A DNA stretch of 46,136 bases from an uncultured Anaerolineae bacterium (lineage in GTDB: Bacteria; Chloroflexota; Anaerolineae; SSC4; Amarolineaceae). The DNA lies in assembly GCA_964642445.1 (NCBI GenBank), contig CAZXQZ010000004.1, positions 1-46,136 of the forward strand. Reading direction: 5' to 3'. Shown in pieces: positions 1 through 46,136 of the stretch; within the stretch, counting starts at the first letter, position 1, and the number at the start of each line of letters is the position of its first letter. Under the pieces are notes generated by a model. That model was not told where the DNA came from. It searched no databases and saw only the letters and a list, made by a program, of their open reading frames with translations. The position numbers were made by a program, and so were the translations under genes.

Positions 1-3000
1 TCCCGGGGGAGTGGGCAAAACGCGGTTGCTGCGCGAGGCGGTGAAGCAGGCGCAGCAACAGAAGATGCTGACCACCGATATCATCGACCTGTACCACAGC
101 GACATCCACAGCAATTCGGGGATCGAGCGCGCAGTCATTGAAGGTCTGTGTGCCGGCGTGGACCCGGCTGTCATTGAGTTGATCCAGGACTCCTTCCAGG
201 CCTACGAATCTCTACGACGTGATTTCGATACATTAAGATCGAATACAAACGACATCCAGAGGATTGAAAACGCCCGGTCACAACTGCGCCCGGTTTTTGT
301 TGCATGTTACAACAACCTGACCGCAAAGTACCCGGTTCTTCTCGTGTTGGATACGGCCGAGTTGGTCCAGTTCGAGAGTGACATCATTCAACGCCTGTGT
401 CAGATAGAAAACGTGCCGGTCGAAGTCAAGGCGTGGTTGACCACTACACTACCACAGCTGCACAACAGCGTGATCTTGTTGGCCGGTCGTGGTCCTCGCC
501 AGGAAGTACCACACGATCCGCGCCGTCAATTATGGAATGACATCAAAAAGGCCCTCGCTGGCCTGGATCCATCCCATGTCCACTGGTTCGAGTTGGGTGA
601 GTTTGCGGAAGAGGACGGTGTTCGTTACTTTGATGCGGTTGCCGAGTTGATTCGAAATATGTGGACCCAGCATCCCCCGGGCACGTACAAAGACGATCTA
701 CAAAATGCCGTGGCTATGATTCAGGGAATTGAACCAGAAGATCGAATGGCTATCTGCCGAAGCCTCGGCGGACGTCCAATCCGCCTGGGTTTGTTCATAG
801 ACTTGTTGGCTGCCGGTGAGGACCTGACACCAGTGACTGCGGTTGGCGCACGATGGGACGAGACGATACAGGCAGCAATCATTGGACGGCTGACCAGGAT
901 CAGTCCTGACGTACCCTTACGTATCATGCTGGATTACCTGGCGGCGACGCGTCATGGATTGAATGCTGCTTTGCTGAATGTGCTGCGGCCAGAGTGGACC
1001 CTTGAGGAGTGCCAACAGCGTTTGAACCTGGCAAAAAAGCATAGTTTTGTCAAAACGCGCCCTCACACCGAGATGGTATTTCTGCACGACGAAATGTACG
1101 ACCTGTTGGATACGAGCATTGCACAGCCGCAGCATAGTCGATTTCGCACCTTCTATCAGAAGATTGCAGGATACTACGAAAACCTCATCAGCGAGCCTTC
1201 GCATTCTGATCCTCATGTCGATCAAGAAACGCTGCAAGTATTACAGGTTCATTATCGGCTGCTTGATGACCCAGCGCTCGGTTACGCAGCCTATGCGGGG
1301 TTTGACCAAGTAGCTATCGAAGGGTATGAGTTTGGCCATGACATGCGGCTGCGCGACGAAATCCTGCGCTTCTATGACAATAAGCACAACGAGACGATAG
1401 CCGACAACCGCGGTGTGCCGAGAACGGTTCTTGACTGCGACAGTGCCGTGCGCTGGGTTCAGCGGCATTTATCACGCGGCGAGACGCAGCGAGCGGCAGA
1501 GGTATCTGAGATTCTCCTGGCACACGGCCCCGACCCCTATCCTGCATTGCGTGCCAGGCAAGAGACAGTCCCGTATGAGCTGTCTGCTCAAGATGCAGCT
1601 GATGCCCGTCGCATCCTGTCCAGTGCCGGTCCATCCTTTTGGGCGCGGCTGCTGACATTCTACGGTGAAGCACTCCTACAGCTTGAAGCACCTTACGAAA
1701 AAACAAAGAGGGTGCTGGACACAGCCATCCAGCTTCTCGAAGATGAGAATGTGACTGACATACGCAGCATTCCGGGATCGGTGATGCCGCTGATCTTGCG
1801 GCATGCATATGCCAATCGATGGCACTTCAATCGGACCTACGAGCTTCCCGCACAGGCATCTGACCTTCAGCGAGTCGCAGAGGAATTGGCACAAATTCTA
1901 CAGTTTGGTCCATCACCTTACCCAGGACTTGTTGTCATTCGAAGCGGAACCAGCGATCGGCGATTACCTTTTGACATCGAAGAAGCGCGCCGCCTCTATG
2001 GTAATGTCTACACTCTTTTCTGGGCAGAGGTTCTGGTGGATTATGGCGAAAAGTTGGTGTATCTGGCGGTGCCCTTTGCTGGTACCGAAAGAGTTCTGCG
2101 TCATGCCATCGATCTCCTGAAAAACATGCCGGTAACGGATAGGTTTCCATCCGAGCGCCGCTTGTTGCGCCTTGGCGCTTCCTACAATCTCCTGGGGTAT
2201 CTAAACCGCACCCACGGGTTTCACGCCCAGGCGCGAGAAGAATATCAGCGCGCATTGGGCCAATACCCACAATCGGCCCAAGCGGAGCGAGCCACAACGC
2301 AGACCAATCTCGCCTATCTTCTCAGCCTGTTGGGTCTCAGCCGACAAGCCAGGACCAATGTCGAGGATGCCATTCAAATCCAAAGGGATCTGGGTAACCA
2401 AGAGGACGTCGCTTTGGGTTACAGCACGCTCGGACTGATCAACACGCGCGACGGGCACCCAGACTGGGGCGCCGAAAGAAGTCGAGAAGCGTTGCGCATC
2501 TCCCAGTCATTGAACTCACCTCGCGTCGAAGGCCTGTCTTTGTTAGGTCTGGCGTACGCATTGCGCCAGCAAGGTGAACATTGGAAACTTCAAGTCTGCA
2601 CAGCTGCGCAGGCCAAAACATTCTATGAAGAGAGCGCCAATTTACTCCGCCGTGCAGTGGCTATTTTCGAAAATGACGTCATCGAACCGAGCCGTCTGTG
2701 GGAAGCGTACAATGAGCTAGGCAGCGTGTACGGCGATCGGGGATGGCTGTATGCGACATCGGATGAAACAATCGATGAAAACCAGAAACAGATGGCTTTG
2801 CGCTTTTACCAGGAGTCGATTGTTCACCAACTCAACGCTGATAGAATTGCACGAGAACACGCTCTCCCGCTGCAGCGTATCGATTCCCACATCGACCTGG
2901 CACAAGTCTACGGAGACCGGAGTTTCTTGTTTGCATCGATCGGTCAACACACGAACGCATCGACAAATCGCGTCGAAGGCGAGAAGTTGTTGATGGCTGT

Positions 3001-3406
3001 GCGCACTGAATTGGCCCCGGAGAGTTCTCGTCTTATTCCTGGCACTGGATTTGCCGGACCGGGCCAACGCGGTGTTGCCCATTTGCTGCACCTGGGCAAA
3101 AGCCATTTGTGGCGCGGGGTGTGGGCTTTTCGTGACGTTGAGTATGAGCTCGTTCCTGATTCTGAAAAAGACCTGCGCATGGGACTGGCTACCCAAGAGC
3201 TCATCACGGCGGCAGCCTATTTCCAGCACTACTGGCGGACATCGCCTGACCTCGATCGCACTTTTGCGTATTTGGGACGCTTTCTCAAATTGTTCCAGGT
3301 GTCACCGGAATGGGCAAAAAAGCAAATCAGTGCTTTCAATCACCAATACCCGAACATCGACCTACCCGCCGTGCGTGAAGCGATTGAGGACATCATCGGT
3401 CAGTGA
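1..3406 (+). CDS. STAND-type P-loop NTPase with C-terminal TPR repeats; 5' end lies upstream of the window
   Basis: The frame is open from base 2. A Walker A motif (PGGVGKTRLL) sits at the window edge, so the N-terminal domain is missing. The C-terminal third has TPR-like repeats (NLAYLLSLLGL...ALGYSTLGLIN...GLSLLGLAYAL). The stop codon TGA 3404-3406 overlaps the GTG start of the next gene. Confidence 0.7.
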   Translation, partial: PGGVGKTRLLREAVKQAQQQKMLTTDIIDLYHSDIHSNSGIERAVIEGLCAGVDPAVIELIQDSFQAYESLRRDFDTLRSNTNDIQRIENARSQLRPVFVACYNNLTAKYPVLLVLDTAELVQFESDIIQRLCQIENVPVEVKAWLTTTLPQLHNSVILLAGRGPRQEVPHDPRRQLWNDIKKALAGLDPSHVHWFELGEFAEEDGVRYFDAVAELIRNMWTQHPPGTYKDDLQNAVAMIQGIEPEDRMAICRSLGGRPIRLGLFIDLLAAGEDLTPVTAVGARWDETIQAAIIGRLTRISPDVPLRIMLDYLAATRHGLNAALLNVLRPEWTLEECQQRLNLAKKHSFVKTRPHTEMVFLHDEMYDLLDTSIAQPQHSRFRTFYQKIAGYYENLISEPSHSDPHVDQETLQVLQVHYRLLDDPALGYAAYAGFDQVAIEGYEFGHDMRLRDEILRFYDNKHNETIADNRGVPRTVLDCDSAVRWVQRHLSRGETQRAAEVSEILLAHGPDPYPALRARQETVPYELSAQDAADARRILSSAGPSFWARLLTFYGEALLQLEAPYEKTKRVLDTAIQLLEDENVTDIRSIPGSVMPLILRHAYANRWHFNRTYELPAQASDLQRVAEELAQILQFGPSPYPGLVVIRSGTSDRRLPFDIEEARRLYGNVYTLFWAEVLVDYGEKLVYLAVPFAGTERVLRHAIDLLKNMPVTDRFPSERRLLRLGASYNLLGYLNRTHGFHAQAREEYQRALGQYPQSAQAERATTQTNLAYLLSLLGLSRQARTNVEDAIQIQRDLGNQEDVALGYSTLGLINTRDGHPDWGAERSREALRISQSLNSPRVEGLSLLGLAYALRQQGEHWKLQVCTAAQAKTFYEESANLLRRAVAIFENDVIEPSRLWEAYNELGSVYGDRGWLYATSDETIDENQKQMALRFYQESIVHQLNADRIAREHALPLQRIDSHIDLAQVYGDRSFLFASIGQHTNASTNRVEGEKLLMAVRTELAPESSRLIPGTGFAGPGQRGVAHLLHLGKSHLWRGVWAFRDVEYELVPDSEKDLRMGLATQELITAAAYFQHYWRTSPDLDRTFAYLGRFLKLFQVSPEWAKKQISAFNHQYPNIDLPAVREAIEDIIGQ

Positions 3407-3930
3407 TCTCTAACATTCACGCGGGTGCCGTAGCCTGTTGTTCCATTCGTCACGCCCTGCCAGCCGATGCCCCAACCATCGTGGCCGGCATCGATGCCGT
3501 CTGCGCCGAGGGCGGCGCCTTTGAAACGACGCGGTACGTTCCAACACCGGCCTGGGAAACGGTGCTGCACCACCCCGAAACAGTGCCCGACCACCTCCTG
3601 GTGGTTGCGGAGCACGACGGTTGTTTTGCCGGTGCCGGACGTTTGTTCCCGACCCCCACAGATTTTTTGTGCCATCACGTTACCGATTTGGGGATCTTCG
3701 TCGCCGCTGGTTTGCGGCGACGCGGTATTGGCACGCAACTGATGACCACGATGCTCGATTGGGCGACGCAGAAGGGGTTCGAGAAGGTCACGTTGAGCGC
3801 CTTCGCCAGCAATGCTGCCGCGCTGACCCTATTCGAACGTCTTGGCTTCGTCGAGGAAGGTCGCCGCCGGCGCCAGTTCAAAACCGGCACGACGTATACC
3901 GATGAAGTGTTCCTGTCACGTTTTCTGTGA
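3403..3930 (+). CDS. GNAT family N-acetyltransferase
   Basis: 175 aa with an acetyl-CoA binding motif (RRRGIGTQLMTTMLDWA) and the signature LGFVEEG near the C-terminus. The GTG start overlaps the upstream stop (GTGA). Its own stop overlaps the GTG at 3927 of the next ORF. Confidence 0.8.
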   Translation: MISNIHAGAVACCSIRHALPADAPTIVAGIDAVCAEGGAFETTRYVPTPAWETVLHHPETVPDHLLVVAEHDGCFAGAGRLFPTPTDFLCHHVTDLGIFVAAGLRRRGIGTQLMTTMLDWATQKGFEKVTLSAFASNAAALTLFERLGFVEEGRRRRQFKTGTTYTDEVFLSRFL

Positions 3931-3947
3931 TCCTTAAGGAGATCATC

Positions 3948-5450
3948 ATGCAGCTTCCAGACACTGCGGCCATCATACTCTCACCCTACGATAGTTCCCT
4001 GGGGTTCTCTCCTGGTCCAGAACTGGAAAAGGACTGCGCCTGCAGCACGCCGGACTTGTACACCCATACGCTGCCTGTGCAACCGTCAGGGCCCCGTGCC
4101 GACCGCCACTACCAGGCCCAGGCACTGTTCCAGCAACCCCTGCACACCAACTGGACCCTGCTCTGCAACCCGGCCGCCACCCACAGCCTGGCCGTGGTCA
4201 CGCCGCCGGTGCTCGACATCCTGGCCGCCTTCGCACAACCGCGTACCCTGTCCGACGGCATCCGGCACGCCGGCGCACCAGCTCACGGCCCGGCCACCGC
4301 CCACCGCCTGGTCGACCTGGGGCTGCTGCGCGTGCCCGACACGACGCCGGCCCTCCCCGCGCCAGACACCACCCTCACCGCCTGGTTACACGTGACCAAC
4401 GCCTGTAACCTGCGCTGCACCTACTGCTACGTCAACAAAACCGCCGACCGGATGGCGGCCGAAACCGGACGCCAGGCCGTCGATGCCATCCTGCGCACCG
4501 CACAAAACAATCACTTCCAACGGGTCAAAATCAAATACGCCGGCGGTGAGGCCACACTCGATTTTGGCCACGTTCTGGCCCTGCACGACTATGCCCGCCA
4601 GCAGGCCGCCCGGCATGATCTGACCCTCGACAGCGTCGTGCTCAGTAACGGCGTCGCCTGGAGCCAGCGCATGATCGCGGCCCTGCAGGCCCACGACCTG
4701 CGCCTGATGATCTCGCTCGACGGTATTGGCGCTGCACACGACGACCAGCGACCCTTTGCCAGCGGCCATGGCTCTTTCAGCCACGTGGTTCGTACACTCG
4801 ACCGCCTGGCCAGCGCCGGTGTCACGCCGACAATCTCGGTGACCATCACCGACAACAACCTGGCCACCCTGCCCGAAACTGTGGATTGGCTCCTCCAGCG
4901 GCAGCTGCCGTTCACGCTGAACTTCTACCGAGCCAACGACTGTGTGACCAGTCCCAGCGACCTCACCCTGCGCAACGACCAGGTTATCGCAGCGCTGTAC
5001 GCGGCCTTCGCCGTCATCGAAGCTAACCTGCCGCCCTTCAGCCTGTTAGATTGCCTGGCCGACCTGGCACAGCTCGATGCGGTGCACGATCGGCCCTGTG
5101 GCGCAGGGCAAAATTACCTGGTCATCGATCACAACGGCCACGTCGCACGCTGCCACATGGAGCTGGCACACCCCGTCACCGATATCACAGCCGCTGATCC
5201 ACTGCTTGCGCTGCGTGCACGCCCCACGGGCTGGCGCAACGGACCGGTCAGCGAAAAGACCAGCTGCCAGAGCTGCACCTGGCGCCACTGGTGCGCCGGC
5301 GGCTGCCCACTGCTGACTTATCGTGCCACGGGACGCTGGGACGTGCAGTCACCCTACTGCCAGGTCTATCAAGCCATCTTCCCCAAGATTCTGCGCCTGG
5401 AAGGGCTGCGGCTGCTGCACGATGCCCTCCCGTCCATGAAGCCGACCTGA
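3948..5450 (+). CDS. radical SAM / SPASM-domain enzyme with ~150-aa N-terminal extension
   Basis: A CxxxCxxC radical-SAM cluster motif (TNACNLRCTYCY) sits about 150 aa from the start. The C-terminal SPASM/twitch Cys pattern is CGAGQNYLVIDHNGHVARC...CQSCTWRHWCAGGCP. A strong SD (AAGGAG, 3936-3941) lies 6 nt before the ATG at 3948. An alternative GTG start is at 3927. Confidence 0.85.
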   Translation: MQLPDTAAIILSPYDSSLGFSPGPELEKDCACSTPDLYTHTLPVQPSGPRADRHYQAQALFQQPLHTNWTLLCNPAATHSLAVVTPPVLDILAAFAQPRTLSDGIRHAGAPAHGPATAHRLVDLGLLRVPDTTPALPAPDTTLTAWLHVTNACNLRCTYCYVNKTADRMAAETGRQAVDAILRTAQNNHFQRVKIKYAGGEATLDFGHVLALHDYARQQAARHDLTLDSVVLSNGVAWSQRMIAALQAHDLRLMISLDGIGAAHDDQRPFASGHGSFSHVVRTLDRLASAGVTPTISVTITDNNLATLPETVDWLLQRQLPFTLNFYRANDCVTSPSDLTLRNDQVIAALYAAFAVIEANLPPFSLLDCLADLAQLDAVHDRPCGAGQNYLVIDHNGHVARCHMELAHPVTDITAADPLLALRARPTGWRNGPVSEKTSCQSCTWRHWCAGGCPLLTYRATGRWDVQSPYCQVYQAIFPKILRLEGLRLLHDALPSMKPT

Positions 5451-5525
5451 GTGACAGTCATCGCAGTTTAGACAAGACGCCCCACACATTTCCCACCTTG
5501 CGGACGCACGTCGGCGAGCGCATTC

Positions 5526-5534
5526 TTATCCACT
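5526..5534 (+). promoter_or_regulatory. DnaA-box-like site TTATCCACT (8/9)
   Basis: Matches the consensus TTATCCACA at 8 of 9 positions. A second weaker site, TTATCCTCG, is at 5605-5613. Both lie in the 206-bp intergenic region upstream of the 5657 gene. Confidence 0.3.
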
Positions 5535-5656
5535 TTGTCACAAATGCCACACGGCTGTAACTGGTATGCCATGATGATGTTATGTCGTGCATACCTGAAT
5601 TGTGTTATCCTCGTGTCAGCCGTGCAGGTAACTCATTCAGAAAGGAGCAACGGTCG

Positions 5657-6595
5657 ATGCAAAACAACTACAGCTTCGGTCCGATTGTCGGATTCTTGAT
5701 CTTCGTCGTGCTTGGCACCGCGATCCTTACGGTGGGGGCCGCCGGGACTTACGGACCACAACAACAGGCCGTGGCAAACCGCATCAACGCCGAAGTCGAG
5801 TATCTCAGGGGCAAATATGCCCAAGAACTGGCGGCCAGTCAGGCGGAGATCAACGCGGCAATCGCCAACGCACCGGCCCTGGCGCAACTGGAGCTTGATC
5901 GCCAGGCGCAGGAGCTCGCACAGCAGAAACGAGACTTCGAGTTGAATTCGGGCATCAAAGAGTCCATACCCTACGGCATCCTTGCCCTGACGGTCGCGGC
6001 GGCTGTCATAGCTGCAGCCTACGCCGCTTCACGCACAACGGGCAGCATTGCAGTGGGTCACGTACCCGCCGAGTCAGCCAGTGGCGAACATCAGGCTCGA
6101 CAACCAGCCAACCCCCACCGGACACTGGAAGCAAGCACTCCGTCCGGTTTGCGGTCACGTCCCGCCACGGCCCGCCCTGCCGAGCAGCCACCCTCCGCTA
6201 ATGGCCACACCGCCTCGCGCATGCGTGCGTATCGGCAGATTCTCGAACGCGACCACGCCACAACCGAGCAGCTTGGCCAGCAAATGACAACCCAGCAAAA
6301 TCAGATCTGCGCGCTATCTGAACTGATCATCAGTGTACAGAGAGCCGTCGAACAGATCGCAACGACGATGCAGGCTCGTGATGATCTGCTCGTCACACAG
6401 ATAGAGGACATCCAGGCTGCACTCCACCAAATCGATGCAGTGCGCACCAGCGAACCGAAACTGATACAGAACAACGGCCAGGAACATGCAATCGACATTC
6501 GGGAAATCAGCCGGTCAAGTGCCAGTCACAACGGCACCCATTTGACAAAGGAGGCACCGGGGCAGCACCCATCTACCTGGCGCAAAGCCGCCTGA
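5657..6595 (+). CDS. hypothetical membrane protein with coiled-coil segments
   Basis: ATG follows an SD (AAAGGAG). Two hydrophobic helices are present (IVGFLIFVVLGTAILTVGAAG and ILALTVAAAVIAAAYAA). Heptad-like Ala/Gln/Glu-rich stretches occur. I recognise no known family. Confidence 0.55.
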   Translation: MQNNYSFGPIVGFLIFVVLGTAILTVGAAGTYGPQQQAVANRINAEVEYLRGKYAQELAASQAEINAAIANAPALAQLELDRQAQELAQQKRDFELNSGIKESIPYGILALTVAAAVIAAAYAASRTTGSIAVGHVPAESASGEHQARQPANPHRTLEASTPSGLRSRPATARPAEQPPSANGHTASRMRAYRQILERDHATTEQLGQQMTTQQNQICALSELIISVQRAVEQIATTMQARDDLLVTQIEDIQAALHQIDAVRTSEPKLIQNNGQEHAIDIREISRSSASHNGTHLTKEAPGQHPSTWRKAA

Positions 6596-6689
6596 AGCAC
6601 TCAGCAAAGGATAAAGCGCAGTCCGCACTGGCCCATGCGGGCTGTGCCGTTCTTCTGGATTGCAGCGCAGCCAGGGCGCTCTGATGGCA

Positions 6690-6746
6690 AGAAGTACATA
6701 TCCAAGTCATAAGATATATGATTAGTATAGTAGTCGTAGTAGTAGG
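6690..6746. other. AT-rich stretch, candidate DNA-unwinding element
   Basis: The sequence GAAGTACATATCCAAGTCATAAGATATATGATTAGTATAGTAGTCGTAGTAGTAG is about 31% GC in a ~65% GC context. It includes a TAG/TCG trinucleotide run. Confidence 0.35.
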
Positions 6747-6757
6747 GGCTGGGGAAA

Positions 6758-6766
6758 AGTGGATAA
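6758..6766 (-). promoter_or_regulatory. DnaA box (8/9, TTATCCACT on minus strand)
   Basis: The plus strand reads AGTGGATAA. Confidence 0.35.
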
Positions 6767-7002
6767 CACCCAGTTTCGCCGCATGCAACCACAAGCGCTT
6801 GTGTCCGGCACCCGCGACGCCCCCTACATATGGGTTTTGCGCTGTGCATAAGCGTGGGGAAAAAGCTGGGGGCAGCCGCGGGAGTCTGTCCTGTCCATCT
6901 GGCCCTGCCCCGACGACCGACACTAGATGTTGTGGTTTTGCGTCTGGGACCGCGCAGATATAGGTGAACCACCCGGAGCCAGGGTTGGGATATTTTTGGC
7001 AC

Positions 7003-7011
7003 TTATCCACA
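7003..7011 (+). promoter_or_regulatory. perfect DnaA box TTATCCACA
   Basis: Exact 9-mer consensus. Confidence 0.5.
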
Positions 7012-7044
7012 AAACTGACAAACGTAAGCAGTTTCTCCCCAGAG

Positions 7045-7053
7045 TTATCCACA
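7045..7053 (+). promoter_or_regulatory. perfect DnaA box TTATCCACA
   Basis: Exact 9-mer consensus, 42 bp downstream of the first box and in the same orientation. Confidence 0.5.
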
Positions 7054-7087
7054 GAAGCTGCGCATATCCCAACCTGCCGTGGGATAT

Positions 7088-7852
7088 CTACCTGGCACCG
7101 TGATCCCAGTTTTGGACGTCCGTGGGATCGATTCCTTGCTTCAATTGCCGGATCAGGACCCGCAGCGCCTGAATGGCATCCCCGGTGGGCGGGCTGCCGG
7201 TGACCTCCATGACCAGGGCCGAGACCTGTTCACGCCAGAGATCGGCCTGTTCACGCAAGGTCGCACGTTCGGTATCGAAACGGGCTTCGATCGTGGCCAA
7301 CTGCTGCGCCAGCTGCTCACGGCCATTTTTCTCCCCGGCCCACTCCGTGCGGTACCAACCCAACGGCTTGCTGTCACCGGGCAGCGTAACCCGGCTGCAA
7401 TCGGTTTCGATGGGCGGTTCACCCGGCAAGGCCTTGGTGCCGTTCAGATAAGGCAGCGGATCCGAGAAACCAAACCAGCCATCATCGCGTGAATAAGGAT
7501 TGATGCGCAGGCCGAAGTGCAGGTGAGCCCCGGTGGTGTTGCCGGTGTTGTCCGATTGGCCAATGACGTCGCCCGCTTTGACCCGATCCCCTTCACCGAC
7601 GCTGAATTTGTCCAGGTGGGCATACACCGTCTCACCCCAGGCGTGCTGGAGCTTCACATAGTTGCCGTATTGCTTCTGGCTGGAGGCTTCGGCCACGACG
7701 CCGTCATAGGCGGCGAGAATGGGTGTGCCGTTGGGTATCCCGTAATCGATGCCCTCATGCCCTTTGAGGCCGTACTGATTGTAGTTCTGAGGGTTCTTGC
7801 CAAAGAGCTGGGTGATTCGGAAATCTCCATCGAAGGGTTTGCGCAGTGGCAT
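7088..7852 (-). CDS. M23 family metallopeptidase (LytM-like) fused to C-terminal coiled-coil; no signal peptide
   Basis: N-terminal M23 motifs HEGIDY (HxxxD) and HLHFGLR (HxH) are both intact. The C-terminal ~100 aa are Gln/Glu/Arg-rich heptads. An SD (AGGAG) sits 9 nt before the ATG. There is no N-terminal hydrophobic segment. Confidence 0.75.
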   Translation of the reverse strand: MPLRKPFDGDFRITQLFGKNPQNYNQYGLKGHEGIDYGIPNGTPILAAYDGVVAEASSQKQYGNYVKLQHAWGETVYAHLDKFSVGEGDRVKAGDVIGQSDNTGNTTGAHLHFGLRINPYSRDDGWFGFSDPLPYLNGTKALPGEPPIETDCSRVTLPGDSKPLGWYRTEWAGEKNGREQLAQQLATIEARFDTERATLREQADLWREQVSALVMEVTGSPPTGDAIQALRVLIRQLKQGIDPTDVQNWDHGAR

Positions 7853-7870
7853 GGTCAGCAGCTCCTGTCG

Positions 7871-9217
7871 TTAAGATGTCGGCGAAGTTGGAGGATCTGA
7901 TCCGATTGGCAGCACGTCCGGCACGTCCGGCCGCGCAAGTGGCGACCCAGGCGGCAGGGTCGAGGGGATGGATTCGTGAACATCCGCTGGCGTGCCGGCG
8001 AACAGCCGATGCCAGCGCGGCGGCGGGCGCGCGGCACTGGGCGGCGGGGGCGGGAAAGGTTCGCGATCCAGGATCTTGGCATAGGCATAACCACCAATCA
8101 CCCGCACCGACGCCAGCACAGGCGCCGCCAAAAAGGCACCCAAGATGCCCGCCTGGGTGGCACCCACGATGACGCCAGCCAGAATCACCAACGGGTGCAG
8201 GTTTACGCTTTGCCCAATAATGCGTGGAACGAAGTAGTTATTTTCGATCTGCTGCACGATGACGTAGATCGCCAGCGTGATCAGCATGAACGTCGGGTTG
8301 GAAACGGGCAGCGTCGATGATCCCTGGAAGAGAGCCACCAACAGAGCCGGTATCATCGCCAGGATGGGGCCCAGGTTGGGCACGATTTCCAATACACCGG
8401 CCAGCAGACCCAACAAAAAAGCACCCGGCATGCCGATGATGGCCATCGAGATGGTAATCGTGAACCCCACCACGAGGCTCAAAATGAGCTGGCCACGAAA
8501 AAAGGCCTGCCAGATCAGTCCAACGCGGGTGGCCAGTTCCTGGTATTCGGGCTGGTAATGACCAGGAATCTTGCTGTCAAACCATTGGCGGATACCCGGC
8601 GCATCTTTTACCATGTAAAACGAATAGACCAGCGTGAGCAGCAGGGCAAACAGACCGGTGAAGATGCCGGAAGCGACCCCACCCGCAATCCCCAACACTG
8701 TCGTCGCCGAACCCAGGGCGCTGGTGATCGTGGCGACCAGGTCTGTACCGGAGGAAGGCTGGCTAATCTGCATCTGAGCAATGCTCGACGAGACGTAATC
8801 ATACCAGGGCTGCAGGTCGATCTCCAGGCCAAAGAGACTCATGGCAGGGTAACGTTCCGGAAAACTGGCCACCCACTGCGTCAAGTCCAGGTAGATGTCA
8901 TTCCAGCGAATGTCGATCGTGCCAATCTGCTGTACGATGACCGGGACCAGGATGACCGGCGTCATGATCAGGGTGATGATCACCGCCAGATAGGCCAGAA
9001 TGGTTGCCAGGCCACGTGGCAGGCGCCGGGCCAGGCGGTCGACGACCGGATGAATCAGATAGGCCAGGATCGCAGCCATGACCAGGTTGGGTATGACCGA
9101 GCGACTGATATAGAACAACACAATGCCACCGATGACCACACCAATCAGGACGATGCGTTTGAGATTGGTGTCCCACCGGGTAGAGTTACTGGCGGTTGGC
9201 AGATTTGCATTGCCCAT
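7871..9217 (-). CDS. AI-2E family transporter (PerM/TqsA-like) with Pro-rich C-terminal tail
   Basis: Multiple transmembrane helices and the family-typical length. Start taken at MGNANLP, preceded by GGAAGGGG. The longer ORF would start at 9268. The ~70-aa C-terminal tail is rich in Pro. Confidence 0.7.
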   Translation of the reverse strand: MGNANLPTASNSTRWDTNLKRIVLIGVVIGGIVLFYISRSVIPNLVMAAILAYLIHPVVDRLARRLPRGLATILAYLAVIITLIMTPVILVPVIVQQIGTIDIRWNDIYLDLTQWVASFPERYPAMSLFGLEIDLQPWYDYVSSSIAQMQISQPSSGTDLVATITSALGSATTVLGIAGGVASGIFTGLFALLLTLVYSFYMVKDAPGIRQWFDSKIPGHYQPEYQELATRVGLIWQAFFRGQLILSLVVGFTITISMAIIGMPGAFLLGLLAGVLEIVPNLGPILAMIPALLVALFQGSSTLPVSNPTFMLITLAIYVIVQQIENNYFVPRIIGQSVNLHPLVILAGVIVGATQAGILGAFLAAPVLASVRVIGGYAYAKILDREPFPPPPPSAARPPPRWHRLFAGTPADVHESIPSTLPPGSPLARPDVPDVLPIGSDPPTSPTS

Positions 9218-9249
9218 GACGCACCCCTTCCGTCGTGATACGCCGGCGC

Positions 9250-10329
9250 TTATTCCAACGTCGACCACACCGCAAGTTTGGTGCGTGTGCGGCGAATGAC
9301 CTCGTTCGTAAAATCGGTCGTGCTGGCGGTGCCGCGCAGGTCGGCGGTACGTAGACCATCGTAGACGGCCTCGAGCGTGGCCTCGGCGATGGCACGCGCT
9401 GCGGCACTGGCTGCCGCCGTGCCGAAGAAACGCAGCAGCGAGGCCGCCGCCAGGATCATGGCCATCGGGTTGGCCACGTTTTTGCCGTACAAGGAGGGGG
9501 CCGTGCCGTGAGGGGCTTCCGCCATCACCACCCGCGGCTCGTACCGGTCGTCCACGGCCAGCAGGAGCGATTCGGCACCCGCGATCGAGCCGAACATCTG
9601 CAGAACCAGGTCCGACATGCAGTCGCCGTCGCGGTTGAGGGTCGGAATGATCAACGGCTCGCCGCTGGTCGTCAGCAGCAGGGCGTAGGTGGCATCGATC
9701 AACTGGGGGTTGTAGCGCACGTCGGCGTATCGCGCCGCTGCCGCGTCCATCTCTTCTTTGAGCATTCCCTCATACACGGGACTGACCGTGTACTTGGGCC
9801 CACCAAAGACAGTGGCCCGGTTCTTGCGTGCCAGCTGAAAGGCAATCTCACTCACCGCACGACAGACGCGCCGGCTGATGCTCTCGGTGCGAAAGGCCAG
9901 CTCATCACCGTCCGGCGTCTGTTCGCGCCACTCGCGCGCATCGTACGCGTCACCGACGGCCATACGAACCACCGAGATCGGGGCATACAGGCCGCCGATG
10001 GGCGCGACACCGGGGATGCGCCGTCCCGTGCGAATGATGACGGAGCCATCGATCTCGCGCCGCAGGATGGCGTTGGGGCTGCCAACGTCACCCGGTTCCT
10101 CGGGGGTGATCGTGGCAGCTTTGATGCCCAACCCCGTCTCACGCATGGCCGCCGCCGCTTCGTAGACGACCTGGTTCTGTGTCCGGCGCCGGTTCTCCAG
10201 ACTCAAGTCGAAGGTACGAAACGCCGTCGGGACACCGGTGACCGCCGGATCCATGACACACAGTGCCTGATCGAGCAGCTCCTGACCTGTCTGGTCACCC
10301 TGCAAGACAACGACCTCGTGCGGTTGCAT
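9250..10329 (-). CDS. icd: isocitrate dehydrogenase (NADP-dependent, subfamily II-like) of the isocitrate/isopropylmalate dehydrogenase family
   Basis: VVVLQGDQTGQEL and GIKAATITPEE align to eukaryote-type IDH VVEMQGDEMTRII and GVKCATITPDE. NRDGDCMSD..FGSIAG aligns to NYDGDVQSD..GYGSLG. Start chosen at MQPHEVV. The ORF extends to 10392. Confidence 0.6.
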   Translation of the reverse strand: MQPHEVVVLQGDQTGQELLDQALCVMDPAVTGVPTAFRTFDLSLENRRRTQNQVVYEAAAAMRETGLGIKAATITPEEPGDVGSPNAILRREIDGSVIIRTGRRIPGVAPIGGLYAPISVVRMAVGDAYDAREWREQTPDGDELAFRTESISRRVCRAVSEIAFQLARKNRATVFGGPKYTVSPVYEGMLKEEMDAAAARYADVRYNPQLIDATYALLLTTSGEPLIIPTLNRDGDCMSDLVLQMFGSIAGAESLLLAVDDRYEPRVVMAEAPHGTAPSLYGKNVANPMAMILAAASLLRFFGTAAASAAARAIAEATLEAVYDGLRTADLRGTASTTDFTNEVIRRTRTKLAVWSTLE

Positions 10330-10516
10330 AGACTTGCCTCGTGAAGGTTCGTATCCCCCCGACAACCGAACCACAAACTCTGACGCTCCCAAGCGGGATC
10401 ACACCGTCGGAAGGACTGCTATAGTGTGCAGATAACTTTAACCCAATCCGAATATGCTGTCAAGTCATTTCGCTGGACGGCGCGTGCCTTTGTCCAATCG
10501 CCGGATATCGAGTAGA

Positions 10517-11767
10517 ATGCCCCTCAGTGCTCGACCCGGCGCCGGGCATGGATGTCAAAATTGGCCGCAGCGAGAAATCACGGTTGTGTCGGTTGCCCTA
10601 GTTCACGATTGGCTGAACCAAATCGGTGGCGCAGAGAATGTCCTGGAATCATTGGCCCGGATGAATCCCAGCGCACCCATTTACACCAGCATGTACTGGC
10701 CGGCACTGAATGCCCAGCGCCCGGCTTTTGCCGGCTGGGATATCCGCACCTCGTTCATGCAGCACCTGCCTGGGGTGCTGCGCCACCACCAATGGTACTT
10801 ACCGCTCTATCCCCTTGCGTTCGAGCAGTTCGACCTCAATGCCTACGAGCTGGTGGTGAGCAACAAGAGCGGTTTCTGCCACGGCGTGCTCACCGGACCG
10901 GAAACCTGCCACATCTGCTACTGCCTGACGCCCACCCGCTTCATCTGGAGCTTCGACAGTTACGCACAGCGCGAGGAAGGTGTCGGCCGCGCCCTGGGTA
11001 TCCTCCTGCGGCCTGTCATCAGTTATCTGCGCCTGTGGGACCGCCAGGCCGCGGACCGTGTCGATCACTTCATAGCCATCTCGCGCACCGTGCAGCAGCG
11101 TATCATCAAATACTACCGGCGCCAGAGCGAGATCATCTACCCACCGGTCGACACGGACCGCTTCGTGCCCAGCACGCGTGCGCCCGGCGACTATTTTCTG
11201 GCCGGGGGGCGCTTGATTCCGTACAAGCGGCTGGACCTGGCGGTACGGGCGTTCACCGAGCTGGGCCTGCCGCTCGTGGTGTACGGCGAGGGACGCGATG
11301 CCGCCAGCCTGAAGGCCGCTGCAGGACCCAACATCACTTTCCTTGGCCAGGTGTCCTGGGATCAGCTGGTCGATCTATTTCAGCACTGCCGCGCGTTCGT
11401 GTTTCCCGGCCTGGAGGATTTTGGCATTGCCCCAGTCGAGGCCCAGGCGACCGGCCGCCCCGTGGTTGCCTTCGCCGGCGGTGGATCGCTGGATACAGTC
11501 ATCGATGGCGTCACCGGGGTGCTGTTCCACGAACAGACCGCGGCTTCCCTGGTTGCCGCGGTTGAACGCTGTGCCGCAACATCTTGGGATTCACGTATGA
11601 TCCGGCAGCATGCCTTGCGTTTCAGCGAACAGCGCTTCTGCCGTGAGTTGGAGGATTATGTCGCCCAGCAGCTCGACCGTCATCGCGCAGAACGGCGTGC
11701 GGCCCGGCTGCCGCTGACCGTCGGTAACTCGGTTCCAGCGTCAGGCCATCTCGAGGGGGCTGAGTAA
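10517..11767 (+). CDS. glycosyltransferase family 4 (GT-B)
   Basis: N-terminal VALVHDWL motif. C-terminal EDFGIAPVEAQATGRPVVA, an E-x7-E-like motif. The start is uncertain, with candidates at 10454, 10517 and a GTG at 10586. Confidence 0.7.
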   Translation: MPLSARPGAGHGCQNWPQREITVVSVALVHDWLNQIGGAENVLESLARMNPSAPIYTSMYWPALNAQRPAFAGWDIRTSFMQHLPGVLRHHQWYLPLYPLAFEQFDLNAYELVVSNKSGFCHGVLTGPETCHICYCLTPTRFIWSFDSYAQREEGVGRALGILLRPVISYLRLWDRQAADRVDHFIAISRTVQQRIIKYYRRQSEIIYPPVDTDRFVPSTRAPGDYFLAGGRLIPYKRLDLAVRAFTELGLPLVVYGEGRDAASLKAAAGPNITFLGQVSWDQLVDLFQHCRAFVFPGLEDFGIAPVEAQATGRPVVAFAGGGSLDTVIDGVTGVLFHEQTAASLVAAVERCAATSWDSRMIRQHALRFSEQRFCRELEDYVAQQLDRHRAERRAARLPLTVGNSVPASGHLEGAE

Positions 11768-11773
11768 CCACCT

Positions 11774-12478
11774 ATGGAACTTCGACACTACTGGCACATC
11801 ATACGCCGCCGTTGGTGGCTTCCGCTGGGCCTGGTCCTGCTCGTTGGTTTGTTCAGCCTGGTTAGCCAGCGCCCCTGGGTATCCCCGCCTACGAACTATA
11901 CGGCAACCCTGCGCTTCAACGTGGGCCTGCAGCCCGAGCCACGCACGGCCGATTATTACACCTACGACCGCTATTACACCTGGCTGGGTTCGGAATATTT
12001 GATCGATGACCTGAGTGAGATCGTCAAAGGCAGCGCGTTTGCCGAAGCCGTCACTGAACGGCTGGCCGGCAGTGGGTTGGCCGTGCCACCTGGCGCGATC
12101 CAGGGCAGCACCCAGGCCGGCAAACTGCACCGTATCCTGACTGTGAGCACCAGCTGGGGCAACCTGGACGAACTGCAGCGCATGACACAGGCGATCAGCG
12201 AAACGATTCAATCGGACCTGTTGCGCTTTTACGGCGCGCTGCTGACGACCACCCCCGGGTCTGTCCCCATCGAGGCCATCCTGATCGATGGTCCCCACGT
12301 CGGGGCCAACAGCCCCGGCCTGCGGGAACGCCTGGACCTGCCGATTCGTCTGATCCTTGCCTTGCTGCTGGGGATCGGCTTGACGTTCTTGTTCGACTAC
12401 CTGGACCCACACGTGCGCGGACGGACCGACCTGGAGGCGATGGGGTTCACCGTCATTGGCGAAATCCCCCGGCGTTAG
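11774..12478 (+). CDS. polysaccharide chain-length determinant, CapA/Wzz-like (paralog 1)
   Basis: An N-terminal transmembrane helix follows MELRHYWHIIRRR. A C-terminal transmembrane helix precedes the cytoplasmic tail. This is the Firmicute CapA/YwqC topology. Confidence 0.6.
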   Translation: MELRHYWHIIRRRWWLPLGLVLLVGLFSLVSQRPWVSPPTNYTATLRFNVGLQPEPRTADYYTYDRYYTWLGSEYLIDDLSEIVKGSAFAEAVTERLAGSGLAVPPGAIQGSTQAGKLHRILTVSTSWGNLDELQRMTQAISETIQSDLLRFYGALLTTTPGSVPIEAILIDGPHVGANSPGLRERLDLPIRLILALLLGIGLTFLFDYLDPHVRGRTDLEAMGFTVIGEIPRR

Positions 12479-12526
12479 GCACTGTCGCCAAACCGCTGCC
12501 CTGTCCAGCGCGCAGCAACCGAGCGC

Positions 12527-12554
12527 TTGTATTTTGGCCGGTGTATGGTAGAAT
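12527..12554 (+). promoter_or_regulatory. sigma70-like promoter (TTGTAT-16-TAGAAT, extended TG)
   Basis: -35 TTGTAT at 12527-12532 and -10 TGgTAGAAT at 12549-12554. It is followed by an SD (AGAGGGAG) and the ATG at 12584. Confidence 0.35.
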
Positions 12555-12583
12555 GACCGGTCTAGAGGGAGTAGACGTATCGT

Positions 12584-13246
12584 ATGGAACTACGAGATTA
12601 CCTGCGCATCCTGCGCAAACGCGGCTGGATCATCATTGCCGTCGCGTTGGTGGCGGCGCTGGCAGCTTACGCATTCAGCCTGACCCAGACCAAAATCTAC
12701 CGCGCCACCGCCAGGGTGAGCGTGGTGCCAGGCACACCCGACTGGGGTCTGGGCAACACCGCCAAGGACCTGCTGCGCAATTTTGTGATCAACATCGACA
12801 CGCACGACACAGCACAAAAGGTGATCGACCGCGCGCAGCTCGACATGACCACCTATGACTTGCTGGGGCGCACAGAAGTCAGCTCCGATGCGTCCAATTT
12901 TACGCTGCAGATCGATGCCCGCGATGAACGACCCGAAGTGGCGAAACAGGTCGCTTTGACCATGGCCGATATCTTCGTCGAAGAACGCACCGCCTACTAC
13001 AACCAGCAAGACAAACGCGATCGTATCGAAGTCAAAATCGTCGATCACGTGATCGATGCCCCGCTGTTTCGGCCCAACCCAGCCCTGAACGCCGTGGCCG
13101 GCCTGGTGCTGGGAGCGGTTTTGGGGGGCATCATCGTCTTTGTGCTCGAATGGCTGCAGGCAGACAAACTGCGCACACCCCAGGCCGTCGAACGTTACCT
13201 CGGCCTTCCCGTGCTCGGCGCCATCCCATCGGCCACGGAGCGCTGA
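12584..13246 (+). CDS. polysaccharide chain-length determinant, CapA/Wzz-like (paralog 2)
   Basis: Begins MELRDYLRILRKRGW with a transmembrane helix, and is clearly similar to the upstream paralog. A C-terminal transmembrane helix is present (LVLGAVLGGIIVFVL). Confidence 0.65.
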   Translation: MELRDYLRILRKRGWIIIAVALVAALAAYAFSLTQTKIYRATARVSVVPGTPDWGLGNTAKDLLRNFVINIDTHDTAQKVIDRAQLDMTTYDLLGRTEVSSDASNFTLQIDARDERPEVAKQVALTMADIFVEERTAYYNQQDKRDRIEVKIVDHVIDAPLFRPNPALNAVAGLVLGAVLGGIIVFVLEWLQADKLRTPQAVERYLGLPVLGAIPSATER

Positions 13247-13249
13247 AGC

Positions 13250-13942
13250 ATGCCAATCCAAAATCCAAAATCCAAAATCCAAAATCAAACAGTGTTGGTG
13301 ACCGTGGCTGATCCGCGCTCGCCGATTGCCGAAGCCTACCGCAGTCTGCGCACCAACCTCAGTTTTGCCAACCTGGACCAGACGCTGCATACGATCCTGG
13401 TGACATCGGCCGGGCCTGAGGAAGGTAAATCGACCGTGCTGGCCAACCTGGCCGTGGTCGAGGCGCAGGCCGGGCACCGCGTCATCATCGTCGATGCCGA
13501 TTTGCGCCGCCCAAGACAGCACGAACTGTTTGGCCTGGCCAACGGCGAGGGGCTGACCACGATGCTGGCCGAGGAAAACGGTCTGCAGCAGCCACCCCTG
13601 CAGCCGACCCCCATCGAGGGTCTGCAGGTCCTGACCAGCGGCCCACAACCACCGCTGCCGGCCGAGATGCTGGCGTCGGAGCGCATGAAGCATGCCATTG
13701 CGGCCCTGGCGGCACGGGCCGACCTGGTCCTGTTCGATGCGCCGCCGGTCGTCGCTGTGACGGACGCGGCCATCCTGGCCCCACAGGTCGATGGTGTGCT
13801 TTTGATCATCAACGCCGATCGCACACGGCGCGAACACGCACAGCGTGCGCAGCAGCTGCTGGCCAAGGTCAATGCACGGATCATCGGCAGTGTGCTCAAT
13901 GACGTCACGCCCGACAGCGGCCTGCGTGGCTACTACAAGTAG
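13250..13942 (+). CDS. BY-kinase (CapB/CpsD-type tyrosine protein kinase)
   Basis: Walker A SAGPEEGKST, Walker A' VIIVDADLRRP and Walker B LVLFDAPP. It lies in CapA-CapB order 3 nt after the upstream stop. Confidence 0.8.
   Translation: MPIQNPKSKIQNQTVLVTVADPRSPIAEAYRSLRTNLSFANLDQTLHTILVTSAGPEEGKSTVLANLAVVEAQAGHRVIIVDADLRRPRQHELFGLANGEGLTTMLAEENGLQQPPLQPTPIEGLQVLTSGPQPPLPAEMLASERMKHAIAALAARADLVLFDAPPVVAVTDAAILAPQVDGVLLIINADRTRREHAQRAQQLLAKVNARIIGSVLNDVTPDSGLRGYYK
13254..13281 (+). repeat. heptanucleotide tandem repeat (CCAAAAT)x4 inside the first codons of the BY-kinase
   Basis: A direct read gives CCAAAATCCAAAATCCAAAATCCAAAAT, coding PIQNPKSKIQNQ. A 7-nt unit shifts the frame on a copy-number change. 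Confidence 0.9.
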
Positions 13943-13954
13943 AGGATACAGCGT

Positions 13955-15028
13955 GTGAAAGGTCTGATTCTGAGCGGTGGCAAAGGCTCACGCCTCTATC
14001 CACTGACTTACACCAATGCGAAACAGCTCGTACCCGTGGCCAACAAGCCCGTTTTGTTTCGGGTCATCGAGGCCATCCGCGCCGCCGGCATCGACGACAT
14101 TGGGATCGTCGTCGGTACCGATGACAATGCACGCCAGATACGTGAGGCCGTAGGCAGCGGTCAACGCTGGGGCGTACACGTCCATTTCATCGAACAAGAA
14201 GCCCCGCTCGGCCTGGCCCATGCGGTCAAAATCAGCCAGGATTTTCTGCGGGATGACCGCTTCGTAATGTTCCTGGGTGACAACGTGATCCAGGGCGGGA
14301 TCAGCCCTCTGATTGCGCAGTTTGCCAGCAGCGCCTGGAACAGCCAGGTCGTCCTGACACCCGTGCCGGAACCACAGCACTTCGGCGTGGCCGAGCTAGA
14401 CAATGACGAGCGTATCATTCGGCTGGTCGAAAAGCCGCGCAACCCCCGCTCCAACCTGGCCCTGGTAGGCATCTACATGTTCGACCACCACGTCTTCGAG
14501 GCGGTGCAGCACATCCAGCCCTCGTGGCGCGGGGAGCTCGAGATCACCGATGCTATCCAATGGCTCATCGATCATCACTATAACGTTCATCCCTACATCC
14601 ATCGCGGTTGGTGGATCGATACAGGCAAACCGATCGATATGCTGGAAGCCAACAGCCGCGTGCTGGATGAAATCGAACATTCGGTGGCCGGGTACATCGA
14701 CCGCGATTCGCAGATTGGCGGCAAAGTCACGATCGAGCCGGGTGCCGAAATCATCAACAGCGTCATCCGTGGCCCGGCCATCATTGGCGAAGAGACGCGC
14801 ATCATCAACAGCTACATCGGCCCGTTCACCTCGATCTTCCACCACTGCGTCATCGAAGACAGCGAAATCGAGCACAGCATCGTCTTGGAGAACAGCCGGA
14901 TCGTGGGCATCCCCAACCGCATCGAAGACAGCCTGATCGGGCGTTTTGTCGAAGTGACACGCTCGCCTATCAAACCCAAGGCCATCAAGATGACGCTGGG
15001 TGATCACAGCCGTGTGGGCATCCTGTAG
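13955..15028 (+). CDS. glucose-1-phosphate thymidylyltransferase, long form (nucleotidyltransferase plus left-handed beta-helix C-domain)
   Basis: N-terminal GxGxRL sugar-nucleotidyltransferase motif (LILSGGKGSRLYPLT). C-terminal hexapeptide-repeat region (IEDSEIEHSIVLENSRIVGIPNRIEDSLIG). GTG start. Confidence 0.75.
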   Translation: MKGLILSGGKGSRLYPLTYTNAKQLVPVANKPVLFRVIEAIRAAGIDDIGIVVGTDDNARQIREAVGSGQRWGVHVHFIEQEAPLGLAHAVKISQDFLRDDRFVMFLGDNVIQGGISPLIAQFASSAWNSQVVLTPVPEPQHFGVAELDNDERIIRLVEKPRNPRSNLALVGIYMFDHHVFEAVQHIQPSWRGELEITDAIQWLIDHHYNVHPYIHRGWWIDTGKPIDMLEANSRVLDEIEHSVAGYIDRDSQIGGKVTIEPGAEIINSVIRGPAIIGEETRIINSYIGPFTSIFHHCVIEDSEIEHSIVLENSRIVGIPNRIEDSLIGRFVEVTRSPIKPKAIKMTLGDHSRVGIL

Positions 15029-15046
15029 CTGGGAAAGGTTCGACCG

Positions 15047-16066
15047 ATGCGCAACTACCTGATCACCGGTGGTGCCGGTTTCATTGGCTCCAATTTCGTA
15101 CGCTACCTGCTCGATAAATACCGCGACTTCTCGGTGGTGGTCTATGACAAACTGACCTATGCCGGCAACCTTGACAATCTGCTCGATGTCGCCGGGGACC
15201 CGCGTTACGCGTTCGTACAGGGCGACATCTGCGACGCCGGCGCGGTCGCCGCGGCGATTACCGGCCATCATATCGATACCATCGTCAACTTCGCCGCCGA
15301 ATCGCACGTCGATCGTTCGATCTTGAACCCCGACGCATTTGTTCAGACCGACGTGTACGGGACCTACGTGCTGCTGGAGGCGGCGCGCAAATTTGGTTTG
15401 GAACGTTACCACCAAATCAGCACCGATGAAGTCTACGGCCACGTGCACGAGGGGTCCTCCGTGGAAAGTGATCCGCTGGCGCCGCGTTCACCCTACGCGG
15501 CCAGCAAAGCCAGCGCCGACCTGATGGTCAACGCCTACTACATCACCTACGGCCTGCCAGTCACCATTACCCGCGGCTCCAACAACATTGGGCCCTACCA
15601 GTACCCGGAAAAGGTGATTCCCCTCTTCGTCACCAATGCCATCGACGACCGCCCGCTGCCGCTGTACGGTGATGGGCTGCAGATGCGCGATTACCAGTAT
15701 GTGCTGGATCACTGCGAAGGGATCGATGCGGTCGTGCAGCGTGGGACGCTCGGTGAAACGTACAACATCGGCACGGGCTCAGAGATGCGCAATATCGACA
15801 TGGCGCACCTGGTGCTGGACACCCTGGGCAAACCGTACAGCCTCATCCAGCCCGTGCAGGACCGGCCGGGCCACGACCGGCGCTATTCGTTGGACGTCAG
15901 CAAGCTGGAAGCGTTGGGCTGGCAATCGCGCCACACCTGCGCCGAGGCCATCGTCAAGACCGTGCGCTGGTACCAGGAGAATGCCTGGTGGTGGCGCAAG
16001 ATCAAGTCGGGCGAGCATTACCAGGCGTTCTACCAACGCTGGTATGCCGGGCGCGAAGTCGTTTGA
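15047..16066 (+). CDS. rfbB: dTDP-glucose 4,6-dehydratase
   Basis: N-terminal NAD Rossmann motif TGGAGFIGS. The catalytic YxxxK is in PYAASKAS. Full-length SDR-extended family, 339 aa. Confidence 0.85.
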   Translation: MRNYLITGGAGFIGSNFVRYLLDKYRDFSVVVYDKLTYAGNLDNLLDVAGDPRYAFVQGDICDAGAVAAAITGHHIDTIVNFAAESHVDRSILNPDAFVQTDVYGTYVLLEAARKFGLERYHQISTDEVYGHVHEGSSVESDPLAPRSPYAASKASADLMVNAYYITYGLPVTITRGSNNIGPYQYPEKVIPLFVTNAIDDRPLPLYGDGLQMRDYQYVLDHCEGIDAVVQRGTLGETYNIGTGSEMRNIDMAHLVLDTLGKPYSLIQPVQDRPGHDRRYSLDVSKLEALGWQSRHTCAEAIVKTVRWYQENAWWWRKIKSGEHYQAFYQRWYAGREVV

Positions 16067-16094
16067 CGTTTGCCCGGCCCGACCTTTGACGGCG

Positions 16095-18020
16095 TCACGG
16101 GCTGGGTTCGTCGGTCAACTCCAACTGCCGCAGTCTATCTGCGCGTTCGCCCACGTTGTGCACGCGCACCGTCACCGTGTCACCGGCCGCGTCGGGAACC
16201 CGCAGGTGCGTTGTTTGCCAGGTATCTTCGGGATCGCGAACGCGCACCGGCGCCGCGTCCTCGATGGTGACAGCCAGGGCGGCGTGCGGATGGGGATTGT
16301 GGGTAATTGCCAGGTAGCGTGCGGCGTGGCCGGCGGGTAGGGTTAGCCGCACGCGCACGCTCTCGCCTGGGCGCAGGATGCGGTAGGGTTCTTCGCCCGC
16401 CACCGCGGGTATCTCGTCGTAAAAACGGGCCACGGCCAGCGGCCCGCGACCACGAAAACGCAGCTGTACCGGGTATTCGGAGGCTGGGAAGAAATCGTCC
16501 CGATAGTCCAGCGCCCGGTCCTGCCAGGAGACGGGGGCGACGATGGGCAGACGCCGTTTCAACTCCGTGCTCACATCACCCTGTGTGGGGCCCAGCCGCA
16601 CGAACCAGACGCGGCGCCCGTTCGCCAGGTCTTCCAACACCCGTTCGTTGGAGTCTGTCGACAGGGTGACCTGGTCGCGGTTCTGCAGATACCAGCTCAG
16701 CGCAGGGTTGAACCAGCGGTTACCTACGATCAAATCGCCCGGCCGGATGTGTGCATCCAGATAGCGGGCGACCGCACGCCAGTCATTGATTTTGGCAACG
16801 GCATAACTCTGCCGCACCTGCAGCAGAGAGATCGTAGTCAACAGAATCGCCAATCCCACCACCACAAATCCAGCCACCCAAACGCCTGTCTGCGGTGTCT
16901 GGCCGCGAACCAGGGCAACGCGGCGACCCAACCAGGCCGCAGCCGCAGTCAGACCCACCGCCACACCCAGGAGATAGAGCGGCTGCAAGTACAACACATA
17001 GCGCACGATAAATCCCGTGCGTGGCCGGCCAATCGCAAACGCCAGCAGGGCGGTGGCCAGGGGCAGCAGAACGATGGCGGCGAGCTTCCACTGGCGCTGG
17101 CGGATGGTGACCAGCAGTCCAACCAGGAAAAAGGTCAGAAACAGCCACCCACTCAGTCCACCTGCCGCAAACTTGTCGATCGTTGCAGTGACTGAACGGA
17201 TCAGGGTAACCCAGAAATCGTGCACATCATAGGCAAGAAAGGTTTCCAGATCGAAGGCGTCCATGCGCCCGGTCGTGCTCACCCGCTGGACAATGGGCCA
17301 GTAGCTGGCCGCAATGACCGCATAGGTCACGAGCACTTTGATGACGATTTGACGGCGCTGGCGGGTGTTCACCCACCACGCGCCAGCCAAAACGAGCTGA
17401 CCGATCAGCGCGATAGCTGCCGACAGGGGCTGGTTGTACAGATTGGCGATGCTGGACAGGCCAAACAAGACCCAGAAGCGGTTCTTGTCGGGATCATCCA
17501 GGGCCCGCAGGAGTGCGTACGTAGCCACGAGCGCCAGCAGGGTCGACCAGGCGTAGAACCTGGCTTCCTGCGCATACCACACCTGATACGGCGCCGCGGC
17601 CAGCAGCAGCGTGCCCACCAGGGCCGCCGCACGACCCGCATAGCGCCACGCCAGGGCAAAAAATACCAGCAGACACAGGCTACTGGCGAGCGCCGAGGGC
17701 AGGCGCACCGCCAGCTCCTGCGGCGCATCGGGGAGGATGCGCAGGGTCGCATGACCCAGCAGATAGTACAGCGGGCCGGGATAGTTGATGTAGTATCGGA
17801 GAATGTCGGCGGGTGGCGCCAGACTGGCCTGGGCGGTCCAGATTTCATCTCCCCAGAAGCCGCGTGCCCCCAGTGCATGGAGACGCAGCAGCGCGCCCAG
17901 CAGGACGATGGCCGCCACAGCACCCACCAGGAACACTGTCGCCAGGCTGACCGACGGTGAGCGGGTCTCTGTGTGTTCGCGCCGGGGAAACAGGGCGGAT
18001 GTTCGCATCGAATCCGCCAT
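16095..18020 (-). CDS. GT-C fold glycosyltransferase of the PMT/ArnT (GT39/GT83) type
   Basis: Ten or more transmembrane helices. A conserved DE motif sits in the first extracytoplasmic loop (FWGDEIW). A C-terminal ~230-aa soluble domain is present. Start chosen at MADSMRT. The ORF extends to 18188. Confidence 0.6.
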   Translation of the reverse strand: MADSMRTSALFPRREHTETRSPSVSLATVFLVGAVAAIVLLGALLRLHALGARGFWGDEIWTAQASLAPPADILRYYINYPGPLYYLLGHATLRILPDAPQELAVRLPSALASSLCLLVFFALAWRYAGRAAALVGTLLLAAAPYQVWYAQEARFYAWSTLLALVATYALLRALDDPDKNRFWVLFGLSSIANLYNQPLSAAIALIGQLVLAGAWWVNTRQRRQIVIKVLVTYAVIAASYWPIVQRVSTTGRMDAFDLETFLAYDVHDFWVTLIRSVTATIDKFAAGGLSGWLFLTFFLVGLLVTIRQRQWKLAAIVLLPLATALLAFAIGRPRTGFIVRYVLYLQPLYLLGVAVGLTAAAAWLGRRVALVRGQTPQTGVWVAGFVVVGLAILLTTISLLQVRQSYAVAKINDWRAVARYLDAHIRPGDLIVGNRWFNPALSWYLQNRDQVTLSTDSNERVLEDLANGRRVWFVRLGPTQGDVSTELKRRLPIVAPVSWQDRALDYRDDFFPASEYPVQLRFRGRGPLAVARFYDEIPAVAGEEPYRILRPGESVRVRLTLPAGHAARYLAITHNPHPHAALAVTIEDAAPVRVRDPEDTWQTTHLRVPDAAGDTVTVRVHNVGERADRLRQLELTDEPSP

Positions 18021-18141
18021 CCAGGCAGCCGGTCGGAGTAACCAGCTTACAGGCGCACTTGATGCTGCATTTGGTAGGTCATGGCGATCATGATGCCGCA
18101 TGGAGTCGCTGTGTTTGTCCAAAGAGCCTCTCCGACAAGCT

Positions 18142-20163
18142 CTAGACGGTGCGGTACACCAGCACACCGGCTTTTCCGGCGGCTGCATACACCATATTGC
18201 CGGCGACAGTGACGTCCCATATGCTGCCTACGGCCGGGTGCCCCACGACCAGGGATGGCGCTTGCGGATTCTGCACGTTGATCATCTGCAGACCACCCGC
18301 ACGGTCAGCGACGTAGGCGATATTGCCCACCACTGTGACGGCCTGGGCCAGGTTGGGCGTGTTGTACAGGCCGCGGAATACCGGGGCCGCCCGATTGGCA
18401 ATATCGACGATCTCCAGCCCGCGAAAACCATCCGCCACGTAGGCCACATCATTGCGCACGGCGCTGGCATAGGTGTAACCCGCAGTGAGGTGGCGGCTGA
18501 TAAGTCGTGGTTGGGTGGTGTTGCTGACGTCGAGAATGATCATGCCTCCGCTCTCACCGGCTGCCAGGTAGGCGTACGGCTCCACCACCGTGACGCTCTC
18601 CGTATTATCGGGGGCGAAATAATTGGCGCGCCATACCGGTGCCGCCGGGTTCGTGACATTGATCAGCACCAGCTTGCGACCGTACCCGTTGGTTACGTAG
18701 GCAATGTTCGATGACACGACCACATCGCGCGCATAACCGGTGGCGGGATGACTGCCGCGCCACATTGGGGATGCCGGGTTGCTGACATCGAAGATTTGCA
18801 GCCCCCCGGTCCAGTCGGCGATGTACGCAAGGTTGTTCTGTACGTAGAGACGATAGGCGTAACCCGGCGTGTCTGCCGCCCCGCGCAGTGCGGGGTTGAT
18901 CGGATTGCTGATATCGATGACGTGCAGACCGTTGCTGCCATTGGCGATGTAGGCGGAGTTGCCAAGCACGCGGATACCGTGCGCATCACCGATGGTTGCG
19001 TAACTACCACGCAGCGCGGGCGAGGCCGGGTCGCTGATGTCGATGGTGCGCAGTCCGCCGAAACCATCTGCCAGCAGTGCCAGGTTGTCCAGCGCGGCCA
19101 CTTGCCGGGCGCTGCCGGGGGTGTTCAGCGTCCCTCGTAATACCGGTACCTCCGGGGTGGAGATGTCAAGAACGCGCAAACCGCCATTGTCACCATTGGC
19201 GACCAGGGCCAGACTGGCAGCCAGGGTGATGCCCACGGCATTGGGGACTGGGGCACTGCCGCGCAGCACTGGCCCTGCCGGGTTGGAGACATCCACCACC
19301 TGCAGGCCGGCATAGCCGCTGGCCAGGTAGGCCAGGGTGCCAGACAGCGCGACACTCTGCACCACGGCACCCGTGTAGGACCCCAGCAGCTGTGGGTTGC
19401 CCGGCTGGCTCACATCCACAATCTGCAAGCCCCCCAGCAGCCCATCGGCAACGTAGGCGCGACCCTCGGCTACTTGCACGGCAAAACAGTCCCCCGGCGT
19501 ATCCAGTTGACCAACCAACAACGGAAACTCGGGTATGAGGGCGTTGATGATGTGCAAACCACTGCCAGGTCCATCAGCCAGGTATACTATCCCCGCATTC
19601 ACGGTGACCCCTACCGCCTGGCCAGGGGTGTCGTAACTGCCAAGCAGACGCAGATTCTCTGGAATGCTGATATCGATCGTCTGCAGCCCACCCTCGGACC
19701 CGGCTGCCACATAGGCCACGCTGCCTTCGACAGCAATGCCGCTGACCAGGTCGGGGAGAATGGGGCTGCGCCCCAGCAGCCGGGGGGTGGCGGGGTTGGA
19801 CACGTCGAAAACGACCAGGCGCGGCCCCATGCCGGCATAGATGCGGTTGCCCATCACGGCGACGGCGTCGATGCTGCCGCCGATTTGCGCCACAGGTCCC
19901 GTGGGTGGGGACCGGTATAGACCGGGGAAGTACAAGCGCGAGGCCTGGACCGTACCGGTTTCCGGTGTCGGGTCATCGTCGCTGGCGCCGATCAAGTGCG
20001 GCGCCGCCTCGGTCGGCGCGGGCATGGCCATGTAGCGGGCATGCGCGTATGCAGGTGCGGCATCAATCACAGGCGCGCCGCGCCCAATCAGCAAGCACAT
20101 GAGGCTGGCCGCCAGTAGACGGCCAGCACGGTGGACACGTGCGCGTCGGGTGCAACGTTTCAT
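18142..20163 (-). CDS. secreted LVIVD-repeat beta-propeller protein
   Basis: An N-terminal signal peptide. It carries more than ten repeats of the form GLxI/VxDVSNPxxPxL.GSY, which is the LVIVD repeat. Confidence 0.75.
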   Translation of the reverse strand: MKRCTRRARVHRAGRLLAASLMCLLIGRGAPVIDAAPAYAHARYMAMPAPTEAAPHLIGASDDDPTPETGTVQASRLYFPGLYRSPPTGPVAQIGGSIDAVAVMGNRIYAGMGPRLVVFDVSNPATPRLLGRSPILPDLVSGIAVEGSVAYVAAGSEGGLQTIDISIPENLRLLGSYDTPGQAVGVTVNAGIVYLADGPGSGLHIINALIPEFPLLVGQLDTPGDCFAVQVAEGRAYVADGLLGGLQIVDVSQPGNPQLLGSYTGAVVQSVALSGTLAYLASGYAGLQVVDVSNPAGPVLRGSAPVPNAVGITLAASLALVANGDNGGLRVLDISTPEVPVLRGTLNTPGSARQVAALDNLALLADGFGGLRTIDISDPASPALRGSYATIGDAHGIRVLGNSAYIANGSNGLHVIDISNPINPALRGAADTPGYAYRLYVQNNLAYIADWTGGLQIFDVSNPASPMWRGSHPATGYARDVVVSSNIAYVTNGYGRKLVLINVTNPAAPVWRANYFAPDNTESVTVVEPYAYLAAGESGGMIILDVSNTTQPRLISRHLTAGYTYASAVRNDVAYVADGFRGLEIVDIANRAAPVFRGLYNTPNLAQAVTVVGNIAYVADRAGGLQMINVQNPQAPSLVVGHPAVGSIWDVTVAGNMVYAAAGKAGVLVYRTV

Positions 20164-20170
20164 CGGACGG

Positions 20171-21997
20171 TCAACGTTCTACCTGGGGGAGGAACAGGCG
20201 CGGCGGCAGAAGGTAGGCCGGCGCGCTGACCAGGTTGTTGCTGGGGTTGGTATCGCCAGACGGTTGCGTCACGGTGGCATACAGTTCGTAAATGCCGGGC
20301 ATGACGTTGGTCCAGGGTAGGGTCACTTCCAACGGAACGCTGGGTGAATTCTGGGCATTGATCACCACGCTGCCCAGGAGTGTGCCACCGCCGCTGGGCG
20401 CACCCAACCAGAACTGCACGGTCAAATCCCCGGTGACACCGATGCTGCCGCGGTTGCGCACCGCCACGCGCAGGGTGGTGGTAAAAGGCTCACCCGGTGC
20501 CAGTGTAGACCAGTCGGGCGCATCGGCCGTCAGGTTGCGTACGGCAATGTCCAGCATGTTGACCGGCGTCACGCTAACGCTCTTGGAATTGTTGGTCTCC
20601 AGGAACTCGGGAATGGCGTTGTTCGGGTCTGCCTTGGCGTGCACAGTCGTTGCGCTGTTGAGAACTACCTGCCAGTTCACCTCTGTGTACGCTGCCGGGC
20701 TCCAACGCGGCGGCAGTCCCGCCGGTACGGTGTTGATGCCAATCACCGGCCCACCGGCGTTGGGTCCCCCAATACCAAAGCGGACGTCGAACGGTCCGGT
20801 GGTTGTGTTGCCTTCGTTGTATACGTTTGTCCCTATCGTGATGGCGCTCGGCATGCCCTGGAAAATAGCCCACGTGGGAGTGACCACCGGCGTCTGACGG
20901 ATGGTGAAGTCGACGTAGGGCGTGCGATGACTGGCGCCCCAGCCCGCAAACGCCTGACCCAGGGGCGTAATCGTGCGCCGGGTGCGATCAAAAAGCGAAC
21001 GCACGATGTTGCCCTCGAAATCGTCGCTGTCCAACGAGAACCAACACCAGCGCTGCATCAGCCGGTAATCGTCCTCTGGATAACCCAGGCTGGTATCGCG
21101 CAGGGTATTGAACAGATCGAACGTGCCCACCAGGAAGGCAGCCACACGCGGGTAGTCGAAGCCGTAGTCGACCGGCAGCAGGATGCCGTATTCGCTGTTG
21201 ATGAGCGGCTTATTCTGCTGGCCATGGGCCTTCATCCACTGCCGGAAGCGGATCACCTGGTCGCGCACCAGGTCGATGCGGTCGTGGTCCTGGATTTGCC
21301 ACAGCATGCCGCTGTTAGCATTGACACCGGGTGGGATCGATGCGCCCCACGAACCACGCTCTTCGCGCAGCACGAAGGTGTGAATGTTCCACACATCGAC
21401 CGGCATCGTTGCGCCGTAGCGGGACTGGTAAGTGTTCCACACAATGTCCAGCCACTGCAGGCGCAGGGGTGTGGCCTGGGTCATGCCGCCGATGGCGATT
21501 TTGGCGGTGGGGTCGCGCTGTTTGATGTAGTGGTACGCGTTGTGATAGGCGGTCACGTACTGCTGCGGCGTCGTGTAGCGACCATCCTGGTAGATGTTGT
21601 CGGGCTCGTTGCCTACGAGCCAGATGCCGCCGCGGTTGCCATTGATAGCCTGGTCCAGCTCGCCGCCATAGGGGTAGAAGACCTCACCGTGCACGATCAG
21701 CATTGGCAGGTAGTAGTAACCGTCAGGCCGGGGTGGATTGAGCTGTGATCCCCACTTCAGATACCAGCCACCGTTCAACTGGCCGACGGCGAAGTTGCGG
21801 ATATCGGTGGTTACGCCAAAGCCAGCACGTTCGTTGTCCGAGCCGACGTACAAGGCGGATGGTGTGCCTGGCTCGTCGGACTGTGCAAACACGCCATTGG
21901 CTGTGACCAGCAACAGCAGACAGACGATCACGATGGAGATGATTTGGCGGCTGCGCGTAGGGTGGGTGGCCCTGGAGTTCGTCATGTTGCACCTCAC
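20171..21997 (-). CDS. secreted glycoside-hydrolase-like (clan GH-A, NEP motif) protein with C-terminal CARDB-like domains
   Basis: A signal peptide. WLVGNEPD is a clan-A catalytic acid/base motif. Two C-terminal domains carry ETNN/NN motifs typical of CARDB. Confidence 0.55.
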   Translation of the reverse strand: MRCNMTNSRATHPTRSRQIISIVIVCLLLLVTANGVFAQSDEPGTPSALYVGSDNERAGFGVTTDIRNFAVGQLNGGWYLKWGSQLNPPRPDGYYYLPMLIVHGEVFYPYGGELDQAINGNRGGIWLVGNEPDNIYQDGRYTTPQQYVTAYHNAYHYIKQRDPTAKIAIGGMTQATPLRLQWLDIVWNTYQSRYGATMPVDVWNIHTFVLREERGSWGASIPPGVNANSGMLWQIQDHDRIDLVRDQVIRFRQWMKAHGQQNKPLINSEYGILLPVDYGFDYPRVAAFLVGTFDLFNTLRDTSLGYPEDDYRLMQRWCWFSLDSDDFEGNIVRSLFDRTRRTITPLGQAFAGWGASHRTPYVDFTIRQTPVVTPTWAIFQGMPSAITIGTNVYNEGNTTTGPFDVRFGIGGPNAGGPVIGINTVPAGLPPRWSPAAYTEVNWQVVLNSATTVHAKADPNNAIPEFLETNNSKSVSVTPVNMLDIAVRNLTADAPDWSTLAPGEPFTTTLRVAVRNRGSIGVTGDLTVQFWLGAPSGGGTLLGSVVINAQNSPSVPLEVTLPWTNVMPGIYELYATVTQPSGDTNPSNNLVSAPAYLLPPRLFLPQVER

Positions 21998-22100
21998 TTT
22001 CGAAGGGGGGTGATCAGATAAGCATGGGTCAGTGCGATCTCGACGCCGAAGAGAAGACGAGACGCTGCCGGCACCGCTAGCTTCGAGCTACAGGTTGCGT

Positions 22101-23234
22101 CTAGGGATGCCAGGATGGAAACCGATCGACGAACGTGTTATTGGTCAGGCGTCGCAGGTTGCTGCCGTCGCGATCCATCATGTAGATCTCCCAGTCAGGA
22201 TGGTCCCGATCGGAAGCAAGAACCAGCGAGAGGCCGTTGTTGGCCCAAACCGGAGTCATGTAGTTGGCCGCCAGGTCCGTGATACGCCGCACATTGCTGC
22301 CATCCGCATTCATGATGTAGATGCCGAAGTTGCCACCGCCCTCACGATTGCTCTGAAAGACGATTTCACGACCATCTGGCGACCAGGCCGGGTACAAATC
22401 GTCTTCGGGTGTCTGGGTGAGCTGGCGCACGTTCGAGCCATCGATGTCCATGACGAAGATGTCACGGTTGCCGGTCCGTTCGGATACGAACAGCACCTGT
22501 TTGCCATCGGGTGACCATTTGCCGCGGCTTTCGTTGGTCGTCGTCTGCGTCACGCTGCGCAAGTCGGAACCATCGCGGTTTACGGCATACAACTGGAATG
22601 TGGCGTTTGCATCGCGATTGGTCTGGAAGAGCAGGCCCTGGCCGTCTGGCGACCAGGAAGGTGACCAGTTGTGCGAGGCGTGAAACGACATCAATGGTGC
22701 CTGGTTACTACCATCCGCATTCATCGTGTAGATCTGCAGCGCTTCGACGTCATCACGGTCGGTGACAAAAACGATCTGGCTGCCATCCGGTGACCAGGCC
22801 GGCTCGACGTTGGTGTCGCTGCCGGTGATACCGGTCAGCTGGCGGGGATTGCTGCCATCGTCGTTCATCACCCACACCTGCAGGCTGCCACTGCGATTGG
22901 AATGCCAGGCAATCTGGCCGGTGGGGGCGGGGGTGGCGGTCGTCACGGTCAGTGGCGAGGCCGGCGACGCAATGGTTGCCACCGCGGTGGGGGTCACCGC
23001 CACCGTGGCCGTGGGTACTGTTTCCACGGGCGTGGTCGGTATGGGCAGGGTTTCGGCGATCTGGGGTGTGGCCGGGGACAGCAGCAGCATGGCAGCCGCA
23101 CCCCACGCCACGACAGTGACAAGTACCAGAATGATGCGCTGATTTCGAAACCGCCCGAACAACGCGCTCCCCAGGCTGGCTATGCCAAGCAGTATCAACA
23201 GCGCAATGATGATGTATCGTATCACGTGGTACAC
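22101..23234 (-). CDS. TolB-like PD40 beta-propeller protein with N-terminal membrane anchor
   Basis: One N-terminal transmembrane helix, then a Thr/Pro-rich linker, then repeated SPDG..IVF.S.R.G..DI motifs, which are PD40/WD40-like. Confidence 0.75.
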   Translation of the reverse strand: MYHVIRYIIIALLILLGIASLGSALFGRFRNQRIILVLVTVVAWGAAAMLLLSPATPQIAETLPIPTTPVETVPTATVAVTPTAVATIASPASPLTVTTATPAPTGQIAWHSNRSGSLQVWVMNDDGSNPRQLTGITGSDTNVEPAWSPDGSQIVFVTDRDDVEALQIYTMNADGSNQAPLMSFHASHNWSPSWSPDGQGLLFQTNRDANATFQLYAVNRDGSDLRSVTQTTTNESRGKWSPDGKQVLFVSERTGNRDIFVMDIDGSNVRQLTQTPEDDLYPAWSPDGREIVFQSNREGGGNFGIYIMNADGSNVRRITDLAANYMTPVWANNGLSLVLASDRDHPDWEIYMMDRDGSNLRRLTNNTFVDRFPSWHP

Positions 23235-23346
23235 TCGCCAGGAAATTCACAATCAGGCCGTCGGGCCTGGGATCGTACGGCGTCCGATTATAACATGGTC
23301 TGGCGTTTCTGGGAAACTGGTCGAGTCCCAGAGCTGTATCTCAGAT

Positions 23347-23465
23347 GGGGGCAGACCCTTCGGGTTTTCATCAATGGCCGGGAGTTGGAGCCGGGAGGCA
23401 CTGCCGTGGAGTACCAGCTATCGGTGATGGCAGGGAGAAACCCGAAGGGTCTTGTGCTGTGCCCC
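23347..23465 (-). promoter_or_regulatory. candidate structured RNA element (long-range 16-bp helix with tetraloop-capped arms)
   Basis: AGACCCTTCGGGTTTTC (23353-23369) is the reverse complement of GAAACCCGAAGGGTCT (23437-23452). An outer GGGGCA/TGCCCC extension is present. Each arm can also fold locally as CCC-UUCG-GGG or CCC-GAAG-GGG. Confidence 0.3.
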
Positions 23466-23515
23466 AAACATGCCAGGCACCCGAGTCCCAAGGGTTCTGC
23501 AATCGTCCAGGCCCG

Positions 23516-24478
23516 TCACCAGTCAGCCTTCAGCAGGCGCAGCAGGTCTGATGCCGCATGGCTGCCGCGCACGCGTACGCGCGTGAGTTCAAACGGCGCC
23601 TCAGACGTGTGCAGCACGCCCTGCTGCGTCGTCACCGCGCCCCAGTAGTCGGCCGAACGAATGACCTGGATCGTGAGGTCGTCATAACGGCCAGCCGGAT
23701 AACAGAACAGGCGCGGCGTGAAGCCCAGCCGGCTTTCGATCATCTGGCGCGAGCCCAGGGCTTGCCAGACCAGAAAATCGACATCGCGCCCGGCGAGATC
23801 GGCATGATCGCGCGAGTGCGATCCGATATCGATGCCGGCGGCGTGCATCTCGGCCAGCTGCTCCCACGAGGCGTAACCGGGACGCTGCATGTCGACGAAA
23901 TCAGTAATGATGAAGAGGGTTGCCATGAATCCGTACTTTTTCAGCAGAGGAAAAGCGTTTTCATAATTGTCCACGTACCCATCGTCGAAGGTCAAAACCA
24001 CACCGTTGGCTGGCAGTTCGGGCTGCCCGGTCGCCAGGTAACTGAGCAGGTCGGCCAGTGGTATCGATTGGTACCCGGCGTCGCGCAGGGCTTGCAGGTG
24101 GGACTCGAACTGTGCCGGCGTGACGGACAGGTCCTTGCGGTAGACATCGGCGTCGGGCGCTGGTTCCGACACGTAGTGGTACATAAGGATGGGCACCCGG
24201 CTGCGGCGCACCGTCCCATCCGGCGTGGGGCCGGGTGTGGCTGTGCTGGTGGGGGTGACGGTTGGCTGCGGCGTCGCGGTTGGCGTGACCGTGGGCCGCG
24301 GTGTTGGGGTGTCCGTGGGCTGCGGCGTCGCGGTTGGGGTGGCAGTCGCAGGGGGCAGTTCACGCGACACGGTTGCTGGTACGGTGGATGGGGCGGTCTG
24401 GCTGGTGGGTGCGGCACAGGCGCCACACAAAACGACGGCCAGGACACCACACAGGATACGAATGAAGACTGTGGGCAC
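23516..24478 (-). CDS. polysaccharide deacetylase (CE4/NodB-like) with signal peptide and Pro/Thr-rich linker
   Basis: A signal peptide, then a linker (PTATPQPTDTPTPRPTVTPTATPQPTVTPTS), then NodB motifs TFDDGY and HSRDH. Confidence 0.8.
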   Translation of the reverse strand: MPTVFIRILCGVLAVVLCGACAAPTSQTAPSTVPATVSRELPPATATPTATPQPTDTPTPRPTVTPTATPQPTVTPTSTATPGPTPDGTVRRSRVPILMYHYVSEPAPDADVYRKDLSVTPAQFESHLQALRDAGYQSIPLADLLSYLATGQPELPANGVVLTFDDGYVDNYENAFPLLKKYGFMATLFIITDFVDMQRPGYASWEQLAEMHAAGIDIGSHSRDHADLAGRDVDFLVWQALGSRQMIESRLGFTPRLFCYPAGRYDDLTIQVIRSADYWGAVTTQQGVLHTSEAPFELTRVRVRGSHAASDLLRLLKADW

Positions 24479-24492
24479 GTGCTGCTCGCTGC

Positions 24493-24768
24493 TCAGAACT
24501 GGATATCGATGCTTTGGCGTTTGAGCGGGCCTTCCGCCACGGGCTTGCCACTGCGGCGCGCATTACGTTCGAGGGCTGCATCAATCAGCACCTTCCACGC
24601 CAGCAGAAATTCGCGTTCGGAAGTCTGGAGATGGGTCCAGAATTCGTCGGGGGGGCAGAACTGTTCCACCTCAGTGCGTAACGCACCAAACCCTTCGAGG
24701 AGCCACAATGCCCACGAAAAATCAGACGGCAGACGCTCCTTACCGTTGTTTTGCATGGCTGCTACCAC
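24493..24768 (-). CDS. hypothetical protein (91 aa)
   Basis: A compact ORF that exactly fills the gap between the deacetylase and the methyltransferase, on the same strand. I recognise no family. Confidence 0.4.
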   Translation of the reverse strand: MVAAMQNNGKERLPSDFSWALWLLEGFGALRTEVEQFCPPDEFWTHLQTSEREFLLAWKVLIDAALERNARRSGKPVAEGPLKRQSIDIQF

Positions 24769-24795
24769 GTCTCCTCCTTGCGCGCCTCACCCCTG

Positions 24796-25545
24796 CTACC
24801 GCCGGGCCAGACAGATGATCGACGTACCGGCGGGCAGCGACACGCGCTGCATCAGATTGGCTTCGAGAATGCCAACCTGCTCGAGGACACGGTTGACGAG
24901 TGGCGAGGCCTGCTCCATCTCCACCTGGTAGGCTTCGTCGTCGAAATGGGGCGACGCCAGCTGCGGCTCAGCGCGACCGCGGCGCAGCAAGATGCGACCC
25001 GCCGCCAATGGAAAGACGAAAAAGTTGTTGTAACTGATGTGTTCGACGTGAAATCCCTGTGCGACCAGTTTCTGGTCGAGCTCGGGTGCGGTGTAGCGGC
25101 GCTGATGCGCATTCAGATCGTCATTTTGGCTCCACAGCCACATGAAGGCGGGCACCGTGACGATCAAGAAGCCACCCGGTTTCAGGACGCGGTAACATTC
25201 GGCAAAAACGCCCTGTTCGTTCGGTACGTGCTCGACCGTATCCAGCAGCGCAACCAGCCCGAACATGGCATCGGGGAACGGCAGCGAATCAGCACTGCTT
25301 TCGTAGGCGCGCAGCCGGCGCTGGCGGGCAATTTCCAGCGGCTTGGGGTTAGGATCGACACCCATCACCTTGCCGTATAGGGCCAGGTGATGGGCCATAT
25401 TGCCGGCCCCGCATCCGACATCCAGCACCAGGCGGTCCGGATCGGGTTCCAGATACCGGTCCAACAACCCGGTGATCGCACGGGTGCGGCTGGCAAACCA
25501 CCAGTGCCTGTCTTCTTCGATTTTGACCAACATGGGTGTTGACAT
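24796..25545 (-). CDS. class I SAM-dependent methyltransferase
   Basis: Motif [13 protein letters not shown] and the post-I acidic residue in MGVDPN. 249 aa. Confidence 0.8.
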
Positions 25546-25554
25546 GGTATTAAT

Positions 25555-25653
25555 TCACCAATTCACCATGGAAAATCCCTGCTTTATCGTCGAATTCAAC
25601 CACGCCGCCGTAGCCTTTAGTTTCCATTTTTTCCATTTTTTCCATTTTGCCAT
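25555..25653 (-). CDS. candidate micro-ORF encoding a 32-aa Trp/Lys-rich peptide (MAKWKKWKKWKLKATAAWLNSTIKQGFSMVNW)
   Basis: ATG to TGA, ending 9 nt before the methyltransferase start. It arises from a 9-bp tandem DNA repeat. The SD is weak. Confidence 0.2.
   Translation of the reverse strand: MAKWKKWKKWKLKATAAWLNSTIKQGFSMVNW
25621..25647. repeat. tandem repeat (TTTTTCCAT)x3, AT-rich
   Basis: A direct read gives TTTCCATTTTTTCCATTTTTTCCATTTT. Confidence 0.85.
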
Positions 25654-25699
25654 GATACCACGAAGTGATATCGAAACCAAAAACGCGCGGATCAGCTGA

Positions 25700-26746
25700 T
25701 CAATGGATGGCGATGACGTCATCGATTGCTTCCAACACTGCGCGCGCCTCGATGGCACGCACACACGGATGCTGCGGCAGCTCGGCAGCACCAAAATCGA
25801 GCCGGTTGCATGGCACACAAGCCCAGTCCGACGTGAGGACCCGGTGGCGTGCCGGGTCACCCCAGGGGCCAAAGGTCGATGCCGCGACGGGGCCGTACAG
25901 GTGCACCGTCGGGGTGCCCACTGCCACGGCCACATGCATCGGCCCGCTGTCCAGGCCCACTGCCAGGCGGCTCTGCTGCATGAGGGCTGCCAGCTGATCC
26001 AGGTCGGTGGCTCCAACCAGCGTATGCACAGGGCTATGAACCTGGCTGGTGATGACGGCCACCAGGTCCTGTTCCGCAGGACTGCCGGTCAAGACCACCG
26101 GCAGCCCACGATTCCGCAGCCCGTCGATCACTGCGGCCCAGGCCGCTGCCGGCCACAGTTTGACTGGTGCGCCCGCGCCGGGGTGGATGACGGCGTAGGG
26201 TTGTTCGGTCAGGCCGGCGGCCGCCCGCCACGTGTGTACCCATGCCTGGGCGGCCGCTGTGACGGCAACGGTGAGCCGGGCCGGTGCGGTACAAGGCTGG
26301 CCGGTGGCCGCTTCGATCAGGGCCAGGTTCTGTGTCACTTCGTGGCGGCCAGCCTGATAGGGCACGGCATGTGTCAGAAACGGCTCACATTCTGCCACGG
26401 CGTAGCCGATCCGCTGGGGGACACTGGCCAGCTGCGCCAGCCAGGCGCCCCACCAGTGGTCGAAGCGCAGCACGATGGCCAGGTCGAAGCGGTCGGCGCG
26501 CAGGCGCTGTGCAGTGCGCCAGAGCAGCTGGTACGGCTGCCAGGGGCGCTGACCCGCCTGACGCGTGAATCCGGGAAACGGCAGGGTGCGCAGCTCGTCG
26601 ATGGCGGTGCTGTGCTGCAAGATGCCGGCACCCCAGGGGCCGACGAGGGCGGTGATGTGGGCGGTGGGCCAGGCGGTACGCAGGGCGTGCAGGGCTGGTG
26701 TACAGAACAGGACGTCACCCAGGTGGTCGGGCCGCATCACCAGCAC
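25700..26746 (-). CDS. glycosyltransferase family 9 (heptosyltransferase-like)
   Basis: N-terminal VLVMRPDHLGDVLFCTPAL and C-terminal GLDSGPMHVAVAVGTPTVHLYGP are GT9 signatures. The start is ambiguous, with the ORF extending to 26974. Confidence 0.7.
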   Translation of the reverse strand: MLVMRPDHLGDVLFCTPALHALRTAWPTAHITALVGPWGAGILQHSTAIDELRTLPFPGFTRQAGQRPWQPYQLLWRTAQRLRADRFDLAIVLRFDHWWGAWLAQLASVPQRIGYAVAECEPFLTHAVPYQAGRHEVTQNLALIEAATGQPCTAPARLTVAVTAAAQAWVHTWRAAAGLTEQPYAVIHPGAGAPVKLWPAAAWAAVIDGLRNRGLPVVLTGSPAEQDLVAVITSQVHSPVHTLVGATDLDQLAALMQQSRLAVGLDSGPMHVAVAVGTPTVHLYGPVAASTFGPWGDPARHRVLTSDWACVPCNRLDFGAAELPQHPCVRAIEARAVLEAIDDVIAIH

Positions 26747-26921
26747 ACGTTGCGGCGATGCGATCGTGCCGGCAGCCGTGCGGCCGCGACCGGATGGCCC
26801 CAGGGCCCACAGCACGGCCAGGCGGGTCTGCTGTCGCGGCGTGCGCGACGGGCGCCGGAGGTTGTCCGCGCGGTGCTGGGCGGCCAGGGCCTGCTGTTGG
26901 GCTGGTGGCCACTGCAGGGGG

Positions 26922-28217
26922 TCACTCACACCCGCCACCTGCCGCCGGCTGGCTCGATATGCACGGCGGGGCACCGGTCGGAAAGAGGGCTTCGAGGCGG
27001 GGCACGATCCGGTCCCAGTCGTAGTGTGTCACGGCGTGGGCCTGCGCCTGGCCGCCCAGGCGCGACCGCAAGGCCTCATCCAACAGCAGACGCACCACCG
27101 CGGCGGCAAACGATGAAGCATCATCGGCGATGAGCATCTCCTGGCCATCGACGACGTCGATGCCTTCGATGCCCAGCGCAGTCGAGACGATTGCTTTGCC
27201 CATGGCCATGGCTTCCAGCGCCTTCAGGCGTGTTCCGCTGCCCATGCGGAACGGCAGGATGCAGACGGCCGCAGCAGCCAGGTAGGGTCGCACGTCTGGC
27301 ACGCGCCCGGTAAGCGTGATACCCGCCCGGCCGCGCAGCACGTCGAGACGGGGGTGCGGCTGCTGGCCAACCACCACGAGGTGGGCGTGCGGCAGCCGGG
27401 TCTGCACCTGCGGCAGGATCTGATCGGCAAACCACAGCACAGCGTCGACGTTGGGACGGTAGTCCATTTTGCCGGTGAAAACCAGGGCCAGCGGCGGTAG
27501 TCCGGCCAATGGCTCGACCACGCCGGGCGCATAGGTTTGCAGGTCCACCCCGTTAGGAACGACCGTCACGGGCAGGGAGGGCACCAGGGCCTGCAGTGCC
27601 GCGGCATCGCGTGGTGAGACGGTCACAACGTGATCGGCCTGCCGGCATACCAGCGCTTCGTACGCGCGCAGCTTCTGCCATTGGATGAAGGAGTACGCCG
27701 CACCGGGCCAGCGCCTGGGCTGGCGCGCATCGGTGAGGGCCACTCGCTGCTGCAGCCGGTACTCGGCGTTGTGGTCGTCGAAGATCAGAAAGGGGGCGCC
27801 GGCCGCCGGGCTGCTGCGCCAAACCGGCTGGTTCTGCAGCCACAAGGCATACGGGGCCATCTCGATGCCTTCCACCTGCACGACATCGTAGGCGGTGCTG
27901 GCAACCCAGTCCCCAAGCCGGGCTGCGAAATGATCGACGCCGGCCAGGCGCAGGGCCATGTCGGGTAGACGACTGCCGAGCGTCGTGCGCAGCCGCTGTG
28001 ACGGGGTGCGCGGCGGTGGTGCGGGCACCGCGGCTACCCGACGGCAGAGATCGACCAGCGGTGTGGCGGCGACCGGCGGGTCATTGCTTGCCTGCAGGCT
28101 CAAGACGTCGACCTGGTGACGCGCCGCCAGGCCGCGAATCAGGTTAAAATTACGAATCGTGGTACCCTGGTGGGGTGGATAGGGTAGCTGGGGTGTGAGC
28201 ACCAGGATGTGGGCCAT
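26922..28217 (-). CDS. glycosyltransferase family 4
   Basis: Begins MAHILVLTPQLPYPPHQGTTIRNF. The C-terminal EGFGLP-like motif is replaced by MGSGTRLKALEAMAMGKAIV. Start chosen at MAHIL. Confidence 0.7.
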   Translation of the reverse strand: MAHILVLTPQLPYPPHQGTTIRNFNLIRGLAARHQVDVLSLQASNDPPVAATPLVDLCRRVAAVPAPPPRTPSQRLRTTLGSRLPDMALRLAGVDHFAARLGDWVASTAYDVVQVEGIEMAPYALWLQNQPVWRSSPAAGAPFLIFDDHNAEYRLQQRVALTDARQPRRWPGAAYSFIQWQKLRAYEALVCRQADHVVTVSPRDAAALQALVPSLPVTVVPNGVDLQTYAPGVVEPLAGLPPLALVFTGKMDYRPNVDAVLWFADQILPQVQTRLPHAHLVVVGQQPHPRLDVLRGRAGITLTGRVPDVRPYLAAAAVCILPFRMGSGTRLKALEAMAMGKAIVSTALGIEGIDVVDGQEMLIADDASSFAAAVVRLLLDEALRSRLGGQAQAHAVTHYDWDRIVPRLEALFPTGAPPCISSQPAAGGGCE

Positions 28218-28240
28218 GCGTACCGGTCCGTTTGCCGGGC

Positions 28241-29395
28241 TCAGGACAGCGAGCCATTGGCGACGGGCTGGTTGGCCGCGGTCCCGTGCACAACCTGGCG
28301 GTAGACATCGAGGGTGCCGCGTGCCGCTCGCTCCCACGAAAAACGGCGGGCACGTTTGTAGCCTTTCTGCTGAAGCTCATACCAAAGCGTCTCGTCAGTC
28401 AGCACACGCCACAGGGCAACCGTCAGCCCTTCGACATCCTGGGGCGCCACCAGCAGCGCTGCGTCACCGACGACTTCGGGCAGACTGGATAGGTTAGACA
28501 CGATGGCTGGCGTGCCGCAGGCCATCGCTTCCAGGGGCGGGATGCCAAATCCTTCGTAGAATGAGGGGTAGGCCAGGCAGCGTGCCGCGTTGTAGAGCAG
28601 CACCAGGTCGCTGTCCTCGACCGATCCCAGGAAAAGGCAGCGTCCCTGGAGGTTCAACTCGTTGACCAGGTCGTACGCCTCTTGCGACAGCCAACCGCGG
28701 GCGCCGGCCAGCACGAGGGTGATGTCGAGTTTGTAATTGTCCAGCAGGCGGCGAAAGCTGCGCAGCAGACCCTGGACATTCTTGCGCGGCTCGATGGTGC
28801 TGACGAACAGAATGAATTCGTCGGGTACCGGGTGGCGGGCGCGCACCTGGGTCAGCGCCTGCTGCCGGTCCATCGGGCGGAAGATCGGGTTGGCTGCTTC
28901 GTAAATGACGCTGATCTTCTTCTCGTCGACCCCCAGCAGGTTGATGATATCGCGCCGCGTGCTCTTCGACACGGCGATGATGTGGTCGGCGGCGTGAACT
29001 GCCCGGTCGATCTGCCCGTAGTAGCGTGCGCTGTCCTTGGTCAGGAAATGCGGAAAGTGGAGGAAGGCCAGGTCGTGAATCGTAATGACCGATTTGCAGC
29101 CACGGGGCAGGCGTGCCGGTGGAATGAAATCGGTGCTGTGCAGAACATCGAGGCCCAAACCCGAGATCTCGAAACTGAGCGCGTATTTCTCCAGCCAATG
29201 ATGCGATGGGGTGCGAATGGGTACACGGCGAAAGTTCGCCTGTGGGGTGAATATGGCCTGGTCCTTGACGTGCTGCAGGATGAGAAACTCATCCTCGCTG
29301 TTCAGGGTTGCCAGTGCTTGCGTGAGACGCAGCGTGTACTGGCCGATGCCAGCTCGTGTGTAATGCGTAATTCGTGCATCAATTCCAATGCGCAT
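28241..29395 (-). CDS. glycosyltransferase family 4
   Basis: Begins MRIGIDAR. C-terminal [21 protein letters not shown]. Confidence 0.8.
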
Positions 29396-29622
29396 CAGCG
29401 TGGCAGTTCTCCGTCCGAATCCAGGGCACGCTCATCGAGCCAGCATGGCGCCAGTGCCAATCCGTGGCATTGCAGGTGTGGAGCATCGTTGAATCTTACC
29501 ACTGGCACGGCACTCCGTCAAAGATTGGTGATTACTCACGAATGTTTTACGATCGCCAGTGGACGTAATTGGTGCCGATCGATGCCGCCACGGACAAGAG
29601 CGCAGTGTTGCGCGGGTCACCA

Positions 29623-29651
29623 TTGGCGAGCGCGCAGAACCATGCTATAAT
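29623..29651 (+). promoter_or_regulatory. sigma70-like promoter TTGGCG-17-TGcTATAAT
   Basis: A consensus -10 with an extended TG. It lies 40 nt upstream of the ATG at 29692. Confidence 0.4.
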
Positions 29652-29691
29652 GCGTTCCCAGTACGCGACTATGAATCGAGGCAAAGAGCGG

Positions 29692-30885
29692 ATGGATACA
29701 ACTCAAATTGCGCAGATGGTGACCTGGCTCGACGAAGAGCATCGCCGAGACCGGGGCGAGGTGGCCAAACTCCAGCAGCGCATCGAAAGCCAGAGCGTCG
29801 AGATCCTGGAACAAGCACGACGTATTCAGGAACTGGAAGGACGCCTCGCCAGCACACAGGCACAGCTGGTGCGATTCACCCAGATCGATGAGCAGATGCA
29901 GCAGCTGAAGAACGAAGTGGTGTTGATGTTGCATAAACGCGACGAGCAGCTCGAGGCGGATACCCGCGAGCGCGAACGGTCGCGCGCAACCGATCGCGAA
30001 GCGACGGCGCGCGGCCTGGGCGAGGTCCGCAAAGAACTGAACCGGTTCGGCCGCATCGAGGAAGAGCTGGCGCTGCGCCGCTCCGAAGACCAACGGCTGA
30101 GCGAGCTGGTGATCAACTTGCGTCAGCAGGTCACAACGCTCAGCAAAGACATCGACGAACGCACCCGCAGCCTGCCCTACATGGTCGAGCAACGCACCCA
30201 GGACAACAAACGGATTGCCCAGCTGCAGCAGGAGACGGTCGAGCTGTTCAAGCGTATCGAGGAGCATGCCAACAAACTGCCCCCGGTACAGGAGCGGTTG
30301 CAGAAGGTCGAACGGGTGATCACCAGCATCCAACCGATCCCCCAGGACCTCAAGCGCGAACAGCAGCAGTTCATCGAACAGATGAGGCTGACCGACGTGG
30401 AGCGGGCACGCGAGATCGCCGCCTGGCACGATGAGATCGATGCGCAGCGCGAGACCATCACCCGGCACAAGGAATCTCTGCAGGCATTTGCCGAGCAGTT
30501 GGACGTCAGCAAACGTGCGGTGGCGACCATCGAAGGATTCCAGCAGGCGATTCAGCGCGACATGCATCAGCTGACCGAGCTGCAGCGGTTGTCCGAAGAG
30601 CGCCAGCAGAAAGAAATCGAAACCTGGCTGGCCGAAAACGAAAAACGTTGGAAACGCCAAATCTTGCAGTGGGAGCACGACACCCAGGAGCAGCAGAAGG
30701 TCAACAAAGCCCTGGGCACGCGCTTTCCACCCCTCGAGGAACGGCAGCGTGTCCACGAGGGCCAAATCCAGAAGCTTTGGAGTATGCATGAGATGGAGGG
30801 ACTGCAGCGTATTGCCGATGCGCAGCGCTGGCTGGCTCAGCTGGAAGAGCTGCTCAAAGACCGGATGGCGTCGAAGCATGCGTGA
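29692..30885 (+). CDS. hypothetical all-coiled-coil protein, translationally coupled to selB
   Basis: About 398 aa of uninterrupted heptad-rich Glu/Gln/Arg/Leu sequence with no transmembrane segment. Its stop lies 10 nt before the selB ATG. A 12-nt direct duplication GAAGCATGCGTG spans the junction. Confidence 0.6.
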   Translation: MDTTQIAQMVTWLDEEHRRDRGEVAKLQQRIESQSVEILEQARRIQELEGRLASTQAQLVRFTQIDEQMQQLKNEVVLMLHKRDEQLEADTRERERSRATDREATARGLGEVRKELNRFGRIEEELALRRSEDQRLSELVINLRQQVTTLSKDIDERTRSLPYMVEQRTQDNKRIAQLQQETVELFKRIEEHANKLPPVQERLQKVERVITSIQPIPQDLKREQQQFIEQMRLTDVERAREIAAWHDEIDAQRETITRHKESLQAFAEQLDVSKRAVATIEGFQQAIQRDMHQLTELQRLSEERQQKEIETWLAENEKRWKRQILQWEHDTQEQQKVNKALGTRFPPLEERQRVHEGQIQKLWSMHEMEGLQRIADAQRWLAQLEELLKDRMASKHA

Positions 30886-30895
30886 GGGATGAAGC

Positions 30896-32815
30896 ATGCG
30901 TGTCATCGGTACCGCCGGCCACGTCGACCACGGCAAATCAACGCTGGTTCTTGCCCTGACCGGCATCGATCCTGATCGGCTTAAAGAAGAAAAAGCGCGC
31001 GAGATGACCATCGATCTCGGCTTCGCCTGGCTGACGCTGCCCGGCGCACAGGGTGAGCCGGAGCGGGTCGGAATTGTCGACGTGCCCGGGCACATCGATT
31101 TCATCAAGAACATGCTGGCCGGCATCGGGGGTATCGATGCCGCCCTGTTGGTGATTGCAGCCGACGAAGGGGTCATGCCGCAGACGCGCGAGCACGTCGC
31201 AATCCTGGACCTGCTGCAGGTGCCGGGCGGGGTCGTTGCCCTGACCAAAACCGACCTGGTCGAAGACGAGGAGTGGTTGTGGCTGGTGCAGGACGAGGTT
31301 CGCGAGGTGCTCAAAACGACCGTGCTGCGCGCCGCACCGATCGTGCCGGTGTCGGCACGGAAGCAGCAAGGGCTGGACGCGCTGCGCCAGGCCCTGGCGA
31401 CGACCCTGGCCCAGATCCCGGCACGGCTGAATCGGGGGCGGGCGCGCCTGCCGGTCGATCGTGCCTTCAGTATGGCCGGTTTTGGCACCGTCGTCACCGG
31501 CACCCTGCTCGATGGCGACCTGCGCGTGGGCGACGAAGTCGAAATCCTGCCGGCCGGTTTGACGGCGCGCGTACGCGGCTTGCAGGCACACAAAGAGAAG
31601 ATCGAAACGGCTCACCCCGGCAGCCGGGTAGCGGTCAACCTGAGCGGTGTCCATCCCGACCAGGTGCCGCGCGGGCAGACGCTCAGCCTGCCCGGGACGC
31701 TGCACAACAGTTATCTGCTCGACCTGCGCCTCCATCTGCTGCCCGGCGTGGCACCGCTCAAACACAACCAGTTGGTCGATTTCTTCAGCGGCGCGGCCGA
31801 AGTGCCGGCCTACGTCAGGCTGCTGGACAGCGAGCGCCTGGAACCGGGAACCGACGGCTGGGTGCAGTTGCGCCTGGTCGAGCCGCTGGCCCTGCTGCGC
31901 GGCGATCATTTCATCATCCGCCAGCCCTCGCCCAGCCATACCCTGGGCGGCGGCCTGGTGGTCGATCCCCGGCCAGCCCGGCGCTGGCGCCGCATGCGCG
32001 CTGATGTGATTCGCCGGCTGGAAACGCTCCAGCACGGCACACCCGGCGACATCTGGCTGCAAGCACTCATGCGCGAAGAACCGTCCACCCCGCGCACGGT
32101 CGATGCGCGCAGCGGCCTGCCGGCTGGCAGCGCCCATGCCGCCTGGCAAGAGGTGGTGGCGCGCGACGACCTGGTGGCGCTCGGCCTGCAAACCAGCCTG
32201 GGACCAGACACGCTGGTGATGTCGCGCGGTGGCTGGAGCCAGGTTACCGATCAGCTGCTGGCGATCCTGGCGGACTATCACCGTAGCTACCCCCTGCGGG
32301 CGGGCATGCCGCGCAGCGAACTAAAGTCGCGCCTGGACCAGGGCCGGCGAACCGCCCTGGCGGCACGCGCGTTTGCGGATATTCTCGCCCGTGCCGCCGA
32401 GGAAGGCTTGCTGCACGTCACCGAATCGGTGGTGTACCAGGCAGGGCACCAGGTGACGTTTTCCCCGGCCCAGGAGAAACTGGTGCAGCAGCAGCTGGCC
32501 CTGTTTCGCCGCCAGCCGTTCACCCCACCGGGCATCGACGAGACACGCAGCGTGCTGGGTGACGATGTGCTGGCCGCCCTGTTCGAGCAGGGAAGGCTGG
32601 TCAAACTCAACGATGATGTGGCGCTGGACGCGGCGGCCTATAAAGACATGGTCGATACGATTCGCCAGATTATTCAGCAGGAGGGCAGCGTCACGGTTGC
32701 GCAGGTGCGTGACCGGTTCAACACCAGCCGCAAGTATGCCCTGGCGATCCTGGAGTATCTGGACGCGCAGCGGGTGACGCGGCGCGTGGGAGATGGGCGG
32801 GTGTTGCGATTTTAG
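30896..32815 (+). CDS. selB: selenocysteine-specific translation elongation factor SelB
   Basis: The N-terminal GTPase region MRVIGTAGHVDHGKSTL...DRLKEEKAREMTIDLGFAW aligns to E. coli SelB MIIATAGHVDHGKTTL...DRLPEEKKRGMTIDLGYAY. The 639-aa length includes the C-terminal winged-helix extension. Confidence 0.85.
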   Translation: MRVIGTAGHVDHGKSTLVLALTGIDPDRLKEEKAREMTIDLGFAWLTLPGAQGEPERVGIVDVPGHIDFIKNMLAGIGGIDAALLVIAADEGVMPQTREHVAILDLLQVPGGVVALTKTDLVEDEEWLWLVQDEVREVLKTTVLRAAPIVPVSARKQQGLDALRQALATTLAQIPARLNRGRARLPVDRAFSMAGFGTVVTGTLLDGDLRVGDEVEILPAGLTARVRGLQAHKEKIETAHPGSRVAVNLSGVHPDQVPRGQTLSLPGTLHNSYLLDLRLHLLPGVAPLKHNQLVDFFSGAAEVPAYVRLLDSERLEPGTDGWVQLRLVEPLALLRGDHFIIRQPSPSHTLGGGLVVDPRPARRWRRMRADVIRRLETLQHGTPGDIWLQALMREEPSTPRTVDARSGLPAGSAHAAWQEVVARDDLVALGLQTSLGPDTLVMSRGGWSQVTDQLLAILADYHRSYPLRAGMPRSELKSRLDQGRRTALAARAFADILARAAEEGLLHVTESVVYQAGHQVTFSPAQEKLVQQQLALFRRQPFTPPGIDETRSVLGDDVLAALFEQGRLVKLNDDVALDAAAYKDMVDTIRQIIQQEGSVTVAQVRDRFNTSRKYALAILEYLDAQRVTRRVGDGRVLRF

Positions 32816-32828
32816 ATTCTGGATTGGG

Positions 32829-34472
32829 TTAGTCGAGGTTCCCGTGGACGAGGTGGCCGTCGAGGAGGGTGGCGTCGATTTGGGTGGTGAGGACCTCTTC
32901 GGGATTGATGTGGTAGATGTCGCGTGAGAGAACGACCAGGTCGGCCAGTTTGCCGGGGGTGACCGATCCCTTGATGCTTTCTTCCCCGCTGGCGTAGGCC
33001 GCACCCAGCGTATAGGCGCGCACGGCCTGTGCGACGGTGATGCGTTCCTGCGGAATCCAGCCGTCTTGCCCTGGCGTACCGTCGGCGCGACGGCGCGTGA
33101 TTGCGGCGTGAATCCCTGCCAGCACGTCGAAGGGCTCGACCGGGGCGTCCGAGCCAAACGCAAGCACAGCCCCTGCCTGCGCCACGCTGTGCCAGGCGTA
33201 AGCCCCACGCGTGCGTGCTGTGCCCCAGTGTCGTTCGGCGTTTAGCATATCGGACGTGGCATGAATGGGCTGCATCGATGCCACCAGGCCAGCGCGGGCC
33301 AGCCGGGGCAGGTCGGCTGGATGAATAACCTGCACGTGCTCGACGCGGTGGCGCAGCGGGGGCCAGGGGCGGTTGGGTACCGCCTGCCCGGCCTGCCACT
33401 CCGGTTCGGCACGGCGCACGATCTCGAACGTGTCCAGGACCGCACGATTGGCGCGGTCACCAATGGCGTGCACCATGATGCTGAGCCCTGCCGCACTGGC
33501 ACGCAGCGCCTCCTCGGTGAATTCTTCGGGATCGATCGTGCACACCCCACGCCAGTCCGTTTCCCCCGCATACGGCTCCAGCATCCAGGCCGTGCGTGAA
33601 CCAAGGGCCCCATCAGCGAAGAATTTGACGCCGCCGATGCGCAGCCATTCACTGCCGAACCCGCTCTGGATACCCAGCTCGATGGCTGCTGCCAGGTGCT
33701 CGCGCGGCAGGTTTTGGTTGACGCGCAGCCCCAAGGCGCCCTGGCGCTGCAAGGTCTGGAAAGAGCGCAGGGCCAGGGCCTGCGGTGTGTCGTTGGCTTC
33801 TTGAATGCTCGTAATCCCGGCAGCCCAGGCCAGGGGAGTGGCGGCCCGCAGCGCCGCGCAGCTCTCGTCCAGGTCAGGCCGATCCACGGCATTGTCCAGT
33901 AGTTTGATGGCGTTTTCGCGCAGAATACCGGTTGGTGCACCGCTGACCGGGTCGCGCTCGATGACACCGTCGTCCGGGTCGGGCGTGGCGGCGCCGATAC
34001 CGGCTCGCGCCAGGGCCAGGCTGTTGACCCACACCGAATGCCAGTCGTGGCTGTCCAGCAGCACAGGGTGATGGGGTGTCACGGCGTCCAGCAGGGCACG
34101 GGTGGGGGTGCCTTCGGGCCAGACGTTGGCATCCCAACCCCCGCCGCGAATCCACTGGCCGGGTGCCGTGCGGGTGGCACGCTCTGCCACACGGGAGACC
34201 GCTTCCCCGGCCGAGGTTGCGTCGGCCAGCTCGATCCAATGGCGGCGCAGGGCCCAGCCCACGAAATGGATGTGCGCGTCGTTGAACCCGGGCAGCACCG
34301 TCCGTCCGCCCAGGTCCACGCGGCGGGTGGCCGGACCGGCCAGGTGGGCCAGGTCATCGCCGACGGCCAGGATACGCCGGCCAGCCAGGGCCAGGGCTGT
34401 GGCCACAGGCTGCCGGTCATCCTGTGTGTAGACGCGGGCATTATCCAGCAACAGCGTGGCGGTTGAAGTCAC
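32829..34472 (-). CDS. metal-dependent amidohydrolase (amidohydrolase 3 family)
   Basis: Metal-binding motif NDAHIHF, and a 547-aa amidohydrolase-3 layout. Its start overlaps the parB stop by 4 nt. Confidence 0.8.
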   Translation of the reverse strand: MTSTATLLLDNARVYTQDDRQPVATALALAGRRILAVGDDLAHLAGPATRRVDLGGRTVLPGFNDAHIHFVGWALRRHWIELADATSAGEAVSRVAERATRTAPGQWIRGGGWDANVWPEGTPTRALLDAVTPHHPVLLDSHDWHSVWVNSLALARAGIGAATPDPDDGVIERDPVSGAPTGILRENAIKLLDNAVDRPDLDESCAALRAATPLAWAAGITSIQEANDTPQALALRSFQTLQRQGALGLRVNQNLPREHLAAAIELGIQSGFGSEWLRIGGVKFFADGALGSRTAWMLEPYAGETDWRGVCTIDPEEFTEEALRASAAGLSIMVHAIGDRANRAVLDTFEIVRRAEPEWQAGQAVPNRPWPPLRHRVEHVQVIHPADLPRLARAGLVASMQPIHATSDMLNAERHWGTARTRGAYAWHSVAQAGAVLAFGSDAPVEPFDVLAGIHAAITRRRADGTPGQDGWIPQERITVAQAVRAYTLGAAYASGEESIKGSVTPGKLADLVVLSRDIYHINPEEVLTTQIDATLLDGHLVHGNLD

Positions 34473-35371
34473 GTGCTCTCCCCCAGGATGGCCTCGTAGA
34501 CACTCTGCAGCTCTTCGTCCGAGTAGAAGTGGATCACCAGGCGTCCGCGCCCGCGGCGGTTACGGCTGACATCTACCTTGGTGCCCAACCGGTCGCGCAG
34601 CAACTGCTGCATGGCCTGGACGTGCACGGCCTGCGGATCATCCTCGGCGATCGGCTCGTCCTCTTCGCTGGCAGTGGCCAGGAGCAGGCGCCGTACCAGT
34701 TCCTCTGTTTGACGCACGGTCAGGCTGCGGCGCAGCACCAGGGCCAGCGCCTCCACCTGCAGGTCCTCTTCTTCCAGCCCCAGCAGGGCACGCGCATGGG
34801 CCTCGCTGATTTTGCCGGTGATCAGGGCCTCTTTGACCGGCTCACTCAGACGCAGCAGGCGCAGCGCATTGGTCACCGTGACGCGCGCTTTGCCGACACG
34901 GGTTGCGACCTGGGCCTGGGTCAAACCGAACTCATCCACCAGCATTTTGTACGCGGCCGCCTCTTCCAGGGGGTTCAAGTCGGCACGCTGCACATTTTCC
35001 ACCAGAGCCAACTCCAGCAGCGCCTGGTCGCTAGCTTCTTTGATGACAGCCGGTATCTGCTGCAGACCGGCCAGGCGCGCTGCCCGCCACCGCCGTTCAC
35101 CGGCAATGATGTAGTATACAGGGCCGGTGCCCGTATCATGACCCGGTCCGTGGGTCACCACCAACGGCTGAATCAGGCCATGTTCACGAATCGAATCGGC
35201 CAGCTCTTGCAGCGCCGTGGGATCGAAGCTCTGCCGCGGCTGGCGTGGGTTGGGTGCAATGGCATCGATGGCAATTTCGGACAGGGCCGGTCCGGCGGTG
35301 GTGGGCGCCGCGGGTGTCGTTGGGATCAGGGCACCCAGGCCGCGCCCCAGGCCGCGTTTGGGGTTGTTCAC
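34469..35371 (-). CDS. parB: chromosome partitioning protein ParB/Spo0J
   Basis: GLGRGLGALIP is the ParB box. Confidence 0.9.
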   Translation of the reverse strand: MNNPKRGLGRGLGALIPTTPAAPTTAGPALSEIAIDAIAPNPRQPRQSFDPTALQELADSIREHGLIQPLVVTHGPGHDTGTGPVYYIIAGERRWRAARLAGLQQIPAVIKEASDQALLELALVENVQRADLNPLEEAAAYKMLVDEFGLTQAQVATRVGKARVTVTNALRLLRLSEPVKEALITGKISEAHARALLGLEEEDLQVEALALVLRRSLTVRQTEELVRRLLLATASEEDEPIAEDDPQAVHVQAMQQLLRDRLGTKVDVSRNRRGRGRLVIHFYSDEELQSVYEAILGEST

Positions 35372-36162
35372 GGTTGTTTTGCTCCTGCGATCTGCGCTAC
35401 TACTTCGCGTGCCAGTGCGGTATAGGCGACCGCACCTGGCGAGCGCGGTGCAAAGCTCAAAATCGTCTCGCCAAAGCTGGGGGCCTCACTCAGGCGTACG
35501 TTGCGCGGGATAATGGTTTCGAAAACGGGCACCGGTGCGTGTTCGCGAATCTCGCTGACGACCTGCTGCGACAGGTTGGTGCGCCCATCATACATGGTCA
35601 TCACCAGGCCGCGCACCTTCAGGGTGGGGTTCAAACTGGTGCGCACCAGGTCGATCGTCGACAGCAGCCGGGCCAGGCCTTCCAGGGCGAAGTATTCGCA
35701 TTGGATGGGGACGATGACCCCGCTGCTGGCCGCTGTGAGCGCGTTGACGGTCAGCAACCCCAGGCTCGGTGGACAGTCCAACAAGACGAAGTCGTACGGC
35801 TCCGTCACGTGCTGCAGGAGCGCAGCCAGGGCGCGACGCAGCACGTGCTCACGCGCCAGCGTGGCCACCAGCTCGACCTCTGCTCCAGCCAGGGCCGGTG
35901 TTGCTGGCAGCAGATCGACGCCCACGTGGTAGGTCAGCGTAACCGCCTGCTGCGCCGGCACCTGGTCGATGATCACATCGTACAGGCAGTAGATCAGATG
36001 GTTGGGGTTGATGCCCAGGTGGCTGGTTGCATTGGCCTGGGGATCACAGTCCACCACTAACACGCGCCTATTTTCCGCGGCCAGGCAGGCTGCCAGGTTG
36101 ACCACCGTGGTAGTCTTGCCAACGCCCCCTTTTTGATTGGCAAACGCCAGGACGTGCGTCAT
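35368..36162 (-). CDS. parA: chromosome partitioning ATPase ParA/Soj
   Basis: The deviant Walker A motif NQKGGVGKTTT. Confidence 0.9.
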   Translation of the reverse strand: MTHVLAFANQKGGVGKTTTVVNLAACLAAENRRVLVVDCDPQANATSHLGINPNHLIYCLYDVIIDQVPAQQAVTLTYHVGVDLLPATPALAGAEVELVATLAREHVLRRALAALLQHVTEPYDFVLLDCPPSLGLLTVNALTAASSGVIVPIQCEYFALEGLARLLSTIDLVRTSLNPTLKVRGLVMTMYDGRTNLSQQVVSEIREHAPVPVFETIIPRNVRLSEAPSFGETILSFAPRSPGAVAYTALAREVVAQIAGAKQP

Positions 36163-36181
36163 GCTTGGATGACCTTACCGG

Positions 36182-37069
36182 TTACAGGGTATCGCCATGC
36201 TGCGCCAGCCACGCTTCCACCGCGGCACGCTGCGGAATCGATTGAAAGCCCGATCCTTCTACGGAAAATGAAGCAGTCACGCCGGCGAAACGCGCGGCTT
36301 CGATGGCCTGACCGGTTTCGGCCAGACGAATCAGAAAAGCGGTGGCAAACACATCGCCGGCGCCGGTGGGATCGGTTTCTGCTGCGGGTCGGGTACCCAC
36401 TGCGGTCATCTCATCGTGCTGCCAGACGTGTGAGCCGCGTGGCCCATAGGTGACGACCACAATGGGGCACAGTGCCCGGTAGACGACCAGGTCTTCTTTG
36501 TGCTGTAAGTCGGCCTCGCTCAAGATGAGGGCCGAAAGTGCGGGCAGCACGATTTCAGCATGGGTCCAGCGCTGCGGCGAGACGACACCCTCCGCATCCC
36601 ACTGGCGCATCCAGCCCTGCGGCACCGCCCCGATGATTGACCCGTGCAGCACCGACAGGAGAGACGGGTCGGCCTCCTGGGCGATGGGGCCGAGCAGGGT
36701 CACGGGGACGTTCTGCCAGGCGGCCGGCAGGTCACCCGCCATGATAGGTGGCGCCACATCGGTCACGATCTGGCGGCGCGTCTGGCCAGTGTACTGGTTA
36801 CGGAACGTCGTCGTGGTTGCCGATGGCAGCCGGTGAACGACCACCTGGTCCCATTCGCCAGTCAGTGGCGTATCAGGGGCCAGGCGTGTCAACGCCCCCG
36901 GGCGGTGTGCCAGGCGATGAGCGGTTATGGCGGCGTAGGAGACGGTCCCACCGAGTGCAAAACCACCGCCGGGCAGCAGATCGCGTGTGACGTTGCCAAT
37001 GGCCAAAAAATCGATCGCTGCGGGTGCGGCTGCGTGCTGCTCAAAAAACATTGCTTGCGTGGGCTGCAT
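36182..37069 (-). CDS. PfkB-family carbohydrate kinase
   Basis: The C-terminal PfkB signature DPTGAGDVFATAF. It ends 19 nt upstream of parA. Confidence 0.75.
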   Translation of the reverse strand: MQPTQAMFFEQHAAAPAAIDFLAIGNVTRDLLPGGGFALGGTVSYAAITAHRLAHRPGALTRLAPDTPLTGEWDQVVVHRLPSATTTTFRNQYTGQTRRQIVTDVAPPIMAGDLPAAWQNVPVTLLGPIAQEADPSLLSVLHGSIIGAVPQGWMRQWDAEGVVSPQRWTHAEIVLPALSALILSEADLQHKEDLVVYRALCPIVVVTYGPRGSHVWQHDEMTAVGTRPAAETDPTGAGDVFATAFLIRLAETGQAIEAARFAGVTASFSVEGSGFQSIPQRAAVEAWLAQHGDTL

Positions 37070-37126
37070 GGTCTCTCGAATTCATGATTGGATTGCTGTG
37101 ATTGTAACATAGGCCGCGGGTGCCAC

Positions 37127-37190
37127 AAAAAAGCGCCGGGGGGTATGGCAGCACATGCATGCTGCCATACCCCCCGGCGCGTCTGGTTGT
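37127..37190 (-). terminator. rho-independent terminator after jag (21-bp perfect stem + U-tract on minus strand)
   Basis: GCGCCGGGGGGTATGGCAGCA and TGCTGCCATACCCCCCGGCGC pair as a perfect 21-bp stem. AAAAAA on the plus strand gives UUUUUU on the minus strand. Confidence 0.6.
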
Positions 37191-37263
37191 GCAGCGGGCG
37201 GCCAGATATTTCACGACGTGGGGTAGTGCGGTGGCCAGGGTCGCCGCATGCGACACGGGGCCA

Positions 37264-38130
37264 TCACTGTTTTTTCGGTACGATGGTCACTTTGCGGTGT
37301 TCGCCTTCGCCCACACTCTGGGTTGTTACCTCTGGATGATCGCGCAGGGTCAAGTGTATGATACGCCGCTCGCGTGCGGTCATTGGTTCCAGGGCCAGGG
37401 TGCGTCCGGTGGCCGCCACACGCTCGGCGGTCCGCTGGGCCAGCTGCTGCAGGGTGCGCTCGCGACGGTTCTTGTACTCCTCGACGTCGACGACCACGTT
37501 GACCCAGCGTTCCAGCTTGTGATTGACCATTAGCCGGGTTACGTACTGCAGCGCGGTCAGTGTTTCACCGCGACGGCCGATCAGGATGCCGAGGTCGTTG
37601 CCGACGATATCGAGGACCAGGGCAGGTTCCTCATTTTTGTCGCGTACGCCGTCGTTTGCATAATGCCCGCGCACCGTGGCTTGCACACCCATCAGGCGCA
37701 GGAGATCGGAGAGCATGCCGGAGGCGACGGCAATAGCATCCTCGGCTCCTTCAGCAGATGGCTGGGCCGCCGGCGGTTTGGGTGCAGTGCTGGGTACCTG
37801 GGCACTGCGCGGGGCAGGGGCCGGTGTTGTGCTCGAAACGGCCGGTTTTGTTGTCGTGGCGGCCGGTGCCGACGGCTTGGCCATTGGCGGTGGTTCTGCA
37901 CGGGGTGGCCGCGACGGTGGGGCCGCCACGGCTGGAGGCTTCACGATGGGTCGTGGAGTCAGCCGCACGCGCGCGTCTTCGGCGCCAAAACCCAAAACGC
38001 CGCGACTGCCTGCGGTGATGACCTCGACATCGACCTGCTCGCGCGTCAGGTTGAGCCGCCGCAGGCCCTCCTCGATGGCGGCGTTCACATTCTTGGCGCG
38101 AACTTCGATACTTTCTGCCTGATTCGACAT
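37264..38130 (-). CDS. jag: Jag/KhpB RNA-binding protein (Jag_N, KH, R3H)
   Basis: The N-terminal Jag domain, an Ala/Pro-rich linker and the C-terminal R3H motif RERRIIHLTL. Confidence 0.8.
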   Translation of the reverse strand: MSNQAESIEVRAKNVNAAIEEGLRRLNLTREQVDVEVITAGSRGVLGFGAEDARVRLTPRPIVKPPAVAAPPSRPPRAEPPPMAKPSAPAATTTKPAVSSTTPAPAPRSAQVPSTAPKPPAAQPSAEGAEDAIAVASGMLSDLLRLMGVQATVRGHYANDGVRDKNEEPALVLDIVGNDLGILIGRRGETLTALQYVTRLMVNHKLERWVNVVVDVEEYKNRRERTLQQLAQRTAERVAATGRTLALEPMTARERRIIHLTLRDHPEVTTQSVGEGEHRKVTIVPKKQ

Positions 38131-38135
38131 AGAAA

Positions 38136-39140
38136 CTACTTCCTCTTCCTACGACGGCGCGTTGGATCTTGGGCTGGTTCAGATGTTTCGGCCGGCGCAT
38201 TCGGTTCGGTGATGAGCGGTGGATCGGCTACGACTGACGCGCTGATGGCTGGCGCTGGTGCGGTTGTTTTGGCACGCGGTATCAAACCTGGAATACGCAG
38301 CGAACCCCAACCTGTCACGGTATACTGCTGAATCATGGCCAGGATATTCGATACGACCCAGTACAGTGACAGACCGGAAGGGACCTGCAGGCTGAAGAAA
38401 CCAAACATGATCGGCATGAACAGCATCATCTGCCCCATCATCGCCTGCTGTGAATCCTGCTGCTGGCCACTGGTTCGCGGCGGTTGGGACATCTTCTGCA
38501 TCATGATCTGGGTAACGACCAGCACGACGGGTAGAATCAGGTACGCAATCAGGAGCCAGATTTGGCCGCTCTGGAAGTATTCGGTGATCCAGCTGAGACC
38601 AACCGCAGCCGACGGAAACGACAGGTCAGGAATCCAGAAGAAGGCCTGGCCCACGAGCTCCCCGGTGTTGGCCAGGTGATAGAGCGCCTGGTAGAGACCA
38701 AACAGGATCGGCATCTGGATAAGCAGCGGTAAGCAGCCGCCCAACGGATTGACGCCCGCCTCTTTGTACAACTCCATCTGCGCCTGGGACAGTTTTTCAC
38801 GATCCTTACCATACTTCTTCTGCAGCTCCTGTAGTTTGGGCTGCAGCTCCTGCGTGGCCTTCATCGACTGCATCTGTTTGCGCGTCAGAGGCAGGGTGAT
38901 CACCTTGACCAGCACGGTGAAGATGATAATCGCAAAACCAAAACTGTAGGGGATGCCAATCGATGCCAGCGCGTCGTTGATCCACTCCAGGATATTGGCC
39001 ATGGGGTAGACCACGAGGGTTTGCCAGAGGCCCTCCGGTGGTGCATTGGGGTCGGTAGTCGTCGGTACACCGCAGCCGGTGAGCAGCAGCATGACCACCA
39101 GCAGTGCGAAAAGAAGGCCGACCGTACGTTTCTTGGACAT
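38136..39140 (-). CDS. yidC: membrane protein insertase YidC
   Basis: The YidC/Oxa1 core helices, and its position in the rnpA-yidD-yidC-jag operon. Confidence 0.9.
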   Translation of the reverse strand: MSKKRTVGLLFALLVVMLLLTGCGVPTTTDPNAPPEGLWQTLVVYPMANILEWINDALASIGIPYSFGFAIIIFTVLVKVITLPLTRKQMQSMKATQELQPKLQELQKKYGKDREKLSQAQMELYKEAGVNPLGGCLPLLIQMPILFGLYQALYHLANTGELVGQAFFWIPDLSFPSAAVGLSWITEYFQSGQIWLLIAYLILPVVLVVTQIMMQKMSQPPRTSGQQQDSQQAMMGQMMLFMPIMFGFFSLQVPSGLSLYWVVSNILAMIQQYTVTGWGSLRIPGLIPRAKTTAPAPAISASVVADPPLITEPNAPAETSEPAQDPTRRRRKRK

Positions 39141-39179
39141 GAAGTGATCCTTGGCGAGAAATGAAAAACTGTGGCCTGT

Positions 39180-39392
39180 TCAGGGTACGGGGTCGAATCC
39201 CCCAGGGTGCCAGGGGTGGCAGCGAGAAATCCGTTTGGCCCCCATCCAACCCCCTCTGAGGACGCCGTAGCGTTCGATGGCTTCGTAGGTGTACTGTGAG
39301 CAGGTCGGCACGAATCGGCAGCTCGCCGGCAAGAGCGGCGAGAGTAACTTTCTATAGATCCGGATCAAAAACAGAGCCAGAGATTTGAACAT
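39180..39392 (-). CDS. yidD: membrane protein insertion efficiency factor YidD
   Basis: 70 aa, with the [10 protein letters not shown] motif. Confidence 0.85.
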
Positions 39393-39410
39393 AACTGCAG
39401 CTAATTTACC

Positions 39411-39758
39411 TCAGGACGTTGCCGGCATCAGTAATTGTGCTCGCCTTAATAAGGTCAAACAGGCCGCTTCGATCTCGTCGAACCCGGCCTGTGACAAGGC
39501 GGGACGGGCAATGAATACCAGGTCCCAGCCGCTGGCAATGGACGGCAGCGCACGGCGCACCGCTTCACGCAGGCGCCGGCGGGCTCGATTGCGCTGCACA
39601 GCGTTGCCCAGCCGGCGGCTGACCGAAAAGCCGAAACGGCTGGTTTCGCTGTCGTTGGGAAGGGCACACAATACCAACAACGGACCTGCCCATGATTTAC
39701 CTTCACTGCGCACCTGTTGGAAGCGCTCTCGCCCACGCAGGCTGTAAAGGCGCTTCAC
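39411..39758 (-). CDS. rnpA: RNase P protein component
   Basis: 115 aa, basic, with the RNR motif FGFSVSRRLGNAVQRNRARRRLRE. Confidence 0.9.
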   Translation of the reverse strand: MKRLYSLRGRERFQQVRSEGKSWAGPLLVLCALPNDSETSRFGFSVSRRLGNAVQRNRARRRLREAVRRALPSIASGWDLVFIARPALSQAGFDEIEAACLTLLRRAQLLMPATS

Positions 39759-39779
39759 CGCCTCTATTCCTTTGCCACC

Positions 39780-39947
39780 CTACTTGGGCGGCATCTTGCG
39801 CCAGCTCAACGTCACCGTCAAGCGCCGGCGTCCTTTGGCGCGACGAGCTTTGAGCACATTACGGCCGTCCGTCGTCTGCATTCGCTTACGAAAACCATGG
39901 ACGCGCAGCCGACGGCGTACTTTTGGCTGCCATGTTCGTTTGGGCAT
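39780..39947 (-). CDS. rpmH: 50S ribosomal protein L34
   Basis: Hand translation of the minus strand gives [45 protein letters not shown]... An SD (GGAGG) lies upstream. Confidence 0.9.
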
Positions 39948-40193
39948 TTTCTATATTCCTCCGGTTTGGGCGAGCCTGGCCGGCACACCGCTTGATATCA
40001 CCACAACCAGATCAATGATCCCGGTCGTATCGATGTATGAATTCAATGCTGAACGTCAAACAGCAGAAAAACGGGGGAGGAAGCCTGTGGCTCCTCTCCC
40101 GTGTCGGCGCCAATTATACCTGGCGTGCCTGTAGGCTGTCAAATTGTGTGGCAATGGGGCGTGTTGCCGCCCGCGTGGGCGGCTGCAAGAACC

Positions 40194-40222
40194 TTGCCAA
40201 GCCACGCCCGTGCGTCTATAAT
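40194..40222 (+). promoter_or_regulatory. near-consensus sigma70 promoter TTGCCA-17-TATAAT upstream of selD
   Basis: -35 at 40194-40199, a 17-nt spacer, and -10 TATAAT at 40217-40222. It lies about 40 nt before the selD ATG. Confidence 0.45.
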
Positions 40223-40263
40223 GCTTGCTGGCGTTACGATTAATCCTACCAGACGAGTGACTC

Positions 40264-41325
40264 ATGTTGACAGAAGACGCACGTGCGCGTATTCGCCTGA
40301 CCAGTTTGTCGAGCTGCGCGGGCTGAGCATCCAAGCTGGCCCCTGAGGCCCTGGCGCAGGTGCTGCGCCAACTCGGTCCGGTTTTTGATGAGCAGGCCCA
40401 CCCCGAGGTCCTGGTCGGCTTGAACGCGCCCGACGATGCGGTGGTGTATCGGCTGTCCCCCGAACGTGCACTGGTGGTGACGACCGACTTTTTTACCCCG
40501 ATCGTGGATGATCCCTACACCTTTGGCGCCATTGCGGTCACCAATGCCCTGAGTGACGTGTACGCGATGGGTGGTGAGGTTTTGTTTGCTCTCAATATCG
40601 CGGCATTTCCCGAAAATCTACCGTCGGAGGTGGTCACGGAAATATTGCGCGGCGGGGCCGAGCAGGTGCGGCGGGCTGGTTCGGTGATTGCTGGCGGCCA
40701 CACAGTCAAGAACCCCGAACCGCTGTATGGCCTGGCCGTCATCGGTGAAGCGCATCCCGACCGCATCTTTCGTAAGACTGGGGTCCAGCCCGGGGACGTG
40801 TTAGTGCTCAGCAAGCCGCTCGGCACCGGCCTGGTGACAACGGCACTGAAGCGGGAAAAGGCCGCACCCGAGCACGTGGCGGCGGTTGTGGCCAGCATGC
40901 TGCTGCTCAACCGTGACGCCGCCCGGGCTGGCCTGGCGGCCGGTGTGCGCTGTGCAACCGACATCACGGGGTTTGGTTTGCTGGGTCACGCCGTCGAGAT
41001 GGCGCTGGGCAGCCTGGCTGCGCTGCGGTTGTCGATGTCTGCCCTACCCCTGCTGCCAGGTGTCCGGTCGTATGCCGAGGCCGGGATGGTGCCGGGTGGC
41101 ACTGAAAGCAACCGGGCATATTTTGCACCGCAGGTGCAGCTCGATCCGGCGTTGACCGTCGTGGACGAATGGATACTGCATGACCCGCAGACATCGGGCG
41201 GGTTGCTGCTGGCCGTGCCGGCCGCCGGGCTGCCCCACTTTCTGGCGGATTGTGCTGGGTCCGGCCAGGCGGTGTGGGTGATTGGCCAGGCCGTCGAAGG
41301 CCACGGCGTTCAAGTTGTTGCCTGA
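40264..41325 (+). CDS. selD: selenide, water dikinase (selenophosphate synthetase) with in-frame UGA selenocysteine codon
   Basis: MLTEDARARIRLTSLSSCAG-U-ASKLAPEALAQVLRQ aligns to E. coli SelD [24 protein letters not shown]. The TGA at 40324-40326 falls at the Cys17 position. VVTTDFFTPIVDDPYTFGAIAVTNALSDVYAMGG matches the SelD core. Confidence 0.85.
40353..40369 (+). promoter_or_regulatory. candidate bSECIS apical hairpin (GGCGCA-GGUGC-UGCGCC)
   Basis: A 6-bp stem with a 5-nt GGU-containing loop, about 27 nt 3' of the UGA. Confidence 0.25.
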
Positions 41326-41358
41326 TGGGTCACCAGGATAAATGCGAGTAGTTCAGCG

Positions 41359-42249
41359 ATGACGATCGAGATTGGCGTTTCGGCCTGGAGTTTTCATGAC
41401 GCCCTTTACGCAGGGCGCGTGACGCAGTTCGACCTGCCCGCGATCTGTGCCCGGCTCGGTTTCGACCATATCGAGTTCAATGACCTCTTTTGGCCGCCGC
41501 CGCCGGGCAGCCGGGTGCGTTATCTTCCGTGGCGGCTGCGTGGCTGGCTGACCCAGCGCGACGTCTGGCCAGATTTTCAGCGCCATTGGCTCGGCAGCCG
41601 GCGCACGCGCCGCCGCCTGGCAACGTTGTGCCGGCAGGCGGGTGTCCGTTGTATGGCATTGACCCTCAACAGCGATTTCACGGGGGAAGATCCGGCGCAA
41701 CGCCGGGCGGCGCTGTCGTATGTGAAGGCAGGGTTGGCGGCGGCGCACACGCTGGGCGCACCGATTGTGCGTGTCACCAGCGACCGCCGCGAGCTGTCGG
41801 ACGACCTGGGACCGGGTGCGGTGGACCGGGTCGTTGACGGACTGCAGCGGGCAACGGTGATCGCCCGTGCGGCGGGTATTCGCCTGGCGTTGGAGAACCA
41901 CTGGGGATTGACCACAGAACCGGAGACGTTGCACTACATCGTGCAGGCGGTCGATTCGCCGTGGTTAGGGGTGTGCCTGGACCTGGGCAATTTTCCACCC
42001 GCACGGCGTTTGGCGGGGGTGGCACTGCTGGCACCGTACGCAATCGAGGTGCATGCCAAGGCGGGGGCGTTCACCGTGGAGGGGGAAGAGACCAGCATCG
42101 ATTACGGCGCCTCGTTTGCGCTGCTGCAACGGGTAGGTTACACCGGGCCGCTGGTGATCGAGTATGAAGGGGACGGTGATCCCGCCGCGGGGGTGCTGAG
42201 GACGCGGGAGCTGATTCGGCGGTATTGGGCCGTGACAGAGACCACCTGA
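41359..42249 (+). CDS. sugar phosphate isomerase/epimerase (xylose-isomerase-like TIM barrel)
   Basis: The LALENHWG and DLGNF motifs of the AP endonuclease 2 / xylose-isomerase-like fold. Confidence 0.7.
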   Translation: MTIEIGVSAWSFHDALYAGRVTQFDLPAICARLGFDHIEFNDLFWPPPPGSRVRYLPWRLRGWLTQRDVWPDFQRHWLGSRRTRRRLATLCRQAGVRCMALTLNSDFTGEDPAQRRAALSYVKAGLAAAHTLGAPIVRVTSDRRELSDDLGPGAVDRVVDGLQRATVIARAAGIRLALENHWGLTTEPETLHYIVQAVDSPWLGVCLDLGNFPPARRLAGVALLAPYAIEVHAKAGAFTVEGEETSIDYGASFALLQRVGYTGPLVIEYEGDGDPAAGVLRTRELIRRYWAVTETT

Positions 42250-42305
42250 AATAAGACCAGAGGAGAGTACGAATAGTTGACATGATTTGTGATGGTCGAA
42301 ACAGC

Positions 42306-42334
42306 TTGACCTGCATTCTGACCTGTGTTAAACT
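42306..42334 (+). promoter_or_regulatory. candidate promoter TTGACC-17-TAAACT inside a 450-bp non-coding gap
   Basis: -35 at 42306-42311 and -10 at 42329-42334. A weak hairpin plus U-tract about 230 nt downstream (42539-42570) could delimit a small RNA. Confidence 0.25.
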
Positions 42335-42699
42335 GTATTCAGGCTGGGGTCAACTGTACGATCGCTAACAGACATCTGCCAGGCGGCGTTTTGACTACCA
42401 CCCAGTGTGCTGGCTGACCCAATGTGGACGCGTTACTGGACCAAGGCGGCTTGCATGGCAGCATCTGTGGTGTCCCTGATGAGCACAATCACATAGACCG
42501 ACTGCACACGGTGTACGGCACGTCGCTTCAGCCACAACGGGGCGACGCGCCCGGCACCGTTGTTGTTTTTCTATGAACCACGCGTCCTTCCTGGAGATCC
42601 CACGAGCGATTTGGGAACTCTACATCGGTCTTCATCTGTTCATCTATAGCCATGACGCAGACGCTGACCGTTACGACGGGATGCGCAGGAGGAGGGCGG

Positions 42700-44100
42700 A
42701 TGCGCTTGATCATCGACGGCATCCTGACAGTTTTGAGTATCTTTGTAGCGCTCAAGCTGGAGTGGCCGGCGTACCTGCTCGTCGTTCCTGCCTACGTGCT
42801 GGCAATGAATATTCACCTGATTTCGTGGGGCACCAAACTCGGCCTGAGCCGGCGCGTCGAATGGGTTTTGGGTGGGTTTGTCATTCTTGCACTCATCTTT
42901 GGCCACGCGTTCTATATGACGATCCCTGAGACGTTTGGCGGACCTCCAGAGACCACAGCCACACCGCTCTACAGCGCCGTTTTCGAACCCGATCGTGTAC
43001 GCGTATTTTGGTCGATTCTGGGTGGCATTGCCATGGCCGCAGCCTGCCTGGGCATACTCCTGGCAGCCATCGCGCTCGCTGCTGGCTTTGCGATGTACCA
43101 CACCTCTCCACAATATCGGGGCCACGAAATCGAAGCGGCATGCAGTGGTTTGAACCTGGCGTTGGGCATCGACAATGGCTACATGTACATCGATAATGCC
43201 AAGATCGAGCAGGTCAAGGAGCCCGATGGGCTTCTTGCCCGCTTTGGTGGGCCGGGTCGCCTGCTCGTACGCCTTGGATACGCGGTCGTCCTGGAGAAGG
43301 ACGGTTTGCCAAGCCGTGTGGTTGGATCTGGATTGACGTTCCTCCGGCCGCTCGAACAGGTCAGTATGATTGTGCCACTGTATGTACGCGGACTGACCGT
43401 TACGATCGAAAACGTCGAAACCAGGGACCGGGCACTGATCGAGAAGTTCGAGTTTCTGGTATTTCATAAGGTCGATCCTGGGCCAAAGGAGCACCAGATA
43501 CTGGACGGCCCGATGGTGTATAACCGACACATCCTGCTCAACCGAATCTGGGCACCCAACGCCGAGGACTGGGTGGGTTTGGTGCGTTCGGTGAGCCAGG
43601 CCGCGGCGCACGACCTGATTGGTCGCTACAAGTTGGAAGACATCATTCCGATGTCCGATACGCAACGGATCAACTTCAAACAGGCACTCAAAAACGAAAT
43701 CAATGGTGTTACCCAGAAACTAGGCGTGGTGATTGCGGTCGTCGATATCGTCGACATCGTGATACCTGAGAGAATCAGAGAACAGCTACTCGATCGGTGG
43801 AATGCCGATTGGGAAACACATGCCCGACTCACTCGCGCCGAGACGACCAACAGCATTTATATCGCCGAAGCGATCGCACGATCACAGACCATTACTGCCA
43901 TTGCGCAAGGGCTCAAATCACTGCTGGGAAACGATGCCACATCCCAGAACCTCGTAGCACTGCGCTACATCGAATACCTGGAACAACGTGCCACTGGTGC
44001 ACCACCAGGCACTGACCATGAGGTCGATACCCTGGTTCAACTGCAGGCTATGGATACTCTGAGGGCGCTGCAGATGAAACCCAAAGACCATCCACCTTGA
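42700..44100 (+). CDS. SPFH/band-7 domain membrane protein (flotillin/HflK-like)
   Basis: An SD (AGGAGG) 6 nt before the ATG at 42700. N-terminal transmembrane helices. The SPFH core is GLTFLRPLEQVSMIVPLYVRGLTVTIENVETRD, with a C-terminal coiled coil. Confidence 0.75.
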   Translation: MRLIIDGILTVLSIFVALKLEWPAYLLVVPAYVLAMNIHLISWGTKLGLSRRVEWVLGGFVILALIFGHAFYMTIPETFGGPPETTATPLYSAVFEPDRVRVFWSILGGIAMAAACLGILLAAIALAAGFAMYHTSPQYRGHEIEAACSGLNLALGIDNGYMYIDNAKIEQVKEPDGLLARFGGPGRLLVRLGYAVVLEKDGLPSRVVGSGLTFLRPLEQVSMIVPLYVRGLTVTIENVETRDRALIEKFEFLVFHKVDPGPKEHQILDGPMVYNRHILLNRIWAPNAEDWVGLVRSVSQAAAHDLIGRYKLEDIIPMSDTQRINFKQALKNEINGVTQKLGVVIAVVDIVDIVIPERIREQLLDRWNADWETHARLTRAETTNSIYIAEAIARSQTITAIAQGLKSLLGNDATSQNLVALRYIEYLEQRATGAPPGTDHEVDTLVQLQAMDTLRALQMKPKDHPP

Positions 44101-44144
44101 CCAGACGAGTGAAGGCATCATCCTGACTGGAACAGGAACAAGTT

Positions 44145-45125
44145 ATGGATTTCGTCCTACCTGCCTGTGAGATTCTCGATCTTCTGCGCGTTGACGGCAT
44201 GTGCAGTTCGAAGGTGAATCAGTCGATACGTTCCGACTTACAACGGGGGCTCTTGGAGGACGCCCGGATCAAGGCACAACAAAGCGTCCATTTCTGTGGC
44301 GATGTCAGCAGCGACGCGGCATACAGTCGTGCCATGGCTCACATGCACGGGGCGATCATTGCACATGCCGCTGGCGAGCTGGAGATTGCGCATCAGGACT
44401 ACCTGAAGGCGCGCACCATCTTTCGCACCACGACGCACCCCGACAGTTGTTGGCACGAGGCGGTGGCCAATCTGGGCCTGGCGTTGGTGGCCAGGGCACA
44501 ACGCCATTGGTCGAACGTCCAACGCTACTGCGACCAGGGTTTGCATACGCTGACGCACCTCGATCACGACCAATCGCGTGTCGATTCGCTCAGGAATACG
44601 TTTGACCGGCGTATCGCTGAACTCCAGAATCTCGTCGCAGAACAGAGCCCGCCACCCAAGGATATCCCGCTCGTGGGCAAAACCGTTGCCGGGGACCCAC
44701 GTCCAGTCGTAGCAGTCGATCCCGAAGAAGCGCAGTGGAACGCACTCCACCTGGATGGAGACCTGTACCGCATCAAAAAAGACATCGAGCCACGCTGGAT
44801 GCTGTCTTTGACCGCGCGCACACCCACCCGATATTTTGCCGTGGTCGTCGATGGCAACAGCATGCTGAATGCCGGTATCATTTCGGGAGACTACGTGATC
44901 TTTCGCCCCCAAGCGGTGGCCGAAAACGGCGATATCGTCATCGTGAGGATCGATTATCTCGATGATTCGCGTTCGACGGTCAAACACTTCTATCGACGTA
45001 ATGGAAAAATCGTTCTCAAGGCCGACAATCCGCACTATGAACCGCAGGAGCTGGTGTTCGATCAAAATGATCCAGGTGTAAACATCGTGGGAAAAGTTGT
45101 GGCCATTGCTGCGCGCAAACCATGA
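44145..45125 (+). CDS. LexA-like S24 self-cleaving peptidase with non-canonical ~170-aa N-terminal domain
   Basis: IPLVGKTVAGDPRPV aligns to the LexA cleavage region LPLVGRVAAGEPLLA. The Ser nucleophile lies in VVDGNSM and the Lys in STVKHFYRRNGKIVLKADN. The N-terminal region is helical with no evident wHTH. Confidence 0.7.
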   Translation: MDFVLPACEILDLLRVDGMCSSKVNQSIRSDLQRGLLEDARIKAQQSVHFCGDVSSDAAYSRAMAHMHGAIIAHAAGELEIAHQDYLKARTIFRTTTHPDSCWHEAVANLGLALVARAQRHWSNVQRYCDQGLHTLTHLDHDQSRVDSLRNTFDRRIAELQNLVAEQSPPPKDIPLVGKTVAGDPRPVVAVDPEEAQWNALHLDGDLYRIKKDIEPRWMLSLTARTPTRYFAVVVDGNSMLNAGIISGDYVIFRPQAVAENGDIVIVRIDYLDDSRSTVKHFYRRNGKIVLKADNPHYEPQELVFDQNDPGVNIVGKVVAIAARKP

Positions 45126-45211
45126 GGCGCATGCGGTTGTTGTACATGGCCACGATACGCCAGCGACCGTAACAATCACCATATTCGTGGGAGGCATCTC
45201 CAGGAGGTCTC

Positions 45212-46136
45212 ATGCCGCTGCCCAATGAACTGGCATGGATCGAAACGCGTTTCGACCCATACAACATCGTTTACCTCGACCCACTGGTCTGTCAATTGGC
45301 GTTGGCCATGACATGGCGAACCCTCTACCTCGCGCAGGATCGGTCACCGACTCAGCAGTTTGTGAAGGAGCTTCTTGATCGGCTACACGTGAAACAGGGC
45401 GAAAAGCTGCCGGCCACGTATCTAGAACCCAAGGGGCTGGGCACCCGTTTCAAAAAAGACCGACGGTTGCAGCAAGACGTGACTCGATTCGTCGTTGACT
45501 CTCTCTCGGGACAGCATGACCAGATTCGTCACTTCCGCAACTTGCACCAATTCTTCGATGCTCGCAATGAGCTGGGCCAAGATAGATCAACCACCGGACC
45601 ACTCATTGCGCTGGATACGATGTTCTCTGCGCGCGCAACCCTACCTGAAGACATGCGTCTCTCCCTGCCAACGAACTATGAACCAGAGCCACGCAGCGTG
45701 GAATGCGTCCTCGTCGACCAACACCCCAATCTGCTCACTTTATATGACCGCCGTCTTGCTTTGAGCGTCGATCGCCGGGCGTTCTACGAATGGACCGAAG
45801 ACTTCACGAAGATACTCGTCATGGGTTGGCACCCCTTCGTCCGCACGATGGGCTTCTACACTACCAGTCCAGGTGGACAACCGTTCATCAGGGTGTTGGC
45901 GATTCTCGTCAGGCCATTTCGCTCCGTCGATGAAATCCTGCTGCCGGAGACGGGCATGCAGGTATCGACGAATCTACGCGTCGTGCTGAGGAACAACCTG
46001 GCAGCCATCCAAACCAAGATCGCAAGCTTTGCGACACCCGCTGCTTCTGCCACCATTCCACCCGTCGCACATCCTGCGCCGGCGGCCGCTGCTTCTGGCG
46101 CTCCCCCCACGACGACAGTTTCATCGTCTGCTTCAC
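45212..46136 (+). CDS. hypothetical protein, 3'-truncated by window end
   Basis: An SD (AGGAGG) 6 nt before the ATG. The frame is open for more than 308 codons to the window edge, which explains why it is absent from the supplied ORF track. The C-terminal part is Ala/Pro/Ser/Thr-rich. Confidence 0.5.
   Translation, partial: MPLPNELAWIETRFDPYNIVYLDPLVCQLALAMTWRTLYLAQDRSPTQQFVKELLDRLHVKQGEKLPATYLEPKGLGTRFKKDRRLQQDVTRFVVDSLSGQHDQIRHFRNLHQFFDARNELGQDRSTTGPLIALDTMFSARATLPEDMRLSLPTNYEPEPRSVECVLVDQHPNLLTLYDRRLALSVDRRAFYEWTEDFTKILVMGWHPFVRTMGFYTTSPGGQPFIRVLAILVRPFRSVDEILLPETGMQVSTNLRVVLRNNLAAIQTKIASFATPAASATIPPVAHPAPAAAASGAPPTTTVSSSAS

Follow-up and report, generated by a model that had tools for sequence, protein, structure and literature searches.

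Does a STAND-type P-loop NTPase with a TPR array, encoded beside a GNAT acetyltransferase and a radical-SAM (rSAM) enzyme with a SPASM domain, belong to one functional unit with them, and on what would such a unit act? The question is raised by three genes at the 5' edge of the window, a stretch of 46,136 nucleotides from an uncultured Anaerolineae bacterium.

Gene products and gene boundaries

The product of the first gene (2..3406, + strand) is a P-loop NTPase of STAND-like type that ends in a TPR array, as judged from translation, Pfam, homolog alignment and AlphaFold, and the gene is truncated at its 5' end: the reading frame has no start in the window, opens with PGGVGKT (Walker A, nt 2-22) and runs for 1134 aa to a TGA stop at 3404-3406. 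In the P-loop GGVGKT (5..22, +), G3, G5, K6 and T7 are invariant among 75 homologs, as are D117, T118 and E120 of the Walker B strand VLLVLDTAE (335..361, +). The length of more than 1130 aa and the edge position of Walker A, both noted in the initial annotation, hold good, and the length is partly explained by a helical unit of ~120 aa that is duplicated in tandem within the protein (1493..2239, +), which makes it longer than its ~1040-aa homologs. Its copies, aa 498-621 and 626-746, are 36% identical (self-BLAST, E 4e-18); the homolog alignment has a gap at query residues 541-699, and AlphaFold pLDDT is low at residues 584-714. The unseen N-terminal domain once postulated upstream is unsupported, because homologs place only about 40-60 residues before the window: window residues 1-2 align with residues 36-57 of full-length homologs (900-1180 aa), and in 20 homologs the P-loop comes after no more than about 38-61 residues.

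Pfam matches of the NTPase to AAA_16/AAA_22 are weak. The C-terminal TPR repeats proposed earlier are borne out by TPR_12 (27.9 bits, slightly below its cut-off) and by the AlphaFold model (pLDDT 85.9 overall), in which residues 717-1132 (2150..3397, +) form a long array of regular helix pairs with pLDDT >90. The best fold match over the whole length is a STAND-TPR crystal structure, 6mfv_A, and the array is matched best by the TPR domains with which LGN/Pins bind peptides, consistent with a putative peptide-binding sensor. A DNA-binding domain was not found by Pfam, homolog alignment or the AlphaFold model; the evidence supports a STAND-like P-loop/TPR protein that lacks such a domain.

The second gene (3403..3930, +) encodes a GNAT N-acetyltransferase, as first read (Pfam Acetyltransf_1, E 3.5e-18, 66 bits against a cut-off of 20.7), with best curated likeness to ArsN1/phosphinothricin-type N-acetyltransferases and also to RimI. 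Its GTG start at 3403 overlaps the NTPase stop (GTGA, 3403-3406), one of two such overlaps said to join the three genes. The other GTGA, at 3927-3930, is present and in frame with the rSAM gene, but that gene more likely starts at ATG 3948 than at GTG 3927. Because a canonical Shine-Dalgarno sequence, AAGGAG (3936..3941, +), stands 6 nt ahead of ATG 3948 and this exact protein is publicly recorded in a 500-aa ATG form, the junction is most likely a 17-nt gap.

The third gene (3948..5450, +) encodes this 500-aa enzyme, in which tail, RRE-like, rSAM and SPASM regions follow one another according to Pfam, NCBIfam, the public protein record, AlphaFold (pLDDT 91) and fold search. Pfam Radical_SAM scores 51.5 bits (cut-off 29.5). 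The earlier assignment of a full SPASM domain is upheld: the cluster motif CNLRCTYC (C153, C157, C160; 4404..4427, +) is invariant among homologs, and seven cysteines of the SPASM auxiliary-cluster region (C384, C402, C440, C443, C449, C453 and C471; 5097..5360, +), through which the PapB and QhpD NCBIfam alignments extend, are invariant among 98 homologs. The RRE-like domain (4107..4316, +), recognised from the secondary structure of the model and from Foldseek, comprises strands at 54-84 and helices at 86-123 in the order beta-beta-beta-alpha-alpha-alpha. The best structural match found by Foldseek is the thioether synthase CteB (SCIFF; PDB 5wgg/5why; E 4e-20), in an alignment of 462 columns that covers the N-terminal domain of CteB. 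Among curated families the enzyme comes closest to PapB, the nif11 maturase, QhpD, DynA (the dynobactin maturase) and the SCIFF maturase, but no NCBIfam model reaches its cut-off with the enzyme (PapB, the best, 148 bits against 340; QhpD 123.5 against 453; SCIFF 100.6 against 425). Identity with anSME, allowed for at the outset, is contradicted by a score of 87 bits against 349. These results support the suggested peptide-maturase type, outside every curated family; all curated thioether-synthase models are missed widely, and the reaction could be different from theirs. Profile searches of the three proteins placed the GNAT and Radical_SAM domains above their Pfam cut-offs but yielded no PADLOC system and no NCBIfam family.

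A gene for a membrane/coiled-coil protein (5657..6595, +) may be the last of the operon. Its likely ATG at 5657 stands behind AAAGGAG, and a gene is called at the same start in locus L001. It is conserved in the closest relatives only, with a 47%-identical ortholog in L088 and a similar TM/coiled-coil protein in L005. A terminator-like hairpin of 12 bp (6616..6647, +) is located 21 nt past its stop.

Conservation and neighbourhood

The NTPase-TPR/rSAM pair is kept in 28 of 36 non-redundant loci, 27 of which have the NTPase-TPR gene immediately 5' of the rSAM gene in the same orientation, while in one more it is convergent. The loci come from Chloroflexota, Nostoc, Vecturithrix and others, and enrichment of the pair in filamentous or multicellular bacteria resembles that of FxSxx systems. 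The GNAT is outside the conserved core, because it is present in only five of the 36 loci, reduced to a relic in L088 (the 81%-identical relative) and absent from L089 (the 75% relative). Orthologous GNATs, 47-74% identical, complete the trio in five separate lineages, orthologs being found in the similar loci L090, L093, L104 and L095, and the GNAT is a member of a subfamily dedicated to NTPase-TPR/rSAM loci. The idea of a co-conserved functional unit is thereby sustained for the pair, and for the trio in five lineages, but not for the GNAT across the family.

Loci with the pair hold two to four paralogous NTPases with wHTH, EAD1/EAD9, trypsin or caspase modules. Nostoc loci encode EAD9-trypsin, EAD9-NTPase and Trypco1; L090, the closest relative containing the upstream part of the locus, encodes an EAD1-NTPase and a P-loop protein with Trans_reg_C; and some loci encode a protein with a caspase-like motif. 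EAD1, EAD9, Trypco1, trypsin and the caspase-like motif are hallmarks of NTP-dependent conflict systems. By comparison with L090, the 3' half of a longer conserved locus probably lies in the window, and additional NTPases are predicted upstream of it. Neither a conserved leader protease nor an exporter/transporter was found in the core locus. PADLOC gave no system-level match for the locus, none for the NTPase, the GNAT or the NTPases encoded upstream in L090, and nothing beyond stray matches (E at least 0.004) for other neighbours tested. No relatives were found in IMG/VR, which weighs little for or against an antiphage role.

A substrate-like tail on the rSAM enzyme

The key feature missed by the initial annotation is a substrate-like tail fused to the rSAM enzyme (aa 1-50; 3948..4097, +), delineated by alignments, the model and stand-alone peptide genes. 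In it, the hydrophobic strand AAIILSPYD (aa 7-15), which resembles a leader, precedes the core-like motif E-K-D-C-A-C (aa 27-32; 4026..4043, +), recognised by conservation in 98 homologs and a motif census. C30, A31 and C32 are conserved in at least 90% of the 98 homologs, and the acidic residues are conserved as well as the cysteines. Across the family, the hydrophobic strand is followed by E-x-[DN]-C-A-C in zero to three copies and then by the RRE-like domain. Of 120 homologs, 101 have a C-x-C motif N-terminal to their rSAM domain (one copy in 81, two in 20); variants include CGAC, three single-Cys E-S-D-C repeats, a three-Cys CDCAC in some lineages and a four-Cys CDCDGGDCAC in Nostoc, and a few homologs have no tail. 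Six-frame translations of ~600 kb of family loci show [DN]CAC at the start of the rSAM protein in almost all loci and no more than sporadically elsewhere. The AlphaFold model places a beta-bridge at residues 10-11, with pLDDT of 85 for residues 11-20 and only about 60-70 at the Cys motif.

The motif is also encoded separately. In L095/L096, L030 and L029 the rSAM enzyme has no tail, and directly upstream is a small ORF, preceded by a ribosome-binding site of its own, that specifies a peptide of 35-61 aa with the motif at its C-terminal end (...ETDSDCACE, ...CQDDCACENNN or ...GQCDACGNDNNLE, each followed by the stop codon). The L095/L096 enzyme is MftC-like, lacks an RRE and represents a different rSAM subfamily. 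L095 retains the NTPase-TPR and the GNAT, the stop of which overlaps the peptide start; L029 and L030 are two-gene cassettes of peptide and rSAM with no NTPase. Because of these split forms, the tail appears to be a fused RiPP precursor, a leader-like strand plus core that serves as substrate of its own rSAM enzyme. It is probably cross-linked by thioether bonds, since the closest relatives, all matched below their cut-offs, are PapB, QhpD and CteB. PapB joins Cys to Asp/Glu within Cys-Xn-Asp motifs, n = 0-6 (PMC9413430).

What is established here (how the genes are ordered and linked, which domains they encode, how far the motif is conserved, and that the peptide occurs both split and fused) is best explained, with a probability of roughly 0.55, by a core consisting of a STAND-like NTPase-TPR and an RRE-like rSAM/SPASM maturase with its precursor fused at its own N-terminus. 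The RRE-like domain would bind the leader-like strand, in cis or across a dimer, and the core would enter the active site, where 5'-deoxyadenosyl-radical chemistry would link Cys thiols to neighbouring Asp/Glu side chains or backbone carbons; by comparison with the nearest relatives, the products would be thioethers of the ranthionine/sactionine type. In the subset of lineages that includes that of the window, the dedicated GNAT might acetylate the peptide or neutralise a released product. By analogy with the FxSxx peptide/AP-ATPase-TPR systems, the TPR array may bind the tail or released peptide, whereupon the NTPase would serve as a nucleotide-dependent switch that ties the peptide to upstream NTPases with wHTH DNA-binding or EAD adaptor domains and, in some genomes, to trypsin or caspase effectors. 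Some observations count against a fused precursor: a core between leader and enzyme is unusual for RiPPs, neither a protease nor an exporter is conserved in the core locus, a minority of the family has no motif, and the four-Cys Nostoc form also suits metal or cluster binding.

An ordinary RiPP natural-product cluster is unlikely. The NTPase-TPR and Trans_reg_C P-loop proteins would then be pathway-specific transcription regulators ('split AfsR/SARP-LAL'), the GNAT would serve tailoring or self-resistance, and the cleaved peptide would be exported as an antibiotic or signal. OmpR-type wHTH (Trans_reg_C) proteins do recur across loci, the TPR region is weakly like AfsR and the Haa RiPP TPR protein, GNATs (this one being nearest to ArsN1/phosphinothricin-type enzymes and RimI) are frequent in RiPP tailoring and immunity, and the cassettes of L029 and L030 are simple. 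However, the NTPase-TPR lacks a DNA-binding domain, the paralogous NTPases, EAD, trypsin/Trypco1 and caspase-like protein mark conflict systems rather than biosynthetic clusters, and the core locus showed neither a conserved leader protease nor a transporter.

Somewhat less likely still is a reading of the Cys motif as a metal site with a structural or regulatory part (supplying the ligand that auxiliary cluster I lacks, binding Zn/Cu, or forming a redox Cys-x-Cys disulfide that gates the enzyme); the true substrate would then be another protein or peptide, possibly the NTPase-TPR itself. The SPASM region has only seven invariant cysteines, so that, as in CteB, a coordination position of one auxiliary cluster would stay free; three or four tail cysteines are present in some lineages, and the motif is tethered to the enzyme in most members. 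A metal site would fit poorly, however, with motif copies that vary from 0 to 3 in a linker of variable length and lower confidence, with the single-Cys repeat form, with acidic residues conserved equally with the cysteines, and with the same motif ending separate peptides beside tail-less enzymes, one of another subfamily.

An Avs-like antiphage system, as initially suggested for the NTPase, with the TPR array sensing a phage protein and the rSAM as effector (for example a viperin-like nucleotide modifier), has STAND-TPR architecture, a conflict-type neighbourhood and a generic likeness of the rSAM core to PADLOC pVip models (E 1.8e-13) in its favour, but is very improbable given the PADLOC results, Avs4 in only 50th place in the fold search (TM about 0.09), an NTPase with no N-terminal effector domain, and an RRE-like domain and SPASM that sort the enzyme with peptide maturases, not viperins.

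Comparison with known systems

The initial impression that no described system combines an rSAM enzyme, a STAND/TPR protein and a GNAT does not stand, as FxSxx systems contain the first two and Haa adds the third. The FxSxx-COOH system comprises the FxsA peptide, the rSAM/SPASM enzyme FxsB, an HExxH peptidase and an AP-ATPase/TPR protein, 'FxsT', and actinobacterial conflict systems likewise combine an rSAM-SPASM enzyme, a peptide and an AP-ATPase-TPR (Haft; Kaur et al. 2020, PMC7159879). Shared features are the genomic coupling of an rSAM/SPASM maturase to a STAND-type NTPase with C-terminal TPRs, a setting within NTP-dependent conflict systems that use EAD adaptors and effectors of peptidase type, and a short peptide motif that is C-terminal in split forms of the window-type system. 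In contrast, the rSAM of the window scores 70 bits against the FxsB model (cut-off 370); its system lacks the HExxH peptidase, the vWA-MoxR pair and TIR; its motif is E-x-D-C-A-C, not FxSxx, in a peptide usually fused to the maturase; and its NTPase is of AAA_16 type, the P-loop following after some 40-60 N-terminal residues.

The Haa system, which makes triceptide cyclophane RiPPs, is the only curated one found here with an rSAM/SPASM enzyme (HaaB, characterised in PMC11499958), a GNAT (HaaN) and a large TPR protein (HaaT), beside the peptide HaaA (NCBIfam NF041716, NF041717). Scores remain far below cut-off for HaaT (19.5 against 1125 bits), HaaN (23.8 against 250) and the related cyclophane synthase YhhB (76.5 against 445), and the core of the window is Cys/acidic rather than His/aromatic-X-X, with its precursor fused to the enzyme.

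PapB (ranthipeptides) and QhpD, with SCIFF, give the best sequence matches and CteB the best structural one, and all share the order RRE, rSAM, SPASM and Cys-rich, acidic substrates. QhpD forms Cys-Asp/Glu links in the QhpC subunit, so such enzymes can modify a protein subunit and not only a free natural product. Unlike these enzymes, that of the window scores below every family cut-off, carries its substrate within its own polypeptide and is linked to NTPases; its motif is acidic-x-x-Cys, whereas that of PapB is Cys-X3-Asp.

The split variant in L095 is comparable to the mycofactocin system (MftA peptide, MftB RRE protein, MftC rSAM/SPASM) in pairing a short peptide that has reactive residues at its C-terminal end with an RRE-less rSAM, for which MftC is the best model (105 bits, below the cut-off of 265). 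Its peptide ends in DCACE, not GVY, there are no MftD, MftE or MftF genes, and the rSAM of the window reaches only 55 bits against MftC. The pairing of NTPase-TPR and maturase resembles known peptide-processing conflict systems of the FxsB/FxsT and Haa types while standing outside every named one.

Gene order and the NTPase-TPR protein

Four genes, all in the same direction on the + strand, occupy positions 1-6650 of the window. The first, encoding the NTPase-TPR protein, runs from the 5' edge, where its frame opens PGGVGKT, to a TGA at 3404-3406 (1134 amino acids in the window); the second, encoding a GNAT acetyltransferase of 175 amino acids, starts with a GTG at 3403 that overlaps this stop; the third, encoding a radical SAM/SPASM enzyme of 500 amino acids, most likely starts with an ATG at 3948, with AAGGAG (3936-3941) 6 nucleotides to its 5' side; and the fourth (5657-6595), encoding a membrane/coiled-coil protein, is followed by a 12-bp hairpin (6616-6647). 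The initial annotation had joined the first three genes by two GTGA overlaps. The first overlap stands, but the second requires an alternative in-frame start, GTG at 3927 overlapping the GNAT stop; because of the placement of AAGGAG, and because the publicly recorded form of the exact protein has 500 amino acids from an ATG, the start is taken as 3948, which leaves a spacer of 17 nucleotides. The G+C content, 58-68% across most of the window, is about 54% in the NTPase gene (1-3400) versus up to 66% in the adjoining radical SAM gene (4000-5000), a strong difference in composition between two tightly linked genes. The product of the fourth gene (approximately 312 amino acids) has two predicted transmembrane segments around a Gln/Ala-rich coiled coil and a long low-complexity tail, and the hairpin ending at 6647 is a strong one; the related loci L005 and L088 (47% identity) have similar proteins after the radical SAM gene, whereas the more distant ones do not.

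On the 3' side of the system are unrelated housekeeping and envelope genes, encoding an M23 peptidase, an AI-2E transporter, an Iso_dh-family (isocitrate/isopropylmalate) dehydrogenase, glycosyltransferases, Wzz, NTP_transferase/dehydratase sugar-nucleotide enzymes and SelB. Envelope-polysaccharide genes, in which the rest of the window abounds, are located at 10454-16066 and 26922-29395 and encode GT4 glycosyltransferases, one of which weakly matches Pfam GT4-conflict (PF20706, 30 bits), a Wzz-like protein with a ParA/MinD-type ATPase, and sugar-nucleotide enzymes of the RmlA/RmlB type. The - strand at 18142-21997 encodes two big neighbouring proteins, probably located at the cell surface, in which a CARDB domain and beta-propeller repeats of the LVIVD type (296 bits) are recognized.

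The window NTPase matches Pfam AAA_16 and AAA_22 weakly and TPR_12 near threshold; its AAA_16 score of 18 bits is under the cut-off of 32.6, which its homolog P0121 reaches. A search found 160 homologs at E <= 1e-5 among 8000 candidates scored, and of the 120 listed the majority have 980-1100 amino acids and the majority carry precomputed AAA_16 and TPR matches. The initial annotation had postulated an unseen N-terminal domain beyond the window edge. When aligned, residues 1-2 of the window NTPase pair with residues 36-57 of full-length homologs, and the approximately 38-61 residues before the GPGGxGKT loop in 20 aligned homologs form an NTPase-fold helix and first strand; because the homologs have only these residues before the P-loop, no extra domain is missing, and the postulate must be abandoned. 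Neither the window protein nor its full-length homologs contain a DNA-binding domain, and the lack of a SARP or LuxR helix-turn-helix in the polypeptide argues against an AfsR/MalT-type regulator; the Trans_reg_C domain of the locus belongs to another P-loop protein. In homolog alignments Walker A and the Walker B strand (hhhhDTAE) are invariant and the LLAGR motif is conserved, which suggests that the family is catalytically competent. The window NTPase is approximately 120 amino acids longer than its relatives because a helical unit of about that length is tandemly duplicated (window 1493-2239; amino acids 498-621 versus 626-746, 36% identity, E 4e-18), a duplication that the homologs lack and that is the only low-confidence region of the AlphaFold model (pLDDT 85.9 overall). 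A fold search with this model returned peptide-binding TPR proteins (LGN/Pins), and the only match over the whole length was a STAND-TPR crystal structure, 6mfv_A (E 8e-6, 925 columns), with low TM scores (0.26/0.40).

Conservation of the locus

Thirty-six non-redundant loci were assembled from a genome scan, exact-protein look-ups and a metagenome scan; several are from related Nostoc genomes, and not all are independent. In 27 of the 36, the NTPase-TPR gene immediately precedes the radical SAM gene on its strand; in Roseiflexus castenholzii the two are convergent. The eight exceptions include two loci whose upstream sequence is shorter than 1 kb, one with a truncated TPR protein upstream, and two cassettes of a peptide plus a radical SAM enzyme. 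The trio of the initial annotation is conserved only in part: the NTPase-TPR/radical SAM pair persists, but the GNAT is present in five loci and absent from most.

The second gene does encode a small GNAT, as had been stated (Acetyltransf_1, 66.4 bits against a cut-off of 20.7). None of the NCBIfam equivalogs was reached (the best, ArsN1a, scored 55 bits against 170), and the nearest curated families, ArsN1/phosphinothricin-type N-acetyltransferases and RimI, are all below cut-off; these similarities would fit either N-acetylation of the peptide or neutralisation of a free-amine product. In the first 30 loci the GNAT seemed confined to the window, but searches by way of NTPase homologs and a metagenome scan revealed orthologs in four more lineages (L090-92, L093/94, L104 and L095/96; 47-74% identity), each within the NTPase-TPR/radical SAM system, and in L104 between two NTPase-TPR paralogs. 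In L088, the 81% identical relative, only a C-terminal relic is left between the NTPase and radical SAM genes: the spacer of approximately 100 nucleotides (L088 600-705) encodes a sequence ending DEVFRASFL-stop, versus DEVFLSRFL-stop in the window GNAT, which by its sequence is the footprint of a recent gene deletion. In L089, the 75% relative, the GNAT is gone. Because its orthologs are always inside the system and yet occur in only five of 36 loci, the GNAT is considered a dedicated but dispensable accessory.

Further upstream, most loci encode more P-loop proteins, among them a paralog of the NTPase domain of approximately 450-550 amino acids and one or two that carry an OmpR-type winged helix-turn-helix (Trans_reg_C) at the C-terminus. 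L010 encodes a caspase-like protein, and L093 a fusion of a KAP-NTPase with an FGE-sulfatase domain; the fusion protein (1625-3925, - strand, 766 amino acids) is divergent from the system and next to it. FGE-type domains act on Cys within Cys-x-Pro-x-Arg motifs, and the location of one beside a Cys-motif peptide system is curious. Directly after the radical SAM gene of L013 (11438-12007) is a gene for a 189-amino-acid protein beginning LFLSSPGDVADAR, which we take to resemble DUF4062, a module that STAND/conflict proteins often carry as a fusion. The Nostoc loci encode Trypco1, with EAD9 on both a trypsin protein and an NTPase, and L090, the closest relative that retains the upstream part, has EAD1 on an NTPase. 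Adaptor and effector modules of these kinds mark out the NTP-dependent conflict systems that Kaur et al. described (PMC7159879). The paired EADs that characterize those systems are seen in related loci, the window's counterpart being beyond its edge; by analogy, we infer that the upstream content of the window's own locus is like that of L090.

Radical SAM enzyme and its N-terminal tail

The third gene product is a radical SAM enzyme with a full SPASM domain, as first described: C153, C157 and C160 (CNLRCTYC), G199, G200 and E201 (GGE) and the seven SPASM cysteines (C384, C402, C440, C443, C449, C453 and C471) are invariant in 98 homologs. It scores above the Pfam Radical_SAM cut-off and qualifies as a radical SAM/SPASM maturase at the superfamily level, but reaches no curated NCBIfam model: PapB (NF047865) scores 148 bits against a cut-off of 340, the nif11 maturase 128 against 519, QhpD (TIGR03906) 123.5 against 453, the SCIFF maturase 101 against 425, anSME (TIGR03942) 87 against 349, and FxsB (TIGR04269) 70 against 370. 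Genes for quinohemoprotein amine dehydrogenase (qhpA/qhpC) are not found near the radical SAM gene. The anSME family is set aside, given this score and a tail motif (D-C-A-C-[PAS]) that lacks the conserved Arg of the anSME target, C/S-x-P/A-x-R. Among solved structures the SCIFF thioether synthase CteB (462 aligned columns) is the nearest, in sequence as well as in fold. In the AlphaFold model, built from a 98-sequence alignment (pLDDT 91, pTM 0.91), an RRE-like unit (strands 54-84, helices 86-123) precedes the barrel, although the RRE models of Pfam and NCBIfam give no match. More than 100 distinct homologs with at least 46% identity are among the matches listed, from Chloroflexota, cyanobacteria and actinobacteria, and a scan of IMG/VR found no relatives.

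The RRE-like unit is preceded by approximately 50 residues of variable length and sequence, in which only two elements are constant: a short N-terminal hydrophobic strand (AAIILSPYD in the window; in consensus four hydrophobic residues, x, A, x, D and one hydrophobic residue) and the motif E-x-[DN]-C-A-C-[PAS]. C-x-C is present once in 81 and twice in 20 of 120 homologs; the other 19 include truncated gene calls, proteins with CGAC, proteins with three E-S-D-C repeats of one Cys each, and a small number that lack the tail entirely. Six-frame translation of all family loci found [DN]CAC at the radical SAM N-terminus in almost every locus, across phyla, with few stray matches elsewhere. In the model, residues 10-11 of the tail form a beta-bridge, and the pLDDT, 85 over residues 11-20, drops to 61-69 over residues 21-50, where the motif is located. 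Motif copy number showed no link to the number of NTPase-TPR paralogs (2/2 in L093, 1/2 in L104, 2/1 in L026).

In three loci the tail is missing from the radical SAM enzyme and is encoded instead by a small gene of its own, immediately upstream. One of these, L095/L096, found by a metagenome scan with an alignment of three GNAT orthologs (from the window, L090 and L093), encodes in order a P-loop protein of 445 amino acids, an NTPase-TPR protein of 988 amino acids, a GNAT, a 61-amino-acid peptide and a radical SAM/SPASM enzyme of 415 amino acids that has no RRE and for which MftC is the best model. The NTPase-TPR protein and the GNAT are approximately 35% and 48% identical to those of the window; the peptide gene, at 4813-4998 of L095 with the radical SAM gene at 5009-6256, has its own AGGAG site and an ATG that overlaps the GNAT stop, and its product is MSKSIPDQRQQPHLLERLDFSLFDADLHTSPRVIVVLDRQQPRANFLSEVEIETDSDCACE, followed by a stop codon. 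The corresponding upstream frames are MKLSDAQVITSETIADVEEIQITQLNITTKKINQGSKLYCQDDCACENNN and a stop at 5729-5880 of L030, whose radical SAM enzyme belongs to the family (39% identity), and MNFKNAQIINDKKIKADKKILYGQCDACGNDNNLE and a stop in L029. No NCBIfam model matched the stand-alone peptides or the tail. This provision of the tail by separate genes where the enzyme lacks one is the decisive observation, on account of which the motif is read as the core of a RiPP-type precursor: to judge from these sequences, it behaves as a C-terminal core which in most lineages is fused, together with its leader strand, to the N-terminus of the maturase. In two Chloroflexota loci (L025 9869-11074 and L033 9914-10432), a Cys-x-Cys segment (SRCDCAP; ECAC...RCDCAY) abuts the radical SAM core with no RRE-like domain between, which may be a third architecture or an artefact of assembly or gene calling.

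Two other explanations were weighed. An ordinary RiPP cluster with split regulators is unlikely. A metal- or cluster-binding role for the motif is quite improbable beside genes that encode it in a peptide of its own.

Interpretation and known systems

The best-supported reading is a peptide-processing module, its precursor fused to its radical SAM maturase, that is functionally coupled to a STAND-like NTPase-TPR protein in a multi-NTPase locus. The nearest relatives of the enzyme, PapB, QhpD and CteB, all form Cys thioethers, and for this reason, together with the spacing tolerance of PapB, the tail cysteines would be expected to form thioethers to the conserved Glu or Asp three residues before each (E27-x-x-C30 and D29-x-x-C32). 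PapB accepts Cys-Xn-Asp with n = 0-6 (PMC9413430). The TPR array (amino acids 717-1132) may bind the tail or a released peptide, as the gene linkage and the precedent of FxSxx with its AP-ATPase-TPR protein suggest. A bolder and rather doubtful extension is that the enzyme cross-links its own tail, which then serves as the endogenous ligand of the TPR sensor of its partner STAND NTPase, converting radical SAM activity into an on/off signal. The modified tail would remain tethered or be released by the trypsin- or caspase-type peptidases encoded in such loci, and the cellular SAM, Fe-S or redox status would become a switch for a multi-NTPase immune or cell-fate system of filamentous bacteria; if true, the messenger would be a peptide encoded within the enzyme and borne on a protein, of a kind undescribed for STAND systems.

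If the tail is the true substrate, a large family has its precursor peptide built into the radical SAM maturase, with both split and fused forms in existence to prove the relationship, and RiPP enzymologists would gain a ready-made single-polypeptide system with a new Cys/acidic core motif. Such genes are currently annotated merely as "radical SAM protein", "ATP-binding protein" or "tetratricopeptide repeat protein". In the part of the literature that was searched, neither the family nor a core of the DCAC type was found described, nor was any radical SAM maturase with a fused precursor; given this incomplete coverage, the result is weak evidence of novelty.

An Avs-like defence system, to which the STAND-TPR architecture might point, is very improbable: Avs4 appeared only at rank 50 of the NTPase fold search, just 40-60 or so residues precede the P-loop, and PADLOC gave no match at all for the window NTPase or for the full-length homolog nearest to it, the Nostoc NTPase-TPR protein giving two stray matches (TRIP13 and mad8, E about 0.004-0.007). 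At the system level PADLOC recognized nothing among the three window proteins and ten neighbours taken from related loci; its matches were generic ones of the radical SAM core to pVip, one of the trypsin domain to LmuA (E 3e-6), and stray ones with E of at least 0.004.

The initial annotation considered the combination of NTPase, GNAT and radical SAM enzyme unprecedented, but FxSxx systems couple a radical SAM/SPASM enzyme to a STAND/TPR protein, and Haa adds a GNAT (HaaN) and a TPR protein (HaaT). Every test of membership in these two families failed. The FxSxx-COOH peptide and the HExxH protein of FxSxx are encoded in none of the 36 loci and the window enzyme is under the FxsB cut-off, while the window proteins are far under the cut-offs for HaaT (NF041717, 19.5 versus 1125 bits) and HaaN (NF041716, 23.8 versus 250 bits). 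Whereas FxSxx and Haa are the nearest described systems, the window locus differs from both in its core motif, its fused precursor and its partner NTPases. With the near-obligate pairing of the radical SAM enzyme and a STAND-like NTPase-TPR protein, the connection of STAND proteins to peptide processing, noted before for the actinobacterial FxSxx systems, is widened to further phyla, and the pairing gives a concrete candidate ligand for a bacterial TPR-STAND sensor.

Follow-up and report, generated by a model that had tools for sequence, protein, structure and literature searches.

The stretch of DNA analysed here (46,136 nt; hereafter, the window) comes from an uncultured Anaerolineae bacterium and is chromosomal. 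Near its left end, two convergent genes enclose a gap of about 400 bases, in which we place a candidate replication origin (oriC) at 6690-7087. On one side of it, a minus-strand gene (7088-7852) encodes an M23 peptidase without a signal peptide (Pfam PF01551), and this gene is the constant neighbour of the candidate. On the other side, a plus-strand gene (5657-6595) encodes a membrane or coiled-coil-like protein with no Pfam or PHROG match. This second neighbour, on the side of the AT-rich unwinding element (DUE), is variable among lineages. Since the flanking genes converge on the candidate, both would run head-on to replication forks leaving it.

Four DnaA boxes with no more than one mismatch to TTATCCACA fall within 296 bp of the candidate (6758-7053), and three or four weaker ones are present besides. 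The preliminary description of this DNA had reported two exact boxes 42 bp apart in the same orientation, and indeed exact copies of TTATCCACA lie on the plus strand at 7003-7011 and 7045-7053, 42 nt apart. The first of them reads TGTGGATAA on the minus strand. The second belongs to a plus-strand tandem pair (7033-7053), in which a weak box, TTCTCCCCA (7033-7041), is followed by GAG and then by the exact TTATCCACA; on the minus strand the same pair reads TGTGGATAA-CTC-TGGGGAGAA, i.e., a strong box and then a weak box 3 nt off, and corresponds to the 19-mer CTGTGGATAACTCTGGGGA. An 8/9 box on the other strand, also described before, is TTATCCACT at 6758-6766 (minus strand), and a second 8/9 box, TTATGCACA, occurs on the same strand at 6843-6851. 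The latter again forms a tandem pair (6843-6863, minus strand), with the weak box TTTTCCCCA (6855-6863) and 3 nt (CGC) preceding it. Altogether, the candidate holds 7-8 boxes as two opposed arrays, one of which faces the M23 gene and the other the DnaA-trios and the DUE.

As a mark of an origin, we looked for at least three DnaA boxes with no more than one mismatch within a few hundred base pairs, and 6758-7053 carries four. The whole window has 8 such boxes where 4.85 are expected, a total that 9 of 100 shuffles attain. This window-wide number is unremarkable; it is the clustering that counts: half of the boxes (4/8) sit in the 296 bp of the candidate. The densest 500-bp bin of the 46 kb has 2 exact boxes, 4 with at most one mismatch and 7 with at most two, whereas the corresponding numbers for the runner-up are 0, 1 and 6.

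The decisive element, missing from the preliminary description, is a basal unwinding system (BUS) anchored on the box at 6758-6766. Read on the minus strand, it is complete and in the right orientation: TTATCCACT / TTTCCCCAGCCC (12 nt) / CTA CTA CTA CGA CTA CTA / AT-rich DNA. The anchor matches the box consensus at 8 of 9 positions. A weak tandem box, TTTTCCCCA, with 2 mismatches (6750-6758, minus strand), shares 1 nt with this strong box. The boxes are separated from the trios by a GC cluster, GCCC (6746-6749, minus strand), which matches the 'CGGG' spacers listed in PMC8287927, Table S2. The DnaA-trios themselves, TAG TAG TCG TAG TAG TAG, occupy 6728-6745 on the plus strand, the predicted strand of the DnaA oligomer, and amount in 3'-to-5' notation to five GAT and one GCT. 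Their orientation was checked against the Clostridioides difficile example, where DnaA boxes are followed by the trio sequence 5'-CACCTACTACTATTACTACTATGA-3' and then by the DUE (PMC7561715).

Directly past the trios comes an AT-rich unwinding element of 38 nt and 26% GC (6690-6727). Both it and the trios fall within the AT-rich stretch of 57 nt noticed earlier (6690-6746, 32% GC). The top AT-rich 50-nt segment of the 46 kb is 6695-6744 (72% AT). Furthermore, the least stable 41-nt duplex of the window starts at 6692, with a ΔG of -42.7 kcal/mol. The mean over the window is -62.2 (SD 4.2), so that this value departs from it by about 4.6 SD, and the next least stable duplex has -47.8.

According to published search rules, a BUS consists of a box with up to 2 mismatches that is separated by 0-16 nt (mode 10-13) from three or more NAN trios, preferably 3'-GAT-5' (PMC8287927). 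The TTATCCACT module shows all of these features in the correct orientation. Five of six in-register CTA triplets were reached in none of 300 dinucleotide-preserving shuffles of the window, the maximum being 4, seen once. Even under a relaxed rule (box with at most 2 mismatches, spacer of 0-16 nt, at least 3 of 6 CTA), 1 of 300 shuffles gave a match. In this shuffle-tested scan, the combination of box and trios was unique within the 46-kb window. The pattern TTATCCACN-N12-(CTA)n, together with paired exact boxes, can serve as the search pattern for a site of this type. It is the BUS module that separates an origin from a mere DnaA-binding cluster.

Two further motifs recur in the candidate. 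An inverted pair brackets the exact boxes, as had been described: its left arm, GGTTGGGATAT (6983-6993, plus strand), holds the TGGGATAT motif and has a TCCCAA that is invariant in a four-way alignment, and its right arm, ATATCCCAACC (7064-7074, plus strand), was found by the repeat search and in the relatives' alignment. The two arms are 11 nt long and 100% complementary; in the minus-strand reading, GGTTGGGATAT stands at 7074-7064 and ATATCCCAACC at 6993-6983. The preliminary description had also pointed to a repeat of CCGTGGGAT. This word does recur, at 7077 and 7120, but the second copy is coding sequence of the M23 ORF, and the real recurring word is TGGGATAT / ATATCCCA. Its copies number 4 in 46 kb, and 3 of them lie inside the candidate and bracket the strong boxes. 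The third of these (TGGGATAT on the plus strand, ATATCCCA on the minus strand; 7080-7087) abuts the M23 stop codon, and it is kept in one related lineage (L003) and has one mismatch in another (L002).

The other motif, CGCAAAACC-ACAACATCTAGTGT, with the core ACCAC[AT]ACATCTAGTGT, lies at 6920-6942 on the minus strand, where it reads CGCAAAACCACAACATCTAGTGT, and occurs also in lineage L130. It is possibly a low-affinity DnaA site (AAACCACAA). A second copy of the repeat, CGCAAAACC..CATATGTAGGGGG (6820-6841, minus strand; reading CGCAAAACCCATATGTAGGGGG), is partly kept in relatives, and the direct repeat GGTTTTGCG stands at 6833 and 6934. The ACCACWACATCTAGTGT motif is conserved; some 100 nt from it lies another, degenerate copy. 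The repeat search of the element found no iterons other than the DnaA boxes. A single weak promoter-like site was seen on the minus strand (7021-6992). Rfam gave no match in the region at the gathering threshold or at E≤1, a tRNA scan found no tRNA, and the parS consensus had no match with two or fewer mismatches in the 46-kb window.

Relatives were located through orthologues of the M23 protein, by a scan of species-representative genomes and then by protein search and context look-ups. The window's own M23 protein has an exact match on one 2.2-kb contig only, and exact-protein look-ups of the radical SAM protein and of the last ORF of the window returned no record. Samples from which the locus has been assembled include SRR14932662, SRR32939167 and SRR28617542. 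M23 identity to the window is 86% in L002 and 80% in L003 (two Anaerolineae MAGs from the species-representative scan), 78% in L125, L126 and L127, 59% in L128, and 55% in L130 and L131. More distant M23 homologues (44% and 42%) were set aside as they are not syntenic, one of them lying on a phage-like contig. A metagenome scan with the 19-mer CTGTGGATAACTCTGGGGA was likewise rejected as a source of relatives for footprinting. It returned more than 120 contigs with the word in box-rich DNA, one match lying between dnaA and dnaN, and none was related beyond 21-33 nt; the word is a pair of strong and weak boxes found in many lineages.

Absence of the motif cluster from related genomes had been named in advance as an observation that would speak against an origin. 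We found the boxes and their arrangement retained in five other lineage groups (M23 identity 55-86%). Where the contig extends there, the gap 3' of the M23 gene has the same pair of strong and weak boxes, and the TCCCAA and ACCACWACATCTAGT motifs recur. The spacing to the second box is 42-43 nt, with TTATCCCCA as this second box (7003-7011 in the window) in L130. The minus-strand 8/9 box at 6843-6851 is conserved in L003 and L002, and its tandem pair is degraded in L125 and L128.

The BUS of the relatives has the same build, namely a TTATCCACA or TTATCCACT box, a 12-nt spacer and CTA CTA (CTA) CGA/CAA CTA and so on. The anchor box is an exact TTATCCACA in L125, L128 and L130, and TTATCCAC within it is invariant in the four-way alignment. 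The weak box beside it becomes TTATCCCCA in L003, TATCCCCA in L125 and AATCCACA in L128 and L130. In every lineage, exactly 12 nt separate the strong box from the first trio, and the trios are kept in L125/L127, L003, L128 and L130. As for the DUE, its sequence is not conserved but its composition is, with 65-72% AT in the next 40 nt.

The four-way alignment puts numbers on this pattern. The share of invariant columns is 100% for the box at 7003-7011, 95% for the box pair at 7033-7053, 88% for the 6920-6936 part of the second motif and 69% for the BUS (6728-6766), against 9-29% for the segments between motifs and the DUE. The DNA between motifs cannot be aligned among lineages and its segments vary in length. 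As read from the alignment, the pattern is a phylogenetic footprint of protein-binding words; a coding region or structured RNA would not look like this.

The element stays with the side that carries the M23, AI-2E and isocitrate/isopropylmalate dehydrogenase genes, and the other flank changes among lineages. On the M23 side, L003 and L125-L127 share an AI-2E transporter gene, an isocitrate/isopropylmalate dehydrogenase gene and polysaccharide genes. L132 likewise has the AI-2E gene, whereas in L128 its position is taken by an uncharacterised gene of 437 aa. On the DUE side, the neighbour is a hypothetical membrane protein gene in the window and in L125-L127, obg in L003, a nucleotidyltransferase/HEPN pair with AbiEi (toxin-antitoxin genes) in L128, and an unknown 390-aa gene in L130. 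The preliminary description had listed further boxes at 5526 (8/9) and 5605 (7/9). Both are present, but they are not conserved in the syntenic L125 and L127, and for this reason we do not count them as part of the element; we also rejected the ideas that they form the other half of an origin or a promoter under DnaA control.

Adjacency to dnaA, dnaN or other origin-marker genes, which is common but not obligatory for origins, was not found here. Neither dnaA nor dnaN occurs in the window (6.7 kb on one side of the candidate and 39 kb on the other) or in the flanks of the relatives. In L126, which extends some 10 kb beyond the candidate in the direction of the DUE, neither is among the called genes, some of which have no family match. 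The genes parB (34469-35371), parA, jag, yidC, yidD, rnpA and rpmH (39780-39947) all lie on the minus strand, 27-33 kb from the candidate. Upstream of rpmH comes selD (start 40265, with an in-frame TGA). It had been stated correctly that no dnaA lies beside rpmH, selD being the gene there; however, this fact does not by itself argue for 6690-7087. The rpmH-selD gap (317 bp) was considered as an alternative origin and rejected, as it has no DnaA box.

The cumulative GC skew within the 46-kb window falls to about 16-17 kb and then rises. A gene-wise regression of skew on gene orientation and side, over the same 46 kb, gave a polarity of the origin type, negative to the left and positive to the right. 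Its best change-point lies at 16-21 kb (RSS 82), and one at 7 kb gives a poorer fit (RSS 104; null 119), values confounded by blocks of gene orientation: only four genes lie to the left of the candidate, and long orientation blocks coincide with the fitted intervals. The skew minimum at 16-21 kb was rejected as an origin, since this interval contains only isolated 8/9 boxes inside ORFs and no trios; no module of box and trios and no sizeable AT-rich gap was found there. The skew of the window is compatible with an origin in its left part and does not pinpoint one.

Taken together, the region at 6690-7087 is very probably the chromosomal oriC of this Anaerolineae bacterium, or at least the unwinding part of that oriC. 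The proposal of the preliminary description, a candidate oriC unlinked from rpmH, is supported by the motif-by-motif conservation and by the BUS. Sequence grammar, statistical improbability, duplex instability and conservation are established directly for 6690-7087; DnaA binding, unwinding and firing would take place there by analogy with Bacillus subtilis and the BUS model. By sequence criteria, it would be an ordinary but well-supported member of the class of DnaA-dependent chromosomal origins with a BUS. Specific to it are its gene context, where the M23 gene and a variable gene converge, the sharing of 1 nt by its BUS boxes, and the two conserved motifs without an assigned factor.

The arrangement suggests how such an origin may work. 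DnaA would occupy the high-affinity boxes at 7003 and 7045 on one strand and at 6843 and 6758 on the other, each presumably paired with a weak TTnTCCCCA box. An oligomer of ATP-DnaA would then grow from the tandem boxes (6766-6750), pass the GC cluster of 4 nt and reach the five TAG (3'-GAT-5') trios of the plus strand (6728-6745). The oligomer would stretch this strand and melt the adjoining 38-nt AT-rich segment (6690-6727). Finally, the replicative helicase would be loaded at 6690-6727 and two forks would start.

Could the cluster bind DnaA for another purpose? The region might be a regulatory locus outside the origin, such as a datA-like sink, a DARS-like reactivation site or a cluster of the B. 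subtilis type, with oriC elsewhere, e.g., beside dnaA. The distance of the cluster from any dnaA or dnaN, a local skew change-point that is not exactly at the cluster, and a non-promoter position between convergent genes would all agree with this. However, clusters of the datA/DARS type, which act on the nucleotide state of DnaA, and other non-origin clusters consist of DnaA boxes only, and here trios and a DUE are present and conserved. Five trios and the least stable duplex of the window adjoin a box pair, with the canonical spacing of 12 nt and the canonical orientation. Besides, composition and spacing of trios and DUE are conserved across lineages, which is the signature of an unwinding site and not of titration. 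We therefore consider a regulatory locus improbable.

Slightly less probable still is that 6690-7087 is the unwinding half of a bipartite origin, with a second box cluster elsewhere (e.g., next to dnaA) needed for firing. B. subtilis, Helicobacter pylori and C. difficile have origins of this kind, and bipartite origins with a BUS in one half only are documented (PMC7561715, PMC8287927). The surroundings of dnaA lie outside the window, which leaves room for such a partner. Yet the 6.7 kb to one side and the 39 kb to the other contain no comparable cluster, the only boxes nearby (5526 and 5605) lack conservation, and the element already has 7-8 boxes in two opposed arrays. The two halves of known bipartite origins both flank dnaA within about 1.5 kb. 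If the origin were bipartite, its unwinding half would still be 6690-7087.

It is very unlikely that the origin belongs to a mobile element, such as an integrated plasmid or a prophage, that relies on the host DnaA. It is true that the M23 neighbour has no signal peptide and that its M23 domain gives matches to phage endolysin families, that more distant M23 homologues (42%) sit on phage-like contigs, and that the flank on the DUE side is variable and lower in GC (54-58% over 1-4 kb). However, the PHROG matches of the M23 protein are generic domain matches. Of the flanking genes searched, none was recognised as a rep, integrase or phage structural gene, no iterons exist beyond the DnaA boxes, and comparison with 72,556 plasmids and 50,697 phages showed no similarity; an adjacent rep gene, iterons and similarity to mobile replicons are the features by which a plasmid or phage oriV would be known. 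Furthermore, the element is fixed beside the AI-2E and isocitrate/isopropylmalate dehydrogenase genes in L003, L125-L127 and L132 (M23 78-86%, where the contig extends there). It is scarcely credible that the boxes cluster by chance, or that DnaA-box-like words happen to occur in a promoter region or in a small RNA that is conserved: although the window-wide count of boxes with at most one mismatch (8) is not significant alone and one weak promoter-like site exists on the minus strand (7021-6992), chance is ruled out by the clustering, the trio run and the cross-lineage conservation of box and trio words, no Rfam family matches at E≤1, and an ORF or structured RNA conserved over the region as a whole is excluded by the indels and by spacers that cannot be aligned.

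Returning to 6690-7087 as oriC, a wider reading of these results may be offered, which we hold as speculative and rather doubtful as a whole. The oriC of this Anaerolineae lineage, and perhaps of the whole class, may have moved from dnaA to the M23-peptidase site. The word TGGGATAT/ATATCCCA, with its three copies bracketing the strong boxes, and ACCACWACATCTAGTGT would be putative sites of an undescribed origin-binding regulator; the dnaA-adjacent origin prediction for Anaerolinea thermophila would be mislocated, and the border on the DUE side would be a hotspot of insertion or rearrangement.

Origins have been characterised experimentally in few phyla, and our full-text literature searches found no experimental study of a Chloroflexota origin. 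The present candidate offers a clean, conserved and testable origin for an uncultured Anaerolineae lineage, in which the grammar of box, GC cluster and DnaA-trio known from Bacillus holds almost letter for letter. It could serve as an anchor for orienting MAG contigs and for estimates of replication rate (peak-to-trough), and its two extra conserved motifs could mark lineage-specific origin regulators. The current picture of bacterial origin function is left unchanged by it.

In Escherichia coli, oriC is flanked by gidA/mnmG and mioC and lies about 42 kb from dnaA; the separation of an oriC from dnaA thus has a precedent. Like E. coli oriC, the candidate is unlinked from dnaA, has opposed arrays of DnaA sites with strong boxes flanked by weaker ones, and carries its DUE at one end, beside a strong box that faces outward. 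Unlike E. coli oriC, it has no GATC-rich 13-mers and no known IHF or Fis sites, and its flanking genes differ and converge on the site. With E. coli datA and DARS1/2 and with the DnaA-box clusters (DBCs) of B. subtilis, it shares several DnaA boxes close together outside a promoter, whereas those loci have neither trios nor an adjoining DUE.

The closest resemblance is to origins with a BUS, for which Pelliciari et al. (2021, PMC8287927) give predictions covering about 1,750 origins of bacteria. The common layout is a strong box, an adjacent weak box, a 4-nt GC cluster, at least three 3'-GAT-5' trios and AT-rich DNA. With the BUS of B. subtilis (boxes 6/7, GC cluster, trios and AT-rich 27-mer), the candidate shares order, orientation and spacing. 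It differs from the B. subtilis type in not lying between dnaA and dnaN, and its BUS boxes overlap by 1 nt, whereas those of the published BUS are 0-3 nt apart. From its own class, the only origin prediction we found in PMC8287927, Table S2, is that of A. thermophila UNI-1 (DoriC entry ORI94030346; coordinates 420-460). Its box has 2 mismatches and stands 16 nt from the trios TAGCAGCATTAGCAT, and its score is 7. That BUS is weak, compared with the far better one of our candidate, and stands in a different gene context. In the 3'-to-5' notation of the same table, the candidate reads AATAGGTGA / AAAGGGGT / CGGG / GATGATGATGCTGATGAT, and the entry for Deinococcus maricopensis reads AATAGGTGT / CAAAGGTGT / CGGG / AATGATAATGATGATGAT... 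The string found between the M23 gene and its variable neighbour is near-identical to those listed for D. maricopensis, Geobacter sulfurreducens and a Selenomonas.

The origin candidate (window 6690-7087) carries two further kinds of conserved motif. The 8-mer TGGGATAT/ATATCCCA is present in three copies within 105 bp around the two exact DnaA boxes (6986-6993, 7064-7071, and 7080-7087) and in one copy only elsewhere in the 46 kb, at 10736. It is also kept in the related loci, and may represent either a low-affinity DnaA site or the site of a lineage-specific regulator. Besides, a direct repeat, CGCAAAACC(A)CA[AT]AT[CG]TAG…, is found on the reverse strand in two copies separated by about 100 nt, at 6920-6942 and 6820-6841. 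The former, which reads ACCAC[AT]ACATCTAGTGT, shows almost no variation between lineages.

Previously, the DnaA-box-like words at 5526-5534 and 5605-5613, upstream of the hypothetical gene 5657-6595, were envisioned as additional boxes of the origin cluster. This assignment could not be upheld. One word of the pair falls within an 11-nt stretch that matches the DnaA box of the basal unwinding system perfectly in inverted orientation; neither word is conserved at the related loci L125 and L127, and both are thus probably chance or strain-specific. The bin 20951-21500, which ranks second among the window bins in density with six weak words (≤2 mismatches), falls within a CARDB-domain ORF (20171-21997). 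Neither an exact DnaA box nor DnaA-trios were found in this bin, so its box density is probably compositional.

The M23 side of the origin is syntenic in every contig reaching past the M23 peptidase gene (L003, L125-L127, and L132). The genes adjoining the AT-rich side differ in the four lineage groups: radical SAM, GNAT, and TPR genes together with a hypothetical gene in the window (1-6595), obg and nadD in L003 (11329-16353), toxin-antitoxin/AbiEi genes in L128 (2690-4949), and an unknown gene in L130 (1408-3822). This border looks like a hotspot of rearrangement or insertion. The adjoining M23 peptidase itself (7088-7852, reverse strand) lacks a signal peptide, and its homologues at about 42% identity (L133 and L134) reside in phage-like contigs with many small ORFs and NinG. 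This peptidase may have arisen from a phage endolysin by domestication.

The preliminary description had placed no dnaA beside rpmH; indeed, the divergent neighbor of rpmH is selD (40265-41325, forward strand). This gene contains an in-frame TGA (…SCAG-U-ASKL…), and, judged from this codon, SelD of the window is itself a selenoprotein. The GTG at 40360 in the ORF list was rejected as its start, the real one being at 40265. selB lies 7.5 kb upstream (30896-32815, forward strand). Furthermore, parA and parB are both in the window (34469-36162). A search of the whole 46 kb for a parS-like site (TGTTTCACGTGAAACA, ≤2 mismatches) found none; the best match, a single site at 45381, has 3 mismatches.

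The 19-mer CTGTGGATAACTCTGGGGA (7036-7054, reverse strand) comprises a strong DnaA box, CTC, and the weak box TGGGGAnAA. In the metagenome scan, it recurred exactly in at least 120 unrelated contigs (L005-L124 among the matches listed), many of the listed ones carrying more DnaA-box-like words within about 100 nt. In one contig, L054, it is placed between dnaA and dnaN. CTGTGGATAACTCTGGGGA looks like an origin-type box pair shared across phyla.

Follow-up and report, generated by a model that had tools for sequence, protein, structure and literature searches.

The window analyzed here, a 46,136-nt stretch of DNA, carries a perfect AATCCAA heptanucleotide array inside the first codons of a BY-kinase gene. 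The array is one member of a class dispersed across many bacterial phyla, and at the orthologous site of a sister species the copy number appears to differ between close strains in a way that changes the reading frame. The explanation we favor, with about an even chance of being right, is that the array is a heptamer microsatellite of the STRR/LSSR kind in dispensable N-terminal codons: a slippage hot spot, not a dedicated high-frequency contingency switch. It marks a site where one slippage event can alter kinase expression or the N-terminus. The kinase governs exopolysaccharide polymerization and export, which makes the site relevant to strain-level variation of surface polysaccharides in uncultured Chloroflexota.

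The array and its host gene

Tandem Repeats Finder identified the array as a perfect period-7 run (4.6 copies, 100% matches, score 64; Table 1). In context, ATG CC is followed by (AATCCAA)x4 AATC and then by AAACAGTGTTGGTGACC. The array spans +6 to +37 relative to ATG 13250 and, if this ATG is the start, encodes residues 3–13 (IQNPKSKIQNQ). The earlier note had placed a CCAAAAT x4 repeat 4 nt after the ATG. This offset is slightly off: CCAAAAT x4 begins at 13258, 5 nt past the ATG triplet, and the maximal periodic run begins 2 nt past it. The description of an AT-rich repeat in GC-rich DNA was accurate (GC 0.28 for the array, 0.61 for the window). A 21-nt version of the motif, with ≤3 mismatches allowed, matches the 46-kb window at a single site, the array, and gives a match in 0 of 100 dinucleotide-preserving shuffles of the window. 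The repeat at the kinase 5′ end is real by these measures and by its perfect period. Apart from the array, the window has a single perfect period-7 run that reaches 15 nt, a GC-rich 15-mer (4294–4308). No Rfam match was found in the window at gathering thresholds, and a promoter/terminator scan returned nothing at the array; readings of the array as a riboswitch, a known RNA family or a promoter spacer are therefore unsupported.

The host gene was correctly called a BY-kinase. Its translation matches TIGR01007 with 175.8 bits (cutoff 108.05; E = 7.5e-52) and aligns with the CapA/CapB chimera structures 4jmp and 3bfv over residues 14–225 (E ~1e-47). Walker A (GPEEGKST), A′ (VIIVDADLRRP) and B (LVLFDAPP) motifs are present, and the C-terminus (...RGYYK) has two tyrosines only, a minimal tyrosine cluster. 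A database protein (P0001) is 100% identical, and the window's kinase occurs once in the protein collection; looked up exactly in the assembly index, it gave no match. Source names of kinase homologues point to Chloroflexota, in agreement with the Chloroflexi-like organism suggested earlier. The locus encodes two Wzz-like proteins, the kinase, an NTP-transferase (RmlA-like), a 4,6-dehydratase (RmlB-like) and glycosyltransferases. Synteny of the first, more divergent Wzz-like gene is conserved in L003, L011 and L136. The second Wzz-like gene ends with a TGA at 13244–13246, 3 nt ahead of the kinase ATG, and frame arithmetic places it in a common reading frame with the kinase.

Profile and PDB alignments place the repeat-encoded residues outside the kinase fold. 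The N-terminal codons holding the array may be dispensable, as is suggested by the alignment starts, since CapB homology does not begin until kinase residue 14, nor the match to the TIGR01007 profile until residue 28, and since distant kinase homologues begin 7–11 residues ahead of DPRSP. ATG 13250 is most likely the translation start, judging from its sequence context. The Shine-Dalgarno-like GGAG ahead of it falls within the final codons of the Wzz-type gene, and no comparable purine motif was found ahead of GTG 13292 or GTG 13298. Both of these GTGs, which had been named as alternative starts, are present and in frame. Initiation at GTG 13292 would give MLVTVADPRSP, nearly as typical as the N-termini of distant relatives.

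The start region is predicted to be more accessible with the array than without it. Predicted mean P(unpaired) from −4 to +37 is 0.85 with the array, 0.41 after a 21-nt deletion, 0.48 in the tract-less relative L011 and 0.36–0.59 around the starts of five other window genes. Because the array contains no G, it would keep mRNA positions +6 to +37 unpaired.

Table 1. Features of the kinase locus in window coordinates
Feature	Position	Strand	Basis or remark
First chain-length-determinant-like gene, more divergent	11774..12478	+	ORF; weak TIGR03007 match; synteny
Wzz/CpsC-type chain-length-determinant (kinase modulator) gene	12584..13246	+	PF02706 8.5e-10; TIGR01006 9.3e-17
GGAG Shine-Dalgarno-like motif	13237..13240	+	sequence; 9 nt ahead of ATG 13250
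CpsD/CapB-family BY-kinase gene, 230 aa from ATG	13250..13942	+	ORF list, TIGR01007, CapB structures
Heptanucleotide array (AATCCAA)x4 + AATC	13255..13286	+	32 nt, without any G
In-frame alternative starts GTG 13292, TTG 13295, GTG 13298	13292..13300	+	5–11 nt past the array
TGA at which the ORF from the ATG ends on gain of one unit or loss of two	13309..13311	+	ORF 13150..13311; in-silico unit changes

Copy number and reading frame among relatives

Unit changes were made in silico. Gain or loss of one or two units shortened the ATG-initiated ORF to 14–22 codons, and gain or loss of three units preserved the kinase frame. The earlier statement that gain or loss of a unit shifts the frame is correct. 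After −1 or +2 units, the ORF stops at TGA 13299–13301, which overlaps GTG 13298 as GTGA; out-of-frame alleles are therefore not necessarily OFF.

A natural allele of this kind was found in a sister species represented by three strains with ~2% divergence in the kinase body. L001 and L136 carry 4.6 and 4.7 copies, and L135, read from a contig of ~2x coverage, carries 7.0. The L135 array is 14 nt longer than in L001/L136 and leaves the ATG in a frame other than that of the kinase. Array length at the locus thus appears to vary in the wild with a change of frame. The short leading ORF of L135 runs to a TGA that overlaps a GTG in the kinase frame (GTGA), the kinase is called from that GTG, and the kinase ORF is intact downstream of the overlapping stop/start. 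We propose that unit-number changes occur on a strain-to-species time scale. All three strains also contain a ~75-nt junction duplication, the join of which has an ATCC motif in common with the array. The upstream duplicate array has 4.7 perfect copies in L135 and is decayed in L001/L136, with a perfect run of 2.6 copies only. The duplication recurs in three assemblies made independently of each other (MEGAHIT, SPAdes and an NCBI MAG), and assembly artefact was therefore rejected as its source.

Five orthologous lineages with ~17% nucleotide divergence were compared. The array is present at the site and in frame in four of them and absent from the fifth. Perfect in-frame arrays of 4.4–4.7 copies occur in the window, L001/L136 and L137. 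In L002 and L004 the array is in frame but decayed by point changes, and the gene is retained; L002 has the same A-to-C change in two adjacent units. L011 has no array and encodes a kinase of 223 aa (MPTQPPALLITVTDPRSP). The ATG 3 nt past the Wzz stop is conserved in all orthologues compared, including L011, where it must be used because no start codon exists where distant homologues begin. ATG-to-ACC distances are 51, 51, 51, 48, 48, 48 and 30 nt, every one a multiple of 3, a conservation of frame that rests on two informative indel events only (~1/9 by chance). Eleven of the 12 distinct tract-bearing kinase protein alleles are in frame. Between lineages that differ at 16.7% of nucleotides and 38% of third positions, a perfect array of 31–32 nt is preserved; such retention without homogenization or selection has a probability of 0.0035, calculated for one lineage pair at its overall divergence. 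Equal array length across lineages could reflect a class-wide modal length, not selection for frame, and selection on the nucleotide sequence, as a cis-element, could explain in place of slippage homogenization why the heptamer is unaltered at 17% divergence.

A flank-anchored variable-gap pattern had no match in metagenome_contigs (the JGI contig L137, which fits the pattern, evidently lies outside that collection). Scanned at the protein level, metagenome_contigs yielded relatives of ≤71% identity only, none with the array. Other heptamer arrays are found in the wzz–kinase spacer of these relatives.

Dispersed AATCCAA arrays and competing explanations

AATCCAA arrays occur at ≥120 loci from roughly nine phyla in GTDB species genomes, with 131 arrays among the matches listed. 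The array is found in Cyanobacteriota, Chloroflexota, Acidobacteriota, Verrucomicrobiota, Planctomycetota, Bacteroidota, Omnitrophota, candidate-phyla-radiation bacteria and others. Many exact-motif matches are from Nostocales and other cyanobacteria. Chloroflexota account for 19 loci in at least 14 MAGs among the matches listed, and several of these MAGs have 3–4 arrays. The cross-phylum matches are not explained by chance: ~0.3 exact 21-nt matches are expected in 596 Gb (an estimate assuming uniform composition), against ≥120 found.

Among the matches listed, array lengths peak at 25 and 32 nt with a mode of 32 nt and a fixed start phase, and arrays are mostly sense-oriented at gene 5′ ends. 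The length and phase of the window array are identical to this modal form. ATG-initiated ORFs of ≥100 aa that begin −3 to +20 nt past an array number 27 in sense and 4 in antisense (binomial P ~2e-5); L073 and L133 are Chloroflexota examples. Arrays of different heptamers often adjoin each other at class loci. Across 864 kb, period-7 tracts other than AATCCAA number 205, versus 24, 41, 19 and 14 for periods 5, 6, 8 and 9, a comparison that is indicative only, the loci having been picked for holding one heptamer array. In Chloroflexota the array is also translated in frame, as IQNPKSK, in stretches that separate Pfam domains; the host proteins are AnmK-MurQ, HypF, an XDH-family enzyme, an ABC exporter, a sugar transferase, an RlmD-like enzyme and a CoxM-like protein. 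The sense-spanning ORF of L107 (770 aa) was left out of the coding examples, as its translation resembles a spurious high-GC ORF. With so many dispersed loci, some of them in frame in Chloroflexota housekeeping genes, the array is not a locus-specific device.

According to the microsatellite explanation, replication slippage would have built the array, which lies where the Wzz-like modulator is linked to the kinase, and would maintain it there. The present 4.6-copy array, in frame with ATG 13250, would most likely be translated as a short hydrophilic N-terminal extension. Slippage by one or two units would convert the first 14–22 codons into a short leading ORF, which after −1 or +2 units would end at the TGA overlapping GTG 13298. 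Kinase synthesis would then require re-initiation or SD-independent initiation just past the A-rich array. The outcome would probably be an altered kinase amount and N-terminus, not a clean OFF state.

The earlier note had proposed a dedicated contingency switch, in which frequent reversible slipped-strand unit changes would turn the kinase ON and OFF and with it the control of exopolysaccharide chain length or export. The proposal is supported in part, in that any change of one or two units truncates the ATG ORF, a frame-breaking 7.0-copy allele exists among strains ~2% diverged, and the gene lies within a surface-polysaccharide locus; the perfection of the array in three lineages is also expected under unit turnover. 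The switching itself is improbable. The array has 4.6 copies in 32 nt versus 13–24 copies in the phase-variable hmw1A heptamer tract (PMC8262952), and 4.6 copies are common to three lineages ~17% diverged and equal the class mode. Identical arrays stand in frame inside housekeeping genes for which ON/OFF switching is implausible (those of AnmK-MurQ, HypF, the XDH-family enzyme and the ABC exporter). The in-frame state of 11 of the 12 protein alleles also argues against it, and the sole out-of-frame allele, with its intact kinase ORF and GTGA overlap, may not be OFF. We give equally little credence to a neutral, stable insertion, the fossil of one ancient expansion that serves as a harmless N-terminal tag with no raised instability or expression effect. 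Such a fossil would fit the unchanged total length in four lineages ~17% diverged, the visible point-substitution decay in L002 and L004 and the tolerance of arrays of this size in many housekeeping genes, but it is difficult to reconcile with the +2-unit change of L135 and its differing duplicate array at ~2% divergence, with the ~75-nt duplication and its ATCC-sharing join in L001/L136/L135, or with 31–32 nt of perfect identity in three lineages despite 38% third-position divergence (P = 0.0035).

Two further readings give the nucleotide sequence itself a role. It is unlikely, on present evidence, that the array is 5′ leader sequence, an A-rich stretch free of structure that acts as a standby or protein-binding site, with the kinase translated from GTG 13292 or 13298 and ATG 13250 opening a short leader ORF that is in frame by coincidence. 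The sense-strand excess of ATG-initiated ORFs shortly past class arrays, the GTGs 5 and 11 nt past this one, the predicted unpaired region and the layout of L135, exactly an array and then a GTG, are consistent with such a leader; the fixed phase and modal 32 nt across phyla suggest a constraint on nucleotide sequence. Similar proposals have been published for other heptamers (PMC4679880; bioRxiv 10.1101/2022.06.06.494920). However, the GGAG motif and the 3-nt spacing from the upstream stop belong to ATG 13250 and suit translational coupling, that ATG is conserved in tract-less L011, all between-lineage indels are multiples of 3, and the gene is kept in L002 and L004, where the array has decayed. 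We also know of no trans-acting factor for the array. Another reading, which we consider doubtful, is that the array is a stereotyped cross-phylum module and that slippage at the kinase acts as a translational toggle. The module, (AATCCAA)x4.4–4.6, would measure 31–32 nt, always begin with AATCC and always end with AAAAT(C), and it would be enriched in sense at 5′ ends and in inter-domain linkers. If this were true, it would point to a specific mechanism of generation or spread, or to a conserved trans-acting reader at translation initiation, in place of random slippage, and the toggle would be between an ATG-initiated full-length kinase and a leader-ORF-coupled, GTG-initiated kinase.

These arrays extend a long-noted, unexplained excess of heptamers, represented by the cyanobacterial STRR and the TAACTGA repeats of Beggiatoaceae, to Chloroflexota, Acidobacteriota, Verrucomicrobiota and Planctomycetota. 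AATCCAA provides a concrete, countable motif for questions of array origin and possible action in translation. Heptamer arrays also cause start-codon ambiguity and strain-specific frameshifts, to which genome annotators should be alert.

Comparison with known repeat and kinase systems

Intragenic tetra- and pentanucleotide tracts in Haemophilus and Neisseria surface genes mediate phase variation by simple-sequence repeats (SSR). The kinase array resembles SSR phase-variation loci in having a unit that is not a multiple of 3, a position at the 5′ end of a surface-polysaccharide-related gene, frame changes on unit gain or loss and a natural allele of different copy number (L135). It differs in that AATCCAA arrays are also found in housekeeping genes and that the out-of-frame allele keeps a coupled GTG start. 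The heptamer tract (ATCTTTC)n between the hmw1A promoters of Haemophilus influenzae is phase-variable (PMC8262952); its 13–24 copies far exceed those of the window array, the host of which is an environmental Chloroflexota and not a host-adapted pathogen.

Bacterial heptanucleotide long simple-sequence repeats (LSSR; Mrazek, Guo & Shah 2007, as cited in PMC4679880 and PMC4692102) and the STRR heptamers of Calothrix PCC 7601 (as cited in PMC4692102) are closer in kind. As these citing papers present them, they share the 7-nt unit, short tandem arrays and dispersal over many loci, and differ in being intergenic, whereas the window array occupies the start of a coding sequence. None of the heptamer motifs that the cited heptamer-repeat papers name is AATCCAA. 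A literature search for heptamer repeats together with Chloroflexi or Chloroflexota returned no paper describing both, and a search on bare heptamer strings returned irrelevant primer or sequence matches only.

TAACTGA direct repeats occur in marine Beggiatoaceae, cyanobacteria and Bacteroidetes (MacGregor 2015, PMC4679880). A role in translation has been proposed for them, and they are patchy across phyla with no transfer mechanism known (PMC4679880). They are similar in having 2–6 copies, mostly in one orientation and few nt from start codons, with in-ORF exceptions at protein termini or outside domains. Every forward frame of TAACTGA contains a stop, so the repeat is untranslatable when read in that direction; AATCCAA is free of stops in all frames and is often translated as IQNPKSK. 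TAACTGA repeats precede starts, whereas the window array follows the annotated start: it lies past ATG 13250, with the in-frame GTGs 5 and 11 nt further on. The motifs differ, and what resemblance there is concerns function and position only.

The kinase itself differs from the split Firmicutes-type CapA/CapB and CpsC/CpsD systems in its 7 extra repeat-encoded residues at the extreme N-terminus and in a tyrosine cluster cut to YY (GYYK). As in those systems, the membrane modulator, a Wzz-like protein, and the kinase, a cytoplasmic tyrosine kinase of Walker type, are separate products of adjacent genes, and the kinase sequence is strongly similar to the solved CapA/CapB chimeras.

A heptamer array in the first codons of a BY-kinase gene

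Read directly, the window carries in order GGAGCGCTGAAGC, ATG, CC, four AATCCAA units, AATC and AAACAGTGTTGGTGACC (coordinates are in the table). The earlier note described this as a heptamer array at the 5′ end of the kinase gene, AT-rich in GC-rich DNA, and Tandem Repeats Finder (TRF) and G+C content (28% in the tract vs 61% in the window) confirm it. The array begins 2 nt after the ATG when read as AATCCAA or 5 nt when read as CCAAAAT, not 4 nt as first described. No other match to a 21-nt version of the motif with ≤3 mismatches was found in the 46 kb, and 0/100 shuffles had one.

The identification of the host gene as a BY-kinase stands, with 175.8 bits against TIGR01007 (cutoff 108) and E about 1e-47 against CapA/CapB chimera structures. 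RmlA-like and RmlB-like genes lie downstream. Homology to CapB of solved structure starts at residue 14 and the TIGR01007 profile at residue 28, so the repeat-encoded residues 3–13 lie outside the kinase fold. They occupy the stretch that, in fused Wzc proteins, links modulator to kinase. The modulator and kinase ORFs (12584–13942) share one frame with TGA AGC as sole separator, and read-through of the single TGA would fuse them into a Wzc-like protein. Relatives L002, L004 and L011 keep the 3-nt spacing. The second chain-length-determinant-like gene has no Pfam match and only a weak C-terminal match to TIGR03007; its synteny is kept in L003, L011 and L136.

Elsewhere in the window, a 9-nt repeat sits in the spacer between the heptosyltransferase-like and methyltransferase-like ORFs. 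Its minus strand encodes the start (MEKMEKMETK...) of a 31-aa ORF that ends 4 nt before the methyltransferase-like ATG. An 8-nt repeat, AATTCACC x2.1, lies at its 3′ end.

Coordinates of features in the window and on related contigs
Feature	Location	Strand	Basis or remark
Perfect heptamer array	13255..13286	+	TRF; period 7, 4.6 copies, 100% identity
BY-kinase ORF, 230 aa, CpsD/CapB-type	opened by ATG 13250		TIGR01007 and CapA/CapB structures
Wzz/CpsC-type modulator gene	12584..13246		3 nt upstream of kinase, same frame
Second chain-length-determinant-like gene	11774-12478		upstream of Wzz-like gene
GC-rich tandem repeat	24248-24341		period 30 (or 24), ~3.3 copies, 71-86% identical, TRF score 104
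Putative methyltransferase-like ORF	24796..25545	-	named by eye
31-aa ORF	25645 to 25550	-	
AT-rich 9-nt repeat TTTCCATTT, with 8-nt repeat AATTCACC	25621-25653 (also 25552-25568)		9-nt repeat x3.1-3.9, 8-nt repeat x2.1
Putative heptosyltransferase-like ORF	25700..26974	-	named by eye
Junction duplication	L001:100-215, L136:2400-2503, L135:870-962		between wzz and kinase genes
Other-heptamer arrays	L178:1439-1460, L195:632-650, L190:510-560, L183:51-755, L150:6-39		distant Chloroflexota homologues

Frame conservation and unit turnover at the kinase locus

Orthologues were identified by protein search and their encoding contigs retrieved, giving five lineages that differ by about 16–18% in the kinase body and 36–43% at third codon positions. 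Perfect arrays of 4.4–4.7 copies are present in the window, in sister-species strains L001 and L136, and in L137. L002, 7% diverged from L137, reads AATCTCA AATCCCA AATCCCA AATCCAA AAT. The perfect run is down to 2.6 copies in L004, and L011 (223 aa, MPTQPPALLITVTDPRSP) is without the repeat. The ATG is 3 nt downstream of the Wzz stop in all lineages, and ATG-to-ACC distances (51, 51, 51, 48, 48, 48 and 30 nt; alignment A1) are each divisible by three. With the ATG position constant and distances in multiples of three, the array is therefore an in-frame insertion, specific to certain lineages, within the first kinase codons. At 16.7% divergence, the chance that a given lineage pair keeps 31–32 bases identical without homogenisation or selection is P=0.0035.

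The 90%-identity cluster of protein P0002 includes P0123 (214 aa), encoded by the third sister-species strain, L135. Its kinase body is 1.7–2.4% different from L001/L136, and its kinase-start array has 7.0 copies (49 nt; contig at about 2x coverage) vs 4.6/4.7. With these 14 additional nt the ATG is no longer in frame with the kinase, leaving a 21-codon ORF that stops at a TGA overlapping an in-frame GTG (ttgGTGAcc). The kinase is otherwise intact, and the gene caller placed its start at this GTG. All three strains have in common a ~75-nt junction duplication, which is real because it is seen in three independent assemblies. Within it lie the Wzz stop, an ATG, a second array and a mini-ORF of 22 codons (MxIQNxKSKIQNPSA(T/I)P(T/S)AAER*), the last of which are Wzz C-terminal codons. 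The duplication join and the array have an ATCC motif in common. The second array has 4.7 perfect copies in L135 and is decayed in L001/L136, with a perfect run of only 2.6 copies. These length differences and an identical A-to-C change in two adjacent L002 units point to unit turnover at the locus.

The wzz/kinase spacer of distant Chloroflexota homologues carries CAGTAAT and CAGGGGC arrays and an inverted pair of TAGGGAT, and AATGAAC and CATTGGT families also lie in or near it. The junction is thus a recurrent host of heptamer repeats.

A dispersed class of AATCCAA arrays

When one genome of each GTDB species was scanned for exact (AATCCAA)x3, at least 120 stretches matched; the array set L015–L134 comprises the genome_contigs matches for AATCCAAAATCCAAAATCCAA. 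Matches listed span roughly nine phyla and locus G+C of 32% to 71%, including Nostocales and other cyanobacteria, Acidobacteriota, Verrucomicrobiota, Planctomycetota, Bacteroidota, Omnitrophota, candidate-phyla-radiation bacteria and others. Chloroflexota contribute at least 19 loci, drawn from at least 14 MAGs. Among the matches listed, the lengths of perfect arrays have sharp maxima at 25 and 32 nt. An exact AATCCAA start is found in 75/129 arrays (1–2 extra A in 36 more), 103 end in ...AAAAT(C), and arrays of other heptamers often adjoin. The window array matches in length and phase and is therefore the modal form of the class. Such fixed start and end phase would not be predicted by plain in-situ slippage from random seeds. 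Period-7 tracts are 5- to 15-fold commoner in matched loci than periods 5, 6, 8 and 9. ATG ORFs of ≥100 aa starting −3 to +20 nt after the array number 27 sense vs 4 antisense among the matches listed (binomial P about 2e-5), a strong bias towards sense at gene 5′ ends. Six Acidobacteriota MAGs (L034, L085, L086, L098, L122, L123) carry AATCCAA inverted pairs 15–60 nt apart, which could fold into long hairpins in RNA or DNA.

In bona fide Chloroflexota genes the array lies in frame, between or outside Pfam domains (L016, L053, L130, L052, L105, L061, L082). Three heptamers span 21 nt, so the encoded peptide is in every case a cyclic permutation of IQNPKSK. The array separates AnmK from SIS (MurQ-like) domains and Sua5 from HypF_C in HypF, and is found at two sites in an XDH-family enzyme, at the N-terminus of an ABC exporter, in the linker of a Bac_transf sugar transferase, as three N-terminal arrays forming a 42-nt higher-order repeat in an RlmD-like methyltransferase, and in a CoxM-like flavoprotein. 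The HypF array adjoins a second heptamer-encoded peptide repeat, SVVSSQM x3. The cross-phylum stereotypy is a more intriguing lead than the locus-level claim, which is of moderate interest.

Translation, switching and comparison with known repeats

The array had been proposed as a slipped-strand ON/OFF switch of the kinase, and this is partly supported. In silico, unit changes in the window break the frame as predicted. Loss of one or gain of two units leaves an ATG ORF of 14 or 21 codons stopping at TGA 13299–13301, which overlaps GTG 13298; gain of one or loss of two moves the stop to TGA 13309–13311; changes of three keep the frame (223 or 237 aa). L135, at about 2x coverage, is one natural frame-breaking variant. 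The proposal is weakened by the low copy number (4.6 in the window), by an array length that equals the class mode and persists across diverged lineages, by identical arrays in housekeeping genes, and by the likely rescue start that the out-of-frame allele retains.

That the array is instead a cis-acting initiation leader, with the kinase starting at GTG 13292 or 13298, is less likely. In its favour are the bias in position and orientation across the class and the constant phase and length of the arrays. Against it, a Shine-Dalgarno motif (GGAG, 13237–13240, 9-nt spacer) precedes only ATG 13250, which is just 3 nt past the upstream stop; what lies ahead of the GTGs is the A-rich array. Also against it, indels between lineages are in frame and the array has decayed in two lineages. 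The array pairs little because it has no G. The computed mean P(unpaired) of the mRNA from −4 to +37 is 0.85 in the window, 0.41 with 21 nt removed, 0.48 in tract-less L011 and 0.36–0.59 at five other window gene starts; such accessibility may be relevant to expression.

The best-supported joint account, to which we give about an even chance, is an STRR-like heptamer microsatellite in dispensable N-terminal kinase codons. It would normally be translated from ATG 13250, slippage would turn units over on a strain-to-species time scale, and occasional out-of-frame alleles would have a short leading ORF ending at or near an in-frame GTG.

In many bacteria, heptamers exceed all other long simple-sequence repeats in over-representation (Mrazek et al. 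2007, summarised in PMC4679880 and PMC4692102). The phase-variable heptamer tract of hmw1A has 13–24 units (PMC8262952). In Beggiatoaceae, cyanobacteria and Bacteroidetes, TAACTGA arrays of 2–6 copies lie just before start codons and, within ORFs, at protein termini; a translational role was proposed, with no known transfer mechanism (PMC4679880). Heptamers near Nostoc PCC 7120 start codons have an experimental but inconclusive link to regulation (bioRxiv 10.1101/2022.06.06.494920). A literature search for heptamer repeats and Chloroflexi found no paper on heptamer repeats in Chloroflexota. Bacterial heptanucleotide repeats near gene starts are known; what appears new, with no published description found, is a Chloroflexota example.

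What the first reader, a model, noticed from the sequence alone, without database searches (positions are those of the whole stretch)
40264..40369. Selenocysteine-containing SelD (UGA at the Cys17 position) with candidate SECIS hairpin
The upstream reading frame continues through TGA 40324-40326. The alignment CAG-U-ASK to E. coli GCG-C-K puts the UGA at the catalytic Cys. The ORF track split the gene for this reason. A GGU-loop hairpin (40353-40369) lies at bSECIS-compatible distance. Selenoprotein SelD makes selenium use self-reinforcing, and automated annotation would mis-call this gene as N-truncated.
Basis: partly seen in the sequence, partly recalled or inferred. Interest (0 to 1): 0.55.

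Follow-up and report, generated by a model that had tools for sequence, protein, structure and literature searches.

The report
Selenocysteine-encoding selD gene with SECIS hairpin
This is an ordinary but correctly spotted case of a well-known recoding event: the selenophosphate synthetase gene (selD) of a Chloroflexota bacterium has a UGA codon read as selenocysteine at its catalytic site, followed by the RNA hairpin that directs the recoding, and gene callers routinely truncate such genes.

Summary
Window 40264-41325 (+) is one selD reading frame interrupted only by TGA 40324-40326. That codon aligns with catalytic Cys17 of E. coli SelD and with the Sec13 position of Aquifex SelD. The next Lys aligns with Lys20.

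The TGA is not a sequencing error. Five independent assemblies of close relatives (84-99% protein identity) keep it. Of 79 related selD loci with upstream sequence, mostly Chloroflexota MAGs, 71 have TGA in that column and 8 have TGC or TGT.

The hairpin at 40352-40370 (8 bp, loop GUG, 33 nt after the UGA, -12.9 kcal/mol) meets all four published bSECIS criteria. On this sequence alone it is only marginally unusual. Across 72 Sec-type genes it is far better paired than synonymous recoding allows (5.85 vs 4.11±0.12 of 7 pairs). All 7 pairs show compensatory changes, and the Cys-type genes pair less well.

selB, with its SECIS-binding winged-helix domain, lies in the same window (30896-32815). 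selA and tRNA-Sec are not in the window.

Sec-containing SelD is the second most widespread bacterial selenoprotein family, and its misannotation is documented. This is a new member of a known kind and of low interest.

The parts
40194..40222 (+). Sigma-70-like promoter (TTGCCA, 17 nt, TATAAT) about 40 nt upstream of the selD start codon
   Evidence: Consensus scan: 11 of 12 matches. Three sites were found in the region against 0.4±0.6 in shuffles. This is a consensus match only; function is inferred.
40264..41325 (+). Complete selD coding sequence (353 codons including Sec21), selenide, water dikinase
   Evidence: Translation. TIGR00476 selD scores 369.6 bits against a cutoff of 125, and NF002098 scores 348.9 against 299. 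E. coli SelD 3u0o matches at E = 2.8e-73 over residues 9-349. The first in-frame start after the stop at 40258-40260 is ATG 40264.
40324..40326 (+). In-frame UGA read as selenocysteine (residue 21), in the motif S-C-A-G-U-A-S-K
   Evidence: Aligns with Cys17 of E. coli SelD and the Sec13 position of Aquifex SelD. TGA in 71 and TGC/TGT in 8 of 79 orthologous loci. Kept in five independent assemblies of close relatives.
40338..40351 (+). First, weaker hairpin between the UGA and the SECIS (alignment columns 15-28). In the window it forms 4 of 5 pairs, with a C·C mismatch and loop CUGA
   Evidence: 66.7% of cells are paired across 72 sequences, and all 5 pairs show changes on both sides. Observed 3.33 pairs against a synonymous null of 2.78±0.10. 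It fails the loop-G rule in the window, so my scan did not call it.
40352..40370 (+). Candidate bSECIS apical hairpin: 8-bp stem UGGCGCAG/CUGCGCCA, loop GUG (40360-40362), 33 nt after the UGA
   Evidence: MFE structure. Stem energy is -12.9 kcal/mol, and it is the only hairpin meeting the bSECIS rules after this UGA. Across 72 sequences 83.5% of cells are paired and 7 of 7 pairs have double changes, while slid registers give at most 53% over the whole two-helix structure. Observed 5.85 pairs against a synonymous null of 4.11±0.12. The Ala codon in the stem is GCG in 50 of 54 cases against 35% gene-wide.
40360..40362 (+). GTG (Val33) that ORF finders take as a false start. It is also the SECIS loop
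   Evidence: ORF list. The five closest database proteins are all 321 aa, and the two read (P0001, P0005) begin MLRQLG.
30896..32815 (+). selB, the selenocysteine-specific elongation factor that should bind the hairpin
   Evidence: TIGR00475 selB scores 348.4 bits against a cutoff of 242.25. Pfam finds GTP_EFTU, Beta-barrel_SelB, SelB-wing_2 and SelB-wing_3, the last at residues 592-637 with 73.3 bits. It is syntenic in the relative L081.

Best explanation
Window 40264-41325 encodes a full-length selenophosphate synthetase (SelD). Its catalytic residue 21 is selenocysteine, encoded by UGA 40324-40326.

Proposed mechanism:
1. Translation starts at ATG 40264.
2. When the UGA reaches the ribosomal A site, SelB·GTP·Sec-tRNA(Sec) is tethered to the mRNA hairpin at 40352-40370. 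The hairpin's G-U loop bases lie 33 nt downstream of the UGA.
3. SelB is encoded 7.4 kb upstream in the same window.
4. SelB delivers Sec instead of letting release factor 2 terminate.
5. The product carries the Sec-x-x-Lys loop that activates selenide with ATP to make selenophosphate.

Shown here:
- The gene is SelD.
- The UGA sits on the catalytic Cys/Sec column.
- The UGA and both flanking peptides are conserved across many independent genomes.
- The hairpin meets the bSECIS consensus and is under RNA-level selection.
- selB is present.
- UGA is otherwise a normal stop in this genome.

Inferred, not shown:
- Actual Sec insertion.
- SelB binding to this particular hairpin.
- The presence of selA and tRNA-Sec elsewhere in the genome.
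For: - SelD identity, including the pre-UGA peptide: (the profile starts at residue 11).
- The UGA aligns with Cys17 of E. coli SelD and with the Cys at the Sec13 position of Aquifex SelD.
- Sec/Cys column: 71 TGA, 8 TGC/TGT. The peptide ...RLT.L..CAG[U/C]A.K..PEALAQVLRPL is conserved across the stop.
- Five independent assemblies keep the TGA. In the 20 codons upstream, the 84% relative differs at 6 codons synonymously and 1 non-synonymously. That segment is therefore translated in this frame.
- Hairpin covariation and register control.
- Synonymous-codon null: 5.85 vs 4.11±0.12 pairs. The stem Ala codon is GCG in 50/54 against 35% gene-wide.
- Cys-type genes pair at only 1-5 of the 7 positions.
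- The bSECIS criteria quoted from PMC13188914 are all met.
- selB with the SelB-wing_3 domain is present.
- TGA is the ordinary stop of 19 of 33 genes in the window, including selD itself. A local signal is therefore required.
- tRNA-SeC lies beside selD in two related loci.
- Literature: SelD is the second most widespread prokaryotic selenoprotein family (PMC13188914; PMC1794560).
Against: - On the window sequence alone the hairpin is not statistically remarkable: z = -1.5, and 6-10% of synonymous recodings also give 7 pairs.
- RNAalifold returned no consensus structure on the full 72-sequence alignment.
- 14 of 72 Sec-type sequences have no hairpin passing my strict bulge-free scan. 18 use a differently placed hairpin, so the element is not uniform.
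- The loop G-U sits at +37/+38 from the UGA, whereas in E. coli fdhF it is at +23/+24 (my own knowledge). There is also no bulged U.
- No tRNA-Sec and no selA were found in the window.
- Rfam has no matching family.
Confidence: 0.9

Rival explanations
1. The functional SECIS is not the 40352-40370 hairpin. It could instead be the first hairpin (40338-40351) or a composite of both. On this view the second hairpin's conservation reflects some other RNA or peptide constraint.
For: The first hairpin is also above the synonymous null, at 3.33 vs 2.78±0.10 pairs, and shows covariation. Its loop lies at +20 to +23, close to the E. coli fdhF geometry (my own knowledge). In 13 of 72 relatives a qualifying hairpin sits there instead. 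The BSepDB example for Acetomicrobium SelD appears to show its 'canonical SECIS' over the equivalent region, though that is my own reading of a truncated quoted sequence (PMC13326102).
Against: [quoted passage not shown] It therefore fails the published consensus and my scan. The second hairpin is much better conserved (83.5% vs 66.7% of cells paired). It is the modal qualifying hairpin (46 of 72). It pairs less well in the Cys-type genes.
Confidence: 0.12
2. The UGA is a genuine stop. The real product would then be an N-truncated SelD starting at GTG 40360, or the gene is a pseudogene.
For: Gene callers produce exactly this model, and many database entries are of this form.
Against: The truncated protein would lack the Sec/Cys17 and Lys20 loop, which is essential for SelD catalysis (established knowledge for E. 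coli SelD). The 20 codons before the UGA match the SelD profile. They are conserved in 79 loci and evolve mainly by synonymous change. No pseudogene would keep one stop codon in one column across 71 genomes, with Cys codons as the only alternative.
Confidence: 0.03
3. The TGA is a sequencing or assembly error for TGC/TGT.
For: None found.
Against: The same TGA is present in five independently assembled contigs from different sequencing runs (L081-L085) and in 71 of 79 more distant loci.
Confidence: 0.01
4. UGA is decoded as a standard amino acid, either Trp/Gly/Cys by a reassigned code or by near-cognate suppression.
For: UGA reassignment exists in some bacterial lineages (general knowledge).
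Against: TGA terminates 19 of 33 genes in this window, including selD itself. The only alternative at this column is Cys, the hallmark of Sec. selB is present.
Confidence: 0.02

Closest known systems
Sec-containing SelD (selenophosphate synthetase selenoprotein) of bacteria, e.g. Aquifex aeolicus SelD (Sec13; PDB 2yye/2zod solved with Cys at that position) and Haemophilus influenzae SelD
   Same: Same enzyme family and the same position of the UGA in the N-terminal G-U-x-x-K loop. The window has SCAGUASK, and the Aquifex chain has SSG[C]AAK at the Sec13 position. It shows the same Sec/Cys interchange among orthologues. It also has the same annotation problem (PMC13326102).
   Different: The host lineage is an uncultured Chloroflexota relative, with the best species representatives in GTDB at 58-59% identity. 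A Cys lies three residues before Sec, giving a C-x-x-U motif. There is no second Cys at the E. coli Cys19 position, where this protein has Ser.
E. coli SelD (Cys17 form; PDB 3u0o)
   Same: E = 2.8e-73, aligned over residues 9-349. The N-terminal loop, Lys20 and the DDA, TTDFF, NAxSDxxAMGG and TDxTGFG motifs are visibly conserved in the alignment.
   Different: E. coli uses Cys (TGC) at position 17 and needs no SECIS. This gene uses UGA/Sec.
Bacterial SECIS consensus (bSECISearch model of Zhang and Gladyshev, as summarised in PMC13188914) and the E. coli fdhF SECIS
   Same: A stem-loop inside the coding sequence just downstream of the UGA. It has a small apical loop with G then U, a stable G+C-rich upper stem, and spacing within 16-37 nt.
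   Different: The spacing of 33 nt is near the upper limit. The loop G-U is at +37/+38, against +23/+24 in fdhF, and there is no bulged U (comparison from my own knowledge of fdhF). A second, weaker conserved hairpin fills the gap between the UGA and the apical hairpin.

Membership tests
SelD, selenide, water dikinase (NCBIfam TIGR00476 / NF002098) | Whole-protein score above the curated cutoff of the equivalog model | tested here: met
   TIGR00476 scores 369.6 bits against a cutoff of 125. NF002098 scores 348.9 bits against a cutoff of 299.
SelD, selenide, water dikinase (NCBIfam TIGR00476 / NF002098) | N-terminal glycine-rich loop with catalytic Cys/Sec (E. coli Cys17) and Lys (Lys20) | tested here: met
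   The phmmer alignment to 3u0o places the UGA codon on Cys17 and Lys24 on Lys20.
SelD, selenide, water dikinase (NCBIfam TIGR00476 / NF002098) | AIR-synthase-related N and C domains (PF00586, PF02769) | tested here: met
   Both domains are precomputed for P0001, which is 99% identical to the window protein from residue 33 on. The protein aligns end to end with E. coli and Aquifex SelD structures.
SelD, selenide, water dikinase (NCBIfam TIGR00476 / NF002098) | ATP-dependent selenophosphate synthesis | not testable with these tools
   Requires an enzyme assay.
Bacterial selenoprotein gene (Sec-UGA recoding) | In-frame UGA aligned with Cys in homologues, with protein conservation on both sides | tested here: met
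   71 TGA against 8 TGC/TGT in the same column. The flanking peptides are conserved. Change upstream of the UGA is mainly synonymous.
Bacterial selenoprotein gene (Sec-UGA recoding) | Sec-specific elongation factor SelB in the genome | tested here: met
   Window 30896-32815: TIGR00475 scores 348.4 bits against a cutoff of 242.25, and SelB-wing_2 and SelB-wing_3 domains are found.
Bacterial selenoprotein gene (Sec-UGA recoding) | tRNA-Sec (selC) and Sec synthase (selA) in the genome | tested here: inconclusive
   Neither is present in the 46-kb window. The rest of the genome is not available. tRNA-SeC lies beside selD in the related loci L069 and L079.
Bacterial selenoprotein gene (Sec-UGA recoding) | Selenium actually incorporated at the UGA | not testable with these tools
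   Needs 75Se labelling or mass spectrometry.
bSECIS consensus (criteria as quoted in PMC13188914, Fig. 2 legend) | Apical loop of 3-9 nt and upper stem of 4-16 bp | tested here: met
   Loop GUG (3 nt) with an 8-bp stem at 40352-40370.
bSECIS consensus (criteria as quoted in PMC13188914, Fig. 2 legend) | At least one G in the first two loop positions (pattern N1-G-[G|U]-N-N2) | tested here: met
   The sequence G-G-U-G-C at 40359-40363 fits the pattern. G37 is present in 70/72 and U38 in 72/72 orthologues.
bSECIS consensus (criteria as quoted in PMC13188914, Fig. 2 legend) | [quoted passage not shown] | tested here: met
   33 nt (40327-40359), read directly from the sequence.
bSECIS consensus (criteria as quoted in PMC13188914, Fig. 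2 legend) | MFE <= -7.5 kcal/mol | tested here: met
   -12.9 kcal/mol for the 19-nt stem-loop and -13.9 kcal/mol for the 21-nt segment.
bSECIS consensus (criteria as quoted in PMC13188914, Fig. 2 legend) | Binding by SelB and dependence of read-through on the hairpin | not testable with these tools
   Needs EMSA and reporter assays.
E. coli fdhF-type SECIS geometry | Loop G-U at +23/+24 from the U of UGA, and a bulged U in the upper stem (from my own knowledge of fdhF) | tested here: not met
   The loop G-U is at +37/+38, and the stem has no bulge. The element therefore works like a bSECIS but does not have the E. coli geometry.

The most novel reading that the evidence does not exclude
In this Chloroflexota selD clade the SECIS may be a two-hairpin element. 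A conserved spacer hairpin (40338-40351) would position a distal SelB-binding hairpin whose G-U loop lies about 14 nt further from the UGA than in the E. coli paradigm. This would be a distinct bSECIS geometry. It might be coupled to a C-x-x-U active-site motif, which could form a selenenylsulfide.
Probability: 0.2. Interest if true: 0.3.

Novelty: new member of a known kind. Interest (0 to 1): 0.15.

Why it matters
- Annotation: the gene should be annotated as a 353-residue selenoprotein with a translation exception at 40324-40326, not as a 321-residue truncated SelD.
- Organism: together with selB in the same window, it marks this organism as a selenocysteine user.
- Database: of the 120 closest database entries, only 2 cover 97-100% of the query, and both are Cys forms. 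The other 118 cover 82-93%. All five of those that were read start after the UGA. In 71 of 79 related genomic loci the gene carries the UGA. The N-terminal active site is therefore probably missing from most public protein records for this clade.
- Beyond that: it adds no new principle. Sec-containing SelD and its misannotation are well documented (PMC1794560, PMC13188914, PMC13326102).

Tried and rejected
- Rfam, at gathering thresholds over the whole window and at E <= 10 over 39900-40500, gave no SECIS or tRNA-Sec match, only noise hits.
- ARAGORN found no tRNA in the window.
- RNAalifold on the 72-sequence alignment predicted no consensus structure. I therefore tested an explicit structure with pair counts and register controls, and with synonymous-codon nulls.
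- A brute-force list of TGA-joined open frames was uninformative in this 60%-GC sequence.
- A stricter scan required a TGA, an open frame on both sides and a strong bSECIS-like hairpin. It returned 5 sites, and only the selD site is in a real gene's frame. The other four are antisense to, or out of frame with, family-supported genes.
- The 438-aa ORF just upstream of selB (29569-30885) was tested as a possible selA. It has no hit in NCBIfam or Pfam, so it is not SelA.
- The methyltransferase at 24796-25545 gave weak partial hits to 'methyltransferase selenoprotein' models. These cover only the generic methyltransferase domain and fall far below the cutoffs. This was rejected.
- No ybbB/selU was found among the ORFs annotated.

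Full report
**1. The observation**

The + strand from ATG 40264 reads MLTEDARARIRLTSLSSCAG*ASKLAPEALAQVLRQLGPVFDE... and continues without another stop to TGA 41323-41325. The asterisk is TGA 40324-40326.

One codon upstream of the ATG there is an in-frame stop (40258-40260). ATG 40264, or TTG 40267, is therefore the only possible start.

The mechanical ORF list shows only 40360..41325, 321 aa from a GTG.

**2. Identity of the gene**

With Cys substituted at the stop, the 353-residue protein scores as follows:

| NCBIfam model | Score (bits) | Cutoff (bits) |
|---|---|---|
| selD TIGR00476 | 369.6 | 125 |
| NF002098 | 348.9 | 299 |

The TIGR00476 profile match begins at residue 11. The 20 codons before the TGA are therefore part of SelD.

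Against solved structures the best match is E. coli SelD 3u0o (E = 2.8e-73, residues 9-349). In that alignment SSCAG[U]ASK lies on SHGAG-C17-GC-K20. In the Aquifex aeolicus SelD chain (2yye), SSG-C-AAK lies on the same columns. That Cys stands at the position of the natural Sec13, which I state from my own knowledge of the Aquifex enzyme. The DDA, TTDFF, NAxSDxxAMGG and TDxTGFG motifs are visibly conserved in the alignment.

**3. Not an error, and not a stop**

*Database entries.* Of the 120 closest database entries, 118 cover only 82-93% of the query. The five closest (P0001-P0005, 84-99% identical) are all 321 aa. Seven sequences were read:
- The five truncated ones begin after the UGA, including two that NCBI names SelD (P0034, P0079).
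- The two full-length ones (P0062, P0108) have CAG-C-A[SG]K.

*Close relatives.* I fetched the contigs of the closest relatives. Five independently assembled contigs from different runs (L081-L085) all keep the TGA. In the 84%-identical relative, the 20 upstream codons differ at six codons synonymously and at one non-synonymously. That is the signature of a translated segment.

*Wider relatives.* Eighty related loci came from species-representative genomes, mostly Chloroflexota MAGs plus a few Rokubacteria, Methylomirabilia and others. Seventy-nine have upstream sequence:
- 71 carry TGA in this column.
- 8 carry TGC or TGT.
- The peptide ...RLT.L..CAG[U/C]A.K..PEALAQVLRPL is conserved across the stop.

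*Stop-codon usage.* TGA is also the normal terminator of 19 of 33 genes in the window, including selD itself. The code is therefore not reassigned, and a local signal is required.

**4. The hairpin**

*In this sequence.* The MFE fold of the 67 nt from the UGA contains an 8-bp stem UGGCGCAG/CUGCGCCA with loop GUG at 40352-40370. The stem-loop alone is -12.9 kcal/mol.

The published bSECIS consensus is quoted in PMC13188914 (Fig. 2 legend). Its four criteria are all met:

| Criterion | This hairpin |
|---|---|
| Loop 3-9 nt, stem 4-16 bp | 3-nt loop, 8-bp stem |
| G in the first two loop positions, usually N1-G-[G/U]-N-N2 | G-G-U-G-C |
| 16-37 nt from UGA to loop | 33 nt |
| MFE <= -7.5 kcal/mol | -12.9 kcal/mol |

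It is the only qualifying hairpin after this UGA.

*Statistical weight on this sequence alone.* It is weak:
- The fold has z = -1.5.
- The peptide LAQVLRQ yields a perfect 7-pair stem in 6-10% of synonymous recodings.

*Comparative evidence.* This is what carries the claim. It rests on a gap-free alignment of 72 Sec-type genes (A1):
- Columns 30-36/40-46 are paired in 83.5% of cells, and all seven pairs show changes on both sides.
- Over the tested two-helix structure, sliding the 3' partners by 1-3 columns drops pairing from 76.5% to at most 53%. It roughly halves the covariation score.
- With each gene's own codon usage, synonymous recoding gives 4.11±0.12 pairs against 5.85 observed.
- The Ala codon inside the stem is GCG in 50 of 54 cases, although GCG makes up only 35% of Ala codons in the same genes.
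- When the first stem position changes from G (Ala) to U (Ser), the third position of the Arg codon opposite it changes from C/U to A/G.
- In L083 an A-to-G change turns an A-U pair into G·U.
- The eight Cys-type genes pair at only 1-5 of the 7 positions.

*Caveats:*
- RNAalifold found no consensus structure on the full alignment.
- 14 of 72 sequences fail my strict bulge-free scan.
- 13 have a qualifying hairpin with its loop near column 21, and 5 (Rokubacteria/Methylomirabilia) have one with a GAUC loop at column 25.
- The element is therefore not uniform across the family. The window belongs to the majority class (46 of 72).

**5. A second hairpin**

Columns 15-28 (40338-40351) form a second, weaker hairpin. 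It is 66.7% paired and shows covariation. It lies above the synonymous null, at 3.33 vs 2.78±0.10 pairs.

In the window it has a C·C mismatch and a CUGA loop, so it fails the loop-G rule.

Its loop lies where the E. coli fdhF loop would be (+20 to +23). The window's qualifying loop G-U is at +37/+38, against +23/+24 in fdhF, and it has no bulged U. The fdhF comparison rests on my own knowledge.

The element thus fits the general bSECIS model but not the E. coli geometry. I keep 'the first hairpin, or both together, is the real SECIS' as the main rival, at about 0.12.

**6. The trans-acting machinery**

- selB is in the window at 30896-32815. TIGR00475 scores 348.4 bits against a cutoff of 242.25.
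- Pfam finds the GTPase, beta-barrel and winged-helix domains. These include SelB-wing_3 at residues 592-637, the SECIS-binding end.
- selB is syntenic in L081.
- No tRNA, no Rfam hit, no selA and no ybbB were found among the window's ORFs.
- The 438-aa ORF just before selB has no family hit, so it is not SelA.
- ARAGORN does find tRNA-SeC beside selD in two related loci, L069 and L079.
- Whether this genome has selA and selC cannot be decided from 46 kb.

**7. Context**

selD is transcribed divergently from rpmH-rnpA-yidD-yidC-jag. parA, parB and selB lie further along that side.

The spacer holds two strong sigma-70-like consensus promoters:
- 40142→40113 on the - strand, with 12 of 12 matches.
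- 40194-40222 on the + strand, with 11 of 12 matches.

The + strand promoter would place the transcript start about 35 nt before ATG 40264. This is a consensus match only.

**8. Comparison with what is known**

- FdhA and SelD are the two most widespread bacterial selenoprotein families (PMC1794560).
[quoted passage not shown] - Selenoprotein-rich Chloroflexota (Dehalococcoidia) are listed there as well.

This is therefore a new member of a known kind. The finding is ordinary, and its practical value is correcting the annotation.

The most novel reading that remains open is a clade-specific distal or two-hairpin SECIS geometry, possibly with a C-x-x-U active-site motif (probability about 0.2, modest interest).

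**9. Verdict**

- Observation: confirmed.
- Interpretation: supported.
- Confidence that this is a Sec-encoding selD: 0.9.
- Confidence that 40352-40370 is the SelB-binding hairpin: about 0.75.
- Interest: 0.15.

Noticed in passing
window 30896-32815 (+): selB, the selenocysteine-specific elongation factor with SelB winged-helix domains, lies 7.4 kb upstream of selD. It is syntenic in relative L081. The finding did not mention it.
   Followed up: yes
window 29569-30885 (+): A 438-aa ORF (TTG start) ends 10 nt before selB. It has no NCBIfam or Pfam hit. The gene at the same position in L081 also has no Pfam hit. It is not SelA, and its function is unknown.
   Followed up: partly
window 40113-40142 (-) and 40194-40222 (+): Two near-perfect divergent sigma-70-like promoters (12/12 and 11/12 matches) lie in the rpmH|selD spacer. 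Three sites were found against 0.4±0.6 expected in shuffles.
   Followed up: partly
window 40338-40351 (+); alignment A1 columns 15-28: A second conserved hairpin lies between the UGA and the candidate SECIS. It is above the synonymous-codon null across 72 genes but imperfect in the window (C·C mismatch, CUGA loop).
   Followed up: partly
window 40315-40326 (+), residues 18-21: The motif C-A-G-U has a Cys three residues before Sec, in the way of a CxxU redox motif. It is present in most of the Chloroflexota SelD loci. The E. coli Cys19 position is Ser here.
   Followed up: no
L060, L062, L063, L067, L072 (about 17-36 nt after the UGA): The selD genes of Rokubacteria/Methylomirabilia use a different hairpin after the UGA: CUCCUGGA-GAUC-UCCAGGAG, 8 bp, loop starting at column 25. 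They do not use the Chloroflexota GGCGCAG-GUN-CUGCGCC hairpin.
   Followed up: partly
L069 2740-2836 (+); L079 5938-6034 (+): tRNA-SeC genes (anticodon TCA) lie directly beside selD in two related Chloroflexota loci. None is present in the window or in L081.
   Followed up: partly
L083, position equivalent to window 40358: A natural A-to-G variant in the SECIS stem (Gln to Arg) converts an A-U pair into G·U, which preserves the pairing.
   Followed up: no
window 11-5450 (+): A 1131-aa TPR-containing protein is followed by a GNAT acetyltransferase (3403-3930) and a radical SAM/SPASM peptide maturase (3927-5450; best hit PapB family, below cutoff). This may be a RiPP-type cluster. No precursor peptide was looked for.
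   Followed up: no
window 10454-29395: A large cell-envelope and exopolysaccharide gene block. It holds GT4 glycosyltransferases, a Wzz-like chain-length determinant and tyrosine autokinase in the same frame separated by a TGA (12584-13246 / 13250-13942), RmlA, RmlB, a heptosyltransferase, a polysaccharide deacetylase, and CARDB and choice-of-anchor B proteins.
   Followed up: no
window 34469-39947 (-): An origin-proximal type gene string, rpmH-rnpA-yidD-yidC-jag, then pfkB-family kinase, parA and parB. selD takes the place where dnaA often sits next to rpmH. No dnaA was seen in the window.
   Followed up: no
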